UHGV virus genome: UHGV-1430915
Length of the DNA stretch: 64,000 nt
Reading direction: 5' to 3' (one strand)
Origin: a virus
In this document: positions 1 to 64,000 of the stretch, piece after piece
Numbering within the stretch: the first letter of the stretch is position 1
Layout of the letters: every line of letters begins with the position of its first letter
Made by a program: the position numbers and the translations under genes
Notes under the pieces: model-generated
Told to the model about the DNA's origin: nothing
The model's database searches: none
Seen by the model: the letters and a program-made list of their open reading frames with translations, nothing else

Positions 1-536
1 GTAACCGCTTTACCAGAATTGGGTGAAGGGAAATGTGTGGTTATTTCAGCCTTAATTCCCTGAAGATCCTCAAAAGCCCCAATGTCTGTCTCAACAAACC
101 TTACGTTAAATGTCAGCATTACGGTAGCTCTATTTTCATACGTCTGCTTATTCAACGGCACCCTTTGAGGTGAAATTGTTGAATTGTTAGAGTAGGCAAA
201 GCACGATCCCAGAGGGAAATACTTGTCATAAAACATTGGAAGGTTTATTGCTTGCAATACTCTGCTAAGTGCAGCATATGCCCTGCCGCGATAAGCTGTT
301 AACAGATAAGTAACAGTATAACTGTGGGTGACGTAAGCATTACCCTCCGCATCTTGAAACTCATTATCTTCCCAAGTGGTGGGATTGATCGCCAGGGTTT
401 GCAAAAGTACAAACTCACCTTCCGGCTTCGGTATGGTAGAGCTTTCTGCCAGAACTACAGTTCTTCCTGTGGCAACCTTGACAAGCTTAGCGATGGTTGT
501 TTCAAGATCAGAAAAAACTTTTTCGAAAGCTTCCAT
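1..536 (-). CDS. hypothetical virion-module protein, partial (N-terminal part; continues past window start)
   Basis: ATG at 536 overlaps upstream stop as ATGA; frame MEAFEKVFSDLETTIAKLVKV... translated by hand over ~60 codons without a stop; remainder to position 1 not fully checked. Confidence 0.4.
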   Translation of the reverse strand, partial: MEAFEKVFSDLETTIAKLVKVATGRTVVLAESSTIPKPEGEFVLLQTLAINPTTWEDNEFQDAEGNAYVTHSYTVTYLLTAYRGRAYAALSRVLQAINLPMFYDKYFPLGSCFAYSNNSTISPQRVPLNKQTYENRATVMLTFNVRFVETDIGAFEDLQGIKAEITTHFPSPNSGKAV

Positions 537-961
537 CAGTTTTCTCCTTCAGGCTCTTCTACCACAAAAAATCTATATCTTCCACCACCAGACGTGACAT
601 AAGAATCGCATTTTAAAACGGTAAACCACTTCAGGTCACCACGGATGTCAGGCAGTTGAATTTGATCAGCCATTGCATATGTTCCTTCGTCTGGACTATA
701 CAACTTGGTTGAGGAGTAAACTGTAAAAGCCTCGTATTGTCTGTCACCTTCAGGATTTATCTGGGAGGAGTAATCTTTAGCTGCCCTTCCTGTCAACGGC
801 TGCACAACACACTCTAAGACATCAAACTCTTCATACTCAAGTTCTAACCCCTCGTTAGCAAAAGGACCACCAACTGTTTTGTTATACACTCTGTGGCGAC
901 CTTTGAATGTTTTACGAGGTATTAGCCTGTTCTTTCCTATCAGCTTATAACCTGCTGCCAC
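536..961 (-). CDS. hypothetical protein, head-completion/neck region
   Basis: 141-aa ORF, co-oriented and tightly packed downstream of capsid genes; no recognisable motif. Confidence 0.55.
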   Translation of the reverse strand: MAAGYKLIGKNRLIPRKTFKGRHRVYNKTVGGPFANEGLELEYEEFDVLECVVQPLTGRAAKDYSSQINPEGDRQYEAFTVYSSTKLYSPDEGTYAMADQIQLPDIRGDLKWFTVLKCDSYVTSGGGRYRFFVVEEPEGEN

Positions 962-977
962 TCAACCCCCTTATTTT

Positions 978-1448
978 TTACTGTCCAATTTTAAAGGTTG
1001 CAGATTCAAGCAGCACATCGTAATGCCGCATAGCCTCGTTGAAGCCCTTCTCTTGTGCCCACTGCTCACTAACAGTAGGGTTACTAAACTGACCAGCCTC
1101 AATAACAAACTGGATAGCTTTGGCCCCTGTGTCCCCCATCTGCCTAAGAACAGCCTCTGCACTTGATCCTCTAGCCATAGCTCTCAACAATTTTTCTGTT
1201 AAGGTCTGCAGTTGCGTGCTGTGAAATGCAAAGGCCGTCTCCATGAAATTGCGAACAGGCAGCCCGTTCCAACCGAAGTTGTGAATAGCTGCCAATGTTG
1301 CCATATTTAAGCCTGACGGGTGAGGTTCATCATAAAAGCCGTAGGTTATTGTTTTGCTTTCAAGTTTCACAAGGTCTTTATAAAAGCGATCTAAACGCTT
1401 TAGGTTGAACCTTGTTTGACATTTAACCTTTAGCATTATATTCCTCAC
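978..1448 (-). CDS. hypothetical protein, head-completion/neck region
   Basis: 156-aa ORF in structural operon; no recognisable motif. Confidence 0.55.
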   Translation of the reverse strand: MRNIMLKVKCQTRFNLKRLDRFYKDLVKLESKTITYGFYDEPHPSGLNMATLAAIHNFGWNGLPVRNFMETAFAFHSTQLQTLTEKLLRAMARGSSAEAVLRQMGDTGAKAIQFVIEAGQFSNPTVSEQWAQEKGFNEAMRHYDVLLESATFKIGQ

Positions 1449-1489
1449 TAATGTATTTTACCACAAAGATACATCAAAAGCAACAATTT

Positions 1490-2110
1490 TTAAAAACTGC
1501 GTTTGCGTCTTGGGTGGCGAGGAGGTTGATTATTTAGACCACTAATAGGTGTAATCCCCTGAACATCGAACGGGCCGTTACTGTTTTCATTAAATTTAAC
1601 CCGAATTCCTTCGTCTACACGAACACCGCCAATGATAATCATTCTGCTATAAGCATCTAGCTCAGAGTCTACATAATCTGGGTGTGCCAGCAGCCAATCA
1701 AGAAAATCTTTCCACTGAGCGTAGGAAGATCCACCACGAATCTCTATGGTCTCATCACCTATTTTTTCCAGACGAGAAGTTATACTTGCATTACCGCTGG
1801 AAACTTCCTGCATCATCAGCCACCGCACAAGCTGCACAAGCACATTGTACTTAAGCAGGGGTAGCTTATCAGGGTCTGCCGGATAATTTAGTTTCAGCTT
1901 CTCCATGTCAAGGAATGTTTTAATTACCTCATCAGGGAGTGTTTCCTCATCAACATTGCCAAGCAATAACCTCATAATATCGATAAGAGGTTGGTCTGGA
2001 TCAGGTTCCGGAGGCACAGGATCTTCTTTTGGTGGTTCTTCTGGGGTATCGACTACACCATCATGGTTAGGCGGTGACGGGATAATCTCTTCATCTTCAT
2101 ACCATGCCAT
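1490..2110 (-). CDS. hypothetical acidic Pro/Glu-rich structural-module protein
   Basis: ORF track 1490..2167; start moved to ATG at 2110 (MAWYEDEE...) because 2122-2159 forms a terminator hairpin. Confidence 0.5.
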   Translation of the reverse strand: MAWYEDEEIIPSPPNHDGVVDTPEEPPKEDPVPPEPDPDQPLIDIMRLLLGNVDEETLPDEVIKTFLDMEKLKLNYPADPDKLPLLKYNVLVQLVRWLMMQEVSSGNASITSRLEKIGDETIEIRGGSSYAQWKDFLDWLLAHPDYVDSELDAYSRMIIIGGVRVDEGIRVKFNENSNGPFDVQGITPISGLNNQPPRHPRRKRSF

Positions 2111-2121
2111 TTGAAAATACC

Positions 2122-2159
2122 TCGTAAAAATAAAGCCCCATTCCTGATTTGGAAGGGGC
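2122..2159 (-). terminator. intrinsic terminator
   Basis: minus-strand hairpin GCCCC(T)TCC/GGAA-TGGGGC followed by TTTATTTTTA. Confidence 0.5.
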
Positions 2160-2169
2160 CTTAACAAAA

Positions 2170-3024
2170 TTATGCCAGTGCAGCCTCAAAATCTTTCATC
2201 ATATTTTGGAAAGTTTTTGCCTTACTTAAGGTAACACCGTGCTCTTTAGCGAAGGTTTGGAGTGCATCTTTCGAACCACTCTTGTCATCTTCGTTGTTAA
2301 GAGCTGCGGCTTGCTGCAGTATGGCATCAACATCGCCGTGAGAAGATCTTGATTCTTGTGCCTGTTCAGGATCCTGCTCAGTACCTTCCGTACCCTCCGG
2401 TGCGGTCGGACCTGGTGATTCCTCACTGCCACCACCAGGTTCAGTAGGGCCTACAGGTGGCTCCGGCTCTGGTTCAGGTTCTGGGGCTACTGTAGAAGTC
2501 AGCCCAAGATTTACAACCTGAGAACGTTTCTTAGGCCACTCAATGGTGAAAGTCTGGGTATCTTCTGCATAAGCAACATCGCATTGCTCATCGTTTATGG
2601 TCACTTTTTTAGGCATCCCTTCAGGGTCCCACAGATGGCCCTCTGCCACTGAAACTTTGAAAGCGGCATCTACCTCTTTAAACACTGACGGGGTGAGTGT
2701 GATATTGACATCACCGCTTTGCAGTGTTAAAGTGCTTTCATCAAGGTTCTCTGTGAAGAACAGAAGAATAACACCCATACGGATAGTTGAAATACCAGTA
2801 TCAATTGGCAGACCTGTGTGTTTTGCAATCTTCTCGAAGAAGTCTACAATCGTTCTGCATGGATAGTGAACACTGCCAATAACGAACTCTGTTGGTGGCA
2901 GCAGGGCTGATAAACCAACATTGATTTCTGGATTGTATTGTGCTAAAAATTGATAAAAACTTAACTGATTGTTGAAAACTCTTAATAGAGGATCATACTC
3001 GACTGGATATACGGCTCTCTTCAC
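2170..3024 (-). CDS. hypothetical structural protein with PEPEPEPEPP linker
   Basis: 284-aa ORF between two terminators; GTG start preceded by AGGAG; Pro-Glu repeat linker. Confidence 0.55.
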   Translation of the reverse strand: MKRAVYPVEYDPLLRVFNNQLSFYQFLAQYNPEINVGLSALLPPTEFVIGSVHYPCRTIVDFFEKIAKHTGLPIDTGISTIRMGVILLFFTENLDESTLTLQSGDVNITLTPSVFKEVDAAFKVSVAEGHLWDPEGMPKKVTINDEQCDVAYAEDTQTFTIEWPKKRSQVVNLGLTSTVAPEPEPEPEPPVGPTEPGGGSEESPGPTAPEGTEGTEQDPEQAQESRSSHGDVDAILQQAAALNNEDDKSGSKDALQTFAKEHGVTLSKAKTFQNMMKDFEAALA

Positions 3025-3044
3025 GGGACACTCCTGTTAAACCC

Positions 3045-3081
3045 TAATAAATAAAAAGGGGAGGGGGAGAACCCCCTCCCC
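3045..3081 (-). terminator. strong intrinsic terminator after major capsid gene
   Basis: perfect 10-bp stem GGGGAGGGGG/CCCCCTCCCC, 4-nt loop, then TTTTTATTTATT on minus strand. Confidence 0.75.
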
Positions 3082-3105
3082 ATATGGGATGAATCACCTT
3101 AGTGA

Positions 3106-4113
3106 TTAGTCACCTTTCAGAGTTGCTTTAACAACCAGCTCTGGGCGGGTGTTAACTGCCAGCATTGAAGTTTCAGATTCAATCTTCTCTTCACGCAGGT
3201 ATGCAGAGTGTTTATACCACATGTACAGTTCCTGTGCAGGGGTATTTGCTTCGTTAACATCATCTGCCGGAGCAAAGTGCAGCTGGAACATCTGATCAAT
3301 ACCCATCGGCAGGATGCGAGCCTCTTTCTTAGGAATATTGCCAGAGATATCTTCGATAAAGGTGATACCTTTATGTTCAAACACACGGTATACGCTGTCT
3401 TGACCGCCAGCACCCAGACGGCGACGCAGAGGTTCCTGAGCAGAGCCGTAATAGGTGTATGCCAGTTCTACCAGTGGGTGATGGGTAATAGCACTGAAGA
3501 ACTCCGGTGAGCACAGAGCTACAATACGATAGCCAGCTGCGTTATCGCCAGCTTGCAGCGCGATGTGCAGACGAGCCTCTTCCAGAACCTCCATAGGATC
3601 CTGATCTGCTTTTGCAGGGTCAATCTCAACAGATTTCTGTTCAACACCCCACAGAGTGTAGTAGTCATACTGACAGGTGGTGTCACCAGGTGCATAGGAT
3701 TTACCCAGAATAGCCTGGAACAGTGCTTTCTCACGCAGTGCTTCATGAGAAACACGGATACGGCGAACAACGCGGGTTACTACGTCCTGAACAGTTTTCG
3801 GAGCATCCGGGGTGAAGTAACGACGGAAGTTCTGAACATCTGCGGCAGTGATGCCTTTGTCCAGAGGGAAGAACGGGATGTTCAGGTTTTTAACCTGGGC
3901 ACGTTCACTACCAACGTAGTTACGCTCACCGCCACGACGGCGTGCCGGAATGTCGGTTACAACTTCATCAACACGCTCGATCTGAGCAATTGTTGAGGTG
4001 CCGAGACGGGTTTCGAACAGATCCATACCAGTAATCAGTCGGAATTGGCGCGGAACAAGTTCCAGAGTAGCACCTAAATCAACAATGCCAAATTCATCTT
4101 TACGAGTAATCAT
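3106..4113 (-). CDS. major capsid protein (lambda gpE-like by size and gene order)
   Basis: 335 aa; follows scaffold and decoration genes; followed by strong terminator; order terminase-portal-scaffold-decoration-capsid as in lambda. Confidence 0.7.
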   Translation of the reverse strand: MITRKDEFGIVDLGATLELVPRQFRLITGMDLFETRLGTSTIAQIERVDEVVTDIPARRRGGERNYVGSERAQVKNLNIPFFPLDKGITAADVQNFRRYFTPDAPKTVQDVVTRVVRRIRVSHEALREKALFQAILGKSYAPGDTTCQYDYYTLWGVEQKSVEIDPAKADQDPMEVLEEARLHIALQAGDNAAGYRIVALCSPEFFSAITHHPLVELAYTYYGSAQEPLRRRLGAGGQDSVYRVFEHKGITFIEDISGNIPKKEARILPMGIDQMFQLHFAPADDVNEANTPAQELYMWYKHSAYLREEKIESETSMLAVNTRPELVVKATLKGD

Positions 4114-4160
4114 TTATTTCTCCAAAGTAAAACTTAAATATTTCCCGAACAATTTAGGGC

Positions 4161-4550
4161 TTACTCATCACCAAGGGTCTGGACTTGAACCTTGTTACCC
4201 AGAGCCTCAAGCTTGTCTAACACAGCCTGTGCTGCTTTAGCGCCACCAGTTGCCAGCAATTTATCCTTGGCAAAAGTAACACCACGCACAGCAACAACCA
4301 GTTTATATTTCTTTGTGCCAAGAGGTTCAGCGATATGCACTTTACCAGCGGAGTCTGGAATTAAAGCACGATCCACCAGAACGCCGTAAGCGTCTGAACC
4401 GTCCTGATTGGCAATGCTACCATCTTTGGTCACAACCGTGCCAGCGTGGTGATGCTCTGTCAGTGTAATTTCCATCTCTTTAAAATTGTAGCCAGCATCG
4501 CTAGAATCAACTTTGCCGAGCACGATATCAGAATATTGAGTGGTAATCAT
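4161..4550 (-). CDS. putative head decoration protein
   Basis: 129-aa ORF immediately upstream of major capsid gene (lambda gpD position). Confidence 0.45.
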   Translation of the reverse strand: MITTQYSDIVLGKVDSSDAGYNFKEMEITLTEHHHAGTVVTKDGSIANQDGSDAYGVLVDRALIPDSAGKVHIAEPLGTKKYKLVVAVRGVTFAKDKLLATGGAKAAQAVLDKLEALGNKVQVQTLGDE

Positions 4551-4570
4551 TTATTTCCCCCGTTAATGTC

Positions 4571-5548
4571 TTATTTGGCAGATTCTGCACGTGCACGAGC
4601 AAGTGCTTTTGCAACGTTTTCAGCAAGAACTTCTTCTGCGGATTTTGCAATATCATCCACAACAGGTTCGCCATCATTACCATGTTCAGTGGTGGCAAAC
4701 TCTTCTTTGGTTTTATGCACCTCTGCTTCCAGCTCTTTAATTTTGGCTTGAGCTTTCTCCAGCATAGCTACGATAGGTTCGTTAGCTTTTTCCAGCATGA
4801 AGTCAACCAGGGTTGCATGATCTTCTTCACCAACAAAGCTTAAAGCTTGAGCTTTAGCCAGCATTTTAGCTTTTTCAACTTCAACCTGGGCCTTGATGAT
4901 TTCTTCAGCTTTACTCTGGGTTGCTTTCAGCTCTTCTACTTGCTTCAGCAGATCCAGATACTCTTTAGTTTTGGTTACGTCCACCGGATTCTCCTCGGTA
5001 TTTGCGGATTTTGCAACATCATCCACCTCGGTAGTTTTATCCACCTCAGCAGGTTCCTGTACCGCCTTGATCAGGTTCCCTTCTTTATCGAAGAGATCAG
5101 CGGTTACTTGTTCAAAAATCTGTTGTGTTTTTAACAGACTGTACTGATCTACCACGCTAAGCTGCTTGCCTTCTTTTGCAGCTTTATGAATGGTCACGTT
5201 ATCACAACGCTCTTCCAGCCATGCAATGCAAGACTCTGCGTCAGCTTGCGCCCATTCCCAATCAGGATGCTCTTTAGCCCAAGCTTCCTCTTCAATCTCA
5301 AAACCAAGCATGTGTGCGAGTGCTTTGGCATCGTCATACCACATATCGAAGAAACGACGCAGGTATTCTTCAAAACTCAGCTCCACAGTAACTTGGCGAA
5401 GTGCCTTAACAATATCGTCTGTTAACTGCTCAGGCTGGAGATCACTCTTCATCAAAAGAGATACAGGTCTGTTGTTAGCGCTATAGCCTTGCGCCTTATG
5501 GCACAGGGCAATCCCCTTCTCTTTAATAGTGATTGTTTTTTCAGACAT
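4571..5548 (-). CDS. putative scaffolding protein
   Basis: 325 aa, E/K/A-rich predicted coiled coil; sits between portal and capsid genes. Confidence 0.5.
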   Translation of the reverse strand: MSEKTITIKEKGIALCHKAQGYSANNRPVSLLMKSDLQPEQLTDDIVKALRQVTVELSFEEYLRRFFDMWYDDAKALAHMLGFEIEEEAWAKEHPDWEWAQADAESCIAWLEERCDNVTIHKAAKEGKQLSVVDQYSLLKTQQIFEQVTADLFDKEGNLIKAVQEPAEVDKTTEVDDVAKSANTEENPVDVTKTKEYLDLLKQVEELKATQSKAEEIIKAQVEVEKAKMLAKAQALSFVGEEDHATLVDFMLEKANEPIVAMLEKAQAKIKELEAEVHKTKEEFATTEHGNDGEPVVDDIAKSAEEVLAENVAKALARARAESAK

Positions 5549-6123
5549 TATTCATTGCCCTCTTCTACAACACTGATCCCGAAATTTACGTTGGTAATTT
5601 CGCCCGTCTCTTCATCAACATTACCTGTTGCCTGAATGCTTAGGCCACCAACAATGCCAGCCTTCTTAGCTTCCCATAATTCAGGATTATTGTATTTAAC
5701 TTTAGCAACCCAAGAGCCAGCCTTGATGACCTGCTCAGTACCAATTACTACAACATCAAACTCTTCTTGAATCCACGTCTTTTCAATGGTGAAAGCATCT
5801 GTGGAGGTCAAGTGGAAAAGGTTTTCAGAAACTAGGCCTGCGGCGTATGCTGCGTCCCAATTATCTTTAGCCTTTTTGATGGTGTCTTTACTCATCCACT
5901 CACCGTGAGCATCTTTAGTGTCAGGTTCGTAGATGATTTCGTAGGAAATCATTTCTTCCTGTGGCATCTTATTCCCCATGTGGATTATTTTATCACGCCA
6001 AAGGAGGTTTTGCAACCCCCTGTGTTGATAATTTTTAATTTTCCATGTTAGATATGGAATTATCTCTGGTCGATGACATCTTAGAAGTGCCGTTGCCAGT
6101 GGATCCTGCAGCCATACCATCAC
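5548..6123 (-). CDS. head morphogenesis protein (possible prohead protease or core protein); start uncertain
   Basis: ORF between portal and scaffold; track start overlaps portal by 88 nt, alternative ATG at 5979; stop overlaps scaffold start. Confidence 0.4.
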   Translation of the reverse strand: MMVWLQDPLATALLRCHRPEIIPYLTWKIKNYQHRGLQNLLWRDKIIHMGNKMPQEEMISYEIIYEPDTKDAHGEWMSKDTIKKAKDNWDAAYAAGLVSENLFHLTSTDAFTIEKTWIQEEFDVVVIGTEQVIKAGSWVAKVKYNNPELWEAKKAGIVGGLSIQATGNVDEETGEITNVNFGISVVEEGNE

Positions 6124-7591
6124 CAGCCCTGCTGATGTCCTGGCCCAAGAGCTTCATCAGCTCTTCCTGATCCATGTCTTCGTCAAATCTTTCATCAAAC
6201 CCGCCTACCTCAAGAATCTTATTAATTACTGCAGGAGTTTTTGGCAAGTAACCTACAGCACCGATCCTCTGGACAAACTTGGAGAAGCTCTCCATGTCCA
6301 CTTCTTCAATCAGACCAGGTTTCAGTTTAGGCATATCATCATCTTCAAGGATGATACCATTCAATGCCAGAAGCTGTGGAATAAGATCTTTATTGAAGGC
6401 CTCAGTGATAATATCTATATCACGCTGAACAAAATGACCATGAATGGACTGTTTTGACTCAGACAGAGAGAAGGATCCGACGTTATCGTTACCGAGGTTA
6501 ATAAATCCAGCACCGAAACGGTCAAGAATCGCCTTCTTACGGGCATCAATCAAATCTTTAGTAGAATACTGCTTACCCATACCATCAACCCCCTTCAGGG
6601 TCATGGAGTAAAGCTCTTTACCAGACTTATCTCTATCAGACGGAAGTATAAAGAAACTTTGCTCCCCACTATGGGCGTTTGCTGCGTCCAACATAAGATC
6701 TGCAACCATTCTCCCTTCCATCGAATTCGGGTCAATGCTGGCCTTGTTCAAAATATTGGAAGGAATTTTCAGCTCAAGCACACCACCAAGGTCTTTGGAG
6801 CAGCCAACAACCTCAAGGTTTTCAATCAAAACTTTCTCACGGAAAGATCTGTAGCAACCTATCATCGGTGACACACCTGCAGGATTAGATTCTGTTCCTG
6901 ACAGAGTCATGAGCATAAGCTTTTTAGCAGGGATGAAAATTTCAGGCTCATTAAAGCCTTTTGAAGGCATTGCAGCGAGAGGTCCAGCCCAGCGTGCATT
7001 CTGAGTGTTTAGAAATGCATTAGGTGACTGATAAATACCTGTCAGTGTTCTGCTATTCTTGTCAAAGACAAACGGCTCTGATCTGGACAAACTGGCCTGT
7101 GGTCGGAATGCAATTTTATCAATAAGAAGCATCCCGGCATATTTACCTTCTTTCTCTCTGCGGTATACTTTCTCAAACAGTGAAAAACCATACTCGTTAA
7201 AGGTAGCTGCGCTTCTTGCAATATCTCGAAGAGTTTGTTGGTTTGCCAAATTACGCAAAGAATACTCTATAAGCTCGGCGGCTTTCTTAGAGTCTTCACT
7301 TTTAACATTATAAAGGATCTTAAAATCATTGAATGCTTTCGTGATGAAAACATATTTTGTATCTAAGGCAGTAGCAACTGTGGAATCACATTTCATAGTC
7401 TCCACTGTGGCAATCAGCTGAGGCCAACGCAATTCCTCAACCATCATAGATTGTGATTCTGCCATAATTTGGGAAAGTGCGCCAGAACCGATCTCACTCA
7501 TACGAACATTATGAGTTGGTGCGCCTGCGTTCCCAGATTTATTCACAGTTTTGGCTGTGGCGTTGTGTTTCCTGCGGTTCTTTTTGGACAC
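6035..7591 (-). CDS. portal protein
   Basis: 518-aa ORF directly downstream of large terminase. Confidence 0.65.
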   Translation of the reverse strand: MSKKNRRKHNATAKTVNKSGNAGAPTHNVRMSEIGSGALSQIMAESQSMMVEELRWPQLIATVETMKCDSTVATALDTKYVFITKAFNDFKILYNVKSEDSKKAAELIEYSLRNLANQQTLRDIARSAATFNEYGFSLFEKVYRREKEGKYAGMLLIDKIAFRPQASLSRSEPFVFDKNSRTLTGIYQSPNAFLNTQNARWAGPLAAMPSKGFNEPEIFIPAKKLMLMTLSGTESNPAGVSPMIGCYRSFREKVLIENLEVVGCSKDLGGVLELKIPSNILNKASIDPNSMEGRMVADLMLDAANAHSGEQSFFILPSDRDKSGKELYSMTLKGVDGMGKQYSTKDLIDARKKAILDRFGAGFINLGNDNVGSFSLSESKQSIHGHFVQRDIDIITEAFNKDLIPQLLALNGIILEDDDMPKLKPGLIEEVDMESFSKFVQRIGAVGYLPKTPAVINKILEVGGFDERFDEDMDQEELMKLLGQDISRAGDGMAAGSTGNGTSKMSSTRDNSISNMEN

Positions 7592-7693
7592 AAGCTTTAC
7601 CCCTCAAAACAGTATAACAAAATAGCCCTCGTGTCAGAGGGCTAGTATCTCCGATTACTCTATTCTACCACATCTAATTAAGATTGGCAACAC

Positions 7694-9241
7694 TTAGATA
7701 AAACGCTTGAACATAGAAGGTGATGAGATTGATGGAATCACACAAGGCAGCGCTACCTCCTCTTTCTCCAGGAAATTAATCGCAGAAGCTACACAGTCGG
7801 CCCAGTCGTCTTTTCTGTTAAATGTTGATCTTTCCCCGTTGAACTTTTCAAGTTCAGTCAGAAATGCTTCCAGAGTGTCAGGATGGAAACTGGATTTTAC
7901 AATCCTCACCATTCCTTGTTGGGCAAGATTGGCAAAAGGTGAGAACCTTGTCAGTTTAGATTTGTTGGAAGGCATTGGATCTTCTTCAACCCTGAACCCT
8001 TCGGCGAGCAAGGATCTGGACGAGGTTAAGAATTCACTCTTACCTGCCTGACCGGGGTCCACAGAAAATACGATTATGCAATCATCTCCATCAAACTGCG
8101 CCTGTTTCCTGATGATCACATCTCGTTCCCCAGCCTTTTTACAGAACTTGCCTTCCAGACCTGTGGAATACCTACCGTCATCCACGTTCTCAGGACAATA
8201 ATCCCCGGACAGGTAATAAAAGCCGTCGCTATCTTTACTTACCTTAACACTGGCGGTAAAGTCAGGAAATTTATTACCGGAAGTTCTCTCGGTTCCTGCC
8301 TTATCCCATGCCCTGCAAGATACTGATCCAAGAGGTACTCTATCGGCATCCCGAAGGAAAGATCTTTGGAAATAGTTTGCACCTTCAGGTTTGGCAAACC
8401 AGTTGCCATGAAGAAGCTGGGCTTTTTCAAGCTCGGGCAGACCTTCAAGGAAAGCAAGGTATTCTGGGTTGTCTCTCAAGCAGACAGGATTATCGAAAAT
8501 TGTTGCGCCTATAAACGAGAATGACAACGGTCTTGGCTTGATCTCCACACCCAGTCCGTTAACCGTGGTGTATTTCTCTATTAACTCCTCTTTAGAGTCT
8601 CCCCAGATAAACTCACCGTCGCGTCGGATAAAATATCTTTTCTTACCACATTTCTCCGGGTCTGGATACCCTTCATCGTCCAACCACCACCTAACCAGTT
8701 TGGCAAGCATGTGTTCTGAGTCTGGGTTACAGCTGATAACCATTCTTGATGGATACTTTGACTGAGATCGCAGACGAGACATCAAATAGTCTATCTGCTC
8801 CCATTCGAATTGCGTGCCTTCATCGAAGCAAACCATGGTGTACTCAAGGCCTTGATGGTTAAGCTTATCTTGGACATACTCCATGTGGCAGTATTTTACA
8901 ACGGCCCCTTTTTTGCTCCTGTCCCACTTGCCAGTGCTCGGATCAAACCGTGGAAAAATAAACTTATGATCCTTCTCTCTGAACTTTGGTTTAATGTTTT
9001 CAGGCAGATCACTGTAAATAGCTACTGCTTTAGGCCATAGACCACCCTCACCTTCCAACTGTGGAGTTGTTCTTCGGAACATAACCACAGAGCTGTGCGG
9101 GTCATCAATAATTTTAAGCGGCATTAGCTGCAAGAGGAACGACTTGCCAGACCCAGCTGCACCTCCGATCACCAAAATATCTGCATCGTTCTCTAGGATC
9201 ATCTTCTGCTTTTCAGAACACGGTCCGTAAATCTTAGACAT
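7694..9241 (-). CDS. terminase large subunit
   Basis: Walker A VIGGAAGSGKS near N-terminus, Walker B-like MVCFDEGTQ, C-terminal acidic nuclease-like region; 515 aa. Confidence 0.85.
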   Translation of the reverse strand: MSKIYGPCSEKQKMILENDADILVIGGAAGSGKSFLLQLMPLKIIDDPHSSVVMFRRTTPQLEGEGGLWPKAVAIYSDLPENIKPKFREKDHKFIFPRFDPSTGKWDRSKKGAVVKYCHMEYVQDKLNHQGLEYTMVCFDEGTQFEWEQIDYLMSRLRSQSKYPSRMVISCNPDSEHMLAKLVRWWLDDEGYPDPEKCGKKRYFIRRDGEFIWGDSKEELIEKYTTVNGLGVEIKPRPLSFSFIGATIFDNPVCLRDNPEYLAFLEGLPELEKAQLLHGNWFAKPEGANYFQRSFLRDADRVPLGSVSCRAWDKAGTERTSGNKFPDFTASVKVSKDSDGFYYLSGDYCPENVDDGRYSTGLEGKFCKKAGERDVIIRKQAQFDGDDCIIVFSVDPGQAGKSEFLTSSRSLLAEGFRVEEDPMPSNKSKLTRFSPFANLAQQGMVRIVKSSFHPDTLEAFLTELEKFNGERSTFNRKDDWADCVASAINFLEKEEVALPCVIPSISSPSMFKRFI

Positions 9242-9528
9242 TAACCTCTCTCCTTTGGAAACAGTGTTCTTATATAGTCTTGCAAAATGATCAATTTAGC
9301 TCTATCATTACTACAAGACAGGTTATTATCCCTCATAATGCCAGAATTCACCGCATCTGGCGCACCTTTCTTCAAAGGGATAGCTTTAGCAGGTGGTTTC
9401 ATAGCACCCTCGGGAGGTTTAACAATCAACCTTCCTACATCCGGAGGGTCAATCTTGTATTCTCTCTCAACGCTGGTTGCACACCCACACAATAACAAGC
9501 ACAAAACAACCAGTGCAGTAACTCTCAT
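9241..9528 (-). CDS. o-spanin (Rz1-like outer-membrane lipoprotein)
   Basis: signal peptide with lipobox-like LLLCGCA, Pro-rich mature region, C-terminal ERG as in lambda Rz1; ATGA overlap with preceding i-spanin; stop overlaps terminase start. Confidence 0.6.
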   Translation of the reverse strand: MRVTALVVLCLLLCGCATSVEREYKIDPPDVGRLIVKPPEGAMKPPAKAIPLKKGAPDAVNSGIMRDNNLSCSNDRAKLIILQDYIRTLFPKERG

Positions 9529-17232: not shown

Positions 17233-17946
17233 ATGCTGAATACTAAACTGATCGACAACCTGGAAAAACTGTCTCAGCCTGAAAACTACCTTTGGTCTGC
17301 CAACTGGGTGGAAAATTGGAACCGTGTAGCAGCTAAAGTGAAAAAATCATACACACCATTCGAACTTCAGCTGAGTTTCATTGAGGAAGAGTTCAATGAA
17401 GTTTTGGAAGAGTTGGAGAAAGGTGATGGTGGGGATCATCTCCTAAAAGAGGCCTGCGATCTTCACGTTGTCACAAGTTATGCCGCTTATCTTGTTAACG
17501 ATAACCATGAAAAGTGGTCAAACCTGTTTGATAATCCGCGAGGTCTTAAGTTTAAGATCGGTGAATTTTATGATACACTGATCGCTGCGAAAAATACCTC
17601 TAAGCAAAGAGCGTCCGCTTACCGCTTAGCAGAGCTGTCAACGGCTTTACTGTTCCAGCTTCGCGGTGATGTGTGCGGGATGATGCGGAAGGTTCTAAAA
17701 TCTAATGACAGCAAGTTTGCACGTGTCAACCATCTGCGGCATTCACACGGTGCCAGTGCAGATATGCCTGCTGAACAACTCATCGAGTTGGAGATTAAAG
17801 ATCTTGAGCGACGCTTTGATGGTCGCTATGAAGGTTTTGTTGCTAAAGAAGAATTCTACAACGGAAATAAAGTTATCATATTCCTCGACAGTAAAGGTAA
17901 GATTATGAAGCCTTCAAGCTTCAAGGATGTAACAGAATATATTTAA
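17233..17946 (+). CDS. MazG-like nucleoside triphosphate pyrophosphohydrolase domain protein
   Basis: EExxE...D signature IEEEFNEVLEELEKGD...EACDLH. Confidence 0.45.
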   Translation: MLNTKLIDNLEKLSQPENYLWSANWVENWNRVAAKVKKSYTPFELQLSFIEEEFNEVLEELEKGDGGDHLLKEACDLHVVTSYAAYLVNDNHEKWSNLFDNPRGLKFKIGEFYDTLIAAKNTSKQRASAYRLAELSTALLFQLRGDVCGMMRKVLKSNDSKFARVNHLRHSHGASADMPAEQLIELEIKDLERRFDGRYEGFVAKEEFYNGNKVIIFLDSKGKIMKPSSFKDVTEYI

Positions 17947-17953
17947 TAACATA

Positions 17954-17980
17954 GCCGGGGCGATCCCGGCTTTACTTGTT
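17954..17980 (+). terminator. intrinsic terminator
   Basis: GCCGGG-gcgat-CCCGGC followed by TTTACTTGTTT. Confidence 0.5.
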
Positions 17981-18010
17981 TCGGAAAGTATGCAAGTGAG
18001 GTAGAAAGTT

Positions 18011-18319
18011 ATGTACAAGCACTCCAGAGATCTTGAAAACGATGATGTGTTTGGGGATCAGATGAAAGAATTGGTTAAACTTATAGGTAGGATAGAGGAT
18101 AAGTTTGACACTAAGATCTACATCGACAGCAAAGTATTCAACCACAAAATATGGACAAATCTGTGTGTTGGACTGCATGGAGATAAAGATGTGGTAAATT
18201 TAGTTGTAATTAAGTTCATAGTGTGGCAGAATAAAACTATAAATTATTACGATCCACACCTACTTGTTTACCCGATAAAAGACCTATTAGAGAAGGAGGA
18301 CTGCAATGCCGTTATTTAA
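18011..18319 (+). CDS. hypothetical protein
   Basis: 102-aa ORF. Confidence 0.5.
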   Translation: MYKHSRDLENDDVFGDQMKELVKLIGRIEDKFDTKIYIDSKVFNHKIWTNLCVGLHGDKDVVNLVVIKFIVWQNKTINYYDPHLLVYPIKDLLEKEDCNAVI

Positions 18320-18575
18320 TCTTGCTAGACCTGTAGAAGCACACCAGTTTGACGGAAGCTCTTCATCAGTATCTGATCTGCAACGGTGGATTGATACAGG
18401 TGTGTTTACACCGTCACCTGTTCGGACCAGAGATATTCTTCGCATGTGTGAGCTTGTCGAGCCGTTTGGTAACCTGGTCTTGTACCAAGGGGATTGGTTA
18501 GTTGACTTTATGGGAGACTGGTTGGTAATGAGCAAAGAAGAGATGTTTAAAATTTTTAAGGAAGAGGCTGAGTAA
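18306..18575 (+). CDS. hypothetical protein
   Basis: 89-aa ORF; stop overlaps ligase start. Confidence 0.5.
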   Translation: MPLFNLARPVEAHQFDGSSSSVSDLQRWIDTGVFTPSPVRTRDILRMCELVEPFGNLVLYQGDWLVDFMGDWLVMSKEEMFKIFKEEAE

Positions 18576-19858
18576 TGCATCAGATCAAAACAACACTGTA
18601 CGCACTGAACAAAGATGGCAGCTACCAACAGTGGAAAGTATTCACGGATGGTGATAAGGTTATCGTAGAGTTTGGCAAGCTTGATGGTAAACTGCAATAC
18701 AAAGAGACGATCTGCACACCTAAGAACGTGGGTCGTGCCAATGAAACTACAGCTGAGCAACAGGCTGAGCTGGAAGCGATCAGTAAGTGGGAAAAACAAG
18801 TCCGTCTGGGGTATGTTGAAAATATGGAAGATTGCGAGCAGGGTGTTGACCTTTTACCCATGTTGGTGCATGACTACCTGAAGCGTGGAAAGGCACTTAA
18901 ATTACCTTGCTGGATTTTGCGTAAGTTAGATGGCCTTCGTCTACTGGTTGTTTTCCAAAACGGTGAGCCTAAATTTATTTCCCGTGGTAATAAGTCCTAC
19001 CCTATTCAAGGAAAGCTTCTGGAGCAACTTCGTTCTTTCCACTTCACCACCGGGATTAAACAGCTCGACGGAGAGATCTATATTCATGGTCTGCCTCTGC
19101 AGAAAATAGTGTCTCTTGCTAAACGTTGGCGCACACAGGAAGAGATTCAGGCCGAGATCGATAAAGACTACGAGGCAGATAAAAAACGCCGTCATGCCGC
19201 AATTAAGGCAGGCTTATCAACATACAAAAACTTCAATAAGGTAGATATTCCTGTTGATGTTGAGCCTGTTCGTGATGATTTGCGTTACGGAGGGTACTGT
19301 AGCTATGACTTAGAGTATCATATTTTCGACATCCCTAGTGACAAGGTATGGTGGGATCCAGAAACAGAATCTGGACGATGCAAGGATCTTATGGATGCAG
19401 AAGATACCATTACCACCCTGATGCTTGACCATATCAAGGTTGTTGACGCAGAGCTTGCGTACACAGTTGATCATTGCGAAGAATCTGTTGGTGTATTCAT
19501 GTCCGAAGGATATGAAGGTACTATCATGCGTAACTTCTGCGGTAAATATGAATATGGTCAGCGAACATCTGAAGCATTGAAATGGAAAAAGTTCAACGAT
19601 GCTGAGGTGAAAGTTATTGACGTTGAGAAAGATAAGAATGATGAAGGTGTTCTTATCTGCGTTGACAAGGAAGGTATCGTTGTTAAAATGAAGATGAAAG
19701 GCACGCACGAGGAGCGTAGCTATGACAGGATGCAGGAAATGATCGGCAAGTTTGTCACCTTCAAATATCAAGCAAGGACAGAAGACAACAACTACCAATT
19801 CCCTGTCGGCATCTGCGTCCGAAATGTTAACCCTGACACTTGGGAGGTTCTGGAATGA
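18575..19858 (+). CDS. ATP-dependent DNA ligase
   Basis: motif I KLDGLR (KxDGxR), motif IV-like EGYEGTIMRN, motif V LKWKK; 427 aa. Confidence 0.65.
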   Translation: MHQIKTTLYALNKDGSYQQWKVFTDGDKVIVEFGKLDGKLQYKETICTPKNVGRANETTAEQQAELEAISKWEKQVRLGYVENMEDCEQGVDLLPMLVHDYLKRGKALKLPCWILRKLDGLRLLVVFQNGEPKFISRGNKSYPIQGKLLEQLRSFHFTTGIKQLDGEIYIHGLPLQKIVSLAKRWRTQEEIQAEIDKDYEADKKRRHAAIKAGLSTYKNFNKVDIPVDVEPVRDDLRYGGYCSYDLEYHIFDIPSDKVWWDPETESGRCKDLMDAEDTITTLMLDHIKVVDAELAYTVDHCEESVGVFMSEGYEGTIMRNFCGKYEYGQRTSEALKWKKFNDAEVKVIDVEKDKNDEGVLICVDKEGIVVKMKMKGTHEERSYDRMQEMIGKFVTFKYQARTEDNNYQFPVGICVRNVNPDTWEVLE

Positions 19859-19982
19859 TGTAGGAAGGTTTAGTAGGTAACGGTAGCCAATTGAATGATG
19901 GTTTTTCAATTGGCACCTACATAACCACATTATGCAGTGTTGTTGATCGGGTTAGTTATGAGTAAATTGGAGAGTATGAAAA

Positions 19983-20453
19983 ATGAAACTTGATAAAAAT
20001 GTTCAACGAAAAGCTTTCTTGGATATGATCGCATATTCAGAAGGTACAGATAATGGTAGACAACCTACCAAGGATCGGGGCTATGATGTCATAGTCGGTG
20101 GCAAGCTGTTTAGCGATTACAGTAAGCATCCAGGTGTGTACGTTAAGCTAAATGCTAAACTTACCTCCTCTGCTGCGGGGCGCTACCAAGTTTTGGAGAA
20201 GTTTGCTAAACACTATATGAAACAGTTAGGATTACCAGATTTTGGCCCTGCCAGTCAGGATAAGATCGCACTACAATTGATCCGTGAGTGCAAGGCGCTC
20301 GATGATATTGATGAAGGTCGTATTCATCAGGCCATCCATCTTTGCAGATCCCGATGGGCAAGCCTTCCTGGTGCAGGGTATGGTCAGCACGAACAGAAGA
20401 TCGAAAAGTTGATCGAGGTGTTTAAAAAGTCAGGCGGTGTTGTCCTAGATTAA
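19983..20453 (+). CDS. R: endolysin, lambda R-like lytic transglycosylase
   Basis: near-colinear match to lambda R: QRKAFLDMIAYSEGTDNGRQ, GYDVIVGG, AGRYQ, WASLPGAGYGQ; catalytic Glu in YSEGT. Confidence 0.9.
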   Translation: MKLDKNVQRKAFLDMIAYSEGTDNGRQPTKDRGYDVIVGGKLFSDYSKHPGVYVKLNAKLTSSAAGRYQVLEKFAKHYMKQLGLPDFGPASQDKIALQLIRECKALDDIDEGRIHQAIHLCRSRWASLPGAGYGQHEQKIEKLIEVFKKSGGVVLD

Positions 20454-20516
20454 TCATTGACATGACCACACGGATGTGGTATTGTTACCCAGTAAAATGT
20501 TAAGGAGAGTTTAACC

Positions 20517-20723
20517 ATGAAAGATTTTCTGTTGGCAATTTTATTCATGGCAGCATGCTTTGCCTGTGGTGTCGTGTTTGCAGGTGAAACAGCGTATCTT
20601 GTAGATGTATATCGGGACAATGGTAAACGTATTTGCCTTTATGAAACAAGCCAAGGTGAGCTCTACGAGCTTGTGAAACAAGGCGAGGCTGGATCTTGTC
20701 CTCGGACTCACTTCTTCGAATAA
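20517..20723 (+). CDS. small protein with N-terminal hydrophobic or lipoprotein-like segment
   Basis: 68 aa, LLAILFMAACFACGVVFAG at N-terminus; directly downstream of endolysin. Confidence 0.45.
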   Translation: MKDFLLAILFMAACFACGVVFAGETAYLVDVYRDNGKRICLYETSQGELYELVKQGEAGSCPRTHFFE

Positions 20724-20733
20724 TGGTGGTAAT

Positions 20734-20952
20734 ATGGCTTTAGAAGGCACTGATTATATTCACGATTATCGTGGGAGTGCAGTGTATGTGGGAGATACTG
20801 TTGCAGTATACTACGGTTATGGTTCCCTAGAAACAGCGAAGGTCATACAGATCAAGAATGACCGTGCTAAGCTTGAAGTTTATTACTCTAATGGCGAAAG
20901 ATCGATTTCTAAGTGGAAAGATGGTCATTGTATGGTCAAATTGGAGGGCTGA
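20734..20952 (+). CDS. hypothetical protein
   Basis: 72-aa ORF. Confidence 0.45.
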   Translation: MALEGTDYIHDYRGSAVYVGDTVAVYYGYGSLETAKVIQIKNDRAKLEVYYSNGERSISKWKDGHCMVKLEG

Positions 20953-21416
20953 TGGAAGACGGACGTTTAATGAAGTCTGAACGCAGGCTTATTGTGCAAC
21001 TGATCCCGGAAACAGCTTGGTATAATAACCTCAGAAACGCTGTGAAGAAGAGTGAGTGGGATAAGATCCGTAAGAAGTGCTACAGAGAAGCCAACTACAC
21101 TTGTGAGGTGTGCGGTGGTAAAGGCAGCAAACATCCGGTGGAGTGTCATGAACTTTACACTTTCGAAGAGGGAGTGATCCGGCTTGTCGGACTGATAGCG
21201 TTGTGCCCAGATTGTCACACATCGGTGCATCCTGGTTTAGCAAATATCCGTGGAAAGTATGCTCAGGCAGTTAATCAGTTGGCTAAGGTGAATAAGATCA
21301 CCAAGGGTATGGCAGAGGCGTATTACCGAGACTGCTTTGCAGAGTGGCGTGAGCTTAGTAAAGTTCCAGAATGGAAGACTGACTTTTCGTGGATAGAGGG
21401 TTACCTTGATGGCTAA
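20913..21416 (+). CDS. HNH-like zinc-finger nuclease candidate; start uncertain
   Basis: CEVCGG...VECHEL...LCPDCH pattern; alternative start at 20970. Confidence 0.4.
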   Translation: MERWSLYGQIGGLMEDGRLMKSERRLIVQLIPETAWYNNLRNAVKKSEWDKIRKKCYREANYTCEVCGGKGSKHPVECHELYTFEEGVIRLVGLIALCPDCHTSVHPGLANIRGKYAQAVNQLAKVNKITKGMAEAYYRDCFAEWRELSKVPEWKTDFSWIEGYLDG

Positions 21417-21699
21417 GAAACCTGTAAAAGAGAAATTCGATAAGACAGCTTTTGTATTTGATACGCCTCTGGACGACATTATCAGAGGTATGCAAGCACT
21501 GTATCGAAAGGCTGAATCTGAGCAGTTGTCTGAATCAGAACTTTACTGGCTTGGTTGGTGGGAGTTAAACCTGCCTAAAGCTGAAAGTTCTTGTCTGAGA
21601 ACTGTTAAAACGTGCGCCCAAGAAAACGCCGCACTTGGAATCTACCACAAAAGGAAAAGACCAACAAAAAGCTCTCCAAGAAAGACTAAAAAGTCTTGA
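21406..21699 (+). CDS. hypothetical protein
   Basis: 97-aa ORF with basic C-terminus. Confidence 0.45.
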   Translation: MMAKKPVKEKFDKTAFVFDTPLDDIIRGMQALYRKAESEQLSESELYWLGWWELNLPKAESSCLRTVKTCAQENAALGIYHKRKRPTKSSPRKTKKS

Positions 21700-21725
21700 C
21701 AAAAGTGCTATTAATCTGATATTAT
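21696..21725 (+). promoter_or_regulatory. sigma70-like promoter
   Basis: TTGACA-18 nt-TATTAT, ~35 nt upstream of 21759 with AGGAG RBS. Confidence 0.6.
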
Positions 21726-21758
21726 CAGTCAGATATTTATAAACTAGGAGAACTAGAC

Positions 21759-22067
21759 ATGCTTAAAATTTTTATTGTTGAAGATAAAGATATTGTCCAG
21801 TTGTATGCAAACGAGAATCATAAAGGTATGATCCTGAAGAAGGCAAGCAACCTTCATGAAAACACCATTCAACCTGGCGATGTAATTAAGATCTGTGGCT
21901 ATCTGATACCAGACTCCTTGATGAAAATAACCCACCACTGGGGGTCTAATCCGTTCCTTTTTGAAAAATATTGGGATGTTGAGTCACTTATTGCAGAGAG
22001 TGATGATGCATTCCATTACAGCATCCAACCATCTTGCAGAATAACTAACAGGAGGGTCTTTGAGTAG
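21759..22067 (+). CDS. hypothetical protein
   Basis: 102-aa ORF with RBS. Confidence 0.55.
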   Translation: MLKIFIVEDKDIVQLYANENHKGMILKKASNLHENTIQPGDVIKICGYLIPDSLMKITHHWGSNPFLFEKYWDVESLIAESDDAFHYSIQPSCRITNRRVFE

Positions 22068-23199
22068 AGAATATCCGCTTATTGAGTCCATAGATTGTCT
22101 AGCTGATCTTCTTGAACCTGACGCTATAGTTTATTATGACTTCGATCAGGTTGCATATCAAGCTGCAGCAAGTTGTGAAAAAAGGACAATTGAGGTAACA
22201 CATAAAGCCTCAGGACGTAAGAAGGTGTTTAAAACACGAACAGAGTTTTGGGGGAGACAGAAGAACGCAGTTGGTGGTTGGTTAAAGGCTGAGAACACCA
22301 ACCGTGAAGCTGCATGTAAAAAAGCTGGTAAGGAGTTTATTCCGTGGACACGAGAAGATTTCGATGTCTTGGATATCCAAACCCCTGATCCTGTAGAGAA
22401 CTGCTTGCACACAATTAAGTGTAAAGCTAATGCAGTCCTTAACTATCTCGGTATTCCTGAAGATCGGTGCGTAGGAGTGCTTGGGGGTACTGGTAATTTC
22501 AGACTAGATCTTCCCATGCCGGAACGATATAAAGCCAACCGTAACAATACTCTTCGACCACTGTTGCTTGAAGATGCAAGACAGTATCTCCAAAAGCAAT
22601 ATAACGCTCAAGTGATCAACGGTATTGAAGCTGACGACTGGTTAGCTATCCAGCAATTTGAAGGTTGGAACCACTACCAGAAAACAGGCAAGTTCAACAA
22701 GTTTATTATCTCTATAGATAAGGACCAGCGAACACTTCCTGGGCTTGTATTCGATCCGATGAGGAACGATAAAGGTGATTTTGTAAGAGAGACACCTATG
22801 CTCATTGATAACGGTATGGGTAACATATTCATGAAACCAAACGGCGATGTTGGTGGGTATGGAATGTTGTTCTTCGGTTATCAAATGCTATGTGGTGACT
22901 CAGCTGACAATATTAAGCCTTACCAAGGTCTTATTGGTAAAGGGAAGTTTGGAGATGCATCTGCATTCTCCTTGCTGTCCCAGTGCAGCACACCGAAAGA
23001 GATGTGGTTAACAATCATTGATCAGTATAAAAAATGGTTTCCGAAAGGTGCTGTTAAGTATACCGATTTCAATGGTATCGACCGTAGGATTTCCGTAGGT
23101 CAGTGGATGAGTATAATTTTTGACTGTTTGTATATGAAGCGAACATTCAATGATCAAACAAAACTTGTTAACGTTCTTAGAAATGTTGGAGCAATTTGA
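22060..23199 (+). CDS. 5'-3' exonuclease / flap endonuclease (T5 D15-like)
   Basis: NGIEADDWLA matches FEN GxEADD motif; GDSADNIKPYQGLIGKG matches helix-hairpin-helix region. Confidence 0.7.
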   Translation: MSREYPLIESIDCLADLLEPDAIVYYDFDQVAYQAAASCEKRTIEVTHKASGRKKVFKTRTEFWGRQKNAVGGWLKAENTNREAACKKAGKEFIPWTREDFDVLDIQTPDPVENCLHTIKCKANAVLNYLGIPEDRCVGVLGGTGNFRLDLPMPERYKANRNNTLRPLLLEDARQYLQKQYNAQVINGIEADDWLAIQQFEGWNHYQKTGKFNKFIISIDKDQRTLPGLVFDPMRNDKGDFVRETPMLIDNGMGNIFMKPNGDVGGYGMLFFGYQMLCGDSADNIKPYQGLIGKGKFGDASAFSLLSQCSTPKEMWLTIIDQYKKWFPKGAVKYTDFNGIDRRISVGQWMSIIFDCLYMKRTFNDQTKLVNVLRNVGAI

Positions 23200-23522
23200 T
23201 GACTAAAAATTCTGTAGATAATGCAATTATGGAAGCTGTTTTTGAGGATGATCATACAACAGGGAACCTTAAAACAAAAAATACATTTATTGTTGCTACA
23301 GGTATGTGGCGGTTGTATGAAGATGACACTATTGCATACATCTTGTATACTGATGATTACGCAGATGATCGTGTATGGTCTGCTGTTTTAAAAGAAGATT
23401 GTGAGCTGATTGAGGGCGAGCGGTTATGCATGTTTACCAGCGTGGAAACAGACGTTAAGCTTTGCTCTCTTGTGCTATTCAAAGACAAAGCTTATTCCCC
23501 AGATGAAGAGGAAACAGCATGA
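23196..23522 (+). CDS. hypothetical protein
   Basis: 108-aa acidic ORF. Confidence 0.5.
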   Translation: MMTKNSVDNAIMEAVFEDDHTTGNLKTKNTFIVATGMWRLYEDDTIAYILYTDDYADDRVWSAVLKEDCELIEGERLCMFTSVETDVKLCSLVLFKDKAYSPDEEETA

Positions 23523-24148
23523 GAGAAAGACTGCTGTCTATAGACCAGTCTCTTACCCACACAGCCTGTGTTGTATGGGACGATGGTAGGCCTGTTCATA
23601 AGGTTGTGTTACGCACCCAAAGCTCATCTGCAAAAGAGAAGAAACCAGGGACGGTTTCTTTTGCAACAGCGGCTGAGCGTATTGACTGGATCTGCAAACA
23701 GGTTAGATATTATATCCACACGCACGGCGTTGACACCGTGGTTATGGAAGGGCTCTCCTTCGGATCGCGAGGAGATGCCACACGTGAACTGGCTGGGTTG
23801 TTTTACGGTCTTGAAGTTATGCTTTGGGATGCTTTAGCAGATTGTGAAAATGACGGCCTGTTTAAGGTTCACACAGTGACACCAACAACTGCCAAAAAGT
23901 TTGCTCGTAGTCATCTTCCTGAAGAACTTGCTTTTGAGGAGAAGAAAAAGCTTGACAAAAGGACAGGTAAAGAGCATACTGTGAAGAAACCTGTTACGAT
24001 GGATAAAAAGTTGATGGTTAAGGCCTGCGAAGTATCTGAACCCGGGTTCCTGGATGGGATCAACTTGGTACAAGGTAAGGCCGATCTCGCAGATGCTTAT
24101 TGGATAGGTAGGGCGCATCTGGAGGGATTATCGCAAAGCGTAAAATAA
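23519..24148 (+). CDS. hypothetical protein (possible RuvC-like resolvase)
   Basis: N-terminal LLSIDQSLTHTACVVWDD resembles RuvC/YqgF first strand; weak. Confidence 0.35.
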   Translation: MRERLLSIDQSLTHTACVVWDDGRPVHKVVLRTQSSSAKEKKPGTVSFATAAERIDWICKQVRYYIHTHGVDTVVMEGLSFGSRGDATRELAGLFYGLEVMLWDALADCENDGLFKVHTVTPTTAKKFARSHLPEELAFEEKKKLDKRTGKEHTVKKPVTMDKKLMVKACEVSEPGFLDGINLVQGKADLADAYWIGRAHLEGLSQSVK

Positions 24149-24225
24149 GAAAGAAAGCTGTCAAAGCCCCCGTCCATAGCGGGTGGCTAAAAGATTCTAA
24201 GGACATAGCCGACTTTCGGAAAGAA

Positions 24226-24705
24226 TTGTCAGAAGAGCAGGATGGTCTTGATCCAATCTTGTGCGAACCACTTCGTAAGCCTTGTTTAGATCATGATCAT
24301 CTGACTGGTCGTTGCAGGGGTGTTTTGTCCCAATGCACTAATACCTTTGAGGGGTATGTGCTTAAATACTGGATGAAATACTGTAACGAGTATACAGATT
24401 GCAGTTTATCAGAGGCGTTACGCAGGATGGCTGACTATCTGGAGAAAGACTACAGCGACTTCCCGCTCCACAAAAACTACAGAGATGATATGACAAAGTT
24501 CTTGAGGAGATGCTCTAAAGCTACGATTATTGCACGTGCAGAATCAGATCTCGGTCTTGTCATTAATTCAGAGTATACCAAGCATGAGGCTATTGAGTCC
24601 TACATGCAGGAGTTTATAAAGAAAACTGAGGAGAGAGATTTCTATGGGGACGAAAAAGGTATTCAATCCTTGCGATTCAGTTCTGATCAGGATGAAATAC
24701 CGTAA
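24226..24705 (+). CDS. recombination endonuclease VII-like protein
   Basis: PCLDHDHLTGRCRGVLSQCTN resembles T4 endo VII zinc/HDH motif. Confidence 0.55.
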   Translation: MSEEQDGLDPILCEPLRKPCLDHDHLTGRCRGVLSQCTNTFEGYVLKYWMKYCNEYTDCSLSEALRRMADYLEKDYSDFPLHKNYRDDMTKFLRRCSKATIIARAESDLGLVINSEYTKHEAIESYMQEFIKKTEERDFYGDEKGIQSLRFSSDQDEIP

Positions 24706-24865
24706 CTGGAAAGGTGTTGTTGCAGATCGCTGCGTTACTGAGCCTAATTTATGGTTTGGCTCTACAGAGTATCATAAAGAAGAGCAGTGGTTGATGCATG
24801 CATTTGACGTAGATAAGGGCGAATACCGTGACTTCGCTTTAAAAGACATTCTTCAGTTTTACTAA
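24644..24865 (+). CDS. hypothetical protein (overlapping ORF, uncertain)
   Basis: 73-aa ORF overlapping end of endo VII-like gene by ~60 nt. Confidence 0.3.
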   Translation: MGTKKVFNPCDSVLIRMKYRNWKGVVADRCVTEPNLWFGSTEYHKEEQWLMHAFDVDKGEYRDFALKDILQFY

Positions 24866-24877
24866 GGAATCTTAACG

Positions 24878-25861
24878 ATGATGACAAAGTTAACTCTTGA
24901 GCAAATTTTAACACTAAAGCAACAGGGATACACTAATAGACAAATTGCTCGTGAATTTTTAGGGCGTGAGTCGCGTGAAAGCTGGATCCGACTACAGCTT
25001 AAACGTGCACAAGAGAATATGTCAGAGATTGTAGGAGAGGCAACGGAGCGCTTCCTTGAAGAACATAAAGGTGCTAAAGTTTGGGTGTATGACACAGAGA
25101 CATCTCCAACAAACGGCTGGTTCTTTGGGCATTATAAGACCAACATTCAAACCTGCGGTATTGAAATTATGCCCTATATGCTGACTTTCGCAGGTAAGTG
25201 GTTAGATAGCCCTAGCGTGGTTGACTGTGGTCTTCCTGATTACAAAATGTGGGACGAGGATATCCACAACGATCTTGAACTGATTCAAGATTTGTGGTAT
25301 TATCTGGATAAATGTGATGTAGCAGTAGCGCACAACTCCGGTTTTGACTGTGGGTGGGCCAACCAACGATTTGCATTTCACGGTTTGCCGCCAACAAGTC
25401 CATACAAAGAGGTTGACACCCTCAAGATGATTAAAAAGGCATTCCGTTTGAATGCAAACACGTTAGAGTATGCATGTAAATACTTCCAACTGGCCCGACA
25501 GAAGCTGATTGACCACACATTTGAAATGTGGATCAAGTGTGTTCATGGTGATCTTGAGGCGTTTAAACAGATGCGGGAGTATAATGTTGGGGACATCTTG
25601 TCTCTGGAAGGCCTGTATTTGCTGGCGCGTCCGTTTGCTAAGCAGCACCCCAACATGTCATTGTACTACCAAGATGAGGAGTCAAAAGTTCGTTGCCCAC
25701 GTTGTGGTGGAGAACACCTTCACGAGGAAGAAGCTTTGGCGTATACTCAGCTGAGTGCATTTAAAACATACCGCTGCGAAGGTTGTGGATCTGTTGTTCG
25801 TGATCGTAACAACATCCGTACTAGGGAAGAGATGAAAAACACCCTTATTCAGATAATCTAA
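24878..25861 (+). CDS. DnaQ-like (DEDD) 3'-5' exonuclease with N-terminal HTH
   Basis: Exo I-like WVYDTETS, Exo II-like HNSGFDCG, Exo III-like YNVGD; C-terminal Cys pairs. Confidence 0.55.
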   Translation: MMTKLTLEQILTLKQQGYTNRQIAREFLGRESRESWIRLQLKRAQENMSEIVGEATERFLEEHKGAKVWVYDTETSPTNGWFFGHYKTNIQTCGIEIMPYMLTFAGKWLDSPSVVDCGLPDYKMWDEDIHNDLELIQDLWYYLDKCDVAVAHNSGFDCGWANQRFAFHGLPPTSPYKEVDTLKMIKKAFRLNANTLEYACKYFQLARQKLIDHTFEMWIKCVHGDLEAFKQMREYNVGDILSLEGLYLLARPFAKQHPNMSLYYQDEESKVRCPRCGGEHLHEEEALAYTQLSAFKTYRCEGCGSVVRDRNNIRTREEMKNTLIQII

Positions 25862-25869
25862 CAAATAGA

Positions 25870-25897
25870 GGGAGGCTTGCGCCTCCCTTTTCCTTTT
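25870..25897 (+). terminator. intrinsic terminator
   Basis: GGGAGGC-ttgc-GCCTCCC followed by TTTTCCTTTT. Confidence 0.65.
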
Positions 25898-25906
25898 GGA
25901 GGCACT

Positions 25907-26713
25907 TTGAGCAAGAAAGAGTCCAACGACAAATATTACACAGACCCCGAGTATGCAGAATATCTTGTTGGTAAAGTAAAAGGTAAGTATGGGAATTGTG
26001 CATACGTTGAGCCTTCTGCTGGAAAGGGTTCTTTTTCAAAACTATTTTCAGAGATACTGTCGTATGATTTGGTACCAGACCCTGAATTTGAAGGCCCAAC
26101 CCCGTGTATTAAGGCAAACTTCTTAGAGGTGTATCCCAAGGCCGATGTATTCATAGGTAATCCTCCATTCGGCAAAAATTCGTCTTTAGCTTGCAAGTTC
26201 TTTAACCACTGTGCATCATTGCTAGAGCCTGGTGGAGCTATAGCCTTCATCTTGCCACGGACTTTTGAAAAAATATTTTTTGCAAACAAACTGGACATGT
26301 CGATGCACCTTATTTACAGTGAAAGGTGCCCCAAGAACTCGTTTTTACTTAACGGCAAACCTTATGACGTGCCATGTGTTTTCCAAATTTGGGAGAAAAA
26401 GGTGTGCAGTAGGGATCCTGTAGAGATCGGGGAGAATAAGTTATTTTCTTTTGGCACACCGAATGATTATGACTTCTGTATAAGACGTGTTGGGTATAAT
26501 GCTGGGAAAGTATTGGGAGATGATGACCCAAAATCTGAAGAATCAACATATTTCATAAAATCTTTAGTTGATGGTATTGACAGAGTGTTTGTTGAGTGCT
26601 ATTCTTCTTTTCAAGAAGAAGCAGGTAAGACTGCTGGAATGAAGAGTATAGGCAAGAAAGAACTACAATACATTTTGGAGACCAGGTATGATCAAAAGCA
26701 TAGACTTGACTAA
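25907..26713 (+). CDS. DNA methyltransferase (N6-adenine or N4-cytosine), probable TTG start
   Basis: motif I VEPSAGKGSF, motif IV FIGNPPFG; track start 25877 lies in terminator hairpin, so in-frame TTG 25907 after GGAGG proposed. Confidence 0.6.
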   Translation: MSKKESNDKYYTDPEYAEYLVGKVKGKYGNCAYVEPSAGKGSFSKLFSEILSYDLVPDPEFEGPTPCIKANFLEVYPKADVFIGNPPFGKNSSLACKFFNHCASLLEPGGAIAFILPRTFEKIFFANKLDMSMHLIYSERCPKNSFLLNGKPYDVPCVFQIWEKKVCSRDPVEIGENKLFSFGTPNDYDFCIRRVGYNAGKVLGDDDPKSEESTYFIKSLVDGIDRVFVECYSSFQEEAGKTAGMKSIGKKELQYILETRYDQKHRLD

Positions 26714-27146
26714 AGAGCTTTCCGATGCAAAAGCTTTTGGTGAGACAGCCGTGCAAAGGGGGCAGGCTATGGGGCTGGCACTACCTTTTGTCTTAAAAGA
26801 GCATTTTACAGATTTTCAGCTTATCCGGGGTGAAAAGGGTATGCTTATTCTGGAACATAAGCTGAGTAAGAAACGTTATAAAGTTGTTTTTAATTCTAAA
26901 GCTCCAACAAAACTTGGATTCAGAACTTACAATCTCAACCCTTCTTATACTAAGGGTGTTGGAAGAGTGGAGCAGCAGCATTTCAGTGCTAGAGCTTCTT
27001 TAGCACCTTTGATGGTAAATTTCTCAGGTGTGGCTTTAGGATACCTAGATAAGAAAAGAGTTCTTCATGTTCGTTTTACAGACTTTATAACGCTTTTAGC
27101 TAACAACGAAGTAGATGAAAAGGGACGTGTAAAAACAAACTTCTAA
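26688..27146 (+). CDS. hypothetical protein
   Basis: 152-aa ORF. Confidence 0.5.
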   Translation: MIKSIDLTKELSDAKAFGETAVQRGQAMGLALPFVLKEHFTDFQLIRGEKGMLILEHKLSKKRYKVVFNSKAPTKLGFRTYNLNPSYTKGVGRVEQQHFSARASLAPLMVNFSGVALGYLDKKRVLHVRFTDFITLLANNEVDEKGRVKTNF

Positions 27147-27161
27147 TAACGTGCAGTATGA

Positions 27162-27365
27162 TTGGAGACCGCAATGACACCAGAGTTAACAATTCCAGAC
27201 AGCTTTTCAGAAAGATTTATCCCAGAAATGATGAAGAAGATGCGATCACTGCTTGATCAGATTGAGGAGGCTGTTTGGGAAGACGATGCTGTAGTAGCTA
27301 ACGAGCTGGTAGATAAGTGTAAAAGTATTATTGATGCAGTTGAAGAATACCACGGAGGTTTTTAA
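27162..27365 (+). CDS. hypothetical protein
   Basis: 67-aa acidic ORF with RBS. Confidence 0.5.
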   Translation: METAMTPELTIPDSFSERFIPEMMKKMRSLLDQIEEAVWEDDAVVANELVDKCKSIIDAVEEYHGGF

Positions 27366-27967
27366 TGGATATTATTGTTCTTAATGCTCCACCAAGTTCT
27401 GGAAAAGACCATATCGCAGATCTTTTGTTGGAAGCCATTCCAAACTCGCATCACCGAGAGGTAAAGGAAATGCTATTCAGTGTGGCAATTAAGGCAGCTG
27501 GTATTTCACCGCAGTTGTGGAATGCACTCTATGATCGCCGCTACAAAGAAGAACCGTGCCCGTTCTTAATGATAGACGGCAAGCATGTTTCTCCGCGAGA
27601 ATGGATGATCCATTGTAGTGAAAATCTGATTAAACCTATCTTTGGTGAAGACGCTTTCGGTAAGGCCGCAGTCGCATCCTTGAAGAAAGATTTCCCTGAA
27701 GGTAAAGGGGTTGTTGTTTACTCCGATGGTGGCTTCAAAGAGGAGCTGGCATGCCTTGGCGAGTACGCATACAGCACAGGTGGCGATCTTCTACTGTTCC
27801 GTATCCACCGTGCAGGATATGATTGGGGAAATGATTCCAGAACTTACCTTAGCCTAGAGAAGAACGGGATAAAAGGTATCGAGTTTGATGTTGTTAACCC
27901 TGAGGGGTCTCCTTGGGAGTGCGCATCTGAGATTGTGTGCAAGTATATTGATGCTAAAGAGGTCTGA
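27365..27967 (+). CDS. dNMP kinase-like protein
   Basis: N-terminal P-loop-like NAPPSSGKDHIADL resembles T4 gp1 SG.KRSGKD. Confidence 0.45.
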   Translation: MDIIVLNAPPSSGKDHIADLLLEAIPNSHHREVKEMLFSVAIKAAGISPQLWNALYDRRYKEEPCPFLMIDGKHVSPREWMIHCSENLIKPIFGEDAFGKAAVASLKKDFPEGKGVVVYSDGGFKEELACLGEYAYSTGGDLLLFRIHRAGYDWGNDSRTYLSLEKNGIKGIEFDVVNPEGSPWECASEIVCKYIDAKEV

Positions 27968-27972
27968 GAACA

Positions 27973-28566
27973 ATGCTGATCGGAATTGATGTAGATTTAA
28001 CACTGGTAGACTCAGGAACAGCATGGTGGGAGTGGCTAGAGCGTTTATATGGTCCAGCCAGCAAGACAGTCGCTAAACCTTCTAACGGACTGATGTATTA
28101 CGATCTGTCAAAGTATTGGCCTGATCGCCCCAAAGAAAACATCATAGGGCCTTTTGATTTCTGGAGTGACCCGTTCCTCTACGACTTTCTTAAGCCTGAA
28201 GAGGGGGCTATTGAGGTTATGAAAGATTTGGTGGCTCGTGGTCACAAGCTTGCATTTATCTCTGTATGCAAGAAAGGTCACCTTGCATCTAAATCAAGGT
28301 TCTTAAAGCGTTGGACCAGCGATTTTATGGATCTTGACGATCACACCCAGGGCCACGGCTTCTATGCCACACATTTCAAAGGTAATGTGGCTGTAGATGT
28401 TATAATTGACGACAGGCATGAATACCTGAACCAATTCGCTTCACGCCCTGAAGTTATTAAAATCTTAAAAGACACTCCTTATGAGCAATTCGAGGAGTTG
28501 AAGGTCAGTGTTGACTATACCACCAATAGTTGGTATAAAATAGGAAAGTTTTTAGAAGGTATTTGA
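27973..28566 (+). CDS. HAD-superfamily phosphatase (possible 5'-deoxyribonucleotidase)
   Basis: motif I IGIDVDLTLVD (DxDxT), motif IV-like VIIDDR. Confidence 0.45.
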   Translation: MLIGIDVDLTLVDSGTAWWEWLERLYGPASKTVAKPSNGLMYYDLSKYWPDRPKENIIGPFDFWSDPFLYDFLKPEEGAIEVMKDLVARGHKLAFISVCKKGHLASKSRFLKRWTSDFMDLDDHTQGHGFYATHFKGNVAVDVIIDDRHEYLNQFASRPEVIKILKDTPYEQFEELKVSVDYTTNSWYKIGKFLEGI

Positions 28567-28567
28567 A

Positions 28568-28768
28568 ATGGGCAGATGTTCTAAAGGTGGCGATCCTGTA
28601 GTCAGATACGGTGACTGGCTAGAGGTATATGATCTTGGAGGTAAGCTAGTGTATGCCTCTAGGATCACCCAAGACATGTGCTCTGATATGTTTAACAGAT
28701 ACCTTGCATTTAAGGCCAACATAAACCCAGACGAAATTTCCAAAATTAAAACAAGGAGAGCTAAATAA
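28568..28768 (+). CDS. hypothetical protein
   Basis: 66-aa ORF. Confidence 0.45.
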   Translation: MGRCSKGGDPVVRYGDWLEVYDLGGKLVYASRITQDMCSDMFNRYLAFKANINPDEISKIKTRRAK

Positions 28769-29751
28769 TGCTAAAACTGTGCACTGCAAAGATTATTGCC
28801 GACAGTATTTCCGAGAAAGGTAAGCGTATCACCACTTTTGAGCTAGAGTATCCTCGAATTATTCACTCAGAGCTTATGACACATCGAGTGTTCAGCCGAA
28901 ACGCCATGTCTTCTCGTGCAGTTCCTGTCGGTAAGATGCTGCAGCAGATCGTGGAGAATCCGGCAATGCCAGTTCGCTTCGGTGTAAATAAGCGAGGGAT
29001 GGAAGATGGTGGGGAACACGATCAAAAGATCCGTGTAGAGTATACCGACATGGAGTTAACTCCTGAAGAGTTTTGGAAAGAAGCTGCAAAAAACGCCGCG
29101 TGGCATGCAGAGAAGTTCGCCCTTGCTGGTTACCATAAGCAGGTATGTAATCGCTTAGTGGAGCCGTTTCAGCGCATGAAAACAGTTGTAACAAGCACCG
29201 AGTGGAATAATTTTTTCCACCTGCGTTGCTGGCACGATGCTGATCCTACGATTCAGATGCTGGCTAATTGTATGTGGGATGCTCTTATGAATAGCACTCC
29301 TGAAACCCTTAAACCGGGTCAATGGCACACCCCATATGTAGAGCACGTTTATTTGGACGGTGAGTTTAACTACGCTGTACGTGACACAGAAGGGAAGCTA
29401 TGCATTCTCGATACTAAAGAAGCCCTATCTATTAGTGCTAGTTGCTGTGCACAAGTATCTTATCGAAATATTGACAGCACGTTTGAAAAGGCAGACAGTG
29501 TGGCTAAAAAATTGATTGGCGGGGATCGTATTCATGCAAGCCCTTACGAGCACCAGGCAACACCTATGGATCACGATAACGCAATGGAACGTTTAAACTA
29601 CTACCTGTCTTCATGTGAAATCACACAGGACAGCTGTGTTTGGCAGGAAGGTGTAACCCATCAAGACCGTGATGGTAAATTCTGGTCTGCCAACTTTTGT
29701 GGGTGGGTTCAGCACAGACAGCTGCTTAATAACCACTTCATGAAAGGTTAA
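28768..29751 (+). CDS. thyX: flavin-dependent thymidylate synthase
   Basis: ELMTHRVFSRNAMSSR resembles ThyX signature (RHR-x7-S; first R replaced by T); 327 aa. Confidence 0.6.
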   Translation: MLKLCTAKIIADSISEKGKRITTFELEYPRIIHSELMTHRVFSRNAMSSRAVPVGKMLQQIVENPAMPVRFGVNKRGMEDGGEHDQKIRVEYTDMELTPEEFWKEAAKNAAWHAEKFALAGYHKQVCNRLVEPFQRMKTVVTSTEWNNFFHLRCWHDADPTIQMLANCMWDALMNSTPETLKPGQWHTPYVEHVYLDGEFNYAVRDTEGKLCILDTKEALSISASCCAQVSYRNIDSTFEKADSVAKKLIGGDRIHASPYEHQATPMDHDNAMERLNYYLSSCEITQDSCVWQEGVTHQDRDGKFWSANFCGWVQHRQLLNNHFMKG

Positions 29752-29780
29752 TCCTATCACAGCGATAGGTAACTTTTGTG

Positions 29781-29809
29781 TTGACTAATAGTATTAGATA
29801 ATCTATAAT
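29781..29809 (+). promoter_or_regulatory. sigma70-like promoter
   Basis: TTGACT-17 nt-TATAAT. Confidence 0.65.
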
Positions 29810-29837
29810 AATGGCTCACTTTGTTGGTGAGCCAGAA

Positions 29838-30311
29838 ATGGAGACAGGTATGAGTAATGTTATGATTCCTAAAAAGACATTTATTTCAGTTACTTTAGAT
29901 TTCCTATCTACTGTTCCCGGATTTAACGTTCGCACACGAAACGGTCTCCGAGCTGCACTCTTTGCTGTAGGGTTTGATTTAAAAAATATTGATGTTCTTC
30001 GTGGAAAAAACGTTCGATGCAAAAATAAGCCAACACATTATAGAAAGGCAGATGTATTTGCTGGTGTCATGCGTGCAGACTTTAGATACCCGCAAATGTA
30101 TAACGGTGTAGATATTTTAGATGTAGATAAAGCACCCGATGAGGCAATGCTTGTTCAAGATCTTCCCTATGATATCCCTGTAGAAGATCGTGTTAATGTA
30201 AGAAAGTATACAAAACAATCTGAAAAGGCTGAAGATATTCATATTGTTGATGAACCTTTCAATTTTGAAGATCTGCATCGCCTGGAAAAATTATTCGGTA
30301 TTGAAAGCTAA
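29838..30311 (+). CDS. hypothetical protein
   Basis: start moved downstream of promoter to ATG 29838 (alternative 29850). Confidence 0.5.
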   Translation: METGMSNVMIPKKTFISVTLDFLSTVPGFNVRTRNGLRAALFAVGFDLKNIDVLRGKNVRCKNKPTHYRKADVFAGVMRADFRYPQMYNGVDILDVDKAPDEAMLVQDLPYDIPVEDRVNVRKYTKQSEKAEDIHIVDEPFNFEDLHRLEKLFGIES

Positions 30312-30321
30312 GGTGGTGAAG

Positions 30322-30552
30322 ATGAGTCATAACTCCAAGTGGAAGGATCTTGGTTTTGCAAGTCGGGCAGAATATGTTGGTTGGCTTTGGTTCAACGGTC
30401 TGACAAACGATATTAAAATGTATGATGATGTTTACTATGACGAGTATACAGGTAAAATTATAAATATCTCTGTAGAAGAGGATACCTTTGTCCAGCAAGA
30501 TACTGATACCTGCCTTGATAAATACGTTGATGAAGTGGAGGAAGCAAATTGA
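30322..30552 (+). CDS. hypothetical protein
   Basis: start at ATG 30322 after AGGTGG RBS; stop overlaps nrdA start. Confidence 0.5.
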   Translation: MSHNSKWKDLGFASRAEYVGWLWFNGLTNDIKMYDDVYYDEYTGKIINISVEEDTFVQQDTDTCLDKYVDEVEEAN

Positions 30553-32864
30553 TCACCAAGGTAATTAAAAGCAACGGATGTGAAGTGGCATTCGATCCAG
30601 AACGTTTAAATAAGGCGGCTATTTTCGGTGACGACGGTAACGGCAATTGGTCACATATTGCACTGGATGCATACAAGCGGCTGTATGATGGATGTACAAC
30701 CAAAGAAGTTAACCAAGCTATTATAGACTCTTGTGTTAGCCGTAAAGACGAAGCACATTCCCGTATGGCTGGTCGTGTTCTTATTGGTCAGATTTATAAA
30801 GAGGCTTTTGGAGGGTTTACAAAGATCCCTTCCTTACCATCATTTTACAATACCATGGTTGAGAAAGGGTATTGGGAGGATATGGGTTATAGCTTTACCG
30901 AGCTAAACACTTTAGACGCTGTTATTGACCACAGTAAAGATCTCGGTTATGGCTATGCAGTCCTTAAACAGTTTCGAGACAAATACGGGATCAAGGATAC
31001 TCTTAAAGACACCCTGTTCGAATCTCCACAGATGATGTTTATGGGGATAGCGATGGCTGTCATGAAAAATATGCCGAAAGAACGCCGTATTGACGATGTT
31101 GTAAAATTATACACTTATCTGTCAGACTTAAAGATCAATGCCCCGACACCGTACTTAAACGGGCTGCGCACAGGCAAGACAGGGTATGCATCTTGTTGTG
31201 TAATAAAAGCTGACGATACAGCAAAATCTATTGGTGTGGCACGTGAAGTTGCATACACAATGACGGTTAACCAAGCAGGTATTGGCTACTATTTATCATC
31301 AAGATCTGCAGGTGATGGTGTTCGTGGTAACACTATTAAACATATGGGCAAGATTCCATATTATCGAGGTATTGATGCTGGGGTTAAGGAGAACAGACAA
31401 CAATCACGTGGCGGTTCTGCAACAGTATCATTCCTTGCACTGGACCCGCAGATTGATGAGCTAATCCGTTTGAGAAACCCTATGACTGTTGCTTCAAAAA
31501 GAATCAACACCATGGACTACTCTATAGGTATTAATAGGTCGTTTATCAACCGTGTGGCTAAAAATTTAGATTGGATGCTTGTTTCTTATAAGCACGCGCC
31601 TCAACTGCATGAAGGTATCTTCACCATGTCTATGGAGGAGTTTGATGCCGAGGTTGATCGTATCGCTAAAGATGACAGTATTCCTAAAACATGGATCCGA
31701 GCTAGAGATCTTGCTGTTGAGCTGATCACGCAGCGCACCGAGGTTGGAAGGTTGTACGTATACTGGACAGATGAGATGAATAGACATACACCTTTTAAAG
31801 ATGTGATCTATTCAAGTAACCTGTGTGCAGAAATAGCCCTCCCGACAAAAGGCTATTCAGATATGCGTAATATCTTCAAGTACGATGTTGATGATGGCGA
31901 AGTTGCATTGTGCTTCCTGTCATCTCTTGTAGCTGGAAGGGTTACCCCAGAGGAGTATGAGGATGTTGCATACTACACGGTGCTTATGATTGACAATGTT
32001 ATGGAAATCATGACATATCCGTATGAAAATATGGAGAGCACTGTTAAAAAACGCAGATCCATCGGGGTTGGCCTTACCAATGTTGCACATTTTATTGCCA
32101 GCCACAAGGTTGCTTACGGGTCTCCTGAAAGTAAACAGCTTGTTCACGATCTTGCAGAGCTCCACAGCTACAGCTTGCATAAGGCAAGTTTACGATTGGC
32201 AAAAGAGCGGGGTGTCTGTGAGTGGATGCATAAAACAAAATACCCGGAGGGTTGGTTACCAATCGACACTTATAACAAAGAGGTCGATAGTGTGGTGAAA
32301 GATCCTTCTCTTAAGCAGGATTGGGAAGGGTTACGTAAAGAAATCATTGAAAATGGTGGGCTACGTAATAGCGTTCTTGAAGCATATATGCCTAATGAAA
32401 GCTCTTCGCTGGCAACAAACACCACTAACGGGGTTTATCCTGTCCGTGAGCACATTATCTTTAAAAAGTCGCCACAAGGGCAGGTGCTGTTTATCGTTCC
32501 TGAATATGATGAACTGAAAGAGTATTATACCTCTGCCTGGGACGTTGATACTAACGACATGATTGATATGTATGCTGTGATTCAAAAATTCACAGGACAG
32601 GCAATTAGTGCTGACCTATATATTGATTACACCAAGTTGAAAGATGGTAAAATTTCAATGAAGGAGCAGCTGGGGTATCTTATCCGTGCTACTAAATTCG
32701 GGATGAAGACATGGTATTACTTAAACTCTCGGGTTGGTGCTGGTGACTCTTTGACAGAGGAGCTTCACGCGAAGAAACAGGCTGAAGATGAAACCAGAAA
32801 GAACTATCCTTTGATTGCAGATAGTTCAGTTGAAGATCCATATTGCGAAAGTTGTGCACTGTAA
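30549..32864 (+). CDS. nrdA: ribonucleotide reductase class Ia alpha subunit
   Basis: 771 aa; N-terminal ATP-cone-like region; active-site SSNLCAEIALP; C-terminal CESCAL. Confidence 0.9.
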   Translation: MITKVIKSNGCEVAFDPERLNKAAIFGDDGNGNWSHIALDAYKRLYDGCTTKEVNQAIIDSCVSRKDEAHSRMAGRVLIGQIYKEAFGGFTKIPSLPSFYNTMVEKGYWEDMGYSFTELNTLDAVIDHSKDLGYGYAVLKQFRDKYGIKDTLKDTLFESPQMMFMGIAMAVMKNMPKERRIDDVVKLYTYLSDLKINAPTPYLNGLRTGKTGYASCCVIKADDTAKSIGVAREVAYTMTVNQAGIGYYLSSRSAGDGVRGNTIKHMGKIPYYRGIDAGVKENRQQSRGGSATVSFLALDPQIDELIRLRNPMTVASKRINTMDYSIGINRSFINRVAKNLDWMLVSYKHAPQLHEGIFTMSMEEFDAEVDRIAKDDSIPKTWIRARDLAVELITQRTEVGRLYVYWTDEMNRHTPFKDVIYSSNLCAEIALPTKGYSDMRNIFKYDVDDGEVALCFLSSLVAGRVTPEEYEDVAYYTVLMIDNVMEIMTYPYENMESTVKKRRSIGVGLTNVAHFIASHKVAYGSPESKQLVHDLAELHSYSLHKASLRLAKERGVCEWMHKTKYPEGWLPIDTYNKEVDSVVKDPSLKQDWEGLRKEIIENGGLRNSVLEAYMPNESSSLATNTTNGVYPVREHIIFKKSPQGQVLFIVPEYDELKEYYTSAWDVDTNDMIDMYAVIQKFTGQAISADLYIDYTKLKDGKISMKEQLGYLIRATKFGMKTWYYLNSRVGAGDSLTEELHAKKQAEDETRKNYPLIADSSVEDPYCESCAL

Positions 32865-32872
32865 TTTAAAAA

Positions 32873-32892
32873 GGGGCTTCGGCCCCATTTTA
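32873..32892 (+). terminator. weak terminator or attenuator between nrdA and nrdB
   Basis: GGGGC-ttcg-GCCCC followed by ATTTTAG. Confidence 0.35.
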
Positions 32893-32903
32893 GAGGTAGA
32901 ATA

Positions 32904-33992
32904 ATGGCTGTATTTAATACTGAGAACACTGCTCATAAAACTGGTGATTATCCGCTGTTTTTAGGACAGCAGATGGGGATGTACGACTCTATTAACAAAA
33001 AGTACCCACAGCTGTTTGAACTATACAAAAAACAAAAAGAACAAGATTGGGCAGAGGACGAAGTAGATTTGTCACAGTCTATTTCGGATTTCGTAACATG
33101 CTCAAAGTCAACTTACGATGTGATGGTGCAGACACTTATGTGGCAATGGGAGGCAGACAGTGTTGCAGCAAGATCTATCATTTGTCTGTTTTCACCATTT
33201 ATCACCAATAGTGAACTTTTCACCTTGTTGATGAAGCAGTCTGAGATTGAGGTTCTTCATGCATTAACTTACTCAGAGATTGTTAGACAATGCCTTCCTA
33301 ATGCTCGTGAGATTATAGAAGAGATTCAGGAAAACCAGAACGTGCTGAGCAGATCTGGAGTTATTGTCAAATATATGCAAGAGCTTGAGGTTATTGGTGC
33401 AAAATACCGACTGGATCCTTCCAGTGTTGAAGAGGATGTTGTACGGAAATGTATCCTTAGAGCACTTTTTGCACTTTTAGCTCTAGAAAGTATTGAGTTT
33501 ATTGCAAGTTTTGCATGTACGTTCGCAGTAGCTGAGCAAGGTATTTTTGTTCAAGTTGCACAACTCGTTCAAAAAATTATGCTTGATGAAATGCTGCATT
33601 CGAAAGGCGATTTTGCTATCATCGATATCCTGCTTGATGATCCTGCATGGGAGCAAAGCTTTCTTGAGATTAAGGGTGAGTTAAAAGAAATTCTTGACGA
33701 AGTGCGAATCAAGGAGTACGGTTGGAGTGACTATATTTTCAGCGAAGGAAGAGCAATTATAGGTCTTAACTCACCATTACTTAAAGAATGGGTTGACTAT
33801 AACTGCTCACCGATTTATGATTACTACAACATCGACAAAGACTTTGTGCCGCCAACAAAGGACCCGTTACCGTTTATGCAGGTGTGGATGAAACCTTCAC
33901 TGCAACAGACGGCTAACCAGGAAATGTCTAACACCGACTACCGCGTCAACACAACTGTTAATGACGCTGAAGAAGAAATTTGGGAGTTTTAA
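32904..33992 (+). CDS. nrdB: ribonucleotide reductase class Ia beta subunit
   Basis: 362 aa directly after nrdA; ferritin-like helical protein of expected size. Confidence 0.8.
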   Translation: MAVFNTENTAHKTGDYPLFLGQQMGMYDSINKKYPQLFELYKKQKEQDWAEDEVDLSQSISDFVTCSKSTYDVMVQTLMWQWEADSVAARSIICLFSPFITNSELFTLLMKQSEIEVLHALTYSEIVRQCLPNAREIIEEIQENQNVLSRSGVIVKYMQELEVIGAKYRLDPSSVEEDVVRKCILRALFALLALESIEFIASFACTFAVAEQGIFVQVAQLVQKIMLDEMLHSKGDFAIIDILLDDPAWEQSFLEIKGELKEILDEVRIKEYGWSDYIFSEGRAIIGLNSPLLKEWVDYNCSPIYDYYNIDKDFVPPTKDPLPFMQVWMKPSLQQTANQEMSNTDYRVNTTVNDAEEEIWEF

Positions 33993-33995
33993 TAT

Positions 33996-34274
33996 ATGAG
34001 TTGTGAAAAATCTTTTTTCATTATCATCTACGGTAAGGATAACTGCCCACATTGTGTAAGAGCAAAAGAATTTGCAGTAAGCAAAGGTATACCTTTCGTA
34101 TACAAGACGCTCGGTGAAGGATACACAAAAGAAGAGCTTATTGAGAAGTGTAGTCCATTTGTTCCCAGAACGTTGCCTCAGATCTTCTTGGAAAGCAACC
34201 TTGATAGTGTCCACATAGGTGGTGCTGACGATTTCATCTCTTTTGTTAAGAATGGTCTTGGAGAGAAAAAGTGA
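33996..34274 (+). CDS. glutaredoxin-like redoxin (NrdC/NrdH-like)
   Basis: 92 aa with CPHC active site near N-terminus; between nrdB and nrdD. Confidence 0.65.
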   Translation: MSCEKSFFIIIYGKDNCPHCVRAKEFAVSKGIPFVYKTLGEGYTKEELIEKCSPFVPRTLPQIFLESNLDSVHIGGADDFISFVKNGLGEKK

Positions 34275-36394
34275 AAGTTGTAAAACGGGACGGCAGAGAA
34301 GAGGTCTATAACGGAGTTAAGGTAATCAAGGCGGCAGAGTCCGCCTTACTTGAGTCTGGGCATACTGAAGAAGAAGCTTACCGGATCGCTTGTGCGGTTA
34401 ATGAAGTTGTTGCCAACAATCTACCAACCGACCAGTGCACGATCTCTGTAAAAAATATCCATATCCTTGTTGAAGATGCTCTTATGGATATGGGTTTAAA
34501 ATGTGCAGCCAGAGAATATATCCAGTATAGACAGACAAGAGATAATAACAGAGAGGCAGGTGGAAAACTGCTTGCAGATATTAGTGGCTTCTTGGATCGA
34601 ACTTGTGATGAATTTACAAAAGAAAACGCAAATAAGCCCACTAATCATGTACATACTCATCGTGACCTGCTTGCAGGTATCCTTAGCAAACACCTTGCAT
34701 CAACACAGATACTGCCAGATCGTGTCTCCGAAGAGCACAACAAGGGATTCATCCATGTGCATGATCTTGACTATCTGATCAGTCCGTTAACAAACTGCTG
34801 TTTGGTGAATTATCCGGATATGCTGGAAAACGGATTCAACATTGGCAACGCCCATGTCAGTAAGCCGAAGTCAATAGGGGTTGCAACAACAATCCTCAGC
34901 CAAATCTCTAGTGCAGTAGCTAGTGCTCAATATGGTGGTCAGACCATGAGCCATATTGATCATTATCTGGCGCAGTATGCTGAAGCAACCTATGAGAAGA
35001 ATCTTAAATTTTGTCAGGAACATTGGTTGCCGGATGCTGAGACTGTTGCAATGCAAATGACGGATAAAGACGTGTTTGATAGTATGCAAACTTTGCTATA
35101 CCAAATCAATACGTTAACTTCTGTCAACGGGCAAACTCCATTCATCACATTAAGTTTAGGACTGGATACCTCAATCTTTGGTAGAATGATTACCAAAAAC
35201 TACCTGAAAGTCCACAAAATGGGTCTTGGTGAAGAACGTATCACACCTGTGTTCCCTAAGGTGTTGTTCTTCCTGGAGGAGGGTATCAACATGAACCCCG
35301 AGGATCCTAACTATGATTTGAAACGATTAGCTCTGGAATGCTCTGCAGAGCGGATTTATCCTGACTTCGTATCTGTACCACTAAATAGAAAAGTGACAGG
35401 TTCAACAGAAGGTAATGTCACAAGCATGGGTTGCCGGAGTTTTCTTAGCAAATACAATGACTTGGAAACAGGAGAGGAGAAATACCTTGGCAGATTTAAC
35501 TTAGGTGTTGTTAGCCTTAACCTACCAATGATTGCAGCCAAAGCTAAAACGGAAGGTGTTGATTTCTTTGCAGTTCTTGACGAGTACTTGGATCTGGCCT
35601 ACGAGGCTCACCTTGTAAGGGTTAACCGTCTAAAAGGAACAAAGGCAGGGCAGAACCCCATCATGTGGTGTGAAGGAGCCCTTGCTCGCCTGGATCCTGA
35701 AGAGAGTATTGATAAACTCTTCTATGACGGGTATGCTTCCATAAGTATTGGATATATTGGTGTGTATGAAACCTGCCAGATTTTAGGCAGAGAGGGAGAC
35801 AAGTCCTTAGCTCTTGGGATCCTTCAGCACATGAAAGACGCTTGTGATCGGTACAAAAAAGAAAGTGGTCTGGCATTCAGCTTGTACGGCACTCCTTCAG
35901 AGAGCTTGTGCTATAAGGCTGCAACATGTCTAGATCGTGAATATCCTGAAGTGTTGAAGCACGAGCACGAATACCTTACCAACAGTTTCCACCAGCCCGT
36001 GTGGATCAATAGTTCACCTTTTGACAAGTGGAAGTATGAGGAAGGTTTTGCTATGATCTCTTCTGGCGGCAACATTGGATACATAGAAACACCTAACCTG
36101 AAAAACAACCTGGATGCTTTGGAAGCCCTTGTCGATTTCGGGTATAAACACATTATGTATTTTGGTATTAACCAACCTGTGGATAAATGCCTTAAGTGTG
36201 GATTCTCTGGTGAGTTCAGTGCAACAGCTAAAGGCTTTGTATGCCCAGAGTGTGGAAACCATGAAGAAGGAACGATCAGCGTGATTAGACGTGTATCTGG
36301 GTATTTGTCTAGTCCAAACTCCCGTCCTTACAACAAAGGTAAGCAAGCGGAAGTTATAGAACGGGTTAAGCACTACGGAAGTTGTGGTTGCTGA
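34271..36394 (+). CDS. nrdD: anaerobic ribonucleoside-triphosphate reductase
   Basis: 707 aa; C-terminal glycyl-radical motif RVSGY and zinc ribbon CLKCG...CPECG. Confidence 0.9.
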   Translation: MKVVKRDGREEVYNGVKVIKAAESALLESGHTEEEAYRIACAVNEVVANNLPTDQCTISVKNIHILVEDALMDMGLKCAAREYIQYRQTRDNNREAGGKLLADISGFLDRTCDEFTKENANKPTNHVHTHRDLLAGILSKHLASTQILPDRVSEEHNKGFIHVHDLDYLISPLTNCCLVNYPDMLENGFNIGNAHVSKPKSIGVATTILSQISSAVASAQYGGQTMSHIDHYLAQYAEATYEKNLKFCQEHWLPDAETVAMQMTDKDVFDSMQTLLYQINTLTSVNGQTPFITLSLGLDTSIFGRMITKNYLKVHKMGLGEERITPVFPKVLFFLEEGINMNPEDPNYDLKRLALECSAERIYPDFVSVPLNRKVTGSTEGNVTSMGCRSFLSKYNDLETGEEKYLGRFNLGVVSLNLPMIAAKAKTEGVDFFAVLDEYLDLAYEAHLVRVNRLKGTKAGQNPIMWCEGALARLDPEESIDKLFYDGYASISIGYIGVYETCQILGREGDKSLALGILQHMKDACDRYKKESGLAFSLYGTPSESLCYKAATCLDREYPEVLKHEHEYLTNSFHQPVWINSSPFDKWKYEEGFAMISSGGNIGYIETPNLKNNLDALEALVDFGYKHIMYFGINQPVDKCLKCGFSGEFSATAKGFVCPECGNHEEGTISVIRRVSGYLSSPNSRPYNKGKQAEVIERVKHYGSCGC

Positions 36395-36457
36395 TACTTG
36401 ACAAAAGCCACAAGGATGTGGCATATTGTTATCACACAGTAAACTAGGAGGTGCAGT

Positions 36458-36574
36458 ATGTCTACAGGTATTTATAAAATTTGCAAGTGCGGTTGTCATT
36501 GCAATCTTCGTTGGTGTAAGGCACTGGACGATTTTATTTGGCATTGTCCTAAATGCGATGCGGAGTACTTATGA
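36458..36574 (+). CDS. small Cys-rich protein (38 aa), translationally coupled to nrdG
   Basis: not in ORF track; ATG after AGGAGG; CKCGCHC...CPKC; stop overlaps nrdG ATG as ATGA. Confidence 0.45.
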   Translation: MSTGIYKICKCGCHCNLRWCKALDDFIWHCPKCDAEYL

Positions 36575-37044
36575 ATATTGTCGGATACACAGAAATATCC
36601 TACACCGAAGGGCCGGGTCTCAGGACGGCCTTGTGGGTATCTGGGTGCCCACACGCTTGTCCTGGTTGCTTTAATCAAGCATTTTGGTCAAAAGATAAGG
36701 GAAGAGAATTCACCGAAGAAGATTTGCAGAGAATTTTGTCAGATTTAGACAATGAATCTATATGCGGTATTTCTTTGCTTGGTGGAGAACCTTTGGCTAC
36801 GTATAATGAGCCCGGTATTATTAAACTTATGAGGAGAATTAAGGAAAAGTTTGGTGACAAGAAAACTATTCTTGTGTATACTGGGTTCACATTTGAGCAT
36901 ATCTCTAGTGATGTTCTTGAGCTGGCTGATATCATCATTGATGGCAAGTATGTAAAAGATTTACCAACAAAGAAACCATTCCGAGGCAGCGATAACCAAA
37001 GAATGTTTAAAAAGGTAGCAGGCGGTTGGGTTCAGGTTGACTAG
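36571..37044 (+). CDS. nrdG: anaerobic RNR activating protein (radical SAM)
   Basis: CPHACPGC (Cx3Cx2C) radical-SAM cluster motif; start set at ATG 36571. Confidence 0.85.
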   Translation: MNIVGYTEISYTEGPGLRTALWVSGCPHACPGCFNQAFWSKDKGREFTEEDLQRILSDLDNESICGISLLGGEPLATYNEPGIIKLMRRIKEKFGDKKTILVYTGFTFEHISSDVLELADIIIDGKYVKDLPTKKPFRGSDNQRMFKKVAGGWVQVD

Positions 37045-37047
37045 TCG

Positions 37048-37077
37048 TTGACAAAGCTTTGGTAAGTTGGTTATAAT
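37048..37077 (+). promoter_or_regulatory. sigma70-like promoter
   Basis: TTGACA-18 nt-TATAAT. Confidence 0.65.
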
Positions 37078-37106
37078 TATCGTAATGAAAGCAGAGGAGG
37101 TGCCAA

Positions 37107-37220
37107 ATGGCTAAAAAAGCCTTGAAGAAGGCGTACAAGAAAGAGATTGCGCTTGAGCTTAAGAAAAAACACAAGCGTGAAAAGAAATGTCATGAAGATG
37201 AAGAGGGGGTGCAACAGTGA
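37107..37220 (+). CDS. small Lys-rich basic protein (37 aa)
   Basis: not in ORF track; ATG after GGAGG, downstream of promoter. Confidence 0.4.
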   Translation: MAKKALKKAYKKEIALELKKKHKREKKCHEDEEGVQQ

Positions 37221-37567
37221 CACAAGAGCGTATTGATTTAGCCAGTAAGTTTGTAGATCTCATTTTGCCACGGTTGGTTACTCAACATGCAGACGCTATT
37301 TCTACCAATCTTGATGGCTTACGCCTAATGCTGAACCGAACAGATGATCCACGTATTCGGGCCGATTTAGAGGCCTCTGCCAACAAACTGGAAAAGTTCT
37401 TGCAAGTAGATACGCAAGAAGCCTTGCACAAGATTATGGTGGAAGGTTTCTCTAAAGAATTCACCGTTAAAGAGCTTAAGGAGCTGATCCGCCAAGAAGA
37501 GATGAATATCCGAGTTCAGGCTGTTGCAAGCAGCATGGAAGCGGCTATTGAAAAACTGTTGCAGTAG
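37217..37567 (+). CDS. hypothetical protein
   Basis: 116-aa ORF, GTG start overlapping preceding stop. Confidence 0.5.
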   Translation: MTQERIDLASKFVDLILPRLVTQHADAISTNLDGLRLMLNRTDDPRIRADLEASANKLEKFLQVDTQEALHKIMVEGFSKEFTVKELKELIRQEEMNIRVQAVASSMEAAIEKLLQ

Positions 37568-37605
37568 AAGTTCTTGACACATCTCAATCTGAAAGGAGTC
37601 CCAAC

Positions 37606-38394
37606 ATGGGTCGAGCTAAAGAAACAAAACGCATGCGTGATGAAGCCAAAGAGGCTCGCAAATCTGATCGTCTGCGTAAGGCTGCTGAGAAATTTGCTGA
37701 CGAACGAGAGCACACAGCTCCAGCTCTCAGACCAATGAACAAAAAGCAGCAAAAGTATCTTGATTATCTAGGATCGCGTAAGATTATTATTGTAAACGGT
37801 GTGTTTGGATCCGGTAAGACATTCATGGCATCCGCATATGCAGGTGATCTTTTGCGTAAGAACGAGATTGATAAGATCATTGTTGCACGCCCTTACGTTC
37901 AGACAGGAAAGACTTCAGGGTTTAAACCTGGAAACGCAATGCAGAAACTGTGGCCCTATCTCCGAAGCATGATGGACACGATTTGTCGTCGTGTTGGCAA
38001 AGGTGCTTTTGCCGCAATGCTGGGGGATGGTCAGAACAGTCGTATCGAGATCTGTGAAGTTGAAAGCATTCGTGGTCGTAGTTTCGATGAGCGGTGCTTT
38101 GTCCTAATTGACGAGGCACAGCAAACTAACCCTGAAGAAATGTTATCAATTATCACAAGGATCTCTGATCAGGCCACACTTGTAATCATGGGTGATAATA
38201 GCCAACGTGACATCCCTGGTAAGTCTGGGCTTGCATGGGTAACGGATTTCTTTACTCGTCATCCAGATCCTGAGGTTGGGATGATTAGCTTTGATAGTCC
38301 AGACGATGTCGTTCGTTCTGGGTTGGGTCGTCAGATCGCACTCAATCTTATTGAGGATCGTGCAAATCATATTTGGACCCCTGTTTCCGAGTAA
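37606..38394 (+). CDS. phoH: PhoH-like ATPase
   Basis: Walker A GVFGSGKTFMA, Walker B-like FVLIDEAQ; 262 aa. Confidence 0.8.
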   Translation: MGRAKETKRMRDEAKEARKSDRLRKAAEKFADEREHTAPALRPMNKKQQKYLDYLGSRKIIIVNGVFGSGKTFMASAYAGDLLRKNEIDKIIVARPYVQTGKTSGFKPGNAMQKLWPYLRSMMDTICRRVGKGAFAAMLGDGQNSRIEICEVESIRGRSFDERCFVLIDEAQQTNPEEMLSIITRISDQATLVIMGDNSQRDIPGKSGLAWVTDFFTRHPDPEVGMISFDSPDDVVRSGLGRQIALNLIEDRANHIWTPVSE

Positions 38395-38438
38395 TACAGA
38401 AGGGTGGTTATTCCACCCTTAAATATCTAAAACAGTTG

Positions 38439-38467
38439 TTGACAAATAGGTAAGCTTTAGATATTAT
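38439..38467 (+). promoter_or_regulatory. sigma70-like promoter
   Basis: TTGACA-17 nt-TATTAT. Confidence 0.65.
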
Positions 38468-38495
38468 TATCGGACAAAACAGAGAGAAGGACAGT

Positions 38496-38807
38496 ATGGC
38501 TACAATACAAGAGAAACTGAATAAAATATACTGCCTGTTTGTCTATAACGGCGAGACAATTTTGGCAAATAAGGGATCCAAGAATGTGTGGACCAAGGCC
38601 AGCGGTGGTAATATAATTAACTTAGCGTTGCTACGTGAGCGCCGACACAGATTCTTTATCGAGTCTCGAATTATTGAAAGCAGCACTTGCTACAGAACAG
38701 GCGATAAAGTAATTGTTGACAATGATACGTGGTATGTGGTAGACTGGCAATCATTGAGCTGTGATGCTTCTGACAATCGTAAGTATTCCATAGTGATTGC
38801 TAAATAA
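38496..38807 (+). CDS. hypothetical protein
   Basis: 103-aa ORF downstream of promoter. Confidence 0.5.
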   Translation: MATIQEKLNKIYCLFVYNGETILANKGSKNVWTKASGGNIINLALLRERRHRFFIESRIIESSTCYRTGDKVIVDNDTWYVVDWQSLSCDASDNRKYSIVIAK

Positions 38808-38867
38808 AGGTAAATGTGAATCAGGTTTAAATAAATAGCTTTCAACTTCCAATATTAAGGATTTCTC

Positions 38868-39917
38868 ATGAATTTAACACCTCGCAGAACCATGGTACAC
38901 GGCATGAAAGAAAAACAGAACGGTTTCGAACCTATGAGTAATAAAATGTTTGGTATGCCGGGCGGTATCATGGAAACATACAGCTACCCAACACCTGTTG
39001 TTGACCACGTTCTTTATATCGACGATTTGGAAGACTTACAAGACCATATGTCTCGTCTGCAGACGATCCGTATGGCTCAGCCGGAAGAAAGCATTCGGGT
39101 GATCATCAATAGCCCTGGGGGTTGCGTGCACATTGCAATGGCTTATCTGCAGGCATTCCGAGAGTCTCAGGCAAGCGTTGTCGTACACGCTGAAGGGATG
39201 TGCTGCTCAGCAGGAACAATCTTATGGCTGGGTTGCAAAGAACGCACTGTGGCTCCGGACACAGAATTTATGTTCCACTACTATCAAGGTGGCACTTATG
39301 GTAACGGTGTGAACATGAATACTCAGGTCAGCTACTGGAAAAAACGTTTTGAACGCCTGATTGAAAAATACTACGGTGGGGTGCTGACAGAAGATGAGAT
39401 CGCATCCATCACAGCTGGCGGTGAAGTGTGGTTGGATGGAGAAGAGCTGGCATCTAGAACTGGTGCTATCATCTTGGACGATGAAAACATTCAGCGCATT
39501 CAGAATGGACAGAAACCGAAAAAGCTTTTGGCAAAAAGAGATGAAGAAGGTGTGTTAGGTGAGGCAGGCCTTCCAGAGATTCACCAATGCACATCTTTGG
39601 ACGAGCTGGTTCATGCTGTTGAGTCTGCAAAAGAAAATGGTATGAAAGGTGATGTTCACACTGTGTTCCTGAATCTACAGATGGAGAGTGGTGAGACCGT
39701 TAAGATTGCACTAGGTGAGATTACCTCGGAAGATCTGCAGCGATTCTCTGTGGTAGAGCTTCAGGACATTTTGTCCCAATTGAAAACTACCCTGAACGGA
39801 GGTGAAGAAGTTCAGGTGAAAGATAAGACTCGCAAGCGTCTGGTGGACAATATTATTAAAACAGCAAAAGAGCTTAATGAAAAAATCCTGGGCGCAGGAA
39901 TTGTCGAAGAAGCTTAA
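38868..39917 (+). CDS. ClpP-like serine protease with ~150-aa acidic C-terminal extension (possible prohead protease)
   Basis: IINSPGG, Ser in MCCSAG, His in EFMFHYYQGG match ClpP catalytic core. Confidence 0.7.
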   Translation: MNLTPRRTMVHGMKEKQNGFEPMSNKMFGMPGGIMETYSYPTPVVDHVLYIDDLEDLQDHMSRLQTIRMAQPEESIRVIINSPGGCVHIAMAYLQAFRESQASVVVHAEGMCCSAGTILWLGCKERTVAPDTEFMFHYYQGGTYGNGVNMNTQVSYWKKRFERLIEKYYGGVLTEDEIASITAGGEVWLDGEELASRTGAIILDDENIQRIQNGQKPKKLLAKRDEEGVLGEAGLPEIHQCTSLDELVHAVESAKENGMKGDVHTVFLNLQMESGETVKIALGEITSEDLQRFSVVELQDILSQLKTTLNGGEEVQVKDKTRKRLVDNIIKTAKELNEKILGAGIVEEA

Positions 39918-39930
39918 ACATTAATTCTAA

Positions 39931-39954
39931 AGCCCTCTTCGGAGGGCTTTTATG
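39931..39954 (+). terminator. intrinsic terminator
   Basis: AGCCCTC-ttcg-GAGGGCT followed by TTTATG. Confidence 0.5.
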
Positions 39955-39968
39955 ATCTGGAGATTTGC

Positions 39969-40502
39969 ATGACTTGTGCTAGAAAACCTGACGAACAACG
40001 TAACGCCTATGATGAATATGTGACACCAGAGTGGTGTGCAGAAGGGTTGTATGACCTCATTCCGTTCCCAGAAGATTGGACCTATTTGGAGCCTTGCAGG
40101 AATAGCGCCTCAGGTGTGTTCTACTCCCGTATGCCGTTAGGATCTGCATGGGGAGAAATCCAAGAAGGTGTTGACTATCTGAATACAGAATACAACCATG
40201 TTGACTGTATTATCACCAACCCGCCGTACAGCCTGGCTCGTGAGTTTGTGGACAAGGCGTTGAAAGATGCCGACGTAGTTATTATGCTTTTGCGTCTTAA
40301 TTTTCTGGAAAGCAAGGCCAGATTTGAATGGTGGCTTGATAATGCCCCTACCACTGTGATCACAATATCTAAGCGTCCATCATTCCAATCGAATGGCAGA
40401 ACTGACGGGCAAGCATATGCATATTTTGTGTGGGACAAGAAGAACCGTTTAGACCTACCGCCATTTATGTGGTTGGCACCTCCGGAGGCAGACTTGAAAT
40501 GA
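39969..40502 (+). CDS. DNA N6-adenine methyltransferase (small phage Dam-like)
   Basis: catalytic motif DCIITNPPYS; 177 aa. Confidence 0.7.
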   Translation: MTCARKPDEQRNAYDEYVTPEWCAEGLYDLIPFPEDWTYLEPCRNSASGVFYSRMPLGSAWGEIQEGVDYLNTEYNHVDCIITNPPYSLAREFVDKALKDADVVIMLLRLNFLESKARFEWWLDNAPTTVITISKRPSFQSNGRTDGQAYAYFVWDKKNRLDLPPFMWLAPPEADLK

Positions 40503-40783
40503 AAATGAGTGCTAAGGACAAGTTGCACCAGTTAGCGCTAAAACGTCCTGTAACTCTCCCTGACGAGCTTAACTCCATTTATGATGCGATTGTAGGGGAG
40601 ATACAAAATAAGGCGTTAGCAGGCTTTCTGGGATGCGGATTTTCGATAAATCTTCCATCACACCTCTCAGACTACTTACCACACATCGTTGGGGATTTGA
40701 GGGCAGGAGGTCTGCAGGTGGATGTTGTTGGCATCTCCCCGGAGAAAAATAACACAGTTGCCTACTTGACAGTGACCTGGTAG
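40499..40783 (+). CDS. hypothetical protein
   Basis: start at ATG 40499 overlapping methyltransferase stop (ATGA), after GGAGG. Confidence 0.5.
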   Translation: MKMSAKDKLHQLALKRPVTLPDELNSIYDAIVGEIQNKALAGFLGCGFSINLPSHLSDYLPHIVGDLRAGGLQVDVVGISPEKNNTVAYLTVTW

Positions 40784-40818
40784 TAGTGTATTTTGTTTTC
40801 AACAAGAGGGGGTCATCT

Positions 40819-41058
40819 ATGTATAAGTCATTTTCAATCTACTCAAGACAGACAAAACACTACACAGAGATTCTGATCACTCAGAAAAAATCTGTGGAAG
40901 GTGAGTGGGAATATCATCATAAAATGTTGCGTCCAGACTGGGTTTTTGATAGGCTTATTGCTATGATCCCTCTTGGAGAAGTATACCCTCTGACAGGTCA
41001 TAGGGATGCTTGGGATTTAATTGACTATATAGATTCATTTAAGGAGCCTAGATTATGA
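40819..41058 (+). CDS. hypothetical protein
   Basis: start at ATG 40819 after AGAGGGGG. Confidence 0.5.
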   Translation: MYKSFSIYSRQTKHYTEILITQKKSVEGEWEYHHKMLRPDWVFDRLIAMIPLGEVYPLTGHRDAWDLIDYIDSFKEPRL

Positions 41059-41453
41059 AGATTGAGATTACTGAAGAAGGTAAGAAAGTCTCTGGTAACT
41101 ATGCAACAGTTATCCGTGATGTAATGTTCGAAGTCACTAAGATTGGCACATCCAAGGTTGGTCAAACGGTGAGTGTGCAAGGTAATATCACCTCAGGAGA
41201 GAAGATATTCATCGTAATAAAAGGCCAGGACCCTGTAGAAGGGACAGTTGGACGTGGCGGATACCTGTGTATCTCTGAAGAGCCTCGCATGCTAGTTGCT
41301 GATAACTCTACAGGTAAAAAGCGGGTATGTAACACGGACGAGGTGATGATTATCTATCCAGTCAACCCGGATGATCCGGCAACATGGATTGTGGGAAATG
41401 AAATCTTCTCTTTAGAAGAGTTATCCTTCCCAGCTCCGCGATCTGTTCAGTAA
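41055..41453 (+). CDS. hypothetical protein
   Basis: 132-aa ORF; MKIEIT start as in other members of the region. Confidence 0.5.
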   Translation: MKIEITEEGKKVSGNYATVIRDVMFEVTKIGTSKVGQTVSVQGNITSGEKIFIVIKGQDPVEGTVGRGGYLCISEEPRMLVADNSTGKKRVCNTDEVMIIYPVNPDDPATWIVGNEIFSLEELSFPAPRSVQ

Positions 41454-41492
41454 TAATTTATCTTACCAGGGACGGTAAAAGTAGGAGGTAGC

Positions 41493-41726
41493 ATGAAAGT
41501 TAAATTTCTTACAGATTTAGGGTACCCTTCCTTGGTTGACTGTGTTGGTAAAATTGTGGAAGCAAAACGGCTATCTGCAAACGATAATGTTGTCATGGTT
41601 AAGGGAAAAGATTTACTAGCTGCAGGTGCAGAGTCTGGCAGGATCTCTCCTGACTATACGTATTACCTGTCTTTAAGTAATCTACCAGAACGAGGCGGCA
41701 AAGGCCTTGAAGTTGTGGAGGAGTGA
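41493..41726 (+). CDS. small acidic protein, family A (KGxDLxAAGA subgroup)
   Basis: MKVKFL...KGKDLLAAGAESG...LEVVEE; paralog of 45053, 45267, 47136. Confidence 0.55.
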   Translation: MKVKFLTDLGYPSLVDCVGKIVEAKRLSANDNVVMVKGKDLLAAGAESGRISPDYTYYLSLSNLPERGGKGLEVVEE

Positions 41727-42268
41727 CAGGTATGCTTCTGATTAACTGGGAAGACCTCTATGGGGACAAAGACCCTGTTGCGTTTGTTGATCGTAGGTGG
41801 AGGTACACTGAAGAACAACTGGCTGCAAAAAATTTAACTGCAAAACGCAGAAAGATCATCCAGTGCAAGTACAAATACGCACAGTTTGCTGCAAAAGTGT
41901 CTCCACAAATCGAGAGTTTTGTACTTAAATTGTATGACGAGTACCTCAAATTCAAATTGGATTTTGTACAGGTATACCGTGCACAGGTACGTCCAGATAC
42001 CAACATCTGTAGATGGAAGGTTGTTTGTGATGGTAAAGATTTGCCGCTCAGTTTGACAATTGAGTGGCGTTGGGGGTATCATGAGTGCGGTTTGTATGAT
42101 ATTTGGGATGTCATTGTAGATCCTGCTAAGTACCTGAACACAGAGGAGCTGGAATATATCAATAAGGTTATTCTAGATATGTTTTTCAGCTACACCCATG
42201 AAAACTCTGAGAAAGAACGGGATAATTTTCTTGACACCCTCGGCAACCACCTGCAGTGTACAATTTAA
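41723..42268 (+). CDS. hypothetical protein
   Basis: 181-aa ORF. Confidence 0.5.
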   Translation: MTGMLLINWEDLYGDKDPVAFVDRRWRYTEEQLAAKNLTAKRRKIIQCKYKYAQFAAKVSPQIESFVLKLYDEYLKFKLDFVQVYRAQVRPDTNICRWKVVCDGKDLPLSLTIEWRWGYHECGLYDIWDVIVDPAKYLNTEELEYINKVILDMFFSYTHENSEKERDNFLDTLGNHLQCTI

Positions 42269-42286
42269 CCTACAAAGGAGGAGCCA

Positions 42287-42523
42287 ATGAGTATAGATGC
42301 TGTGCTGATAGGTTACCTGGTAGTAGCTGTTATAACAGCAGTAATCTTGGCAGGTATATGCATCGTGTCTACCCGAAGGGTGAAGTTTGATGATTTTATC
42401 ACCATCATCACTGCTGCGCCCTTTTGGCCTGTTGTTATCTTCATCGTAATAATGTGCCTAGTTGATTACCACAAGAATATCCGTAAGGAGAAAAAGGAGA
42501 GTAGGGATGGATACCGCACCTAA
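42287..42523 (+). CDS. small membrane protein with two predicted TM helices
   Basis: 78 aa, two hydrophobic segments, charged C-terminus. Confidence 0.5.
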   Translation: MSIDAVLIGYLVVAVITAVILAGICIVSTRRVKFDDFITIITAAPFWPVVIFIVIMCLVDYHKNIRKEKKESRDGYRT

Positions 42524-42742
42524 AACTGTTTATACTGTTCTTAAAGAGATTGCATTCTACGCAGATCTTAGCCGGGCACCTTTATGGGAAAAGAATATGT
42601 ATTTAAAATGGTGCGTGAAATTAGGGGGGCCTTCTAATGTTTCAAGCCATGTTTATTGAAATGCTCTCTGGGGTATTACTGCTGGTAGCCATTTTAGGTG
42701 GCGCGGCGCTGATGTATAATTATCTTGAAAAAGGGGACAGTA

Positions 42743-42928
42743 ATGACAAAAAATAAATCCTTAGAACAGGCTGAAAACCTTCTCCACGAGCTGGTAAAGG
42801 AGTGGAAAGTTGAATACTCAGATTTTAATGCAAGAGAGGGGGAAGATTATTGGCCTACGGAGCGCTCAGAGGGAGAGTGGTATCAAGATTTCATAGAATG
42901 GCTATATCAGACGTGCGATGAGGGGTGA
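42743..42928 (+). CDS. hypothetical protein
   Basis: start at ATG 42743 after AAGGGG. Confidence 0.45.
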   Translation: MTKNKSLEQAENLLHELVKEWKVEYSDFNAREGEDYWPTERSEGEWYQDFIEWLYQTCDEG

Positions 42929-42930
42929 CG

Positions 42931-43386
42931 ATGTTTGTTAAATATGTAAAAACGTGCCTCAACAACCTTGGTAGAGAGCATTGGTACACACTGCTTGAAA
43001 AAGGAGAAATTTTAACAAAATCTGGAAAGATAACTTTGATACCTTTGGACGATAAAGACCCGTCACTACTTGTCATAGATGATTACGTTACAGGTGTGTC
43101 GTACGAGGTATCTGTGGAGAGGTTAATACGCAGATCTGGAGGTCCTTATGACCGAAGAGAGTATGTTTTCGATTCCGTTACAGAGAAGGAAGATCCGTCT
43201 CTAATGTTTAGGATGGTAATCAGGGATATGAAATCATCTATAAATAGGATCGTAAAGGACATTAAGGAGCCTTTTAGGGTAAAAGTTAAGAAGTTTTTTG
43301 ATTCTAAGATCAACATACTTGCAGTTGTGCTAGGCGTAATTCAACTTCTGTTAATTTTGCACTATTTTGAACTGTTGTTTAAGTAA
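42931..43386 (+). CDS. hypothetical protein with C-terminal TM segment
   Basis: ATG 42931; C-terminal ILAVVLGVIQLLLILHYF. Confidence 0.5.
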   Translation: MFVKYVKTCLNNLGREHWYTLLEKGEILTKSGKITLIPLDDKDPSLLVIDDYVTGVSYEVSVERLIRRSGGPYDRREYVFDSVTEKEDPSLMFRMVIRDMKSSINRIVKDIKEPFRVKVKKFFDSKINILAVVLGVIQLLLILHYFELLFK

Positions 43387-43446
43387 TGTGCATTATGGCA
43401 CAAAGGATGTGCCATAACTAAATAAACTAAGAAAGAGGTAGAGAGA

Positions 43447-43794
43447 ATGTCAAAGATTAAATCGATATTAATGTGGGTGGCTGTTGTAGCTTTTGTAGGA
43501 TACTGGACTTGGGAAACTGAATTAAAAGATATTGGGTATACCAGTCTTGAGAGTAAGGCGTGCATTGGCATAACCGATGCATTCAGGCAGAATGCTATGG
43601 ATCACGAATGTGTCGATGCAGATATAGATGAGAAACTGTCTAAGGACAAAGATTTTTACCATGGTCATGCCTTGCTTGATAGTGGTGATACTGTAGAATT
43701 CTGGTCGTGGTTCCGTGAAGATGGGACAATAAAGACAGCAGTAAAGATTTCCAACAAAGAGTTGATGCTGTTGCAGCAGAAGGAGGTGCAATGA
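43447..43794 (+). CDS. hypothetical exported or membrane-anchored protein
   Basis: N-terminal hydrophobic LMWVAVVAFVGYWTW. Confidence 0.5.
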   Translation: MSKIKSILMWVAVVAFVGYWTWETELKDIGYTSLESKACIGITDAFRQNAMDHECVDADIDEKLSKDKDFYHGHALLDSGDTVEFWSWFREDGTIKTAVKISNKELMLLQQKEVQ

Positions 43795-44078
43795 TCTGGA
43801 TATCCTACGCTGATGGCACTATGCTGTATACTGCAGGTACTAGATATGAAGTTAAGGAGGACGATAAAAAATTTATCGTAAAAACATTTGACAAGGACGA
43901 CAACCTTTTGCTAGAATTGACTTACAAGGTTGGGGATGTATCTAGCATCCAATTGGATTGCGGTCATAAAGATAACCCGCTCAAGAAACCTGGGGTAGGT
44001 AAAGCTTCAGAAGAACGCCTGTCTCGTATTGCAGAAAGCGTTTCTGCACAAAAATCTAAAAAGGGGACTAGAAAATGA
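43791..44078 (+). CDS. hypothetical protein
   Basis: 95-aa ORF overlapping previous stop. Confidence 0.5.
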   Translation: MIWISYADGTMLYTAGTRYEVKEDDKKFIVKTFDKDDNLLLELTYKVGDVSSIQLDCGHKDNPLKKPGVGKASEERLSRIAESVSAQKSKKGTRK

Positions 44079-44269
44079 AAAACTTACATTTTAACACTTA
44101 TTACTACAACACTTTGAATGATTTGTATTATATTGTTCGAAGTAAAAATCCTGAAACAGTCCTATTCTGCCGCGAACCTTTCAAAGGAGAGGAAGTGGAG
44201 TCTGAGATGAATGTTAGCCAGATTACCTCTTTGTTGCTCTCAGGTGCAATGGAAGAAGCAATATTCTAA
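44075..44269 (+). CDS. hypothetical protein
   Basis: 64-aa ORF. Confidence 0.45.
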   Translation: MKNLHFNTYYYNTLNDLYYIVRSKNPETVLFCREPFKGEEVESEMNVSQITSLLLSGAMEEAIF

Positions 44270-44287
44270 ACCAGGCGGGAGGGTTTT

Positions 44288-44476
44288 ATGAAGCACTATT
44301 GTCTGTCTGGTAGGATGGGGGTGGATTGTGATTGGGTTTTCTTAAAACTTGTCAGCGTTCGAGAGTCCATCCCAGAGGAAGAGCAAGAAAGCGAGCTGAT
44401 GTCATGGATCAACCATTACGGTAACACTTTTCGGCATGTTAAGGTAGAAGAGTTGCCAAGCGAGGCTGAATTATGA
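44288..44476 (+). CDS. hypothetical protein
   Basis: 62-aa ORF. Confidence 0.45.
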   Translation: MKHYCLSGRMGVDCDWVFLKLVSVRESIPEEEQESELMSWINHYGNTFRHVKVEELPSEAEL

Positions 44477-44769
44477 AACTTTTTGAGTGGTTTAAAAAGT
44501 TTAAATATAAAGCTGTAGCCATCGTGCCGTGGTCCATTCAGTGGGTTGATGAAGGTGGTCTACCGATACCTGGTGACAAAGATACTGGGTACTGGATTAT
44601 GATGGAGAACGGGTTTGGAAAGCGAAAGTATACGTGCACAAACTCTACTCGATCTGCACTTAATAGAGTGCCTGGTTACAAACTTATGGTTGTGTGGAAA
44701 ATGTCAGGCGTGCCTCCAGCCAATGCTCAATTTCTTACTGACAATCCGACCACGGTAGAGGGAGATTGA
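44473..44769 (+). CDS. hypothetical protein
   Basis: 98-aa ORF. Confidence 0.5.
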   Translation: MKLFEWFKKFKYKAVAIVPWSIQWVDEGGLPIPGDKDTGYWIMMENGFGKRKYTCTNSTRSALNRVPGYKLMVVWKMSGVPPANAQFLTDNPTTVEGD

Positions 44770-44771
44770 TA

Positions 44772-45053
44772 ATGAAAAAGATTAACAGTAGTGAAGTAGA
44801 GTTTAAACTTGTCGGAAAAGGCACTTACTGGGAAGTTCGTCAAAAGGTATATTTGTTCGGTCTTATTCCCTACTGGTCTAAATTCTACTGGGGAGCTAAC
44901 GAGTTGGGAAGATACGCCACCAAATCAATGGCACTTATTGGTATAGCAGAGTACATTGCAGCCCGAGACAGGGTTGGAACCACTTATTACTACACTGCTG
45001 ACGATATTCGTAACAGTGTTTACGTCCCACAACCACCTGATGGAGACCGTTGA
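44772..45053 (+). CDS. hypothetical protein
   Basis: start at ATG 44772. Confidence 0.5.
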   Translation: MKKINSSEVEFKLVGKGTYWEVRQKVYLFGLIPYWSKFYWGANELGRYATKSMALIGIAEYIAARDRVGTTYYYTADDIRNSVYVPQPPDGDR

Positions 45054-45277
45054 TGAAAGTTAAAGTTTTAGATTCAAGCTTCTATATTGGTCAGGAGCCT
45101 TTAGTAGGAAAAGTGTTTACTGCTGTCCCTAACGAAGATTACCCTGACCTTTTAAAAATAAAAGGAGCAGATCTTATTGCCGCTGGTGCATCTCAGGAAT
45201 GCTTTGACAGTCAGTGGACCTATAACTTTGCCCTAGGTGAGGATGTAGAGGTAGTGGAGGACGATCATGAAGGTTAA
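45053..45277 (+). CDS. small acidic protein, family A
   Basis: MKVKVLDSSFY...KGADLIAAGASQE...VEVVEDDHEG; first gene of tandem triplet 1. Confidence 0.55.
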   Translation: MKVKVLDSSFYIGQEPLVGKVFTAVPNEDYPDLLKIKGADLIAAGASQECFDSQWTYNFALGEDVEVVEDDHEG

Positions 45278-45521
45278 AATTCTTGATTCTAACGTCTACT
45301 TGGGACAATCCTTCCTGAATGGAAAGGTCGTTCCTGCGGTATACTTTGAAGGGTTGCCGTGGGATGATCCTGTGCGGCAACATCACAGTTATGTAGGCCA
45401 CAACGTGGTGTTTATCTTGGGATCAGACCTGATCACCGCTGGTGCACCTGAATATTATTTCGGGGAAGAGTCCTACTATGCCTTTGGGGTAGGGTCAGAT
45501 GCAGATATTGTAGAGCTGTGA
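45267..45521 (+). CDS. small acidic protein, family A
   Basis: MKVKILDSNVY...GSDLITAGAPEY; second gene of triplet 1. Confidence 0.55.
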   Translation: MKVKILDSNVYLGQSFLNGKVVPAVYFEGLPWDDPVRQHHSYVGHNVVFILGSDLITAGAPEYYFGEESYYAFGVGSDADIVEL

Positions 45522-45533
45522 TGGGTAACCGTT

Positions 45534-45923
45534 GTGAAAAATAAACTGTTTAAAGTTACAATGAAAATTCGCGGAGCTTGGAGCGTAAAGCAAGGGCGCA
45601 TCCCAGAGTTTGAGAAAGACTTCTACGTAGTCTCCACCTCTGAAGAGGCTGCATGCTGGCAGGCTGGATATGCCTATGCAAGAACCTGGTACGAAGGATA
45701 CCAGACTGGAGGCTATGACGGAGAAATTGTCAGCAAGGGTGTGGAAGAAATTAATGTGTTGACAAGTGAAAAAGTTTTTGTTATAGTGCATCCTGATTCT
45801 AGAGTGAAGCATTACTGGAATGCCAGAACAAAAACCTGGACACCGTTTGCAGATTCTGCTACACCGCTTTTAAACCAGAAAGCTCTTGACTCTGCCCCAA
45901 GCTATGTGTTGAAGAAAAGATAA
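45534..45923 (+). CDS. hypothetical protein, family B
   Basis: HPDSRVKHYWNARTKTWTP paralogous to HPHSNIAYYWDVLNNEWTP in 47736..48131; GTG start, alternative ATG 45561. Confidence 0.5.
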   Translation: MKNKLFKVTMKIRGAWSVKQGRIPEFEKDFYVVSTSEEAACWQAGYAYARTWYEGYQTGGYDGEIVSKGVEEINVLTSEKVFVIVHPDSRVKHYWNARTKTWTPFADSATPLLNQKALDSAPSYVLKKR

Positions 45924-46007
45924 GCTGAAATAGTGGGGTACTTACATGATGGATTTAGTTTTGGACACTGATAACACCGAATCGTTTAAAAAGATGGTGT
46001 AATAAGC

Positions 46008-46235
46008 ATGGACCAACCCTGCCATGCCAAGATTGACTCAAAATGGACCTACAAGTTTGACGGTGAGATCTTCGCAAATGATGAGAAGGTCGTGGATGCT
46101 GTAGCCATTTTAAACGCTTTAGGGTATGACCCTGTGAACTCATTGATCAAGGATCCTGTTGAGTTTGCAGAGTATGTTCGTAAAATGGCAGATCTTGCAG
46201 TAGATATTTTAAAAACTATCGACGACAAGCTGTAA
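46008..46235 (+). CDS. hypothetical protein
   Basis: 75-aa ORF. Confidence 0.5.
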   Translation: MDQPCHAKIDSKWTYKFDGEIFANDEKVVDAVAILNALGYDPVNSLIKDPVEFAEYVRKMADLAVDILKTIDDKL

Positions 46236-46241
46236 AAACTG

Positions 46242-46270
46242 TTGACACAACACTTGATCTTTAGTATCAT
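46242..46270 (+). promoter_or_regulatory. sigma70-like promoter upstream of HPF homologue
   Basis: TTGACA-17 nt-TATCAT. Confidence 0.6.
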
Positions 46271-46317
46271 TATTTTCAAAGAGGGTTTGGTTCCCTCTTC
46301 TTTAAAAGGAGCACGTT

Positions 46318-46635
46318 ATGCAGATTGAAATCACTGGCAACGTAGATATCACTGAAGGTATGGTGTCTTTCATTTCCCACAAAATGTCCAAACTGGAGCG
46401 TTTGCACCCATCTGCCAACTATGCACGTGTGAGTGTAAAAGTTGAAAATGATCACCAGGAAGTTATGGCTTTTATTTTTGACAATTCTGGGAAAGAAGTT
46501 ATCGCCAAAGCTAAAGGTAGCGATGCTTACGAGGCAACTGACCGTATGGTGGATGTTGCAGCACGCCAGTTGGCTAAATGCGGTGGAAAGAAAGGTAAGG
46601 GAAAAGGTAAAGTAAAGATTGACTTTTTAGATTAA
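46318..46635 (+). CDS. hpf: ribosome hibernation promoting factor homologue (HPF/YfiA family)
   Basis: alignable with E. coli HPF: MQIEITGN.VDITE, KLE, VKVE, AKAKGSDAYEATD, ARQLAK; Lys/Gly-rich tail. Confidence 0.7.
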   Translation: MQIEITGNVDITEGMVSFISHKMSKLERLHPSANYARVSVKVENDHQEVMAFIFDNSGKEVIAKAKGSDAYEATDRMVDVAARQLAKCGGKKGKGKGKVKIDFLD

Positions 46636-46773
46636 GGTGCTACAATGGGCATGATTAAGAAATTAGTCCCAAATGTAGAGATTGCATGCTTTGAAATTAT
46701 GTTTGCAATCGCAGTTGTAGTTAATGTGTTAGGTTACGGCTATTAATTATCAAATAATTGAGGAGACCTCTAA

Positions 46774-47043
46774 ATGAAAATTAAATTATTCAAAACTGAG
46801 CTGGCAGACAAAAACTGCGGACTGGTTGAAGGCATGATCGTTGAAGCACAACCAGTTGACTACATGAAGGTGGTTCGTGATGCCCTGGGTGAAGGTTTTG
46901 ATCTGATGGAGCCAGCTCTGCGAGAAGATGTCATCGAGATGGCTAAAAAGCACACACCGGAAGGTTTGGTAGTGTTTGTTGCACCAGGTAACGGGGAAGA
47001 GTTGATTGTAACTCCGGATGTGTATGAGGTTGTAGAAGAGTAA
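46774..47043 (+). CDS. small acidic protein, family A (YEVVEE subgroup)
   Basis: MKIKLF...YEVVEE; similar to 48208..48468. Confidence 0.5.
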   Translation: MKIKLFKTELADKNCGLVEGMIVEAQPVDYMKVVRDALGEGFDLMEPALREDVIEMAKKHTPEGLVVFVAPGNGEELIVTPDVYEVVEE

Positions 47044-47135
47044 TCCTGCTTGGGTTGGAATACTTTCCTCGACAAGAAAGGTTTATAATTATTTGTGGGA
47101 AAGGAATCCCCATCTCTTACCAGAGGTGATACTAT

Positions 47136-47399
47136 ATGATTGTTTATTTTAAAACTTCAGGTGGATACCCTGATTCTCAAAGCTTGATTGGAAAAACGTG
47201 CACAGCATACTCCCCTCTTGATGAGGAGGTAAGTGGTATCCTACGAGATATGTATCGGATTGATCCACAAGAAGCTTTTGATCAAAACCTTGTATTTGTC
47301 AAGGGATCAGACATAAAGTCTTTGGGGGCATTCCCTGAAGCAGATGATGATGCTGTTTATTCGTTTATGACACCTTTTGAAGCTATGGTTGTGGGGTAA
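47136..47399 (+). CDS. small acidic protein, family A
   Basis: KGSDIKSLGAFPE; first gene of tandem triplet 2. Confidence 0.55.
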   Translation: MIVYFKTSGGYPDSQSLIGKTCTAYSPLDEEVSGILRDMYRIDPQEAFDQNLVFVKGSDIKSLGAFPEADDDAVYSFMTPFEAMVVG

Positions 47400-47403
47400 G
47401 AAT

Positions 47404-47736
47404 ATGAAAGTACGCTTTATTGGTGAAACAATTCCTGTGCATCTCCGGTCTCCTGAAGACTCTGCAGATCTTGCATCTCAAAAGGCGAGAGGGTATGATA
47501 AGAAAGTGATCTCAAGCAATGTAGAGCTTGAGGCCACCAGTCTGCCTGACCCAGCTGCATTCTTCAATCATTATGGCTACTATTTTAGCAATCTGATGAA
47601 TATTGGTGAGCTTGTGTTTATTAGTGGTGGAGAGATAGTTAGCAAGCTTGGTGGAGATCCGGATATCTTTCATGAAACCTGTCCTTTTGCATTTGTGGTG
47701 GGTTCAGATGTGGAAGTTATTGAGGAGGTTCGGTAA
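47404..47736 (+). CDS. small acidic protein, family A-like
   Basis: MKVRFIG...VVGSDVEVIEEVR; second gene of triplet 2. Confidence 0.5.
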   Translation: MKVRFIGETIPVHLRSPEDSADLASQKARGYDKKVISSNVELEATSLPDPAAFFNHYGYYFSNLMNIGELVFISGGEIVSKLGGDPDIFHETCPFAFVVGSDVEVIEEVR

Positions 47737-48131
47737 TGGTAAGTCTATACCGTGTTGAGTATAGCTCGGATACTGTATACAACGTAAGAAGCAAAGATCG
47801 CAGTGATAGAGTGCAAGAAATGTATGTTCTTGCAGATAGTCCGTTATCTGCAGCGTTCAAGGCAGGAGCTCTTGCATCTCGTTGGAAATTTGAGGGTGGA
47901 TCTTTCTATGAAGAAACCCTCGAAGATTCTGTTGTTATTTCTTCTGTAGAGGTTTCAACCGACTACGAAGGGAAAAAGTTCGTAATGCGGCACCCACACA
48001 GCAACATTGCGTACTACTGGGATGTTCTGAACAATGAGTGGACCCCTGATCTTCAGAAGGCCACTGTTCTAACCCCATTCCTGGCAGATAAGTTCCCACC
48101 AGAAGGTAATTTATCTGCACTGTTTCAGTAA
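47736..48131 (+). CDS. hypothetical protein, family B
   Basis: paralog of 45534..45923; third gene of triplet 2. Confidence 0.55.
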   Translation: MVSLYRVEYSSDTVYNVRSKDRSDRVQEMYVLADSPLSAAFKAGALASRWKFEGGSFYEETLEDSVVISSVEVSTDYEGKKFVMRHPHSNIAYYWDVLNNEWTPDLQKATVLTPFLADKFPPEGNLSALFQ

Positions 48132-48149
48132 TTTTATGCCACACAGGTG

Positions 48150-48178
48150 TTGACAACACCAACCCTGTGTGCAATAAT
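48150..48178 (+). promoter_or_regulatory. sigma70-like promoter
   Basis: TTGACA-17 nt-AATAAT. Confidence 0.5.
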
Positions 48179-48207
48179 ACCTTCATCTTAACAAGATAGG
48201 AGACCGA

Positions 48208-48468
48208 TTGATGAAGATTAAATTGAAAAACCTTGAAACGGCAGAGATTCAGGAAGGTGTTGATTTCCGTTCTAAAGATGGAGACATCCTAGAGGCGAAT
48301 GTCCCGACATATAAGTTGATTAAAGGTTTTGGCAACGTTCCGGAGGAGGATATTACAGACATTCTTATGATGTTGATCCTTGACGGGACTGTGTTTGTAG
48401 GTGAAGGTGAGAACGCTATTGCAATCCCGAGCCATTTTTATGAAGTAGTTGACGAAGAGGTGCTGTAA
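48208..48468 (+). CDS. small acidic protein, family A (YEVVDEE subgroup)
   Basis: MMKIKLKNLE...FYEVVDEEVL. Confidence 0.5.
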   Translation: MMKIKLKNLETAEIQEGVDFRSKDGDILEANVPTYKLIKGFGNVPEEDITDILMMLILDGTVFVGEGENAIAIPSHFYEVVDEEVL

Positions 48469-48819
48469 ATGAAAGTAGAGATCACAGGTTTTGATATGAA
48501 TGCGGTTCCGGAAGATATTTTAGCTAAACTCCCGGAAGGTTTTGGTAACGGTGTTGTGGTTGATGCTGTTCCTCCTACCAAAGACATCCTGCTGCAGTAT
48601 GGTGTGGCAGAGGAAGATGTTGATAAAGTTCTTACAATGATGGCAATCGACCGTGTTGTCGTTGTTAAAGGTCTTGAAGGTTTTGATAACGATCCTCTGA
48701 TTATTCGTGGTGATGACTATCGTATCATCGACAACGAAGGTCAGGGGTTCTACGAACCTTCTGCTGAAGATGTTCTTAACTTACTACTGGAAGCAGGTAC
48801 CGTAGAGGAGGCAGAATAA
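48469..48819 (+). CDS. small acidic protein
   Basis: 116 aa, MKVEITG start, acidic. Confidence 0.5.
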   Translation: MKVEITGFDMNAVPEDILAKLPEGFGNGVVVDAVPPTKDILLQYGVAEEDVDKVLTMMAIDRVVVVKGLEGFDNDPLIIRGDDYRIIDNEGQGFYEPSAEDVLNLLLEAGTVEEAE

Positions 48820-49148
48820 TGAAAATTGATCCGTTACTGAAGGCTCGTGCAGAAAAAGCATACACTATTAAGCTGACCTCTCTGGTTCCTACTTGTCATC
48901 CAGATGTAGGTTGGCCTGAAGGTCTGGTAGAGGGGACTGTAACAGCCGCATATCTCCCTAACATCAAATACCTCATGGAGATCTTGGAGATGGATGAGGA
49001 AACGGCAGAACAGTTCCAGTTAGACATGAAGCAAAGTGGGACTCTGGTTATTCACGGGTGGTATAATACTAAAGATGCAGAAGATCCCCTGGTAACTTCT
49101 AATCTGGCATATGAGATCTTAGGGCCTTTGAACTTGGGGGAAGACTAA
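48819..49148 (+). CDS. hypothetical acidic protein
   Basis: 109-aa ORF, stop/start overlap. Confidence 0.5.
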   Translation: MKIDPLLKARAEKAYTIKLTSLVPTCHPDVGWPEGLVEGTVTAAYLPNIKYLMEILEMDEETAEQFQLDMKQSGTLVIHGWYNTKDAEDPLVTSNLAYEILGPLNLGED

Positions 49149-49435
49149 TGAAAGATTTGGTTAAGATCAAGATTAAAGACACCAATGGAGAACTCAGCCA
49201 TTTTGGAATTAACGATGGTGACGAGCTGATCGCCCACCTGCCTACCAAGGAAGTTGTAAGCAAAGCGGTTGCCGGAGAAGAAGATGCAATGCAGGCTGCA
49301 GGTGTGGATGAAAACTATGTAGCAATGTGTATGTGCCGAGATCAGGTTGTTCTGTATAAAGCGTATCGACCAAATGGAGCACCTGAGTGGCTTGTTTTCC
49401 GACCCGAAGGATATGAAATTTTAGAGACGCTATGA
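49148..49435 (+). CDS. hypothetical acidic protein
   Basis: 95-aa ORF. Confidence 0.5.
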   Translation: MKDLVKIKIKDTNGELSHFGINDGDELIAHLPTKEVVSKAVAGEEDAMQAAGVDENYVAMCMCRDQVVLYKAYRPNGAPEWLVFRPEGYEILETL

Positions 49436-49524
49436 TAAATCTTGCCAAGGTTGCAACGGCACTGTTAATTATTTGCTGGATAGTGACCTTGGCACTATGT
49501 CTTGTATTTCATTAAGGGGGCTGT

Positions 49525-49788
49525 ATGAACATCTTGGTGTGGGTTGTAGCAGTAGCGTTTGTTGCGTGCCTCTCTTGTTGGGTTGCTGTGAGGATTTCTA
49601 TAGCCACTCTTCGGAAATTAGGGTTCTCAGAGTGGGATATTAATATCCTTTCTTTTCGCAATGAGACAATCTCAGCCGCCCTGCTGTGTAAGAAGTTTAA
49701 GTGGGAACCTTGTGAGGTCATGAACTATCTAAGAACAGGAGATATTCCTGAGAGATTTAAAAAAGTTCTTGACGGCAAAGACAAATGA
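49525..49788 (+). CDS. small membrane protein
   Basis: N-terminal TM segment ILVWVVAVAFVACLSCWVAV. Confidence 0.5.
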   Translation: MNILVWVVAVAFVACLSCWVAVRISIATLRKLGFSEWDINILSFRNETISAALLCKKFKWEPCEVMNYLRTGDIPERFKKVLDGKDK

Positions 49789-49943
49789 TAGTATAGTGAC
49801 TAACAAGAGGTGAGGAATGACTGATTTTACTGAAGCTTTAATGATGGCCTTATCTGTTTTAGCGCTATCGGTGTGTTTTGGGGCGTTATTCACATCTCTG
49901 GTTAAAGTTTTACATACCATATTCTCACCCAAGGAGCACAGTA

Positions 49944-50195
49944 ATGACGAAGATTGACTTAAATGCTGGCGACCATGTTGTTGTCAAATGCATCGGGGAT
50001 TATCTTGGATTCACAATCGGCAATACTTACGAGGCAGTGGTGGCGAAGGTTTATCATGATAAAGTCCTTAGCCTTGTATTTGACTGTGATGATGACGGAG
50101 ATGACCGCTACGTCTGTGAGGTGCTGGCACGTGACGATAGTGAAGACCAGAAATTCCTGGTTATCGAACTGAACGGTATTTTTGTAGAACGTTAA
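49944..50195 (+). CDS. hypothetical acidic protein
   Basis: start at ATG 49944 after AAGGAG; track ORF begins at 49878. Confidence 0.5.
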   Translation: MTKIDLNAGDHVVVKCIGDYLGFTIGNTYEAVVAKVYHDKVLSLVFDCDDDGDDRYVCEVLARDDSEDQKFLVIELNGIFVER

Positions 50196-50223
50196 TTTAA
50201 AACAATATAAGGAGACTCTTACT

Positions 50224-50529
50224 ATGGCTAAATCTAAAGTTGAACTGTTCACCTCTCTGCCTTCTGACACTGCAGAGCGTGATCGCCTCCGTAAAACAAT
50301 TGAAGAGCTGGTGGAACTTCAGCTTCAGATTAAAGATCTGAAAGACGCTATCAAGGATATTATTCTTGTAGAGAAACAGGATCACCTATATTCTCCTAAG
50401 TTTATCAAGTCATTGGTGGCTACCGAATTCGATATCCGCTATGAAGCTGAAAAACGTCGAGCTAAAATCGAAGAAGAGGTTGAGCACATGTCTGAAGCAG
50501 ACATTCTGTTCAAACGCTCTGCAGAATAA
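50224..50529 (+). CDS. hypothetical coiled-coil protein
   Basis: 101 aa, charged heptad-like sequence. Confidence 0.55.
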   Translation: MAKSKVELFTSLPSDTAERDRLRKTIEELVELQLQIKDLKDAIKDIILVEKQDHLYSPKFIKSLVATEFDIRYEAEKRRAKIEEEVEHMSEADILFKRSAE

Positions 50530-50535
50530 CAACGA

Positions 50536-50561
50536 AGAGGGGTCTTGGCCCCTCTTTTTTA
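50536..50561 (+). terminator. intrinsic terminator
   Basis: AGAGGGG-tcttgg-CCCCTCT followed by TTTTT. Confidence 0.7.
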
Positions 50562-50583
50562 CTATCTATGAAGGAGATTAGAG

Positions 50584-50910
50584 ATGCTAATGCCGATTAC
50601 TGTAAAAGAACTAAATGAACGTGATGCAGGAGGCCTGTGGCCTGCACGGAAAATACGCTGCGTTTATATGAAAGAGAATCTTGAACACCTTGATCAACAG
50701 ATTGCGGTTGGCGATATTTTCGAAGTTCTCTATTCTAATCGTCGCAACTGGGAAACCATTCAACCTTCCGGTTTTGTTCTTGCCAGACTTGATACCGGAG
50801 AAGTGATTATCCCTGGGCTGGATATTGTCTTCGAAATTATCCAGGAGTGGGATCCTGATAAGATTAAATATGAAGAGTTATTCGGTGAAGGTATTATCAA
50901 GCCTGTATGA
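50584..50910 (+). CDS. hypothetical protein
   Basis: 108-aa ORF after terminator, AAGGAG RBS. Confidence 0.5.
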   Translation: MLMPITVKELNERDAGGLWPARKIRCVYMKENLEHLDQQIAVGDIFEVLYSNRRNWETIQPSGFVLARLDTGEVIIPGLDIVFEIIQEWDPDKIKYEELFGEGIIKPV

Positions 50911-51218
50911 GGTGGATTATGTCTACAACGACAGCTAAATACTCCTATATGCCAGCAACCTCGGCAGAAATAGACTTCAGTTTTGATGTGTTTCCATTGT
51001 TTGAGGTGGTTCTGGCATACCCAACAATACTATCTACTCCTGAATCCCTTGTACCTGTTAAGTTGCAGAACGCTATGCATTCCATGCATTACAACAATAA
51101 ATGTAGGCACAGATGGTGTCAAGACGAGGAAAAAGATCTGGAGAGTTTGAAAGATTTTGACAGTCACCTTTTGACACCTTTTAGTTACTCAAACCTAGAC
51201 AAGCCTTCATGGGTATAG
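50907..51218 (+). CDS. hypothetical protein
   Basis: 103-aa ORF. Confidence 0.5.
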   Translation: MRWIMSTTTAKYSYMPATSAEIDFSFDVFPLFEVVLAYPTILSTPESLVPVKLQNAMHSMHYNNKCRHRWCQDEEKDLESLKDFDSHLLTPFSYSNLDKPSWV

Positions 51219-51431
51219 CAAAATATCAAATTTAAGGCACATAGGACGCTATGTGGCGTCCTTTTCTTTATCTGGTGCACGATTCCATACCTTAAGCAGT
51301 TAATCTCATTACAGAGCGTTTAAAGGCGGCTTACAAGCAACTCTCTATTTCGAGCGTAGCGAGAACGCACGTCCGTTTTGACCCAAATCACCATACGCTC
51401 GGATTTTAACCAAACCCTCGCGGCGTTTCTG

Positions 51432-51460
51432 TTGACACATTACCGCTCCAGTGATAATAT
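51432..51460 (+). promoter_or_regulatory. sigma70-like promoter
   Basis: TTGACA-17 nt-TAATAT; lies inside track ORF 51378..51791, whose 5' part is therefore rejected. Confidence 0.6.
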
Positions 51461-51480
51461 CCACACATCATTTGGAGAAT

Positions 51481-51582
51481 ATGGGATACACAATGAAAAC
51501 ATTGTCAGAGGTTTTGGTGGTGATCCTGATGATCATTACGTCCATAGTGGCTGTTGCCGGAATACTCACGGGTGGAACATGA
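51481..51582 (+). CDS. small hydrophobic peptide (33 aa)
   Basis: ATG after GGAGAAT downstream of promoter; single TM-like segment; stop overlaps next ATG. Confidence 0.35.
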   Translation: MGYTMKTLSEVLVVILMIITSIVAVAGILTGGT

Positions 51583-51791
51583 TAAACACACATGCATCTG
51601 AAGAGACATCCAAAGGAGTGACTATATGTCCCTTGGCTGAGCCAGTGAAAGAGGAAAACTTAGATTCTGAAGATTCTCCATCTTCGCTCCAGGTAGATCC
51701 TGAGGCTGATGACCTAACGTGGGAAGACATCGTAGACATCTGGTTCTCCATTATGCCTGAGCACGAAGAGTTCAGAGGTGGCAGACTATGA
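51579..51791 (+). CDS. hypothetical acidic protein
   Basis: in-frame 3' part of track ORF 51378..51791 starting at ATG 51579. Confidence 0.35.
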   Translation: MINTHASEETSKGVTICPLAEPVKEENLDSEDSPSSLQVDPEADDLTWEDIVDIWFSIMPEHEEFRGGRL

Positions 51792-51912
51792 AGCACCGAG
51801 CCCACACAGGTTCCTCATGCTAAAGCATGGCCTGAAGAGGCAAACGTGCATAATTCCTGTGCATTGGAACGTATAAAACCCTGTTCACACTCTCATTTCT
51901 AGAGGAGATTTC

Positions 51913-52128
51913 ATGAAGATAGAAATATTTGGTGGAGCTGACAACACTTGTGGCCTGATTTACCTCGAATTCGATGAATCGTACCTGCCAGAAGTGTTAA
52001 ACATGGATTCTGTTGCTGAGGCTTTGGGAGTAAGTCCTAAAGATCTCTACTCTGGTGCTGAGATTGATGGTTGGGAGGAGACCATGAACATCGATTTCAG
52101 TGAAGTAGGTGATGAACCGCTGGACTGA
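51913..52128 (+). CDS. small acidic protein, family A-like
   Basis: MKIEIFGG start, 71 aa, acidic. Confidence 0.5.
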   Translation: MKIEIFGGADNTCGLIYLEFDESYLPEVLNMDSVAEALGVSPKDLYSGAEIDGWEETMNIDFSEVGDEPLD

Positions 52129-52129
52129 C

Positions 52130-54420
52130 ACACAATTAGTTGCCCGGCTAAAGTGCTGGAAGCACCCATAACATCTTCCAACTAAATTTCCTACCAACAC
52201 AGTTACTTACCCACCACACATGACTGTTTGCTTGTTTAGTGAGCAGTCATCCCTTGACATTCTTGCCTATCTTGATAAAATTAAGTTCTTCTCTTTTCTT
52301 TTACCGAGTAATTCGGGTTTTCTGTTCTCTTCGGTTTGAAGGGGTATGGAGATACACCTGAGTGAACAGGGTGAACAACCGAACCTTTAGCTATGGCATT
52401 AGCATGGCGAAGCGGACGGGTGACGAAAGAGGGGCCGGAGGACACCAGTCACTGCCATATAGTATATGGGTGATAACCTGAAGAGTCTGAATAAGTGTTT
52501 AAGTACCAGTCAGAGGAAAAGGTGAATGGTAGCCGAAGGGGGAGGGGGGTTTCTTATATCTTTAATTTGTATACTTTATATACACTTGTAAACCAATTCA
52601 ATTAGGATCTGTTTACCACACAAAGTGGATGGAGACAAATATCACCTATTAAACTTGAATTATTTATAGAAAATACCACAACACTACTTAAGTCTTTGAT
52701 TTTACACACAAATCCTACAGATATTCACCCTCCATATTTAACATACTTGTAACATATCCCATACTCTACCTGTCTGATCAATTTACCCAACTACATCCCC
52801 ATATTTTTCCTGTCTGTACTACCCCTGCCCCGCCGGGAGTCTCGTCATATCTGGCTTCCCAGCAAATATCACACCCACAAATATCATTGCCTGAAGAGGG
52901 TTTCATCCCATAATACATGCCTTACCTGAAGAGGGTTTCATACACCACGTAAATTTTTTAATTGACCTCCCCTGCCCCGCCGGAGAGGTTGGCTTTTCCC
53001 ACACAGACCTGAAGAGTCGGCCAGAAATATCTGAATAGGTCCAGTTCTGCCCTGTCATGAGCGGTAGCGACTGGAGTGCTGCCAGGCGGACGGAATGGGA
53101 ATACTTCTCATTTTTATAATAATTCTCAAATATCGAGGCAGTGAGGCAAATTAATAGGTCAGGCCGTTCACACAGTGGCACAACATTTGCAATCTATCTT
53201 GTGGGAGTGAATGAGAATACCTATCATTGTGAGAATGGTTATCATTACGGGCAATTTAACATAATACCCATTATGCGCACCACTGGCGATACATACAGGG
53301 ATTGATAACATGGGTTACTGTTTACGCACATAACAATTATATTTCTTACTATTTGTGCGGGATATAGTTAGCAACCAATAGATTAGATATTGACCTGCGG
53401 ACTTCTGACCGTCCAGACGTCTAAACGCCCACACAATAAGGGTTATACATACATTCCTGAATGTAAACAGGGCCGCAAAAATGCTACCATACCAGTTTGT
53501 AAATTTTTCATGCAGCACTTGACAAAGAGGAGAAAAACTTGTCTGACACTTTTGCCACTTTTGACACAATATGACACAATAACGGCTGTTACTATTCCAT
53601 ATCTCACTGTTTACGCATAGACTGTTTACGCCTGAATAGTTTACGCCCAAACTGTTTACACAGAGATGATAAGCCATGCCATTCGTTTGCATGAAAACAA
53701 TTAACAAGATAACAATTAACAAGTTAATAATCTTTCGCTGGCTATGCCAGGTGACTAGGTCACCCCTTCGGGCGTTTATATGACATAATATAAAAGCAGG
53801 GCAACTATTAGAAGATCTATAGTTGCCTTACTTGTTATGTCATGATTAACTAAATACAAGGCAACTATGATCTGAGTAATAGATTGCAGAAAAACTATCA
53901 CGGGGGTGATGGTTACTGCTTTTATATTATGTCGCGACTCCGTCGCGCCATGCCATTCGTTTGCATAGTTGCCTTATTGTTACAGGTAAAATAATTACAT
54001 TATTAATTATTTCTTATCTTTCTCTTAGTCATCTAATGATTCCAGTCAGTATAGTAATGTACAGTAAACATTAGACGACTAAAGATTTCTCTGTTTATGA
54101 TAACTCATCGTGATAATTTCGGGCTGTTTACGAAAAATGTTGACACCTGAGCTGATTTATGTTATGCAGTTTACACGAATAATTATTTTATGCAGGTATT
54201 AACTATTCCGTTATTCTGTGGTTGGAATAAATACTTTGCAGGCTATAGAATGGCGTGCGTACGTGAATTCTGAGATCTGGCGGCTATAGTTATACTCGAT
54301 TTTTCGCGTAGAACACGCTTTAGATGCTGTGTAAGTGTATGACTTATAAAGATTTTTAGTTGTTGACAAGATATTGGAGATGTGCATCAGGTTAAAATTT
54401 GTGCAATAGCGGCATTACGT
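52130..54420. repeat. 2.3-kb ORF-free repeat-rich region (candidate origin, terminus or regulatory hub)
   Basis: no credible ORF; cctgaagag motif x4, cccctgccccgccgg x2, ~13-bp-period tgtttacgc iterons x4, catgccattcgtttgcat x2, acaattaacaag x2, palindromes ggtgac-tag-gtcacc and cgcgac-tcc-gtcgcg, ~19-bp inverted repeat flanking 53780-53935. Confidence 0.6.
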
Positions 54421-54580
54421 GCACTTTTGGGAGAGAAAACGGGTAAAAATGGACTTGCTACCACACAATGAAAAATTATGCAATAGTTATTTTCCATGTA
54501 TATTTGTACAGTATGTGGGATTGATGGCTAGTCAATTATTCCACTTGCCAGGTAGGGCCGTTTATGGTAGGAGAAGAGCA

Positions 54581-54607
54581 GACAAAAAGAAAGGGGCCTA
54601 AGCCCCT
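54581..54607 (-). terminator. intrinsic terminator at 3' end of minus-strand small-gene block
   Basis: minus-strand stem AGGGGC/GCCCCT followed by TTTCTTTTTGTC. Confidence 0.6.
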
Positions 54608-54626
54608 TGATAATTCAGTTAAAAAA

Positions 54627-55046
54627 TTATAATGATTCGTATATTTCAAAAATCCGATTTGCCAGGTCGTTACGGTAGCTGAATTTTTCCTCACGTTTGA
54701 TCATAAGATCTTTATAGCCGTACTCTTTAAGCACTTCATTAACTTTATGGCGGCATACTTTCATATTATCCTGCGCGTCACCAATAAATCTGTTGCTATG
54801 GTGCATGGCTTTAATTTCTTCTTCCAGGACCAGGGCAACTATGCGGACCGGATCAAGCTGATAGGCGGTAACATCCATGCGGCATTGTAAACGGCTTTTT
54901 ACGTCTGCCACCGGATATACTGCAACCTCTTCCCCGTCAACATTGACAATAATTAGTTTACCATCGATTTCGAATCCTTTCGCCGCCGGACCGTGACAAA
55001 AAGCGTTATCAAAGCTATATGCCGGATTATTAGATTTAATGTTCAT
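54627..55046 (-). CDS. hypothetical protein
   Basis: 139-aa ORF with upstream promoter and RBS. Confidence 0.55.
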   Translation of the reverse strand: MNIKSNNPAYSFDNAFCHGPAAKGFEIDGKLIIVNVDGEEVAVYPVADVKSRLQCRMDVTAYQLDPVRIVALVLEEEIKAMHHSNRFIGDAQDNMKVCRHKVNEVLKEYGYKDLMIKREEKFSYRNDLANRIFEIYESL

Positions 55047-55094
55047 GGTGTTTTTACCTCTTAGTTAATTTTCTTACAACTTCCCTTCAAAAAA

Positions 55095-55123
55095 GAATAT
55101 AGCAAAACTGCCGATCCCTGTCA
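55095..55123 (-). promoter_or_regulatory. sigma70-like promoter
   Basis: minus strand TTGACA-17 nt-TATATT. Confidence 0.6.
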
Positions 55124-55190
55124 ACCAGGGATAGCATAATTTTTATGTGATCAAGGGGCTTTATTGCCCCTGACCATGTAACTTGTTGTA

Positions 55191-55454
55191 TTATTTGTTG
55201 CTCATCCAGTTTTCCCAAGCTGCCTGATAATCTGCCTCACTACGGCGGATCTCTTCTTGCTCTTCAAGGCGGATCTCTTCTTCCAGGTACCCCAAGATGT
55301 CAGCCTTTTTAGTCTGGCGTAGCATCCAGTCATCTTTTTTGCGAGTGAAGATCTTATAAGCTTTCTCGCAAACCTCTTTTTTGCTACCTTTCTGGACTTC
55401 AAGAACACGATAAGCCATATATTGAACTAATTTGAGCTGATCAAGACGTTTCAT
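55191..55454 (-). CDS. hypothetical protein
   Basis: 87 aa; 5' leader has hairpin GGGCC-tttt-GGCCC then CACAAAGAGG. Confidence 0.5.
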   Translation of the reverse strand: MKRLDQLKLVQYMAYRVLEVQKGSKKEVCEKAYKIFTRKKDDWMLRQTKKADILGYLEEEIRLEEQEEIRRSEADYQAAWENWMSNK

Positions 55455-55514
55455 GATGTTTACCTCTTTGTGCGGTTCTGATTAGTGGGCCTTTTGGCCC
55501 GTGTCATTATCTTA

Positions 55515-55787
55515 TTACTTATGGCGGCAGAATTCAAGCGTTTTTAATTGATAATCTTCCTCAGCTTGGAGTACGACCGCCTCGATCATTTCGTTGGCAT
55601 TGTTAAAGCCATAACCTTTAGCGAACTCATCCGCGCCACCTTCGTGATCATGTTCTGCGTTCATCGCTTCCACAAAATGGAATTCCAAATTGTTGAGGTA
55701 GGGGCTTGATGTTCCGTCCTCTTTTTCGATGAGATCCCAAATAGCATTAAAACGTGATTCGACTTCTTGATTAATCCAGCTTGACAT
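55515..55787 (-). CDS. hypothetical acidic protein
   Basis: 90 aa; leader hairpin GGGCA-cttt-TGCCC. Confidence 0.5.
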   Translation of the reverse strand: MSSWINQEVESRFNAIWDLIEKEDGTSSPYLNNLEFHFVEAMNAEHDHEGGADEFAKGYGFNNANEMIEAVVLQAEEDYQLKTLEFCRHK

Positions 55788-55841
55788 AGTGTTTTCCTCT
55801 CTCCTGGTTGTTGTGTGGGCACTTTTGCCCCTTCAAGATAA

Positions 55842-55870
55842 ATGTTACCTCACCCCATGGCAGATGTCAA
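55842..55870 (-). promoter_or_regulatory. sigma70-like promoter
   Basis: minus strand TTGACA-17 nt-TAACAT. Confidence 0.5.
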
Positions 55871-56004
55871 CGGTTTTTATAGTTCTTATATGACAGGCAG
55901 GCCCGGTGATTGTCTCCCCCTGTTCCCAAGTGCCGCCCGTTTAATAAGAATAGCAAAAGGGGCCGAACAAGTCAACCCCAAAATCAGTACCAAAACACTT
56001 TTAT

Positions 56005-56316
56005 TTATACGGTCCGATCATTGGCCTTTGTCCAGGACCTGGCGATCCGTTTCCCGGTCACCTGGAACGGAGGCTGCATTGTGTGTAATGAGTCCAGAGT
56101 AAGGGAGGACCGTTTACGGCGTATCTTCAGGATCGCTAACGTATTGTCCATCTCACGGCCAGGTCCTGGGCGGTATGGTGTGCCTCCAGCGTTAAGGTTG
56201 ATGATCTCATGTATTGAGATCCGGCGTTGTTTTGCTTCCGCATCTTTGAAGATAGCCAGCGGAGGCGCTATGCGTTGCCGATACCAATCTAAAACGGTTG
56301 GCGTAATAGCGATCAT
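56005..56316 (-). CDS. hypothetical protein
   Basis: 103-aa ORF; ATGA overlap with upstream gene. Confidence 0.4.
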   Translation of the reverse strand: MIAITPTVLDWYRQRIAPPLAIFKDAEAKQRRISIHEIINLNAGGTPYRPGPGREMDNTLAILKIRRKRSSLTLDSLHTMQPPFQVTGKRIARSWTKANDRTV

Positions 56317-56504
56317 ATTTTACCCCCTATGTAGTCCGGTCGGTTTTTCTCTGTCATACGCTTAAGCAATTCTTGCATGTTGCTTATGGCTTGTAGTGTA
56401 TCCTCTTCAAGGGATGAATCAAGATAATCAGGATCATTCTTCACCTTGCAATGATTATGATAACGCAGCACCGCCAGTACTTTTTTAACTTCTTCCGCTG
56501 TCAT
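56313..56504 (-). CDS. hypothetical protein
   Basis: 63-aa ORF. Confidence 0.45.
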   Translation of the reverse strand: MTAEEVKKVLAVLRYHNHCKVKNDPDYLDSSLEEDTLQAISNMQELLKRMTEKNRPDYIGGKI

Positions 56505-56649
56505 TATCGCGCCTAAAACAATGAGTTAATATATAACACCAGATCGCTGACTACCAGGACAACATTAATCAGCACATACCTAACCATAAAGGGAAAGATC
56601 GCCAACATTGCCTCCACGATCCCCATGGTAATAATTATCTTTCTCATGG

Positions 56650-56934
56650 TTAACGGTTCACGTAAGTTTTCCCGTTTACGGTTATCGGCAGATCCTCCAG
56701 GTCTGGATCTTCTTTAAGGTCGTGAGCAAGTTCACCGCACCGAACGCCCTCGAATCCGTAGTACTCTGTCGTGCCATCCTGGAAAGTTTTAGCGGCAAGG
56801 CATAGGCGATAAGTAACACCGATTTGATTGACGGCATGGATATCAGTTAGATCTACCTCTTTTGCCAGCTCTTTGGCCATTACAGGCGCATTAAGTCCAA
56901 CAACCAGGGCAACCACTGCGATCATCTTTTTCAT
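56650..56934 (-). CDS. secreted or periplasmic protein
   Basis: N-terminal signal-peptide-like MKKMIAVVALVVGLNAPVMA. Confidence 0.55.
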   Translation of the reverse strand: MKKMIAVVALVVGLNAPVMAKELAKEVDLTDIHAVNQIGVTYRLCLAAKTFQDGTTEYYGFEGVRCGELAHDLKEDPDLEDLPITVNGKTYVNR

Positions 56935-57025
56935 TGTATCTATCCTCTTTCTGCTACGTTTAAGGCGGCGGCAACCGCCTGTTTATGCTTTGTTGGTTAA
57001 TTTTCGGGTATCGGTATAAATTAAA

Positions 57026-57241
57026 CTATACTGTACGCTCAACTATAACAACGGCTTGAGGGATCTCACCTTCCACCACTATCAAGGCTTTTTTCTGCGT
57101 AATGGATATCTTTACCCGCTTCAGCGTGGCGGTAAAGTCTTTCATTTCGTCGCGTGGTGTTTTAGTGCAATGCCAGATCTCAGGCTTACCTATTTGCAAG
57201 CCGCGTAAAAATTCTGTTTTGCCTGTTTTGTTAGTGATCAT
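57026..57241 (-). CDS. hypothetical protein
   Basis: 71-aa ORF. Confidence 0.45.
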   Translation of the reverse strand: MITNKTGKTEFLRGLQIGKPEIWHCTKTPRDEMKDFTATLKRVKISITQKKALIVVEGEIPQAVVIVERTV

Positions 57242-57250
57242 TTGCCAACC

Positions 57251-57355
57251 TCACCCGATACCGTTGGAAGACAAGATCACATTAGCCATGGTTGCAATCA
57301 GGCCAATACCTAGGGCAATAACCAGGATCACCGCATCAATTAATTTCTGTTTCAT
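57251..57355 (-). CDS. small membrane peptide (34 aa)
   Basis: not in ORF track; ATG after AGAGGAAAACAAA; MKQKLIDAVILVIALGIGLIATMANVILSSNGIG. Confidence 0.4.
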   Translation of the reverse strand: MKQKLIDAVILVIALGIGLIATMANVILSSNGIG

Positions 57356-57445
57356 TTTGTTTTCCTCTTCTTGTTCCAGGTGGCGGACCATTCCACCGCC
57401 TTATGTATTATGCTTTGTAAGATGGTTGTTTGTTTTCAAACTATT

Positions 57446-57625
57446 TTAACGATAATCATCGTACGCTTTATTAACCTGGCGAATATAACATTCAAAAGCC
57501 AGATCAATAGATTTATATTCACGGATATACTCACCATAGGAAACCACATACATTTCTATAGCTTCCTCATATGCGAGGAGAATAGAATCCAAGCCTACGA
57601 TCTCAGTCTTTGCAATAATAGCCAT
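57446..57625 (-). CDS. hypothetical protein (59 aa)
   Basis: not in ORF track (below 60 aa); leader CCACAAAGAGGATAAAAATC-ATG with upstream hairpin GGGGC-ttg-CCCC. Confidence 0.45.
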   Translation of the reverse strand: MAIIAKTEIVGLDSILLAYEEAIEMYVVSYGEYIREYKSIDLAFECYIRQVNKAYDDYR

Positions 57626-57696
57626 GATTTTTATCCTCTTTGTGGTTGGTGGGGCTTGCCCCTTTGATTTATATACTACAGTCTTATAGGGTCATG

Positions 57697-57930
57697 TCAA
57701 CTATTTTCAAAAAATTTTTCTGCTGTGATATTCTTCCCGGTCGGATTAGCTACTTTTAAAATTCTATCATGCACCGGACGCCCAAAAGAATAAGATCCGT
57801 ATACAGTAAACCAATAATCGCCGTCGGGCTGCACTATTACCGCTGCATAGGGTACGCCTTTTTCGTTATTGTTTACAAAATAGATCACATTGCCGTTAAT
57901 AGCCTCGGCGCGTTTAACTTGTTCAATCAT
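57697..57930 (-). CDS. hypothetical protein
   Basis: 77 aa; leader hairpin GGGGCC-ttttc-GGCCCC. Confidence 0.5.
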   Translation of the reverse strand: MIEQVKRAEAINGNVIYFVNNNEKGVPYAAVIVQPDGDYWFTVYGSYSFGRPVHDRILKVANPTGKNITAEKFFENS

Positions 57931-57993
57931 GATGATTTACCCCTCTTTATTTTTTTCATAATTTCAGGAGGGGCCTTTTCGGCCCCGCCAGGT

Positions 57994-58278
57994 TTATTTA
58001 TTGATGGCGTGCAACGGGAAAGGTACGCCAGGTTGATAAATAACTTTTACAACCTCATCAGGGCAAAAGAAATTGCAGAATTCTCCCCGGTAAGCTTCAT
58101 CTTCTTTTAATTCTTCGTCAACATACTCAAAAAAGTAGTCGATGCTTGGATAATCCTGGCCGGGATTATAGTCGACCATCGTTAATAGTAACTCTTGATC
58201 ATTCCGTAGGATATGCATACCCGCTTTTAAGTATTTTGCTTCCATTTCTACTACATCGCCAACGGTAACAATAGCCAT
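57994..58278 (-). CDS. hypothetical acidic protein
   Basis: 94 aa; leader hairpin GGGGGC-cg-CCCCC. Confidence 0.5.
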   Translation of the reverse strand: MAIVTVGDVVEMEAKYLKAGMHILRNDQELLLTMVDYNPGQDYPSIDYFFEYVDEELKEDEAYRGEFCNFFCPDEVVKVIYQPGVPFPLHAINK

Positions 58279-58505
58279 GGTTTTAACTCCTATCTATCCG
58301 GTTAATGATTGGGGGCCGCCCCCCTGATACGTCCTATTATCCATATTGTAGGGCTTGATGCAAGTACTTCTTTAAATTTTTTTTTTAAGCGCCTTGGGGG
58401 CCGCTGTAACGCTAAAATAATAAAGGCCATGCAACCGCATAGCCTTTATGTGATTATATCGCTTCAGGCCCTGCTAGGGGCCTTATTTTGCATCATTTGC
58501 CGGAA

Positions 58506-58805
58506 TTATTCAGAGAAAACATCGTTCACAATAGCGATCACAATGCCGCCCACCTTGTCACGGTCAACAATGCACAAATCACCATAGATCATGTGGTAGT
58601 CTGGATGATCTTTCACGGAATAGTCAATGAGCGTTTTCTTGTCGTCCAGCTTTGTAACTTCCATTCTCATAACGATACGAGAATCATCAAAGGCATTATT
58701 CCGAAAAGTCATAGCCTGACCACCAGGGCACCCAGTGATCTCCACTTCCACGCCGTCTACGATCTGACCATCAAAGAAATAAAGATTATTGGCGGGTATA
58801 AACAT
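58506..58805 (-). CDS. hypothetical protein
   Basis: start moved to ATG 58805 (MFIPANN...) because AAAGGAG RBS lies inside track N-terminus. Confidence 0.5.
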   Translation of the reverse strand: MFIPANNLYFFDGQIVDGVEVEITGCPGGQAMTFRNNAFDDSRIVMRMEVTKLDDKKTLIDYSVKDHPDYHMIYGDLCIVDRDKVGGIVIAIVNDVFSE

Positions 58806-58850
58806 GATCATTGCTCCTTTTTGCACTGATTATTTTAACAGGGTTTAAAT

Positions 58851-58894
58851 TTACTTTATTGATGGCCCTGGAGTCAAGGCCATCTAAAAATAAA
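58851..58894. repeat. 44-bp intergenic repeat, copy 1
   Basis: ttactttattGATGGCCctggagtcaaGGCCATCtaaaaataaa; 7-bp inverted repeat; TTGACT on minus strand in loop. Confidence 0.85.
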
Positions 58895-58896
58895 TT

Positions 58897-59097
58897 TTAC
58901 AGATCTACAATCTCTTTAATTCGTTTTACTGCTGCCTCAGCGCCTTGAGGGTAGAAATTATGATAACCAATCACGCGGGTAATACTGATCGCCGCTTGGT
59001 GGTCCTCGTAGTCGCCTTTGAATATTTCTTGACCATCAACCAGCACAGCAATTTTTTCTTCTTTTTTGAAGTTAATAACGCGGATATTGTTGCTCAT
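58897..59097 (-). CDS. hypothetical protein
   Basis: 66 aa; leader hairpin GGGGAG-tgt-CTCCCC. Confidence 0.5.
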   Translation of the reverse strand: MSNNIRVINFKKEEKIAVLVDGQEIFKGDYEDHQAAISITRVIGYHNFYPQGAEAAVKRIKEIVDL

Positions 59098-59242
59098 TTT
59101 GTTTCTCCTTTTGGAACTTTGTCTGTGTGGTGGGGAGTGTCTCCCCGTTGATTGTTATTATCCATATTCTGGACCGGATTGCAACATTCAGGAAGAAAAA
59201 TTTTTTGAAAAAAGTTAGGCCCCCAGGGATCGGGGGCCGTTA

Positions 59243-59362
59243 TCAGTTGCTTACAGCGATAAAATACATCCCTACGCCTAACAATATTTCAAGGGCGATG
59301 ATCTCCAGCCATACCATAACACGGCGCGCCTTATCGGTGCGGGGCTTATCCTTGGGTGTCAT
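59243..59362 (-). CDS. small membrane peptide (39 aa)
   Basis: not in ORF track; ATG after AGGAGG; C-terminal hydrophobic segment; partly overlaps another small TM ORF (59346..59471). Confidence 0.35.
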   Translation of the reverse strand: MTPKDKPRTDKARRVMVWLEIIALEILLGVGMYFIAVSN

Positions 59363-59581
59363 CGTCTCCCTCTTTCCTCCTGTTAGTAGTGACGTGGTTT
59401 ACAATGGTCCCCAGGAGTACTATCGCCACGCACATTACGAGAAAAATTATTTCTTCCGTTGTTCGGTCCATTGTTATAAAACCTCTCAAGATCAGGCCTA
59501 AAAGTAAATCTTTCGTTATTGAATCCGTCACGCCAGGCGGCTGGCTTCAAATCTTCACTAAATGGATTAATTAACGTGGCA

Positions 59582-59953
59582 TTATTTAAACGGTTGGCCC
59601 ACATATTTTCTATTCCTCTCAAATAGGCGATCCGCCTCAGTTAAACATATCTCATGGGCGTGATCTCTGGTTTTAGCTTCATCAAAAACCTGTTGTGCAA
59701 GGCTGCAACGTAGGGAGACTGGAAGATCACTATAATAGGCGTTGACAAACGTTTGAGCGTCGTACAGGTCTGAAAATACTTTACCCTTTCTATTATTCCC
59801 CTTGTCAACAATTGCAAGGATAACCAATACAATAGTTGCAACCACCCCCAGGAAAATAGATATAATAAACCATAAAAAGGCGGATCTTCCCATCTTGCCA
59901 GCGATCCAGGCGTTAAACAAGGCAACCAATATAGCCAAAATAATAAATTCCAT
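59582..59953 (-). CDS. membrane protein with two TM helices
   Basis: MEFIILAILVALFNAWIA and FLWFIISIFLGVVATIVLVILAIV then soluble C-terminal domain. Confidence 0.55.
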   Translation of the reverse strand: MEFIILAILVALFNAWIAGKMGRSAFLWFIISIFLGVVATIVLVILAIVDKGNNRKGKVFSDLYDAQTFVNAYYSDLPVSLRCSLAQQVFDEAKTRDHAHEICLTEADRLFERNRKYVGQPFK

Positions 59954-60019
59954 TCTATGTACCCTCTTACAATTCTGCGTAGCAATAAGGCGGCAAATAT
60001 GCCGCCGCCTGTTACCTGA

Positions 60020-60400
60020 TTAAAAATTATCGCCGTAAATCTTTCCGCTTTCTACCCATACCACCACGCGAGGCATACTATCCCACACGTCTTGTTTTAG
60101 ATTGAGCGCGTGCAATTCTTCGGTGGTGCTCATACCGGGCACGGGCTGATTGTATACTGCAAAACGACCACCCGCATAATCATAGGCCAGGGTTAAATCA
60201 CACTGGATCATCTTTTTGATCATGGCATTAAGCATGGCGTTAGCCGCATATTGATCACGTTTTAAAGGCAACTCTTTGATTAGTTTGCGATAGTTTTCGA
60301 TATGGTCGCACACTGTTTCACGAGGAAGATCTTTCATATCTTCACGGAATGTAACCAGGTTAAACATAACGGTGTCAATAGCCTTGGTAGTGTTTTTCAT
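60020..60400 (-). CDS. hypothetical protein
   Basis: start set at ATG 60400 after CAAAGAGGAAAACATC; leader hairpin 60422-60441. Confidence 0.5.
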   Translation of the reverse strand: MKNTTKAIDTVMFNLVTFREDMKDLPRETVCDHIENYRKLIKELPLKRDQYAANAMLNAMIKKMIQCDLTLAYDYAGGRFAVYNQPVPGMSTTEELHALNLKQDVWDSMPRVVVWVESGKIYGDNF

Positions 60401-60489
60401 GATGTTTTCCTCTTTGTTTTGTGTGGGGCAAGTCATCTCGCCCCTTGAGTTTTAATATAGCAGGTTTTTAGATTATTGCAACACTTTAT

Positions 60490-61113
60490 TTATGAAAAAC
60501 TCATCTCCCCATATTCATCCACATCAAACCGCCAATCATTGGCTTCAATAAGGCCGATCAGGTTTTCGGTAGTAAACTGTTCAAGATAGGCCCCCTCCAG
60601 GTCTACGTAAACCTTGCGGGATAGCTCCCGTACCGTCTCGGTGATCAGCTCTTCCAGCTCTTCAACTTTATCCTCTTGCTTGGTGGTCAGGTCTAGCCAA
60701 TTAGTATCGATGCACCCTCCTATTGTGTTTTCGTGGTGATAATGGCTAAACGGGATACGTTCAACACTAGCTGATAACTCGCCATCGTGCATTGTGCCGA
60801 ACAAGTGACGAATTGATCGGAACTTGGTCAGGGCCTTGACTTTACGCAAGAATTTTTCTAAATCCACGTTTTCAGCACTGATTGACGCGCCATCGCCTTG
60901 ACACCAAAAGCCGGACCAACGTACTTCGGTATCTTCAAGGCCGTACTCTGGAAAGACATATTCTTTATAGTGTTCAATTACGCTTTCTGCAAAAAAATTA
61001 TCCCCGCTGTGTTCTTCTCTTTCGCGTACCATTTCAATGGCTTTTTCTTTTTGTTCGTCGGTCAGCACGTCGAAAGATAAATTGTAACCTGTGGTAATGT
61101 TAACGGTGGTCAT
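60490..61113 (-). CDS. hypothetical acidic protein
   Basis: 207 aa; own promoter and leader hairpin. Confidence 0.55.
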   Translation of the reverse strand: MTTVNITTGYNLSFDVLTDEQKEKAIEMVREREEHSGDNFFAESVIEHYKEYVFPEYGLEDTEVRWSGFWCQGDGASISAENVDLEKFLRKVKALTKFRSIRHLFGTMHDGELSASVERIPFSHYHHENTIGGCIDTNWLDLTTKQEDKVEELEELITETVRELSRKVYVDLEGAYLEQFTTENLIGLIEANDWRFDVDEYGEMSFS

Positions 61114-61130
61114 GATATTTTCTCCTGTTT

Positions 61131-61149
61131 TCTTTGTTAGTGGCGGGAA
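61131..61149 (-). promoter_or_regulatory. conserved 5'-leader hairpin GGCGGGAA-N4-TTCCCGCC
   Basis: perfect 7-8 bp stem just downstream of predicted transcription start; near-identical copy at 63661-63679, partial copy at 62983-62995. Confidence 0.5.
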
Positions 61150-61159
61150 GTTTTCCCGC

Positions 61160-61187
61160 CTGTGTGTTTAATTATACTTATTGAGAT
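61160..61187 (-). promoter_or_regulatory. sigma70-like promoter
   Basis: minus strand TTGACA-16 nt-TATAAT. Confidence 0.65.
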
Positions 61188-61448
61188 TTACTTGTCAACA
61201 CTATTTTTTAAATTATTGTGGCGCAAAATGTTTAAAATCTCTTCAACGTCATCAACACGGCGGCAATTTTTAAACGCTACCAATTGCCCCATGATTTTAA
61301 TCACTGGGCGGCCTTGCCAGTGCCCTTGGAGAAAGCGCGCCTTGACTTTATCGGTGGAACTATCACGCCACCAAATAGCCTTGTTGTTGCAGTAGTAAAA
61401 ATTATTCAGGATAACATCAACTTTATCAAAATTTTTTAATTTACGCAT
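61188..61448 (-). CDS. hypothetical protein
   Basis: 86-aa ORF with promoter at 61481-61509. Confidence 0.5.
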   Translation of the reverse strand: MRKLKNFDKVDVILNNFYYCNNKAIWWRDSSTDKVKARFLQGHWQGRPVIKIMGQLVAFKNCRRVDDVEEILNILRHNNLKNSVDK

Positions 61449-61480
61449 GGCGTTTACTCCTTCCTCTCTTTGATGTGGTT

Positions 61481-61509
61481 AGTATAGCTAACCTGTTGAC
61501 GATGTCAAT
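61481..61509 (-). promoter_or_regulatory. sigma70-like promoter
   Basis: minus strand TTGACA-17 nt-TATACT. Confidence 0.6.
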
Positions 61510-61666
61510 GATATTTTTAACGCCATAAAACGGCCCTGGGCGATGTTTTCAGGTTAAAGGGGGCGATTGCATAGGCGGGGGCCTTTTTGGCGCTTACAGG
61601 GCCAACCAGGGGCGCTATTCGTAGGATAGAAATAAAAAGCCCCGCACAATGGCGGGGCGTTGGTTG

Positions 61667-61864
61667 TTATTTGTCTTTATGGCGGTATCGTTCTGCCTGT
61701 CGTTCACGTTCCAAAAGTAGGCCGGGCAATTTACGATCATAATGATTACGCCAGATCTTCCCAAACCTTTTTGGCTTATTCAGTTTATTGTTACGCTGGC
61801 GGCGTTCTGGCAGCTCTTCGGAATCATGAGGGCGCTTTACAATTTTCTCGAAATTAATTTTCAT
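61667..61864 (-). CDS. small highly basic protein
   Basis: start set at ATG 61864 after GGGGG; Arg/Lys-rich. Confidence 0.5.
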   Translation of the reverse strand: MKINFEKIVKRPHDSEELPERRQRNNKLNKPKRFGKIWRNHYDRKLPGLLLERERQAERYRHKDK

Positions 61865-62207
61865 ATATTCCCCCTTTGCTAACTTCAATATTGGCCTGAA
61901 TAGCCCGGATACGGCGCTTTATAACTTCCTGATCTGTGTGGTCGTATCCCCAAAAGTCTACAATTTTTGCGCCACCCGCCTCCAGGCGGTATAGTGTTTC
62001 CTGCATTTTGTAAGCCGGGATCGGTCGCGGTGTTACTTGGTCACCTTCTTTATTTTTATACTTTATAATATAATCTTCGTTATCGTTGAATGCCCAAAAT
62101 GGATATTCTGCAAGGGCGGTACTTCCTCTTTCCTTTTTATCCTGGATCTTATTTACAATTAAAGCCGTAGCAATAGCGCCAATAATAAAACTAGCCCCGC
62201 TAATCAT
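61854..62207 (-). CDS. membrane-anchored protein
   Basis: N-terminal TM segment ISGASFIIGAIATALIV. Confidence 0.5.
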   Translation of the reverse strand: MISGASFIIGAIATALIVNKIQDKKERGSTALAEYPFWAFNDNEDYIIKYKNKEGDQVTPRPIPAYKMQETLYRLEAGGAKIVDFWGYDHTDQEVIKRRIRAIQANIEVSKGGIYEN

Positions 62208-62283
62208 GTGTACTTTCTCCTTTCATGGTGTTAATAAATTATCTTTATAGATGGCCCTGCAACCAGGACCACCGAAAAAATAA

Positions 62284-62529
62284 CTATTTCACAATGCCTA
62301 CAAAACAGATCCCACCTTCACCTATGTAAGCAATATCGGTAACTTTATAATTTGTCAAGATCTGTTTATTTAGTTCATTAATAAAATCGGTCATTGCGTT
62401 GGTGTAGTTGTCTTCCATATCTAAGGCATAATCCCAGGCGTAAACCTTTTTACGTCCGAAGCCTTTTACCATGATACGGGCGCTTTTGGTGTTGGTGGGC
62501 GCATAATATTTGGTGATTAGTGCTGCCAT
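62284..62529 (-). CDS. hypothetical protein
   Basis: 81-aa ORF downstream of repeat copy 2, GAGGAG RBS. Confidence 0.5.
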   Translation of the reverse strand: MAALITKYYAPTNTKSARIMVKGFGRKKVYAWDYALDMEDNYTNAMTDFINELNKQILTNYKVTDIAYIGEGGICFVGIVK

Positions 62530-62570
62530 GGTTTTAACTCCTCATTAGTTCAGTGTTAACAGTGTAAAGT

Positions 62571-62614
62571 TTACTTTATTGATGGCCCTGGAGTCAAGGC
62601 CATCTAAAAATAAA
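62571..62614. repeat. 44-bp intergenic repeat, copy 2
   Basis: identical to 58851-58894. Confidence 0.85.
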
Positions 62615-62615
62615 T

Positions 62616-62957
62616 TTACTCGTTTTCTTCCAGCTCTGAAAGCTCTTCTTTCACTTCTTCGAGCTCTGTCTGCAATTCTTGGTACTCTTCATCGTCCTCA
62701 ATATCCAGGCTGTCGATGTAGTCGCTAAATCCGCAGCGGTAAGCGATAGGATCTAGCTCCTTGAGGATACGCGACGGAAGAAAAGAAATGTTTCCGATCA
62801 TAATTTCGCCGTAGATCTCGTCTAACCATTCATCATAGTTTTCGTCGTACTTGTCCTCGTCGATTTCAAAGTTATCGATCTTGTTCTCAAGGTCTGCGAT
62901 CTGTTTTTTCAGCGCGGCGATCTGCATAGCTTTTTCTGCGGCGGTCATAGTAGTCAT
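62616..62957 (-). CDS. highly acidic coiled-coil protein (candidate DNA mimic)
   Basis: 113 aa, very Asp/Glu-rich C-terminal half. Confidence 0.55.
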   Translation of the reverse strand: MTTMTAAEKAMQIAALKKQIADLENKIDNFEIDEDKYDENYDEWLDEIYGEIMIGNISFLPSRILKELDPIAYRCGFSDYIDSLDIEDDEEYQELQTELEEVKEELSELEENE

Positions 62958-63008
62958 GGTGTTTTCTCCTTTTGTGTGTTCTGGGAAGTTTTCCCGTTTA
63001 CGTGTTTA

Positions 63009-63036
63009 AGTATACCGATTTGGGTTAGCTTGTCAA
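63009..63036 (-). promoter_or_regulatory. sigma70-like promoter
   Basis: minus strand TTGACA-16 nt-TATACT; followed by leader hairpin 62983-62995. Confidence 0.6.
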
Positions 63037-63191
63037 TTAAAAATTTAAGAAAAATTTTGCAAAACTGTTGGCGCTACTCATTAACATTTGCGCCAGGATG
63101 TAACCGACAACGCAAACGATAATAGTTACCTTTGTGTATTGGCGTGTAGTGCTCATCTTAAAGCCCCCTTTTTCGCTTAACTGAGATTAGT

Positions 63192-63235
63192 TTACTTTAT
63201 TGATGGCCCTGGAGTCAAGGCCATCTAAAAATAAA
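63192..63235. repeat. 44-bp intergenic repeat, copy 3
   Basis: identical core to 58851-58894. Confidence 0.85.
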
Positions 63236-63236
63236 C

Positions 63237-63641
63237 TTAGTAAGTTTTCAGTACTTTCCCGTCCAACCTGTCAAGCTGGATCTCGATAGCTGCAGAAAAC
63301 CTATTGTACACCACGTCGCCCATGGAATCCAACCAGTCTATGACGTTATACACTTGCTCTTTGTTCTTGCAGGTCCGGATCCGTTTCATGATGTAAGCCG
63401 GATCAATATTGGTGCTCTCGTTGGTGCTCCCCTGTACCTGGTTTGCCGTATTAGTCACATCTTTAATGGCCTTTACCACCACCTGGAAGGGCTTTAAGGT
63501 GCCTTTTGCGTTCATCTCACGCGCTTTTGCGGCGCGGTTGTTATAGGTTACACAACGGCGGCAAATGTTCACCAAATGCATGTCAATAATTTTTTCATCG
63601 TTTGCCAGTTCGTTCATGATGCGGCGTACGTTCTTATTCAT
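63237..63641 (-). CDS. hypothetical protein
   Basis: 134-aa ORF with promoter and leader hairpin. Confidence 0.55.
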   Translation of the reverse strand: MNKNVRRIMNELANDEKIIDMHLVNICRRCVTYNNRAAKAREMNAKGTLKPFQVVVKAIKDVTNTANQVQGSTNESTNIDPAYIMKRIRTCKNKEQVYNVIDWLDSMGDVVYNRFSAAIEIQLDRLDGKVLKTY

Positions 63642-63660
63642 GATCTTTTTCCTTTGTGTT

Positions 63661-63679
63661 GGCGGGAAACATTCCCGCC
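63661..63679 (-). promoter_or_regulatory. conserved 5'-leader hairpin GGCGGGAA-N4-TTCCCGCC
   Basis: second copy of the hairpin at 61131-61149. Confidence 0.5.
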
Positions 63680-63689
63680 TTTTGTGACT

Positions 63690-63717
63690 AGTTTACTTGA
63701 ATTTTGCAGCGTGTCAA
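63690..63717 (-). promoter_or_regulatory. sigma70-like promoter (weaker -10)
   Basis: minus strand TTGACA-16 nt-TAAACT. Confidence 0.45.
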
Positions 63718-63722
63718 CAATT

Positions 63723-63966
63723 TTTATTCGTGGGCGCATGTTACAATGTGCTTTTTATAGCCCAGGTGGTTAGCAAGTGCCGACAAAAACTCTTCTTCAT
63801 AGATCCAGCCGTTGGCAGTGATCCCCATAGCATTTAATGCGCTCTCAAGTGCTGCATTAGCTTTATCGTAGCCGTGACCGCTCGCCTTCCCGCCAGTATA
63901 ACCGTACTTATTGTTCTTGTTGTCGTGAATCCAAAAAACGCAGTATTGAGTGTTCCCGCTGGCGGC
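63723..63966 (-). CDS. hypothetical protein, partial (C-terminal part; 5' end lost at contig end)
   Basis: open frame on minus strand from adapter junction down to TAA at 63723-63725 (...GHGYDKANAALESALNAMGITANGWIYEEEF...). Confidence 0.4.
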
Positions 63967-64000
63967 AGATCGGAAGAGCGTCGTGTAGGGAAAGAGTGTA
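63967..64000. other. Illumina TruSeq adapter (sequencing artifact, not biological)
   Basis: agatcggaagagcgtcgtgtagggaaagagtgta matches the standard adapter AGATCGGAAGAGCGTCGTGTAGGGAAAGAGTGT. Confidence 0.95.

Follow-up and report, generated by a model that had tools for sequence, protein, structure and literature searches.

The ~2.5-kb gene-free gap at positions 52129–54626 of the window (the whole 64,000-nucleotide stretch of DNA analyzed here) is most probably the terminal region, or concatemer junction, of a Vequintavirus genome, a reading to which we assign a probability of roughly 85%. The window belongs to the genus Vequintavirus, that is, to an rV5-like myovirus of E. coli. By homology to sister phages, positions 53085–53543 within the gap appear to be the direct terminal repeat (DTR), 459 bp long, with which the packaged DNA both starts and finishes. 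The locus was matched at 90–96% identity by 122 phage records, all of them rV5-like and the majority carrying no annotation under the match; megablast and blastn searches of the phage collection beyond the genus returned only these same 122 records, and IMG/VR scans only 3 and 1 loci. The same gap occurs in ~120 GenBank relatives, and in the 2013 rV5 paper it was drawn as a grey "non-coding" box on the genome map.

The gap is bounded by the stops of the last plus-strand gene and the first minus-strand gene, so that the ORF-free region reported at 52130–54420 in the first-pass annotation is indeed free of ORFs but slightly larger in extent. The absence of a credible ORF was borne out by ORF conservation and by codon-position substitution patterns, which together rule out a protein-coding reading. 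The larger ORFs in the gap (135, 92, 76, 60 and 58 aa) are intact in just 0–6 of 17 relatives, and their substitutions are spread evenly over the three codon positions (for example 13, 14, 13 and 17, 18, 18), as opposed to the third-position excess of the flanking genes (for example 10, 5, 34 and 11, 6, 57). A 21-codon hydrophobic ORF at 52526–52591 was also rejected, relatives having frameshifting indels in the G-run, and ARAGORN found no tRNAs in the window other than those at 10346–11157. The neighbors of the gap are small hypothetical genes in two arrays that converge on it; the switch from plus- to minus-strand transcription noted earlier is real, then, but it is a convergent arrangement with no divergent promoter region. 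The intrinsic terminator closing the minus-strand array is annotated in Gotham, Murica and Alma as well. Cumulative GC skew turns at the gap, a change that according to the rV5 authors follows gene orientation; in rV5 itself the repeat maps to 104973–105431, within the skew-change interval 104425–105475. From synteny with rV5, the terminase gene would lie outside the 64-kb window.

The features of the gap and its borders, in window coordinates, are as follows:

51913–52128, plus strand: last plus-strand gene before the gap.
52129–53084, no strand: unique non-coding DNA beside the right genome end, left of the DTR in window orientation, with no conserved ORF.
52254–52281, plus strand: sigma-70-type promoter (TTGACA, 16 nt, TAAAAT, with TG; scan match 11/12), reading toward the DTR.
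52282–52556, plus strand: ultra-conserved, G-rich block of ~275 nt, with a terminal GGGGGAGGGGGG (52538–52549) and then a T-rich stretch.
52477, 52890, 52925 and 53008, plus strand: four copies of CCTGAAGAG in the gap, with one more at 51831, also on the plus strand.
52637, 52864, 52879 and 53025, plus strand: AAATATC, with another copy at 53128 just within the DTR (5/16 of the window total).
52822 and 52969: two copies of CCCCTGCCCCGCCGG.
53040–53084, no strand: indel-rich zone outside the left DTR boundary, ending in a conserved TGCTGCCA that precedes the predicted cut position.
53085–53543, no strand: predicted DTR, 459 bp, the left physical end starting GGCGGACGGAATGGG and the repeat ending in CTTGACAAAGAGGAGAAAAACTTGTC.
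53096–53246, plus strand: three TGAGAAT-N3-TATCATT sites (53096, 53212, 53230), palindrome-like and resembling a Fur box.
53254–53280, no strand: cross-genus island inside the DTR, ATTTAACATAATACCCATTATGCGCAC, the top BLAST match of the gap to KPP-1 and A7_1.
53544–53581, plus strand: tandem TGACACTTT / TGACACAATA (TRF periods 9 and 10), beginning exactly at the right DTR boundary.
53606–53662, plus strand: four ACTGTTTACGC "iterons" at 15-bp spacing, the third copy being ATAGTTTACGC; an extra copy lies at 53317 inside the DTR.
53673–53966, no strand: inverted-repeat module, framed by two copies of the 20-bp direct repeat GCCATGCCATTCGTTTGCAT (53673 and 53947) and holding four GGCAACTAT/ATAGTTGCC sites.
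53696–53731, in the module: 2.4 copies of AACAATTAACAAGAT.
53782–53799 and 53916–53933, in the module: perfect 18-nt inverted-repeat arms.
53931–53938, in the module: palindrome GTCGCGAC.
53967–54590, no strand: AT-rich non-coding DNA on the left-end side, with conserved patches (GC 0.34–0.39; identity 0.90–0.96), its ORFs not conserved.
54140, plus strand: TTGACA of a possible promoter, with an invariant hexamer and a variable spacer; TGTTTAC-type motifs at 54125 and 54167.
54591–54608, minus strand: intrinsic terminator closing the minus-strand array (7-bp stem with 5 G-C pairs, then TCTTTTTGTC).
54627–55046, minus strand: first minus-strand gene after the gap.

The evidence for the terminal repeat comes mainly from the ends of sister-phage records. 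In ECP2309 bases 1–459 are the same as the last 459 bases, the start mapping to window position 53085 and the end to 53543. In Gotham a repeat_region is annotated at 1–459 and at 136567–137025, the two being mutually identical and base 1 falling on window position 53085. EdH4, bov10K2, bov11CS3, bov22_2, bov25_3, Pr121LW and OX460980 likewise open or close at 53085 / 53543; in all, at least nine records open or close exactly at one of these two positions, the majority of GenBank relatives being opened elsewhere. Terminal repeats of 459 bp, with the "same specific start sequence" in Gotham (PMC7471380), and of 458 bp (PMC6563267) have been published for the genus. PhageTerm called the bov Vequintaviruses "circular permutated" (PMC8407724); the updated records nevertheless begin at the repeat boundary.

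Within the genus the DTR is 92–96% identical, and both of its boundaries coincide with a sharp change from conserved sequence inside to indel-rich sequence outside, which provides independent comparative support for both. Gotham (MT682716), EdH4 (MK327930), HdK5, ECP2309 and rV5 carry the same locus at 90–98% identity, with the 459-bp segment, its boundaries and the flanking convergent arrays alike and nothing of substance different. The assembly of the window, permuted or closed into a circle, has one copy of the repeat, and the genome ends of this isolate are placed by homology to the sister-phage records. The "packaging or terminal-repeat boundary" listed among the candidates of the first-pass annotation is thereby supported and corresponds to this repeat. 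The terminal repeat has already been recorded for sister phages and is real and largely ordinary; the papers that we retrieved give its length and leave the surrounding 2 kb undissected.

Repeats are dense throughout the gap, as had been claimed: every family named earlier exists, and the gap holds 24 repeated 12-mers, whereas dinucleotide-shuffled sequence gives 0.4 ± 0.9 and other stretches as long as the gap average 2.0. The ~13-bp-period iteron run is present with a period of 15 bp, the perfect palindromes are there but short (8–10 bp), and the ~19-bp inverted repeat flanking 53780–53935 was recovered as the perfect 18-nt arms. On the right-end side, 52129–53084 contains the promoter-led conserved block and clusters of short plus-strand motifs. 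CCTGAAGAG occurs 8 times in the whole window versus 0.58 expected, with the three copies outside the cluster located within coding sequence. Motifs of the AAATATC and CTGAAG types were also seen by eye, with no tool scoring, at the equivalent place in KPP-1 and A7_1. Identity falls to 0.82 in 100-nt windows over 52980–53129, where relatives carry insertions of up to ~55 bp (53040–53070); TGCTGCCAGGC, from this left-boundary zone, is found in A7_1 too. Past the right boundary, the tandem repeats at 53544–53581 vary between relatives in copy number and sequence, and the iterons, present in ~1–5 copies, form the least conserved zone of the gap (0.52–0.66 identity).

Inside the DTR, the island at 53254–53280 can be aligned between the window, KPP-1 and A7_1. 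The TGAGAAT-N3-TATCATT family has 12 matches in the KPP-1 locus versus 1.3 expected, 11 of them in the terminal region. The motif is also present in the repeat of BME3, a phi92-like phage that we used for motif comparison only, its DTR annotation being oddly placed and N-containing, with tandem copies.

The inverted-repeat module is the only part of the gap in which RNA-folding significance was found. As single-stranded DNA it folds at −44 kcal/mol (z = −8.5), and since the stability is equal on both strands, the signal points to a DNA-level repeat. KPP-1 and A7_1 have an equivalent 21-nt inverted repeat downstream of their terminal repeats, followed by ...TCGCGCCA (by eye); the arm sequences differ between genera while their complementarity is kept. 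With compensating arm changes in three genera, the module may serve in end processing as a cis-acting structure that has been conserved. FV3 lacks it through a deletion between the two direct repeats, which means either that the module is dispensable or that the FV3 assembly collapsed at this place.

These observations can be assembled into a model, based on T7/T3 biology, in which the gap would be the point where circular closure of the assembly connects the right end of the virion DNA to its left end. Replication would give head-to-tail concatemers with one repeat copy per junction, and the terminase would recognize sequences around the junction and cut at both boundaries, the predicted cut positions being ...TGCTGCCA^GGCGGACGG... 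and ...AACTTGTC^TGACAC.... Fill-in or strand-displacement synthesis would then duplicate the repeat, leaving a copy at both ends of every virion. Cis-acting signals would be what keeps the surrounding ~2 kb free of genes. Toward the right end, they may be the host-type promoter directed toward the junction and the clustered AAATATC and CCTGAAGAG motifs, an arrangement comparable to the right-end region of T7 with phiOR and with PacB, to which the terminase binds; the repeat itself would hold putative protein-binding islands conserved across genera; and the left-end side would contribute the variable-copy short tandem arrays, comparable to SRL of T7, together with the conserved inverted-repeat module. 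In T7 packaging, PacB is the concatemer site to which the small terminase subunit binds, and PacC the site at which the large subunit cuts (PMC9860248). The repeat accounts for 459 of the ~2,500 bp, and the roles proposed for the flanks are by analogy.

The packaging model leaves the block at 52254–52556 unexplained. The promoter hexamers are kept in all 17 relatives save for one −35 base in L023, and the spacer has diverged in L011. Identity of the block reaches 96–99.6% in 100-nt windows, versus ~86–95% in the flanking genes, its only variable sites being 52385–89, 52461–64 and one G-run indel. It was found in 119 phage records at 95–100% identity and in all near-complete Vequintavirus genomes; a further search added only one phage-like "plasmid" record, no match was found among 5,426 E. 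coli genomes, and blastn detected no counterpart in the gaps of KPP-1 or A7_1. Across relatives there are 17 distinct sequences of the block, with too few differing sites for covariation tests. We tentatively suggest that the block might be an undescribed functional element, either a structured RNA of ~270 nt made by the host RNA polymerase beside the right genome end or a DNA element that is activated by transcription and serves to enhance packaging or as an R-loop origin. The second option would fit the GGGGGAGGGGGG run at the end of the block and its four GGTGA sites, which are phased at 49–52 bp.

Could the gap instead encode one or more non-coding RNAs? The main candidate would be a ~270-nt RNA reading from the promoter at 52254 and spanning 52289 to ~52556, and the idea, which we regard as possible though doubtful, draws on the conserved hexamers with their variable spacer, on a transcribed block more conserved than the neighboring genes and present in 119 records, on the placement of the few variable sites in predicted loops (for example in a CCAUAU-AGU-AUAUGG hairpin), and on a pyrimidine-rich 5' end that can pair with the purine-rich 3' end. 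However, folding of the whole block scores z = −1.3, with −2.6 as the best local value, no clear intrinsic terminator follows, and the candidate has no blastn homologue in the KPP-1 and A7_1 gaps or in E. coli genomes. Nor does it belong to an Rfam family even at E ≤ 10: a search of the gap with Rfam 15 gave no match at the gathering threshold, and the only two at E ≤ 10 look like chance matches, namely U6 (E 3.4) within the gap and sR3 (E 9.1), most of which falls in the flanking gene. A literature search for a Vequintavirus transcriptome study found nothing relevant. Rather unlikely in our view, and compatible with a terminal-repeat role, is that the gap or part of it is a replication origin, with an initiator bound by the four ACTGTTTACGC iterons, the inverted-repeat module and the AT-rich DNA, or, in a variant, with the promoter-led G-rich block priming replication via an R-loop as in T7 secondary origins, T4 oriF and ColE1. 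The 15-bp-spaced tandem repeats do adjoin an AT-rich stretch (GC 0.34) as in iteron-type origins, which also have inverted repeats; the strong conserved promoter does lead into a G-rich transcribed block ending in a G-run; and the skew does turn here. T7, moreover, has promoter-type secondary origins near its ends. Plasmids carrying an origin together with the concatemer junction were packaged by Chung and Hinkle, as cited in PMC9860248. Set against this, the iteron zone is the least conserved of the gap (52–66% identity) and hypervariable in number and sequence within the genus, unlike iteron-type origins there is no adjoining initiator gene (the gap having no conserved ORF), perfect DnaA boxes and DnaA-box clusters are absent, with one-mismatch matches only ~2.4-fold enriched, the skew change follows gene orientation, FV3 lacks the module, and the promoter-led block is genus-specific.

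Two further readings fare much worse. One takes the gap for junk or decaying sequence, or for what is left of a mobile element (a MITE, say) delimited by the 18-nt inverted repeat together with the 20-bp direct repeats; it is suggested by the insertion-like look of an inverted repeat between direct repeats and by the absence of exactly that segment from FV3. We consider it very improbable, as in three genera the module keeps its place with respect to the terminal repeat, its arms having diverged and yet remained complementary, most of the gap is 90–99% conserved (equal to or above the flanking genes), and no second copy of the element occurs in the window. Barely conceivable is the injection stop of the T5 type proposed in the first-pass annotation, which would halt DNA entry after a first-step transfer segment; the likeness is superficial, consisting of non-coding DNA rich in repeats and palindromes close to a genome end. 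In T5 the signal lies within a ~10-kb terminal repeat bearing pre-early genes, whereas the 459-bp repeat of the present locus has no genes; the proposal is not supported. No pre-early set separates the putative stop from the end, transcription of the genes on either side runs toward the ends, DNA searches showed no similarity to T5-like phages, and no two-step transfer is known.

The terminal-region reading gives the genome a correct physical start and end, opening at window position 53085, in a genus in which many GenBank records have been opened arbitrarily, and it would explain the 2.5-kb "non-coding" box for which the rV5 reference paper offered no interpretation. It also marks the cis-acting DNA to be kept when therapeutic-candidate phages are engineered, rebooted synthetically or made into transducing particles. 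The cross-genus motif map, comprising the boundary sequences, the ATTTAACATAA...TTATGCGCAC island, the TGAGAAT-N3-TATCATT sites and the inverted-repeat module, offers a target set for an rV5-like packaging signal. The conceptual gain is small, since phage genomes that end in short terminal repeats flanked by repeat arrays are already familiar.

Among other Vequintavirinae, the closest comparison is with KPP-1, a Klebsiella phage of the genus Mydovirus, for which a 514-bp DTR with ~two-fold coverage and a PhageTerm call of T7-type packaging have been described, and with A7_1, an Escherichia phage whose Vequintavirinae record gives no genus and whose repeat boundaries are our own unpublished prediction. 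The KPP-1 DTR lies within a ~1.8-kb gap between convergent small-gene arrays, and the two phages share with the window such a gene-poor gap (1.8–1.9 kb), common boundary motifs, a CAAAATATC site ~45 nt inside the repeat, the ATTTAACATAA...TTATaCGCAC island and an 18–21-nt inverted repeat downstream. TGAGAAT-N3-TATCATT-type sites are common to the window and KPP-1, the one of the two in which they were searched. The three differ in repeat length and have no overall nucleotide similarity.

The T7/T3 junction has a terminal repeat of 160–230 bp, PacB and PacC sites, phiOR, and the SRL and SRR arrays flanking the repeat; SRL, SRR and phiOR of T7 were reportedly described by Dunn and Studier in 1983 and by Chung and Hinkle in 1990. 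The Vequintavirus locus has no sequence relationship to that junction, its promoter is of the host sigma-70 type rather than of the phage RNA polymerase type, and its non-coding region, at 2.5 kb, is much longer and belongs to a myovirus with a 136-kb genome. The two would resemble each other in having a short, exact and gene-free repeat with fixed ends and a single copy per junction, a promoter near the right end that points at the junction, and short-repeat arrays immediately within the left end.

The last plus-strand gene before the repeat-rich stretch ends at 52128 and the first minus-strand gene after it has its stop at 54627, which delimits a gene-free gap of 52129-54626. Transcription of both flanking gene arrays converges on this gap, so that the strand switch reported in the first-pass annotation is present as a convergent arrangement.

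Features of the gap and its edges
52128 (end), plus strand: last gene before the gap
52254-52281, reading toward the junction of the genome ends: strong, conserved sigma-70 promoter
53096-53246: three TGAGAAT-N3-TATCATT sites, within the direct terminal repeat (DTR)
53254-53280: island ATTTAACATAAtACnnnTTATaCGCAC, common to the window, KPP-1 and A7_1
54608-54591, minus strand: good intrinsic terminator closing the minus-strand array
54627-55046, minus strand: first gene after the gap (139 aa, stop at 54627)

Published repeats and sequence records place the physical ends of the genome in this gap. Within the genus Vequintavirus, phage vB_EcoM_Gotham was reported to have a 459-bp terminal repeat and a fixed packaging start (PMC7471380), and EdH4 and HdK5 a repeat of 458 bp (PMC6563267). 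In the Gotham record the two annotated repeat regions (1-459 and 136567-137025) are mutually identical, and the alignment puts base 1 at query position 956, i.e., window position 53085. The ECP2309 record carries the same 459 bases at both ends, its start mapping to 53085 and its end to 53543, and further records open or close exactly at one of these two positions (EdH4, four bov records, Pr121LW and OX460980). Window positions 53085-53543 therefore evidently are the DTR, present in one copy, and the gap is, to judge from these record ends, where the two genome ends meet once the assembly is closed into a circle. A terminal-repeat boundary had been among the candidates raised from the sequence alone, and this candidate proved correct.

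Conservation provides independent comparative support for the boundaries, dropping at both edges of the DTR. Identity within the genus is 92-96% across the repeat, 0.82 just left of 53085, where relatives carry insertions of up to ~55 bp, and 0.52-0.66 just right of 53543, where copy number varies. Since the terminal repeat was already documented in sister phages, its novelty is low, and the remaining interest lies in an ultra-conserved block led by a promoter, together with the map of terminal-region motifs shared between genera. The bov Vequintaviruses were listed as 'circular permutated' with 135,960 bp (PMC8407724), whereas version 2 of their records (MT884008-11) has 135,883 bp and starts exactly at the terminal-repeat boundary. 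The record of Shigella phage CM1 has a second, partial repeat copy (about 53345 to 53560) adjoining the first, inserted after window position ~53572, which most likely arose when the terminal repeat was misassembled.

A DNA search of a phage collection with 52130-54620 matched 122 records at 90-96% identity, every one an rV5-like myovirus and, where a taxonomy line was given, of the genus Vequintavirus; a more sensitive blastn with the gap region returned no record beyond these. Most of the 122 have nothing annotated under the match, and the 2013 rV5 genome paper drew a grey "non-coding" box that "contained no ORFs", the bidirectional terminators expected between rV5 genes 163 and 164 not being found (PMC3606486). 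Nineteen GenBank records (MG0656xx) titled 'Campylobacter phage', mostly with Campylobacter jejuni as host, match this E. coli Vequintavirus locus at 88-96% identity, and therefore look mislabelled or derived from contaminating coliphages.

Conservation tests on an 18-sequence MAFFT alignment (17 relatives) confirmed the earlier claim that the region lacks ORFs. The larger ORFs of the gap are intact in just 0-6 of the 17 relatives, with substitutions even across codon positions (e.g. 13, 14, 13), whereas the flanking genes show a third-position excess (e.g. 10, 5, 34 and 11, 6, 57). The gap is therefore truly non-coding. It is also repeat-dense as described, with 24 repeated 12-mers; shuffled sequences gave 0.4 ± 0.9, and other windows of equal size averaged 2.0. 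All the repeat families listed earlier are present; the iteron period is 15 bp instead of ~13 bp, and the perfect palindromes, although real, are merely 8-10 bp long. The 139-aa gene bordering the terminal region is missing in 4/17 relatives and hence looks like a variable accessory gene. Elsewhere in the window, seven tRNA genes cluster on the minus strand at 10346-11157, one of them called by ARAGORN at 99 nt with a four-base anticodon ('tRNA-???') and scoring just 35.5 bits in Rfam.

The other functions proposed for the gap fared differently. A replication origin may coexist with the genome ends but lacks support: of all parts of the gap the iterons are conserved least, they adjoin no initiator gene, no DnaA-box cluster was found, and the skew change tracks gene orientation. 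The rV5 paper ascribed the skew change in that genome (104425-105475) to the switch in the direction of transcription (PMC3606486), and the rV5 repeat maps within that interval, to 104973-105431. A T5-type injection stop is likewise unsupported since the repeat is short and gene-free, and a mobile-element remnant is unlikely given that the position is conserved across genera.

A non-coding RNA survives as a reading for 52282-52556 only. Together with its promoter this block (52254-52556) is 96-99.6% identical across the genus, exceeding the conservation of the adjacent protein genes. The block occurs in 119 records but in none of the E. coli genomes searched with it, and among relatives the promoter retains its hexamers although its spacer varies. 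On the other hand, the block has no Rfam match, its folding significance is weak, it varies too little for covariation analysis, and blastn finds no counterpart in the gaps of KPP-1 or A7_1. The GGGGGAGGGGGG run at its end is polymorphic, with 1-nt indels. Within it, GGTGA occurs four times on the plus strand (52370, 52419, 52469 and 52521, spaced 49, 50 and 52 bp; three are GGGTGA; ~0.2 expected in the span), which may reflect phased protein binding or chance.

On the other side of the DTR, an inverted-repeat module (53673-53966) folds as ssDNA at -44 kcal/mol (z = -8.5), equally stably on both strands. Phage FV3 is the one exception to its invariance within the genus, lacking the whole module. 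As the deletion lies exactly between two 20-bp direct repeats, either recombination really removed a dispensable module or the assembly collapsed. Further on, a possible plus-strand promoter (54125-54200) has an invariant TTGACA at 54140 and a variable spacer. TGTTTAC-type motifs flank it, together with a duplicated TTAT(G/T)TTATGCAG, and its transcription would run antisense, in the direction of the terminator that closes the minus-strand array.

The layout of the terminal region recurs across genera. The 514-bp DTR of Klebsiella phage KPP-1 (Mydovirus), supported by two-fold coverage and PhageTerm and called T7-type (PMC9862379), is located in a ~1.8-kb gap flanked by convergent small-gene arrays, and in Escherichia phage A7_1 (Vequintavirinae, genus unassigned) the syntenic gap measures 1.9 kb. 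Overall DNA similarity between the window gap and these two gaps is absent, but short elements are shared. The left-boundary motif reads TGCTGCCA before and GGCGGACGG after the boundary in the window, GGTGCT and AGACGGACAG in KPP-1, and TGCTGCCAGGC in A7_1. All three share CAAAATATC ~45 nt within the repeat, and a downstream 18-21-nt inverted repeat followed by ...TCGCGCCA, whose arms have diverged between genera with complementarity kept. The right repeat end is purine-rich in the window (CTTGACAAAGAGGAGAAAAACTTGTC) and KPP-1 (CTTGACAAGGAGAGAGAATTGTGTT). The KPP-1 locus has 12 TGAGAAT-N3-TATCATT sites where 1.3 are expected, 11 lying in the terminal region, and such sites also occur in the repeat of BME3, a phi92-like phage. 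Such palindromes, including TGATAA-N4-TTATCA (window 53096-53246, L025 4214-4975, BME3 repeat), recur in terminal regions of three phage lineages. By hand count against the consensus they resemble the E. coli Fur box (up to 16/19 positions in BME3, 14/19 in the window), and these putative sites might be bound by a phage protein or by Fur of the host.

Background on the T7/T3 paradigm comes from Dunn & Studier (1983), Chung & Hinkle (1990) and Fujisawa & Morita (1997). While the record ends establish the location and boundaries of the DTR, its processing may by analogy follow this paradigm: concatemers would hold a single repeat copy per junction, terminase would recognise sites around the junction and then cut both boundaries, and fill-in synthesis after cutting would duplicate the repeat. 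In T7/T3, PacB in the concatemer is bound by the small terminase and PacC is cut by the large subunit (PMC9860248). In the window, AAATATC and CCTGAAGAG motifs cluster on the plus strand on the right-end side, near the sigma-70 promoter, and short tandem repeats whose copy number varies (TGACAC-type, ACTGTTTACGC and AACAATTAACAAGAT) start exactly at the right DTR boundary. The right end of T7 carries the promoter phiOR with the terminase-binding site PacB nearby, and its left terminal repeat is flanked by the short-repeat array SRL. The junction-directed promoter and motif clusters of the window resemble phiOR and PacB, and the tandem repeats on its left-end side resemble SRL.

Follow-up and report, generated by a model that had tools for sequence, protein, structure and literature searches.

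Putative PeSL-type promoter and stem-loop cassettes in the orphan-gene array of an rV5-like coliphage

Why would a phage set a GC-rich hairpin beside so many promoters of a single gene array? We addressed this question in a 64,000-nucleotide window (the whole stretch of DNA analysed here) from a Vequintavirus (rV5-like coliphage), of which the block considered here is 96% identical to Vequintavirus ECP2303. As described in the initial annotation, small minus-strand genes fill this block; we count 27 ORFs (g1 to g27) between 63641 and 54627, each with a Shine-Dalgarno sequence (SD), grouped in 19 units and including eight translationally coupled genes; annotations of the same block in relatives list 24–27 genes. 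Apart from g6 (61667–61864, minus strand), which matched T7 gp1.1 (PF08200), none of g1–g27 gave a family match, leaving them as orphans, so that the host-takeover or anti-defence set suggested in the initial annotation is at most a candidate reading; g23 is common to jumbo phages. With a probability of about 0.6 for the explanation as a whole, we read the block as an orphan-gene-rich, hyperplastic early region assembled from autonomous early-gene units of the PeSL (promoter-early stem-loop) type, in which the stem-loop would act as RNA punctuation and the cassettes as crossover points.

Two hairpin registers across the array

The initial annotation placed a promoter, hairpin and ribosome binding site (RBS) cassette upstream of each unit. 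Near-consensus sigma70 promoters with 16–17 nt spacers are indeed present, and the complete cassette (class I: sigma70 promoter, 8–13 nt, G-run/loop/C-run hairpin, A/C-rich leader, SD-ATG) is real in 9 of the 19 intergenic gaps, those of g1, g3, g8, g9, g14, g16, g18, g25 and g26, the other gaps lacking it or differing. All nine hairpins are devoid of a U-tract (0–3 T in the next 8 nt). They start 8–13 nt past the -10, which puts them at roughly +2 to +5 of the predicted mRNA, a tight interval compared with the 19–34 nt separating hairpin and ATG. Stems of 4–10 bp and loops of 3–5 nt all differ in sequence between the cassettes of this window, which have complementarity alone in common.

The strongest predicted 5'UTR folds, all on the minus strand as are the other elements below, belong to g8 (61142–61198; TTGACA-16-TATAAT, 12/12, 10 nt, hairpin GGCGGGAAaacTTCCCGCC, z -4.66), g1 (63661–63717; TTGACA-16-TAAACT at 63717–63690, 10 nt, hairpin GGCGGGAAtgtTTCCCGCC at 63679–63661, leader, ATG at 63641; z -4.26) and g9 (60425–60481; TTGCAA-16-(TG)TATATT, 9 nt, hairpin GGGGCGAGatgaCTTGCCCC with a G.U pair, z -4.24). 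The g8 hairpin, initially positioned at 61131–61149 with an N4 loop, is relocated to 61142–61160 with a loop of 3 nt. Intermediate values were obtained for g26 (55487–55537; TTGAAT-17-TAAGAT, 8 nt, GGGCCaaaaGGCCC, z -2.84) and g14 (59132–59184; TTGCAA-16-GATAAT, 10 nt, GGGGAGacaCTCCCC, z -2.80), the latter with a canonical terminator upstream (59218–59238). Weak hairpins occur at g25 (55817–55870; TTGACA-17-TAACAT, 10–11 nt, GGGCAaaagTGCCC, z -1.36), g18 (57651–57700; TTGACA-16-TAGTAT, 10 nt, GGGGcaagCCCC, z -0.71) and g3 (62983–63036; TTGACA-16-TATACT, 13 nt, GGGAAaacTTCCC at 62995–62983, z -1.18), a degenerate class I cassette paralogous to that of g8 (repeats D2/D3). The g16 cassette (58311–58364; CTTGCA-17-GATAAT, 11 nt, GGGGGgcggCCCCC) lies downstream of terminator-like hairpins at 58420–58449 and 58466–58483. 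Taken individually, the folds of g3, g16, g18 and g25 (4 of ten class I hairpins) were no better than shuffles (z -0.15 to -1.4).

In three further gaps a hairpin and RBS occur with no convincing promoter: g17 (GGGGCCgaaaaGGCCCC, 57970–57986, 39 nt ahead of the ATG at 57930, only 2 T among the 8 nt that follow), g21 (AGGCGGTtgccGCCGCCT, 56963–56980) and g19 (unit at 57378–57439, hairpin AGGCGGTGGaatgGTCCGCCACCT, z -2.09), where the promoter-like TTGAAA...CATAAT is spaced by 21 nt in this window but reads TTGACA-17-CATAAT in ECP2303. The initial annotation overlooked a second type (class II), in which the hairpin encloses the -35 hexamer, found in five gaps (g2, g4, g5, g15 and g27); an additional element of this kind beside the class I cassette of the g24/g25 gap brings the total to six. 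Three are identical copies of repeat D1: before g2 (63177–63239; T-rich UP-like tract, 10-bp hairpin GATGGCCTTGACTCCAGGGCCATC at 63225–63202 whose loop and arm contain the -35 TTGACT, -10 TAAACT), before g4 (62556–62618, hairpin 62604–62581) and before g15 (58836–58898, hairpin 58884–58861). A diverged copy precedes g5 (62225–62287; hairpin GGTGGTCCTGgttgCAGGGCCATC at 62273–62250, two G.U pairs), and at g27 (55096–55132; TTGACA-17-(TG)TATATT) hairpin ATCCCTGGTTGACAGGGAT encloses the -35, with none after the -10. At 55947–55979 a terminator and a promoter overlap, hairpin GGGGTTGACTTGTTCGGCCCC holding the -35 TTGACT in its loop and being followed by TTTTGC, with a -10 TATTCT.

The two remaining gaps hold only a terminator (g10) or a promoter without associated hairpin (g7; 61481–61508, TTGACA-16-TATACT), which serves as an internal negative example. 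Canonical terminators within the block lie at 61639–61658, 59988–60010, 59218–59238, 58420–58449 and 54591–54608. The conserved initiation region reported earlier recurs in the loose form ACAAAGAGGAAAACATC-ATG, its strict core CAAAGAGGnnAAA being found 4 times in the block and 6 in the whole window. The plus-strand array, first stated to lack this architecture, does contain the layout once, at 46242–46299.

Non-random placement and conservation

Shuffled windows yielded about 2 promoter and hairpin pairs per 64 kb on both strands. Among 34 promoter-SD-ATG units from five phages, 29 carry a hairpin (versus 21% of shuffles) and 13 carry it 7–13 nt past the -10 (versus 1.7%). Counted from the -10 end, hairpin starts cluster at -37, -25 to -13 and +9 to +15 and occur nowhere else, whereas those of shuffles are spread evenly. 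A chance origin of the pairing is thus excluded. Part of the constancy of the register could be inherited from duplicated ancestral cassettes instead of being maintained by selection.

Across about 15 orthologues of nine cassettes, pairwise diversity was 0.000 in the -35, 0.053 in the -10, 0.068 in the SD and 0.072 in the stems, against 0.108 in the spacer, 0.123 in the leader and 0.176 in the loops, a pattern showing that the -35, -10 and stems are under purifying selection and that loops vary freely. Pairing in the stems persists where loops change, where wobble pairs arise and in one case of compensation: the g1 stem is invariant and its loop variable in 14 orthologues, that of g9 is kept with loops atga, tgat, gacgt or acgtc, and those of g16 read GGGGG/CCCCC, GGGGGC/GCCTCC or GGAGGT/GCCTCC (GGGGG/CCCCC to GGAGG/CCTCC). 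Formal covariation among orthologues is thin (1–2 compensatory pairs), and strand asymmetry of G.U versus A.C over all hairpins (43 versus 30) was not significant.

The initial annotation had named absence from related phages as an objection to the elements; they are found conserved there, which removes it. Beyond Vequintavirus, the cassette layout is conserved in four other genera. The same layout was identified in Phapecoctavirus, Seunavirus and the jumbo Asteriusvirus (phAPEC8, SSE121 and jumbo phage phAPEC6), and a 153-kb IMG/VR contig carries at least 7 copies of the phAPEC8-type layout. In Certrevirus, the hairpin lies between -35 and -10 in most cassettes, and some Seunavirus cassettes likewise have the equivalent stem-loop inside the promoter, within the spacer or near the -10.

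The closest known system, overlooked in the initial annotation, is that of the PeSL cassettes of the T4-type phages RB49/phi1, PST/T4 and nt-1/KVP40 (Arbiol et al. 2010, PMC2839356; Comeau et al. 2014, PMC4122927), whose definition admits a stem-loop that overlaps the -35 or lies past the -10, and mentions G-T pairs (PMC2839356). Judged by their sequence, the cassettes of the block match this kind, already described in T4-like phages, here in a different lineage. In both, AT-rich sequence precedes a near-consensus sigma70 promoter. A G_n-loop-C_n stem-loop containing G-T pairs accompanies this promoter, its register varying (the -35 and the stretch past the -10 are among its positions), and each cassette ends on its 3' side with SD and ATG. 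Cassettes of both kinds crowd into orphan-gene regions, recur over distances of a few kb and are tied to indels or replacements between close relatives. By contrast, those described here come not from T4-likes but from Vequintavirinae, as well as Stephanstirmvirinae and Asteriusvirus, the register after the -10 and inside the transcript is dominant whereas it is a minor class in RB49/phi1, and most stem-loops have no U-rich tail. The match is one of sequence layout and indel association.

Possible roles of the stem-loop in early transcripts

Under our preferred reading, each cassette opens with AT-rich sequence, followed by a near-consensus sigma70 promoter and a stem-loop anchored to it; an unstructured leader rich in A and C then precedes a strong SD and the start codon. 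The stem-loop either is the first structure of its own mRNA (nine units) or encloses the -35 (six elements). Each cassette would make its gene an autonomous unit, highly expressed by the host RNA polymerase early in infection. On its own transcript, the 5'-proximal hairpin may slow 5'-end-dependent decay and leave the leader and SD unpaired; in transcripts reading through from upstream, the intercistronic hairpin may attenuate transcription or protect 3' ends. The latter role would recall REP-type hairpins, which protect upstream mRNA 3' ends and likewise form GC-rich palindromes that recur between the cistrons of transcripts reading through; the elements described here are, however, tied to promoters and show no sequence similarity to REP.

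Could capping of early mRNAs against RppH/RNase E-dependent decay be the sole selected function of the hairpins? The fold predictions lend this some appeal, the hairpin being the main predicted structure of the 5'UTR, with SD and AUG unpaired in most units (g14 is an exception, a weak 4-bp helix covering its SD), as does the tight spacing from the -10 compared with that to the ATG. The T7 gene 10 leader is a phage example of a 5' stabilising structure; it shares with those of ompA and papA a simple hairpin a few nt from the 5' end, an open leader and a strong SD, with structure conserved rather than sequence, as here. In E. coli, 5' structures stabilise mRNAs since both RppH and RNase E require an unpaired 5' terminus (PMC3997798), of at least 2 and preferably at least 3 nt (PMC8833179). 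Unlike in those leaders, 5' ends here are predicted, from a Y-R dinucleotide 7–8 nt past the -10, and leave 2–4 unpaired nt ahead of the hairpin, at or above that minimum; stabilisation by class I hairpins, plausible from these models, thus stays unproven and might be only partial. Moreover, the stem-loops of class II, of most Certrevirus cassettes and of some Seunavirus cassettes lie within the promoter, hence outside its own mRNA, so that a 5' stabiliser, as initially proposed, is plausible for class I and cannot explain the family as a whole. Units with a hairpin and no convincing promoter (g17, g19 and g21) point the same way, and we regard stabilisation as the only function as unlikely.

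Attenuation or termination of upstream transcription alone, the original PeSL reading in which presence in the downstream 5'UTR is incidental, would cover all registers with a single function. An RB49 PeSL stem-loop cut downstream lacZ as strongly as rrnB T1 (PMC2839356), annotators of phage Alma labelled class I hairpins as terminators, and the element at 55979–55947 is a genuine hairpin and T-tract terminator overlapping a promoter. Like intrinsic (Rho-independent) terminators, the hairpins are GC-rich and intergenic. Unlike them, class I and D1 hairpins have 0–3 T in the next 8 nt, followed by A/C-rich sequence, so that classical termination of read-through is not predicted. As the initial annotation maintained, class I hairpins are not canonical terminators, sitting at the predicted 5' end downstream of their own promoter's start site, where a terminator would also abort its own transcripts. 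Where a true terminator lies upstream (g14, g16 and g25), a hairpin after the promoter is unneeded to stop upstream transcripts, and its retention there favours a 5' role. An exclusive attenuator is therefore improbable in our view.

A binding site, either an RNA hairpin for a regulator or nuclease timing early mRNA translation or decay, or a DNA operator shutting off early promoters, is a still less likely alternative. Positions over the -35, spacer or -10 or centred near +12 match those of operators blocking RNA polymerase, GAAT(A/G)GTTC-type loops recur across genera, and copies in phAPEC8-like genomes share one hairpin sequence (GTAGGGCGGCAATGGTGCCGC), with a 20-mer (GTAGGGCGGCAATGGTGCCG) unchanged in at least 7 cassettes of differing spacers and leaders. 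This identity hints at sequence-specific recognition, which the PeSL-type model does not need. Within this window, however, stems, lengths and loops differ among cassettes, orthologues vary most in their loops, several stems contain G.U pairs, and no candidate binding protein was identified.

Possible gene shuffling at the cassettes

The initial annotation did not consider recombination. In five relatives, gene content switches at the 3' edge (55958) of the hairpin at 55979–55959, their allele bearing another hairpin, likewise with the -35 inside it; in phage V18, the g8 cassette is a chimera with that of g3; and an extra gene in ECP2303 is flanked by two conserved SD-ATG segments. Gene gain, loss or conversion events thus map to cassettes, and the shared cassette sequences may serve as crossover points shuffling orphan genes. 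That the hairpins are DNA-level recombination signals only (e.g. cruciforms cut by phage endonuclease VII), devoid of RNA function, seems very improbable: junctions and a chimera do map at or in hairpins and ECP2303 encodes endonuclease VII, but one junction falls in an SD-ATG segment outside the hairpin, a further deletion is unrelated to any cassette, cruciforms are weakened by the G.T positions of the stems, which RNA tolerates, and promoter anchoring is left unexplained. Terminators for antisense transcription from the convergent plus-strand array are barely credible, since of the four hairpins flagged as terminator-like on that strand (e.g. GGCGGGAAACATTCCCGCC then TTTTGT) only one has a decent T-tract, most have none, and the fixed distance to minus-strand promoters and the G-first orientation find no explanation. 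As for the PeSL-type units favoured here, the cassettes of the 136-kb ECP2303 genome are almost restricted to the region matching this block.

Organisation of the leftward gene block

The block at 54581-63722 shares 96% identity with Escherichia phage ECP2303 and 91-95% with many rV5-like Vequintavirus phages. In rV5-like genomes, it makes up the distal 10 kb of a long transcription unit running leftward. Over 20 GenBank entries bearing the name ‘Campylobacter phage’ (e.g. MG065646 and MG065647) show ~93% identity to this E. coli phage block, and are probably mislabelled or contaminant genomes. We delineated 27 minus-strand ORFs with a Shine-Dalgarno (SD) sequence (g1 to g27), which form 19 units; the intergenic gaps, also 19, measure 60-227 nt, and eight genes show translational coupling to the preceding one. 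Pfam families were absent for 26 of the 27 products, the sole match of the block being the basic 65-aa protein of g6 (61667-61864; Phage_1_1 / T7 gp1.1, PF08200, E 2.6e-11), while the remaining products are Pfam orphans with no known function in PHROGs. No Rfam family reached its gathering threshold in the block, and matches at E<=1 did not exceed the chance level.

Next to this block, the segment 52200-54600, located between convergent gene arrays, is ORF-poor and AT-rich (GC 0.34-0.43). It carries three GTTTACGC... iterons with 15-nt spacing (53609-53659), several GGCAACTAT/ATAGTTGCC inverted repeats (53.78-53.98 kb) and an exact 20-nt repeat at 53673 and 53947; it probably matches the box marked ‘non-coding’ on the rV5 map, and may function as a replication origin. 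At the other edge, the final 34 nt of the window (63967-64000), whose minus-strand reading TACACTCTTTCCCTACACGACGCTCTTCCGATCT is that of the Illumina TruSeq adapter, represent untrimmed adapter, since homology to every relative ends at 63966. A cluster of six tRNA genes is found on the minus strand at 10349-11157.

Within the block, nine of the 19 gaps (g1, g3, g8, g9, g14, g16, g18, g25 and g26) display a common layout, hereafter class I, in which a sigma70 promoter is followed after 8-13 nt by a hairpin with a G-rich 5′ arm and a C-rich 3′ arm, then by an A/C-rich leader, and in which the SD and start codon of the downstream gene close the 3′ end. Promoters of the block are near TTGACA-N17-TATAAT, with consensus scores of 9-12 out of 12 and spacers of 16-18 nt (16-17 nt in class I). 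The sequence also reveals an AT-rich tract 5′ of the -35, such as aaaaattg before g1, aaatttttaa before g3, aaaaaaaaaatttaaag before g16 and aaatttattttta before D1, a repeat of a second class. In this class II, identified in five gaps (g2, g4, g5, g15 and g27), a T-rich UP-like tract precedes a hairpin that holds the -35 hexamer in its loop; a sixth copy (55979-55947) occupies the g24/g25 gap, upstream of the class I cassette located there. Three class II copies are identical over 24 nt, with 86-100% identity over 63 nt, and the D1 hairpin copies at 63202-63225 and 62581-62604 are 621 bp apart. Three gaps (g17, g19 and g21) contain a hairpin and RBS without a convincing promoter, the g19 element being a proper promoter in ECP2303 (TTGACA-17-CATAAT). 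Finally, g7 has a promoter without hairpin, and g10 is preceded solely by a terminator. The stem-loops of the window, stable and often of the polyG...polyC type, adjoin the promoter hexamers in two registers, -37 and +9 to +15.

The initial annotation, which had attributed a promoter, a GC hairpin and an RBS to each unit, is consequently based on a real but over-generalised observation, and its interpretation is partly supported: the architecture stands in the nine class I gaps, and does not extend to the class II gaps, a type that it had overlooked, to g17, g19 and g21, or to the exceptions g7 and g10. One hairpin that it placed at 61131-61149 with an N4 loop is located at 61142-61160 and has a loop of 3 nt. 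By contrast, its view that the hairpins are not terminators is supported for class I as far as canonical terminators are concerned, with 0-3 T within the next 8 nt. Canonical terminators were rejected on this ground for both class I and D1, a GC hairpin with an immediate U-tract being present only at 55979-55959 and in the five canonical terminators of the block. The plus-strand array at 40.8-52.1 kb, described as devoid of this layout, is indeed tightly packed and lacks it, with the exception of one unit at 46242-46299 (TTGACA-17-TATCAT, then AAGAGGGTTTGGTTCCCTCTT, then AAGGAG-ATG), whose hairpin is also terminator-like on the minus strand.

Chance expectation, folding and conservation of the stem-loops

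Shuffled windows produced ~2 coincidences of promoter and hairpin per 64 kb over both strands, whereas the real window contains six stringent and three weaker ones, all within a single 9-kb stretch and on a single strand, with an SD-ATG behind every one. When the promoter-SD-ATG units of five phage regions were counted in a non-circular way, 29/34 had a hairpin of <= -5 kcal/mol vs 21% of shuffles. Hairpin starts in these 34 units occupy three positions relative to the end of the -10 (-37, -25 to -13, and +9 to +15) and no others, and a start at +7 to +13 was observed in 13 of them vs 1.7% of shuffles. The 5′-proximal hairpin represents the main predicted structure of the predicted 5′UTRs, leaving SD and AUG unpaired in most, with the exception of g14, for which a weak 4-bp helix is predicted over the SD. 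A strong hairpin is found in g1, g8 and g9 (z -4.2 to -4.7) and a moderate one in g14, g19 and g26, while the hairpins of g3, g16, g18 and g25 are individually no better than shuffles.

Conservation was evaluated on ~15 Vequintavirus loci, a search for additional relatives with the g8 protein in IMG/VR and metagenomes providing only ~6 more close loci. The persistence in related phages on which the initial annotation had staked its proposal was recovered: the hairpin is kept in nearly all of the ~15 orthologues at the same distance to the -10, with variable loops (atga, tgat, gacgt and acgtc for g9), and with stems showing wobble pairs and one clear compensatory change (g16, GGGGG/CCCCC to GGAGG/CCTCC). 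In the relative V18 (L008), a run of ~17 G at ~5600-5640 replaces the g16 hairpin; this run is due either to hypervariability of the G-tract or to a sequencing error at a homopolymer. Mean pairwise diversity was 0.000 in the -35 hexamers, invariant over the ~15 orthologues, 0.053 in the -10, 0.068 in the SD and 0.072 in the stems, vs 0.093 in the initial transcribed gap, 0.108 in the spacer, 0.123 in the leader and 0.176 in the loops, a pattern in favour of genuine promoters and of selection acting on stem pairing. There is little formal covariation, owing to low divergence and to poorly aligning G and C runs, RNAalifold retrieving only 1-2 compensatory pairs from alignments in which MAFFT misplaces these runs; we therefore relied on per-sequence refolding and on element diversity. 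Stems differ between cassettes, and among orthologues they are conserved while loops are free, so that structure rather than sequence is maintained. A strand test on G.U vs A.C counts gave no significant difference with hairpins of coding regions included (43 vs 30), and the asymmetry of intergenic elements is only suggestive.

PeSL-type cassettes across coliphage genera and their gene turnover

These cassettes fit a kind already described in T4-type phages, the promoter-early stem-loop (PeSL) elements, which associate a consensus sigma70 promoter, preceded by an AT-rich tract, with a G_n-loop-C_n stem-loop containing G-T pairs and with an SD+ATG, and which are concentrated in orphan-gene hyperplastic regions where they mediate modular shuffling (PMC2839356, PMC4122927). 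As the PeSL definition admits a stem-loop between, over, upstream or downstream of the promoter hexamers (PMC2839356), both classes of the window fall within it; they differ by their occurrence in another phage lineage and by the dominance of the post-promoter register. The PeSL idea thus reaches beyond T4-like phages. Our literature search found no report of PeSL-type cassettes in rV5-like, phAPEC8-like or Asteriusvirus phages and, for Vequintavirinae, no transcription-start or transcriptome data, mapped 5′ ends or earlier description of the hairpins, the rV5 genome paper listing 33 promoters and 20 terminators only.

Among other genera, phAPEC8 (Stephanstirmvirinae) displays the class I layout at >=8 genes with the hairpin 20-mer GTAGGGCGGCAATGGTGCCG, of which a related 153-kb contig bears seven copies, all in promoter-hairpin-SD context. 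Post-promoter hairpins of phAPEC8 (L042; 556-575, 937-956, 1787-1806 and 3202-3221) are labelled ‘putative promoter determined with PHIRE’ in its GenBank record, and those of phage Alma (L003; 533-557 and 3048-3069) ‘terminator’ in public annotation; both labels look wrong and can be corrected. Seunavirus SSE121 combines class I cassettes with hairpins in the spacer or around the -10, and Certrevirus DU_PP_IV has almost only these two registers, in which hairpins of both genera start at -25 to -13. In the unrelated jumbo phage phAPEC6, the class I layout was found in 5/6 neighbouring gaps. Furthermore, the 63-aa product of g23 (window 56313-56504; 1201-1392 in the comparison sequence L046) is common to phAPEC6, WPEC3 and other jumbo Asteriusvirus phages, with nucleotide identities of 83% with phAPEC6 and 83-87% across these phages, in which the genes adjoining g23 bear equal promoter-hairpin-RBS cassettes. 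Near-identical hairpin cores are also shared by phAPEC8-like phages and Seunavirus (GTAGGGCGGCAATGGTGCC), and by phAPEC8 and phAPEC6 (TTACATAGAGCGG.GGAAT(A/G)GT). Layouts across genera therefore indicate that the stem-loop is always promoter-anchored, in a register that depends on the lineage. Phage therapy collections make wide use of rV5-like, phAPEC8-like and jumbo coliphages, and the cassettes provide a regulatory grammar for their large orphan-gene early regions.

In a whole-genome scan of ECP2303, cassettes were almost confined to the orthologous, orphan-rich 1-11 kb region. Among close relatives (a sample of only 9-15 genomes), gene content varies at three places: downstream of g15, in the g18-g19 interval and in the g21-g25 interval. 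Two of the three junctions examined fall in cassette parts, in line with indels and replacements bounded by cassettes and with inter-cassette recombination. At the first, an extra gene of ECP2303 between g18 and g19 is flanked by two conserved SD-ATG copies, whereas the window has one fused copy. At the second, located at the 3′ edge of the class II hairpin 55979-55959, five phages change to different genes at window position 55958, and in these phages the allele has another hairpin, ACAGGGCTTGCAATGGTCCTGT, then TTTTTTG and TATACT, with the -35 again in the loop. The third, after g15, is a plain deletion involving no cassette: the g15-g16 gap (58493-58505) still contains the terminal ~12 nt (atgcaaaataa) of a gene of 116 aa found in ECP2303 and most relatives, indicating that this gene was deleted in the window phage. 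In addition, the V18 g8 cassette is a chimera, in which a tract of 33 nt matches the g3 cassette exactly and the switch lies within the hairpin.

Proposed roles and alternatives

We favour a dual punctuation role combined with a recombination role for these elements, with a probability of about 0.6. Each cassette would allow its gene to be transcribed early and autonomously by the host RNA polymerase and, in the class I register, the hairpin would form the first structure of the cassette's own mRNA, ahead of an open leader, as judged from the predicted start. A role on this transcript is argued by g14, g16 and g25, which keep a post-promoter hairpin despite a true upstream terminator. The same three genes speak for a purely 5′-stabilising function. 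RppH and RNase E require a single-stranded 5′ end, so that structure at this end stabilises E. coli mRNAs (PMC3997798). However, a transcript beginning at the predicted Y-R, 7-8 nt downstream of the -10, has 2-4 unpaired nt before the hairpin, whereas both enzymes need >=2 and prefer >=3 (PMC8833179), and the class II and Certrevirus registers lie outside the promoter's own transcript, making stabilisation alone rather unlikely. Since the latter stem-loops cannot be in that transcript, they would act only on read-through RNA, through attenuation or 3′ protection, or on DNA. Attenuation as the sole function appears equally doubtful, the stem-loop sequences being devoid of U-tracts. A model based on a binding factor, to which the conserved hairpin GTAGGGCGGCAATGGTGCCGC is tied, would account for the identical hairpin sequence across phAPEC8-like copies, and seems distinctly improbable. 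A DNA operator is given little weight, since neither the half-site sequence nor the spacing is constant from one cassette to another. N4-type hairpin promoters were rejected, given that sigma70 promoters lie upstream, that loops and stems are unfit and that no virion RNA polymerase is annotated in ECP2303.

The cassettes provide a natural test set, in which one element in transcribed and non-transcribed registers could serve to tell apart 5′-stabiliser, attenuator and recombination roles. More tentatively, and with the odds against it, promoter, 5′ hairpin and RBS might constitute a portable gene-cassette system of unrelated coliphages (Vequintavirinae, Stephanstirmvirinae, jumbo Asteriusvirus and T4-likes), orphan genes travelling with cassettes or recombining at them. 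If so, the hairpin would be a crossover or recognition point, and the near-identical cores across genera would result from gene traffic or a shared recognition factor. The cassettes also represent compact, strong and ready-made expression units for E. coli engineering.

A link to an Srd-like protein was set aside as speculation only, the ECP2303 (L018) locus concerned lying outside the window. Its 346-aa product (38737-39777), encoded at the divergent promoter region, strongly matches an HNH endonuclease PHROG and weakly the ‘decoy of host sigma70’ and ‘Srd anti-sigma factor’ families, and bears on the Srd suggestion raised in the rV5 paper.

Follow-up and report, generated by a model that had tools for sequence, protein, structure and literature searches.

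Are very short ORFs in a large coliphage genome genes, and if so, do their products serve in lysis or elsewhere in the cell envelope? The question is raised by four ORFs in the 64 000-nucleotide stretch of viral DNA analysed here (UHGV-1430915; hereafter the window), which a sequence-only reading had described as unannotated genes for single-helix membrane peptides, naming holins and antiholins among the possible roles. The window belongs to a Vequintavirus, i.e. an rV5-like coliphage, and is 96 % identical to phage RudolfGeigy. Three of the ORFs lie on the minus strand, i.e. ORF A (57251–57355, 34 aa, MKQKLIDAVILVIALGIGLIATMANVILSSNGIG), ORF B (59243–59362, 39 aa, MTPKDKPRTDKARRVMVWLEIIALEILLGVGMYFIAVSN) and ORF C (59346–59471, 41 aa, MDRTTEEIIFLVMCVAIVLLGTIVNHVTTNRRKEGDDDTQG), and one on the plus strand, i.e. 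ORF D (51481–51582, 33 aa, MGYTMKTLSEVLVVILMIITSIVAVAGILTGGT).

Sequence features and genomic context of the four ORFs

All four ORFs are present as described, each encoding one hydrophobic helix (one 17-residue segment with a Kyte–Doolittle mean of 2.4–3.2), and ORFs B and C indeed overlap in different frames, by 17 nt. The Shine–Dalgarno (SD) sequences, described earlier as correctly spaced, are of ordinary strength, with SD:anti-SD duplex energies of −6.0 (A), −10.3 (B), −7.0 (C) and −5.2 (D) kcal/mol against a median of −6.8 for 77 long genes in the window and −2.4 for all ATGs, but their spacing agrees less well with that description, being long in ORF C (10 nt) and only 3 nt between the GGAG of ORF D and the ATG at 51481. 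When window ORFs of 25–60 aa were filtered for a helix together with an SD, six passed, compared with 1.1±1.1 in 40 dinucleotide shuffles. ORFs A, B and C make up three of these six; since at least two of the passing ORFs look spurious, i.e. the antisense ORF at 29816–29935 and the ORF at 36854–36955, the filter alone proves no gene.

The four ORFs are located in an early-type block of tiny genes bearing sigma70-type promoters and terminators. The region of ORFs A to C corresponds to rV5 ORF173 and ORF181–183, which are part of a leftward unit of tiny genes (164–238) with sigma70 promoters (PMC3606486). The deposited genome of rV5_ev146, an rV5 derivative, has no equivalent of window positions 55911–61719, i.e. 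of the whole block containing ORFs A, B and C, and these three are therefore not essential; ORF D lies outside this deletion. Neither module had a DNA match in 5426 E. coli genomes, so that at this sensitivity the modules are not prophage- or host-derived, and an Rfam search of the 50–64 kb region returned no RNA family. Scanning metagenomes with the GC-rich 18-mer GAAGCCAGCCGCCTGGCG yielded mostly unrelated soil contigs and one new relative (L127). In the literature, we found no transcriptome, Ribo-seq data or infected-cell proteome for Vequintavirus.

Three previously catalogued ORFs

ORFs A, B and D are almost certainly real genes, as judged by their conservation and substitution patterns, which support the earlier claim of membrane-peptide coding genes firmly for these three and moderately for ORF C. 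The label 'unannotated', on the other hand, holds for ORF C only: many GenBank relatives carry ORFs A, B and D as annotated CDSs, and the three fall into the PHROG families phrog_14631, phrog_13629 and phrog_34195, respectively, as plain members showing no difference from their families, to which no function is assigned. All three are already catalogued as hypothetical proteins and are under purifying selection (pN/pS 0.14–0.22). Together with phrog_12060, the family of the neighbouring ORF73, these families gave end-to-end profile matches with E values from 2e-19 to 3e-48, and the position and neighbours of ORFs A, B, D and ORF73 are as in rV5, RudolfGeigy, JES2013 and magaca. No Pfam or NCBIfam profile was matched by any of the peptides or by their neighbours. 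Protein databases do contain ORFs A, B and D, the search having used a 46-aa long form for ORF A and a 40-aa variant for ORF B.

ORF A matches phrog_14631 over its full length (1–34 of 34, E 1.8e-22), starting with MKQK, followed by a helix at about residues 5–28 and a conserved C-terminal ATMANxILSSxGIG. It is found in Vequintavirus, Phapecoctavirus ESCO5 and Justusliebigvirus muut, and its alleles form two types of equal length that are 53 % identical, with pN/pS of 0.22 and 0.21 within types, i.e. length, hydrophobicity and the C-terminal motif are kept over two diverged alleles and two phage subfamilies. Annotation is patchy, the ORF being missing from the naam, ESCO5 and muut records. Its stop lies inside the SD (GGGTGAGGT) of a 71-aa gene (57026..57241, minus strand; phrog_5988), 9 nt upstream of the ATG of that gene, which is always found 3′ of ORF A, and the pair is kept together behind three different upstream contexts. 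We do not take the 46-aa long form (rV5 ORF173) for the conserved product, since only one of these three contexts contains the ATG that it uses.

ORF B, the counterpart of rV5 ORF181, likewise matches its family from end to end (1–39 of 39 in phrog_13629, E 7e-32). The N-terminus of the peptide is basic and its helix, VWLEIIALEILLGVGMYFIA, which includes two Glu, is invariant; changes at codon positions 1, 2 and 3 number 8/11/32 (p=4e-5; pN/pS 0.16). Directly 3′ of it, the final gene of its unit, lies an intrinsic terminator (59218..59238, minus strand) with an 8-bp stem of seven GC pairs and a T run, which is conserved (its variants are compensating) and carries a terminator annotation in Murica.

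For ORF D, residues 5–33 cover phrog_34195 completely (1–29 of 29, E 1.7e-19), and all relatives conserve the ATG at 51493 as the start, which the PHROG profile matches as well; the core thus has 29 aa (51493..51582, plus strand; MKTLSEVLVVILMIITSIVAVAGILTGGT), while the alternative ATG upstream at 51481 would give 33 aa. The ORF is contained in 114 GenBank records and has a pN/pS of 0.14; its annotation is missing from several records. A sigma70-type promoter (51432..51460, plus strand; TTGACA-17-TAATAT with TG) lies directly 5′, and the stop codon overlaps the ATG of a gene for a 70-aa acidic protein (51579..51791, plus strand) in the sequence ATGA.

ORF C, a probable overprinted gene

ORFs C and B close a minus-strand unit whose likely start, to go by the sequence, is a sigma70-type promoter (60454..60481; TTGCAA-16-TATATT with TG), behind which lies a GC hairpin (60425–60444). 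The first gene encodes a 126-aa protein (60020..60400; phrog_7352) and is followed by that for a 123-aa protein with two predicted N-terminal helices (59582..59953; phrog_13090), which BASEL records name 'putative holin' and others 'membrane protein'; a search of IMG/VR found it at two loci, and its AlphaFold model, made without an alignment, is all-helical and of low confidence (pLDDT 70, pTM 0.33). Between ORF73 (59383..59604; phrog_12060, rV5 ORF182) and the 123-aa gene there is a 23-nt overlap. Conservation in ORF73 covers the N-terminal ~45 aa (pN/pS 0.29), while the tail is variable, ends at 73 or 81 aa, changes radically between genomes and shows no detectable constraint (dNN/dSN 0.79, CI 0.32–2.13). 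ORF C lies in the +1 frame within the 3′ part encoding this tail, and at its end it extends 17 nt into ORF B. The sequence-only reading had missed that ORF C sits inside an annotated gene, as well as the previous record of the other three ORFs and the linkage of the peptides to neighbouring genes. In rV5, a TCG to TAG change would truncate ORF73 yet stay silent (Arg) in ORF C.

The predicted product of ORF C has an acidic N-terminus, a helix at residues 8–24 and RRK behind the helix, the C-terminal RRKEG being a mere coding image of the SD of ORF B. There was no PHROG match, nothing was found among 5.8 billion proteins, and ORF C is unannotated in every record inspected because it is hidden in the second reading frame of another gene. 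We consider it a probable, previously unannotated gene that overprints ORF73 and starts at its own conserved ATG. By tblastn, at least 85 % of ORF C is covered in all 119 Vequintavirus GenBank records, and it is intact in 26/26 aligned genomes (41 aa in 24 of them, 37 aa in two), the 15 nt upstream of its ATG being invariant. Upstream of this ATG, pN/pS is 0.29 in the ORF73 frame versus 1.30 in the C frame, whereas downstream the ORF73 frame has 1.04 and the C frame 0.50. An overlap-aware estimate, on the small basis of 28 codons in 26 genomes, gave a dNN/dNS of 0.45 (bootstrap CI 0.20–0.92, P(≥1)=0.011). The signal within the genus is modest, with codon-position counts of 16/21/33 (p=0.04) and, each derived allele being counted once, hydrophobicity retention at p=0.08 for the mean and 0.02 for the minimum.

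Further evidence for a gene comes from a single divergent contig (L150), in which DNA homology ends at the ATG of ORF C but the AATGGA site is retained and opens a +1-frame membrane-helix peptide, MEDKAQIAILMISVVIEMIAVVAAYYKKK, with the charge layout of ORF C. By chance, an ORF of this kind is expected at about 0.007 per ATG; the variant was not found among GenBank phages or in IMG/VR. What points to overprinting is that the host gene ORF73 is real, that selection appears to act in the nested frame, and that the start and the type of product are kept in this contig.

The outcome of an event-relocation simulation (0/2000 and 0/3000) is not relied on, since homoplasy and recombination inflate it: where sequences recombine, Fitch events do not occur independently of one another. 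A 61-aa version of ORF C that begins further 5′ at a GTG was dismissed, as it has no SD (−0.2 kcal/mol) and its frame is unconstrained 5′ of the ATG.

Alternatively, ORF C may be no gene at all but a frame left open by descent and composition, so that the 73–81-aa ORF73 protein would be the sole product and ORFs A, B and D would be ordinary small genes. Random relocation of substitutions keeps the C frame free of stops in 43–56 % of trials, which means that its openness alone says little, and the conservative hydrophobicity test on the mean agrees with this explanation as well. Codon usage is gene-like in the ORF73 tail (log-odds 0.27 vs 0.04 for ORF C), but the score is low for the well-supported ORF D too and is unable to separate ORF C from the ORF73 tail. 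Moreover, no gene caller reports ORF C, and with its long SD spacing it would have to start where ribosomes on ORF73 run across. Against this stand a dN/dS whose CI does not reach 1, in contrast to the unconstrained ORF73 tail, the switch of constraint between frames exactly at the ATG of ORF C together with a variable ORF73 stop, and the independent retention of ATG and helix in L150 despite lost DNA homology. We therefore regard the absence of a gene as unlikely, albeit a possibility to be taken seriously.

It is hardly credible that a programmed +1 ribosomal frameshift instead fuses the 45-aa cytoplasmic domain of ORF73 to ORF C as a C-terminal membrane anchor. In favour of a frameshift, all genomes leave the C frame open over the 25 codons 5′ of the ATG, which is preceded by a TTTT run, constraint moves from the ORF73 frame to the C frame, and a natural fusion (P0042) occurs in an SRA-assembled contig (L151) in which a G4 run instead of G5 truncates ORF C. 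Against it, this fusion joins the frames within the helix, part of which is lost, and has a homopolymer error as its probable cause. No known +1 signal is present, the A site holding neither a slow nor a stop codon; 5′ of the ATG the C frame is unconstrained; an SD-like GAGG lies upstream; and 27/27 sequences keep the ATG, even though a change of AAT to AAC would leave the ORF73 protein unaltered.

Same-strand overprinted phage genes for small membrane proteins are known, such as MS2 L, the single-gene lysis proteins of ssRNA phages and phiX174 E. Like these, the candidate gene ORF C is a short helix ORF nested in an alternative frame, and it shares with them a fast sequence change in which hydrophobicity and position are kept. 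In contrast to them, ORF C is found in an early-type unit of a 137-kb dsDNA myovirus with ample coding space, and its block is dispensable and without sign of lysis activity.

Proposed role of the peptides

On balance, we favour the view that all four ORFs are genes for single-pass inner-membrane peptides of 29–41 residues, predicted to act as small modulators and not in lysis. By analogy with known small proteins, they are most likely dispensable early modulators at the inner membrane. Host RNA polymerase would transcribe their genes from the sigma70-type promoters of the early-type block. ORF C would be initiated at its own ATG inside ORF73 in the +1 frame and terminate 17 nt into ORF B, both being part of a tightly overlapped unit of the 126-aa gene, the 123-aa membrane protein gene, ORF73, ORF C, ORF B and the terminator, while translation of ORF A and ORF D may be linked to that of their neighbours by the stop of ORF A in the SD of the 71-aa gene and by the ATGA overlap of ORF D with the 70-aa gene. 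The peptides would then insert into the host inner membrane, where helix–helix contacts might modulate other membrane proteins of host or phage, a mechanism that we put forward tentatively. Considering that ORF B is predicted to be N-in and ORF C N-out/C-in, an antiparallel pair beside the 123-aa protein would be possible. The peptides would thus be accessory, dispensable for plaque growth and no lysis genes.

This proposal follows known small proteins, i.e. the bacterial membrane-protein regulators AcrZ, MgtS, MgrB, SgrT and YohP, for which a review is available (PMC12648545), as well as the product of T4 ac, which is assumed to act on AcrAB-TolC (PMC13250531): all have fewer than 50 aa, a single helix and no catalytic domain, and act by binding larger membrane proteins, as is proposed for ORFs A to D. 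However, neither the AcrZ-type regulators nor T4 ac have sequence similarity to ORFs A to D, and the resemblance is of kind only.

It is tempting to speculate, although we think it rather unlikely in its entirety, that ORF C is a young gene overprinting the dispensable tail of ORF73, and that its product forms an early inner-membrane complex with the 123-aa protein and with ORF B, which has the opposite topology, in order to manipulate a host envelope function, e.g. by blocking membrane-based defence or excluding competitors. Expression of ORF C would in that case need initiation inside the translated ORF73.

Quite improbable, in our view, is a more direct action of the peptides as membrane-active effectors, be it host shut-off in the manner of type I toxins or superinfection exclusion like that by T4 Imm or HK97 gp15. 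Type I toxins and exclusion proteins are similar to the peptides in size, single helix and charged flanks, and Hok, Ldr, TisB, Ibs and Fst also resemble ORF C in the charged tail after the helix. Early-type promoters and the dispensability of the A–C block would suit such effectors, and so would the comparison of ORF C with L150, in which only hydrophobicity and charge layout are kept but not sequence, as fits a generic membrane effect. In contrast to type I toxins, however, the peptides are encoded in polycistronic phage units, coupled to neighbours, no antisense RNA partner is evident, and promoter-like sites on the opposite strand of the region are weak only. None of ORFs A to D matched the type I toxin profiles (Hok, Ldr, TisB, Ibs, Fst), and Imm_superinfect was absent from the Pfam matches even at E≤10. 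Furthermore, the invariant helix of ORF B with its two buried Glu and the conserved motif of ORF A at the membrane face point to specific contacts.

The holin or antiholin role suggested earlier is not supported, and we give very little credence to ORFs A to D setting the timing of lysis together with the neighbouring 123-aa protein. The 'putative holin' label of this protein in BASEL genomes derives from a transmembrane-helix screen only (PMC8594841), and the protein matched no holin family in Pfam or NCBIfam; nor did the peptides, the best score against holin profiles being that of ORF D with TIGR01598 (12.6 bits, cut-off 39.7). The lysin gp89, the putative holin gp129 and the terminase-adjacent spanins of rV5 are located far from these ORFs (PMC3606486, PMC7344957). 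Being small helical membrane proteins of a phage, the peptides do share a likeness with holins and antiholins, but they are much shorter and lack the context of a lysis cassette or late promoter, the sigma70 promoters in the block being typical of an early region. Characterised holins are, to our knowledge, longer than 29–41 aa, typically comprising some 60 aa or more and carrying a highly charged C-terminal domain in the cytoplasm, while ORFs A, B and D end in 2–13 uncharged residues and only ORF C has a charged tail. Finally, rV5_ev146 lacks the whole A–C block, the 123-aa gene included.

While ORFs A, B and D add nothing new, ORF C is a candidate for a conserved overlapping micro-gene in a well-sampled genus of therapeutic phages, and it shows what gene callers overlook by not permitting long overlaps on the same strand. 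If the young-gene reading is true, large dsDNA phages would hide functional overlapped micro-genes that are missing from all pipelines and protein databases, and if the peptides target host membrane proteins, they would offer small, easily synthesised leads to probe envelope functions. More generally, rV5-like phages encode a dozen or more single-helix micro-proteins without an assigned role, which are inconsistently annotated across records.

Four short ORFs with single hydrophobic helices

All four short ORFs of the sequence-only reading were located where it had placed them, i.e. ORF A (57251-57355, minus strand, 34 aa), ORF B (59243-59362, minus strand, 39 aa), ORF C (59346-59471, minus strand, 41 aa) and ORF D (51481-51582, plus strand), and each contains a single 17-residue stretch of strong hydrophobicity (Kyte-Doolittle mean 2.4-3.2), as expected for the one helix it had described. 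ORFs B and C indeed overlap in different frames, sharing 17 nt. The Shine-Dalgarno (SD) sequences, said to be correctly spaced, are of a pairing strength normal for this phage, with SD:anti-SD energies of -6.0 (A), -10.3 (B), -7.0 (C) and -5.2 or -6.4 (D) compared with medians of -6.8 (77 long genes) and -2.4 (all ATGs), but that of ORF C sits 10 nt from its ATG. The description as unannotated does not apply to ORFs A, B and D, which are already known as hypothetical proteins and annotated in relatives.

Filtering for a helix plus an SD left six ORFs in the window, while shuffled sequences gave 1.1 +/- 1.1. As two or more of the six look spurious, this enrichment is no proof. Around 12 more small helix ORFs are found on the coding strands of the window, which makes peptides of this type nothing unusual for the phage. 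One-helix ORFs of 31-68 aa with a good SD (plus strand: 20517-20723, 42637-42756, 43228-43386, 46651-46746 and 49817-49957; minus strand: 63037-63156) indicate that single-helix micro-proteins are common in this genome. A 44-aa hydrophobic ORF at 56513-56647 on the minus strand (MRKIIITMGIVEAMLAIFPFMVRYVLINVVLVVSDLVLYINSLF), absent from the earlier list, matches phrog_16005 over its full length and figures in the annotations of RudolfGeigy, rV5 and JES2013; it has a weak SD (-2.4 kcal/mol) and begins 2 nt past the stop of an upstream 94-aa signal-peptide protein.

ORF C, a candidate overprinted gene

Only ORF C is new among the four; it is probably a small membrane-peptide gene overprinted on another gene. 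It lies in a minus-strand unit that starts with a promoter (60481-60454) and a 5' hairpin ahead of a 126-aa gene (60020-60400), followed by a weak hairpin and the gene of a 123-aa protein with two N-terminal helices (59582-59953). ORF73 (59383-59604), in which ORF C is nested, overlaps the last 23 nt of the 123-aa gene, and the first 17 nt of ORF B overlap the end of ORF C.

ORF C matched no family in a PHROG profile search and had zero candidates in a collection of 5.8 billion proteins. In the annotated relatives inspected, its stretch either carries a 73- or 81-aa ORF in the other frame, i.e. ORF73 (rV5 ORF182, phrog_12060), relative to which ORF C is read in the +1 frame, or is empty. With tblastn, ORF C was found at a coverage of at least 85 % in 119 of 119 GenBank records holding the locus, and it is intact in all 26 aligned genomes; two of these carry a 37-aa form, caused by a 1-nt indel in the SD of ORF B, a purine run.

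The constrained frame switches at the ORF C ATG: on the upstream side, pN/pS values are 0.29 (ORF73 frame) and 1.30 (C frame), and on the downstream side 0.50 (C frame), 1.04 (ORF73 frame) and 0.77 (third frame). Parsimony changes at ORF C codon positions 1, 2 and 3 numbered 16, 21 and 33, respectively (p = 0.04). Since plain pN/pS is biased in overlaps, sites were also classed by their effect in both frames, OLGenie-style, which gave a dNN/dNS of 0.45 for ORF C (bootstrap 95 % CI 0.20-0.92, P(>=1) = 0.011) and a dNN/dSN of 0.79 for the ORF73 tail (CI 0.32-2.13). This tail is of low complexity (N, G, R, D, S), with radical differences among genomes and two alternative stops, while the N-terminal 45 residues of ORF73 are well conserved. 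The sole distant ORF73 homologue among 1.84 billion representatives (P0043) shows 54 % identity over residues 1-55, this conserved part being the only recognisable portion. The 15 nt preceding the ORF C ATG are invariant, five ORF73 third positions among them, and the ATG itself is retained although AAT->AAC would be silent in ORF73.

An independent test of ORF C is provided by the contig encoding P0043 (L150, Logan SRR23924973), in which DNA similarity to Vequintavirus stops right at the ORF C start. The AATGGA site there still opens a +1-frame ORF, MEDKAQIAILMISVVIEMIAVVAAYYKKK, with an acidic N-terminus, a helix and then basic residues (KKK), which is the layout of ORF C, whose own acidic N-terminus and RRK past the helix predict an N-out/C-in topology by the positive-inside rule. 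Of the ATGs in the window, only 0.7 % begin an ORF of 28 codons or more that encodes an equally hydrophobic helix.

Other measures are less favourable. The openness of the ORF C frame is not significant, as 43-56 % of randomisations stay open, and the C and ORF73 frames cannot be told apart by codon usage. A hydrophobicity simulation gave 0/3000 but treats changes spread by recombination as independent; with each derived allele counted once, p is 0.08 (mean) or 0.02 (minimum). On balance, ORF C is likely to be translated and functional, which can be tested by single mutations silent in the other frame.

Positions 2582-3170 of L150 carry a related but divergent version of the B/C unit, with a membrane protein of 92-95 aa that has one helix rather than two and a 102-aa ORF73 homologue ending in an ATGA overlap with the next gene. 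A 27-aa hydrophobic ORF without an SD on its opposite strand (3054-3137) is probably a mirror image of the NAN-rich tail. In another SRA-assembled contig (L151, Logan ERR4191866, 1501-1758), G4 replaces the G5 run in CTCCTGGGGGCC, which joins the ORF73 frame to that of ORF C in an 85-aa product (P0042) and cuts ORF C to 23 aa; this is probably a homopolymer error, while it could be a real variant.

ORFs A, B and D

ORF A matches phrog_14631 over its full length. Records including those of RudolfGeigy, JES2013 and magaca list it as a gene; those of rV5, B9-1 and Phage 206 give it as a long form of 46 aa, the ATG of which is present in one upstream context only; the 34 aa originally proposed are therefore the right call. 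Two alleles of equal length, MKQKLIDAVILVIALGIGLIATMANVILSSNGIG and MLEKIFTVVVVGLALSVGVVATMANMILSSHGIG, share 53 % identity, with diverged yet hydrophobic N-terminal halves and a common C-terminal ATMANxILSSxGIG, and pN/pS within the two types is 0.22 and 0.21. In every genome ORF A directly precedes a 71-aa gene (57026-57241, minus strand), its stop lying inside the SD of the latter, while three unrelated sequence forms are found upstream. Therefore, ORF A and the 71-aa gene are a mobile two-gene module. The second allele also occurs, without annotation, in Phapecoctavirus ESCO5 and Justusliebigvirus muut, both Stephanstirmvirinae: a gap of ~200 nt in the RefSeq records contains it intact (MLEKIFTVVIVGLALSVGLVATMANMILSSHGIG; ~4470-4580 in the ESCO5 locus L009, ~4275-4380 in the muut locus L010), with promoter, hairpin and SD, and it was overlooked in both annotations.

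ORF B matches phrog_13629 over its full length, is annotated in most relatives and has entries in protein databases. Its helix VWLEIIALEILLGVGMYFIA, with two Glu, is invariant across 26 genomes, while third positions vary freely (8, 11 and 32 changes at codon positions 1, 2 and 3, p = 4e-5; pN/pS = 0.16). It has the strongest SD of the four and a conserved terminator directly 3'. Six basic residues ahead of the helix predict an N-in topology by the same rule. ORF B is confined to contigs of Vequintavirus size and is not found in L150.

ORF D matches phrog_34195 with residues 5-33. The seven relatives aligned all keep the ATG at 51493; in the most divergent one the upstream ATG is missing and a good SD lies 9 nt ahead of the second. 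The pN/pS of ORF D is 0.14. It is the first ORF downstream of a TTGACA-17-TAATAT promoter and ends in an ATGA overlap with the start of the gene for a 70-aa acidic protein (51579-51791, plus strand). ORF D is present in 114 GenBank records and annotated in some only.

Genomic context and putative function

The 8 kb around the ORFs share 96 % identity with Escherichia phage RudolfGeigy and 93-95 % with ~100 other Vequintavirus genomes (rV5-like myoviruses). From ~54.6 kb to the end of the window, genes are on the minus strand and mostly shorter than 130 aa, with strong sigma70-type promoters and intrinsic terminators scattered among them (45 promoter-like sites vs 33 expected, 29 terminator-like sites vs 13 expected). 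The rV5 counterpart is the transcription unit of genes 10-1-238-164 (PMC3606486), and similar blocks of related genera are taken as the early region (PMC7344957).

Searches of Pfam and NCBIfam, with holins, type I toxins and Imm among the families covered, gave no match for any peptide or neighbour. In the rV5 derivative rV5_ev146 (LR699804), the equivalent of 55911-61719 is missing (at 2662-2674 of its locus, L160), i.e. ~5.8 kb with ~20 small genes, including ORFs A, B and C, ORF73 and the 123-aa gene, which are thus dispensable for propagation; this deletion offers a ready list of dispensable genes. Among 5,426 complete E. coli genomes, no DNA relative of either module was found.

The best-supported reading of these data is that the peptides would be accessory early inner-membrane micro-proteins acting through binding other membrane proteins. 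It is based on promoters of the early type, close coupling to neighbouring genes, the helix of ORF B, invariant and with polar residues, and the conserved membrane-face motif of ORF A. Such binding is how bacterial small membrane proteins act (PMC12648545); T4 ac, assumed to act on AcrAB-TolC, is a parallel (PMC13250531). Generic membrane perturbation or superinfection exclusion is an open alternative. Control of lysis, as in the earlier suggestion of holins or antiholins, is unlikely considering the lack of a profile match and that the rV5 lysin (gp89) and the sole holin candidate put forward (gp129; PMC3606486) are encoded elsewhere, as are the spanins, which adjoin the terminase (PMC7344957); the name 'putative holin' given to the 123-aa neighbour in BASEL genomes goes back to a non-specific screen for transmembrane helices (PMC8594841).

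A layout of sigma70 promoter, short GC-rich hairpin, SD and gene recurs in the window (60425-60481 and 57651-57700; e.g. GGGGCGAGATGACTTGCCCC and GGGGCAAGCCCC) and upstream of ORF A in three relatives (L007, ESCO5 and muut). The hairpins vary in sequence among genomes while the layout is constant, and they may stabilise early mRNAs. Between the convergent plus- and minus-strand units, ~2.4 kb (~52200-54600) without a sizeable conserved ORF match the 'non-coding' box on the rV5 map (PMC3606486) and contain short tandem repeats at 53544-53731 (e.g. ACTGTTTACGCCTAG x3.6); this may be a candidate origin or regulatory region. Seven tRNA genes are clustered at 10346-11157 on the minus strand, one of them being a 99-nt ARAGORN prediction (10590-10688) with a four-base anticodon (atcc) and without an amino-acid assignment.

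Follow-up and report, generated by a model that had tools for sequence, protein, structure and literature searches.

The 64,000-nucleotide window (the whole stretch of UHGV virus genome UHGV-1430915 that was analysed) comes from an rV5-like coliphage, and in its early region, where the genes lie on the minus strand, an intergenic element stands in three identical copies and a diverged fourth. The reading towards which we lean, without strong conviction, is that each copy would be a composite joint of the promoter-early stem-loop (PeSL) type: an RNA processing or stability hairpin that overlaps a weak promoter and that also offers a crossover point for gene cassettes. Such a composite joint has not been described previously in this phage group. 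At the RNA level, early minus-strand transcripts would fold the element into a two-tier hairpin at the stop codon, most likely a post-transcriptional device, that is, an RNase III-type processing signal and/or a barrier to 3′ exonucleases, and the outcome would be the release of a stable monocistronic mRNA with hairpin caps at both ends. At the DNA level, a -35 hexamer, TTGACT, lies in the apical loop, and a probably weak sigma-70 promoter may re-initiate transcription for the next gene. In evolution, crossover at the copies deletes or inserts cassettes, and it has moved one of them to a phage of another subfamily.

Copies and their genomic setting

A pattern search for the 44-bp sequence returned three perfect matches (58851-58894, 62571-62614 and 63192-63235) with none expected from 100 shuffles, which bears out the original prediction of a repeat at three sites. 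The identity is real, but its true extent is 45 bp rather than the 44 first proposed, since the preceding T is common to all three (58850-58894, 62570-62614, 63191-63235). As had also been predicted, every exact copy directly follows a minus-strand stop, starting 1-2 nt past a TAA in the minus-strand sense (58897-58899, 62616-62618, 63237-63239), with the next minus-strand gene downstream. The proposed search for further copies was productive as well, yielding the diverged fourth.

58843-58902, minus strand: element copy 1, exact repeat with the full two-tier hairpin, after the TAA (58899-58897) of a 66-aa gene
62563-62622, minus strand: element copy 2, exact repeat, architecture as copy 1, after the TAA (62618-62616) of a 113-aa gene
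63184-63243, minus strand: element copy 3, exact repeat, architecture as copy 1, after the TAA (63239-63237) of a 134-aa gene
62232-62291 (approximate), minus strand: diverged fourth copy, ~60% identical, after the TAG (62286-62284) of an 81-aa gene

The element copies mark the 3′ ends of one-gene early expression cassettes: in 3/3 cases the exact copy comes after the first gene behind a strong canonical sigma-70 promoter with a 5′ hairpin.

59128-59184, minus strand: canonical early promoter (TTGCAA, 16 bp, GATAAT) and 5′-UTR hairpin; the cassette, a 66-aa gene (59097-58897), ends in copy 1
62983-63036, minus strand: canonical early promoter (TTGACA, 16 bp, TATACT) and 5′-UTR hairpin GGGAAAACTTCCC; the cassette, a 113-aa gene (62957-62616), ends in copy 2
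63661-63717, minus strand: canonical early promoter (TTGACA, 16 bp, TAAACT) and 5′-UTR hairpin GGCGGGAATGTTTCCCGCC; the cassette, a 134-aa gene (63641-63237), ends in copy 3

The sense-RNA hairpin

The element had been described as a 7-bp perfect inverted repeat with a 10-nt loop. The repeat is there, but in RNA the upper stem reaches 10 bp through a U.G pair and closes a 4-nt loop, not a 10-nt one, and a second 10-bp stem arises from pairing of the T-rich flank with the A-rich one. The resulting sense-RNA hairpin of ~20 bp begins at the stop codon; its lower (A/U) and upper (G/C, with the U.G pair included) stems are 10 bp each and are separated by a 2x3 internal loop, and a tetraloop caps the upper one. 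The second stem, the fourth copy and the TAAAYT lying 18 bp past TTGACT were all absent from the original prediction.

58896-58887 / 58857-58848, minus strand: lower stem of copy 1, from the RNA fold
58886-58885 and 58860-58858, minus strand: internal loop of copy 1, from the RNA fold
58884-58875 / 58870-58861, minus strand: upper stem of copy 1, from the RNA fold
58874-58871, minus strand: tetraloop ACUC of copy 1, from the RNA fold
62604-62595 / 62590-62581, minus strand: upper stem of copy 2, from the RNA fold
63225-63216 / 63211-63202, minus strand: upper stem of copy 3, from the RNA fold

Copies 1, 2 and 3 fold at -23.6, -24.3 and -25.0 kcal/mol (z -4.8, -6.6 and -6.7) and the fourth at -24.1 kcal/mol (z -5.7; its plus strand reaches only -8.5), so that sense folds of -23.6 to -25 kcal/mol stand against antisense folds of -8.5 to -17. 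A covariance model separates the strands in the same way, with ~80 bits overall for sense and ~41 for antisense: copy 1 has 80.8 bits for the minus strand and 41.5 for the plus, and copies 2, 3 and 4 score 81.4, 84.3 and 71.7. Across 23 distinct variants, 98.5% of cells are paired, a figure that falls to 36-56% once the partners are slid. In the upper helix pairing is complete (100%), and the sole changes are exchanges between G.U and Watson-Crick pairs; compensatory changes occur at 4 lower-helix pairs, with the qualification that the independent lineages behind this covariation are few (effective sequence number 3.25) and that pairing of a T-rich with an A-rich tract is partly free. Natural variation in the main copies is confined to the two loops (tetraloop and internal) and the ends, and the upper stem starts 10-12 nt past the stop codon in 4/4 paralogs. 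The fourth copy lacks TTGAC and has the tetraloop GUUG, and it arrives at an identical two-tier fold via G.U pairs and compensatory swaps. The G.U pairs and compensatory changes thus support the predicted two-tier structure, and on the sense strand only. Rfam holds no family with sequence homology to the element. The ~20-bp, two-tier geometry with an internal loop is compatible with the RNase processing site first suggested, being like that of T7 RNase III sites, and in E. coli the intergenic stretches inside transcripts are enriched for RNase III sites (PMC6212723).

The pairing pattern also bears on the suggestion that the palindrome is a protein recognition site in DNA. The protein would be a dimer of phage or host origin, either a regulator (repressor or activator) sitting over the -35 or one that acts in recombination. 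The -35 is indeed flanked by 7-bp perfect inverted repeats, the PeSL authors speculated about a recombination protein that binds stem-loops (PMC2839356), and part of a recent preprint describes terminator palindromes that can double as transcription-factor sites (10.64898/2026.08.19.745784). We regard this reading as very improbable. The symmetry is held by G.U pairs, which in antisense or in duplex-DNA half-sites are C x A mismatches; the fourth copy, with 2/10 positions asymmetric, still pairs without a mismatch as RNA; the model gives no role to the internal loop and lower stem, both of them conserved; and no candidate protein was identified, the flanking genes all being without assigned function.

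A second alternative is that the hairpin acts as an attenuator or terminator only, stopping or reducing read-through and so insulating the cassettes, a role already proposed for PeSL stem-loops or promoter-coupled terminators, with hexamers that may or may not matter. Annotators labelled two copies in phage Murica as terminators, a PeSL stem-loop lowered lacZ expression to the same degree as rrnB T1 (PMC2839356), and a stem-loop over a -35 followed by a -10 is the layout of promoter-coupled terminators (preprint 10.64898/2026.08.19.745784). A genuine case of that layout, T-tract included, is present at window 55979-55947. A T-tract, however, defines both intrinsic and promoter-coupled terminators, and the element has no U-tract after the hairpin on either strand, the 9 nt past the stem reading AAUAAAGUA; true terminators in the same region, at the unit ends, do carry T-tracts. 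As originally proposed, then, the element is by its sequence not a classical terminator, and E. coli RNA polymerase would probably not be terminated at a hairpin of this kind. Moreover, termination would not need a lower stem supported by covariation. We therefore consider termination as the sole function unlikely, and retain the processing and stability hairpin as the preferred reading at the RNA level.

Promoter-like motif and cassette exchange

The TTGACT noted on the minus strand in the original prediction was confirmed, and the DNA of the element reads, in order, UP-like T-tract, TTGACT, 18 bp and TAAAYT; neither the promoter reading nor the PeSL precedent had been raised before.

58848-58877, minus strand: promoter-like motif of copy 1, -35 TTGACT (58877-58872), 18-bp spacer, -10 TAAATT (58853-58848)
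62568-62597, minus strand: promoter-like motif of copy 2, TTGACT, 18 bp, TAAACT
63189-63218, minus strand: promoter-like motif of copy 3, TTGACT, 18 bp, TAAACT

In copy 1 the -35 covers the final 3 nt of the 5′ arm of the upper stem and the first 3 nt of the loop, and the lower stem ends, on its 3′ side, in the -10. The motif matches consensus at 9/12 positions, a level often reached by chance (the scan found 33 such matches versus 22.7 expected). TTGAC is kept in the loop variants (TTGACT, TTGACG, TTGACA). The -10 context of copy 3, AAAGTAAACTAATC, is similar to CAAGTAAACTAGTC, which the canonical promoter at 63717-63690 carries, and canonical promoters at window 63717, in muut and in EC.P2 have AGTAAACT as their -10 region; by this comparison the 3′ end of the element and the -10 module of canonical early promoters are homologous. 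The putative sigma-70 promoter is probably weak, and since the fourth copy has no -35, promoter function is not universal in the element family.

One could hold that the element is nothing more than an early sigma-70 promoter preceded by an UP element, the palindrome being incidental or an operator. Beyond the TTGACT-18-TAAAYT motif behind its T-rich upstream tract and the -10 module shared with canonical promoters, this is favored by PhagePromoter calls at copies 1 and 2 in phage Gotham and by the promoter found in all other intergenic gaps >50 nt in the region. We nevertheless think it distinctly unlikely. The fourth copy and one variant (L026) keep the fold despite a lost -35 or altered spacing; both stems are spared variation, even at spacer positions that no promoter would constrain; the strand-specific, G.U-mediated pairing points to RNA; the 18-bp spacer is atypical for a phage whose canonical early promoters use 16-17 bp; and the curated rV5 annotation does not call the element a promoter. 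A weak promoter overlapping an RNA hairpin is the composite that we prefer.

The element also coincides with junctions at which related phages differ.

62570-63037, minus strand: block of promoter, 113-aa gene and element, 98% identical in Justusliebigvirus KKE7M, of a different subfamily
62615-63235, minus strand: 621-bp repeat-to-repeat unit of copy 3, 39-aa gene, promoter and 113-aa gene, missing from phiWec189 and ECP26

Homology to KKE7M is limited exactly by the 3′ (sense) edge of the element and by the promoter -35. The KKE7M element lies 11 nt ahead of a 5′-UTR hairpin, the spacing of a real -10, and the junction, which promoter-based arguments could also claim, falls within the shared -10 module. 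The site of the 113-aa block is empty in muut and holds an alternative cassette in EC.P2. In phiWec189 and ECP26 the breakpoints are inside the repeats, leaving one hybrid copy with the upstream flank of copy 3 and the downstream flank of copy 2, and loop variants are common to the copies within one genome. These comparisons show that element-bounded gene cassettes have been gained, lost and horizontally transferred, as the junction sequences indicate, by recombination in the element; being identical, and homologous at their 3′ end to the promoter -10 region, the copies serve as crossover points. Other indels in the region, in rV5_ev146, bypass the element, which is thus one recombination linker among several.

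Such exchange could be taken as the mark of a small mobile element (MITE- or REP-like), an insertion-sequence footprint of the kind first suggested, or a homing-endonuclease target, and identical short intergenic palindromic repeats, together with cassette presence/absence polymorphism, would suit that idea. Element-bounded cassettes do move, but the suggestion as first put is not supported. The element is carried by ~121 GenBank phage records, typically in three copies at the same positions, with 3+1 copies per genome in constant orientation at the same syntenic sites in ~120 independent isolates. Occupation of the same sites in about 120 Vequintavirus genomes also rules out an assembly artefact. 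There were zero copies in 5,426 E. coli host genomes, IMG/VR occurrences were limited to rV5-like contigs, and outside rV5-like phages no copies were found apart from the one transfer. Target-site duplications and a transposase were not seen, and the junctions are accounted for by homologous crossing-over within the promoter and the element. This family of explanations, artefact included, is already largely refuted, and we allow it hardly any probability. In Gotham, a 5-nt deletion destroys the hairpin of copy 3 with gene order unchanged, and at least that copy is therefore dispensable.

Relation to known systems

The RNase III signals R0.3, R0.5, R1, R1.1 and R1.3 of the T7 early region, which Dunn and Studier are said to have described in 1983, are similar in form. 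Folding of the T7 early intercistronic sites, which constitute a family of repeated sequences, gave upper stems of 9-13 bp closed by loops of 3-5 nt, together with an internal loop and a lower stem. Both systems are families of similar ~40-60-nt intercistronic sequences in early transcripts of host RNA polymerase, with a ~10-bp upper stem, small loop, internal loop and lower stem totalling about 20 bp; neither is followed by a U-tract, and for both one would expect stable monocistronic mRNAs that finish in a 3′ hairpin. The covariance model had no match in the T7 early region, so there is no sequence homology to the R sites, and the internal loop of the element is smaller (2x3). The R sites lack a host promoter, and cleavage at the element is a prediction.

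The REP/BIME-type intercistronic hairpins of E. coli shield upstream mRNA from 3′ exonucleases. Like them, the element is a short imperfect palindrome right after stop codons in operons, with no U-tract, and it would probably stabilise the upstream cistron; unlike them, it is phage-specific, absent from the host genome, present in very few copies and equipped with a promoter motif. With promoter-coupled terminators (Fletcher et al., bioRxiv 2026, 10.64898/2026.08.19.745784) it shares stem-loop DNA that doubles as the -35 region, a -10 a few bp past the hairpin and a site between tandem genes. Where their defining T-tract stands between stem and -10, however, the element has an A-rich AAUAAAG, which makes termination unlikely.

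The PeSLs of the T4-like phages RB49/phi1, T4/PST and KVP40/nt-1 (Arbiol et al. 2010, PMC2839356; Comeau et al. 2014, PMC4122927) are repeated composites that extend from stop codon to SD/ATG and contain an AT-rich tract, a sigma-70 promoter and a stem-loop, which can lie over the -35; indels are located at the motifs (PMC2839356). The element occurs in another phage family (Vequintavirinae) and shows no sequence similarity to PeSLs; it has 3+1 nearly identical copies where PeSLs are looser and number in the dozens, and it lacks both a GGGG/CCCC stem and a U-tract. Its whole putative promoter lies inside the two-tier hairpin, the lower stem being the UP-like tract and the -10 region; for PeSLs, promoter and terminator activities and mini-circles have been shown. 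The element and the PeSLs are both repeated composite motifs in a plastic early-gene region. They run from a stop in an AT-rich tract, by way of a sigma-70-like -35/-10 and a stem-loop that is stable and contains G-T(U) pairs, to the SD/ATG of a next gene that is a small ORF; one PeSL subclass has, as here, a stem-loop overlapping the -35; and in both systems the breakpoints of indels and replacements between related phages fall in the motifs.

The repeat and its distribution

The original prediction had placed an identical 44-bp sequence at 3 positions between small genes, and all 3 exact matches are present, with 0 expected in shuffled sequence. The exact identity is in fact 45 bp (family D1 among the repeats found in the window), since the preceding T is common to all three. 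Repeat finding added a fourth, diverged copy, about 60% identical to the others. On the minus strand, which is the sense strand here, the copies are as follows.

58851-58894, minus strand: 44-mer of copy 1, ending the cassette of the 66-aa gene
62571-62614, minus strand: 44-mer of copy 2, after the 113-aa gene
63192-63235, minus strand: 44-mer of copy 3, after the 134-aa gene
about 62225-62291, minus strand: diverged fourth copy, after the 81-aa gene

The predicted placement also held, each copy starting in sense 1-2 nt past a TAA stop, with the next gene beyond; the Shine-Dalgarno (SD) sequence and ATG of that gene follow within 25-45 nt of the element. All 4 copies are confined to 4.4 kb of the early small-ORF region, and a covariance model found no further copies in the rest of the 64-kb window, the rest of the rV5 genome, the Justusliebigvirus loci, or the T7 early region. 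The proteins encoded on either side match only PHROG families of unknown function.

The window belongs to a Vequintavirus, an rV5-like coliphage. Searching with 7 kb around the repeats gives 222 matching phage records; in 78 of these, the match extends over at least 80% of the query, with about 90-95% identity. The 44-mer itself occurs in 121 records, typically at 3 places per genome and mostly at 100% identity, and the same syntenic sites are occupied in Murica, isim, Gotham, rV5, EI-SP-GF, V18, and CM1. Collapsed reads or another assembly artifact, which had been raised as a way for the repeat to be spurious, can therefore be set aside. Over 7 genomes, the elements are 97-99% identical, compared with 88-96% for neighboring genes and 85-96% for other intergenic DNA. 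About 17-22 of the MG0656xx records (e.g., MG065677.1 and MG065659.1) are named "Campylobacter phage," with C. jejuni as host, and are 93-95% identical to the coliphage region, element included; the host or organism assignment of these records looks doubtful.

The suggestion that the copies are footprints of a small mobile insertion fared less well. A MITE- or REP-like mobile repeat should leave many dispersed, nonsyntenic copies in host or unrelated genomes, but 5,426 complete E. coli genomes gave 0 matches, and the copies are few, syntenic, and limited to rV5-like phages plus a single recombinational transfer. An IMG/VR scan with GATGGCCYTGNNNNCARGGCCATC returned 25 stretches, only 2 of which, both on rV5-like contigs, are true members by covariance-model scoring; the remainder have just the G/C palindrome in common with the element. 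In the literature searched, we found no description of the element sequence or of repeats in rV5-like early regions, and no transcriptome of an rV5-like or phi92-like phage. Repeats also go unmentioned in the rV5 genome paper, in which 33 promoters and 20 terminators are listed.

Three other features of the window were noted along the way. Its last 34 bases (63967-64000) are an Illumina adapter, AGATCGGAAGAGCGTCGTGTAGGGAAAGAGTGTA, and homology to all relatives ends at 63966, so this is a contig end with untrimmed adapter. At 13538-13623, within an AT-rich and apparently noncoding stretch (13440-13700), stand 4 tandem units of 21-22 nt, GTGTCCGTATCACGGACAGTTA, each itself an inverted repeat (TGTCCGT..ACGGACA); they resemble iterons or operators and possibly mark an origin or regulatory region. 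Finally, an exact 20-nt direct repeat, GCCATGCCATTCGTTTGCAT (family D15), occurs at 53673-53692 and 53947-53966, a spacing of 274 bp.

Sense-strand hairpin and possible overlapping promoter

From the sequence alone, the element had been described as a 7-bp perfect stem with a 10-nt loop. The inverted repeat is there, but the sense RNA folds into something larger. In all copies, a 10-bp A/U lower stem starts at or beside the stop codon; above it, across a 2x3 internal loop, stands a second 10-bp stem, GAUGGCCUUG/CAGGGCCAUC, which includes one U.G pair and is closed by the tetraloop ACUC. In 4 of 4 paralogs, this upper stem begins 10-12 nt past the stop codon. The sense fold has an energy of -23.6 to -25 kcal/mol (z, -4.8 to -6.7); in the plus-strand RNA, the G.U pairs turn into C x A mismatches, which leaves just -16 to -17 kcal/mol (z, about -2 to -3). 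The diverged copy has the identical dot-bracket architecture, with 2 added G.U pairs and swapped A-U/U-A pairs, and shows the same asymmetry (-24.1 kcal/mol for sense versus -8.5 for antisense). A covariance model built from the hairpin likewise scores sense at about 72-84 bits and antisense at about 35-43 bits.

An alignment of 34 copies (23 distinct sequences), drawn from the window and from 10 related loci, gives the comparative evidence. Standard pairs fill 98.5% of cells, a share that falls to 36-56% if the 3′ partners are shifted by 1-3 columns. Pairing in the upper helix is 100%, and the 3 variable pairs there switch solely between G.U and Watson-Crick; in the lower helix, 4 pairs are changed on both sides (e.g., U-A to C-G, or A-U to G-C or U-A), a covariation count to be read with an effective sequence number of 3.25, variants that amount to 2 main lineages, and T-tract/A-tract pairing that partly comes for free. 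Among the main copies, variation is seen only at tetraloop positions 3-4 (giving ACUC, ACUU, ACGC, and ACAC), on the internal loop's 3′ side, and at the outermost positions. The two-tier fold also persists in a copy-3 variant from an IMG/VR contig, where the loop has 5 nt and the U.G pair has become U-A. An exception is found in Gotham, where a 5-nt deletion abolishes the hairpin of copy 3 with gene order unchanged, so at least that copy is dispensable. Taken together, we have little doubt that the sense-strand hairpin is real, and we conclude that RNA structure is the primary constrained feature of the element.

The same 45 bp can also be read as a promoter. In sense order, the element runs TTTATTTTTA, GATGGCC, TTGACT, 18 bp, and TAAA(C/T)T, placing the -35 across the apical end of the upper stem and into the first bases of the loop, the -10 at the 3′ end of the lower stem, and TTTATTTTTA upstream of the -35. 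This TTGACT-18-TAAAYT arrangement matches the consensus at 9 of 12 positions, a quality frequent by chance (33 found, 22.7 expected), and its spacer of 18 bp compares with 16-17 bp in the canonical early promoters of this phage. TTGAC is kept in the loop variants and becomes a perfect TTGACA in V18. Moreover, the canonical promoter at 63717-63690 has the same -10 in near-identical context (CAAGTAAACTAGTC versus AAAGTAAACTAATC). A comparison among Justusliebigvirus phages is also suggestive. The resident promoter of muut reads TTGACA-16-TAAACT, followed after 11 nt by a 5′-UTR hairpin; in KKE7M, the TAAATT of the element stands exactly 11 nt from that same hairpin; and in EC.P2, the site holds a different cassette, whose end is AATAAAGTAAACT with a TTGCAA lying 16 bp upstream. 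Within 58.5-64 kb, a canonical promoter is present in all other intergenic gaps of more than 50 nt. However, the diverged copy lacks a -35 and the IMG/VR variant has a spacing of 15 or 20 bp, with the fold kept in both. The element thus probably overlaps a weak sigma-70 promoter, and by a slight balance of the evidence, we favor promoter activity as a plausible secondary function of the 3 main copies.

The canonical early promoters form a repeated family in their own right. They have the form TTGACA-16/17-TAnnnT on the minus strand (61142-61198, 62983-63036, 63661-63717, and others), with a conserved 5′-UTR hairpin of the GGCGGGAAnnnTTCCCGCC type about 10 nt later. This is a second promoter/stem-loop family (D4 and D10), matching the subclass of promoter-early stem-loop (PeSL) elements in which the stem-loop lies downstream of the -10, and homologous early promoters are present in Justusliebigvirus phages.

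Cassettes and recombination breakpoints

Each of the 3 main copies follows the first gene downstream of a canonical promoter and its 5′-UTR hairpin:

Cassette 1, minus strand: promoter at 59184-59157, 66-aa gene, copy 1
Cassette 2, minus strand: promoter at 63036-63009, 113-aa gene, copy 2
Cassette 3, minus strand: promoter at 63717-63690, 134-aa gene, copy 3

Two relatives, phiWec189 and ECP26, lack exactly one 621-bp repeat-to-repeat unit, consisting of the 39-aa gene, a promoter, the 113-aa gene, and one copy. Their alignment to the window stops at 62627 and restarts at 63189, with breakpoints inside copies 2 and 3, and the sole remaining copy has the upstream flank of copy 3 and the downstream flank of copy 2. 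Gain is seen in KKE7M, a Justusliebigvirus of the Stephanstirmvirinae, which carries a 468-bp block 98% identical to positions 62570-63037 (promoter, 5′ hairpin, 113-aa gene, and element) that is missing from muut, EC.P2, and about 280 other records. Relative to the empty site in muut, the left crossover lies in the promoter spacer, between TTGACAAGATAACTAAAATC and GATATACT, and the right crossover lies in AGTAAA, which is both the 3′ end of the element and the resident -10. Loop variants tend to agree within a genome (both V18 copies have ACAC; rV5 copies 1 and 2 have ACUU), which indicates gene conversion.

In these cases, the covariation-supported hairpin that closes one-gene early cassettes on their 3′ side serves as a linker for homologous recombination, through which cassettes are lost, gained, and moved between subfamilies. 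It is not the sole linker. The phage rV5_ev146 (LR699804.1) retains one copy in a genome about 4.5 kb shorter, and recombination between copies 1 and 3 was the route predicted for it, but the joints of its 2 early-region deletions (about 5.8 kb, from about 55911 to 61719, and about 0.5 kb, from about 63144 to 63648) bypass the element and may instead lie in other repeated regulatory sequences. As a separate matter, annotation of the early-region ORFs 205, 206, 209, 210, and 231 of rV5 (NC_011041) records similarity to genes of RB49, where PeSLs were discovered, which is compatible with cassette traffic between the groups.

Comparison with terminators, RNase III signals, and PeSLs

What the hairpin does as RNA is best approached through the known systems that it resembles. 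The expectation that it is not a classical terminator was borne out: the hairpin of an intrinsic (Rho-independent) terminator is present, but the U-tract directly after it is missing on the 3′ side, the 9 bases past the stem being AAUAAAGUA, and the terminator scan made no call. A U-rich tract does lie 5′ of the stem on both strands, making the element an "inside-out" terminator in either direction. The same scan called T-tract terminators at unit ends:

59238-59218: T-tract terminator
60006-59989: T-tract terminator
61658-61639: T-tract terminator

Another terminator layout is the promoter-coupled terminator, in which the stem-loop DNA contains the -35, a T-tract fills the spacer, and the -10 follows immediately downstream (10.64898/2026.08.19.745784). 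The element shares the stem-loop overlapping the -35 and the downstream -10, but the required T-tract is absent from it. The window does hold a bona fide example elsewhere, at 55979-55947 (minus strand), where the hairpin GGGGTTGACTTGTTCGGCCCC is followed by TTTTGC and then TATTCT as a T-tract terminator, and the stem-loop holds the -35 of the next promoter. Existing annotation is discordant, with a terminator at 2 copies in Murica, a promoter at 2 copies in Gotham (PhagePromoter), and neither in the curated rV5 record.

Tandem minus-strand genes flank the element, sigma-70 promoters lie upstream of it, and no terminator intervenes; the flanking genes would be cotranscribed across it. Sites of E. 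coli RNase III are enriched in intergenic regions within transcripts (PMC6212723). For comparison, we folded the 5 intercistronic gaps of the T7 early region that contain RNase III sites. The cleavage positions in these gaps, which the RefSeq record does not annotate, we take to be those of Dunn and Studier (1983). In each gap, a lower stem leads through an internal loop into a 9-13-bp upper stem with a 3-5-nt loop; the T7 sites form a family of similar sequences. The element is alike in having about 2 helical turns broken by an internal loop (a helix of about 20 bp, split 10 + 10 bp by the 2x3 loop, capped by a tetraloop, and supported by covariation), in being repeated between early genes, and in having no U-tract. 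It is unlike them in sequence: the covariance model has no match in the T7 early region, BLAST matches are confined to rV5-like phages, and an Rfam scan of 54000-64000 at E ≤ 1 gave 2 subthreshold chance matches and no family for the element. It is thus an analogue at most, one that may work like a T7 RNase III signal without being a member of that family. Given the T7-like geometry and the missing U-tract, the most likely role of the hairpin is in RNA processing or stability, not in termination, and an RNase III or stability function can be proposed for it.

Three other RNA-level functions were considered. RegB-like cleavage at GGAG is rejected, the motif being on the untranscribed plus strand only, and so is occlusion of the ribosome binding site, with the hairpin ending 25-45 nt upstream of the next SD. 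Each main copy also contains in sense a 10-codon mini-ORF, ATG GCC TTG ACT CCA GGG CCA TCA ATA AAG TAA:

58861-58893, minus strand: mini-ORF in copy 1
62581-62613, minus strand: mini-ORF in copy 2
63202-63234, minus strand: mini-ORF in copy 3

We judge it coincidental because it has no SD, its frame and length are altered in the IMG/VR variant, and stops are abundant in the A/T-rich flanks.

For the element as a whole, the best explanation is a cassette joint of the PeSL type in rV5-like phages. These phages are in wide therapeutic and biocontrol use, and they carry roughly 100 small early genes of which almost all have no known function. Self-contained cassettes of promoter, 5′ hairpin, gene, and 3′ hairpin joint would explain how the early region stays expressible despite gene shuffling, and evidence at the nucleotide level that Vequintavirinae and Stephanstirmvirinae exchange cassettes comes from the KKE7M block. 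A more ambitious reading, which we consider doubtful, is that the 45 bp are truly bifunctional as DNA and RNA: a covariation-constrained hairpin of the RNase III type would carry the -35 of a working promoter in its apical loop and the UP element and -10 in its lower stem, with the whole cutting and stabilizing the mRNA of the upstream cassette, restarting transcription for the next gene, and giving the homology by which self-sufficient promoter-gene-hairpin cassettes pass between phage subfamilies. Such an element would represent a portable "expression cassette joint" beyond the T4-like phages, with a hairpin acting by processing instead of termination. A hairpin that is an RNase III or stability signal over a promoter would also offer phage engineering a compact natural part for insulated, stable monocistronic units, and a correct description would improve the annotation that is now inconsistent between Murica, Gotham, and rV5.

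With the PeSL concept so extended beyond the T4-like phages, the comparison deserves to be made in full. A PeSL combines a sigma-70 promoter, an AT-rich tract, and a stem-loop in one repeated motif (PMC2839356, PMC4122927). PeSLs fall into 5 subclasses, one having the stem-loop overlapping the -35 (PMC2839356), and mediate modular shuffling of ORFan cassettes (PMC2839356, PMC4122927); a sixth feature of theirs, set beside the five compared below, is demonstrated activity as promoters and as terminators or attenuators, together with the formation of mini-circles. The element differs in belonging to a different phage family without sequence similarity, in its very few and nearly identical copies, and in having no U-tract and a two-tier hairpin with the entire putative promoter embedded in it. 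The promoter and AT-rich tract may be matched in part, at 9 of 12 positions with TTTATTTTTA and a canonical -10 module but an atypical 18-bp spacer, a match quality frequent by chance, and no -35 in the diverged copy. The remaining resemblances are closer: like PeSLs, the element is repeated and concentrated in a plastic early/ORFan region; forms a stable stem-loop (about -24 kcal/mol) with the -35 in its apical stem and loop and U.G pairs tolerated; lies between a stop codon and the next SD/ATG; and contains the breakpoints of indels and replacements (phiWec189, ECP26, and KKE7M, the rV5_ev146 indels excepted). In all, 5 of 6 PeSL features are found in the element in full or in part.
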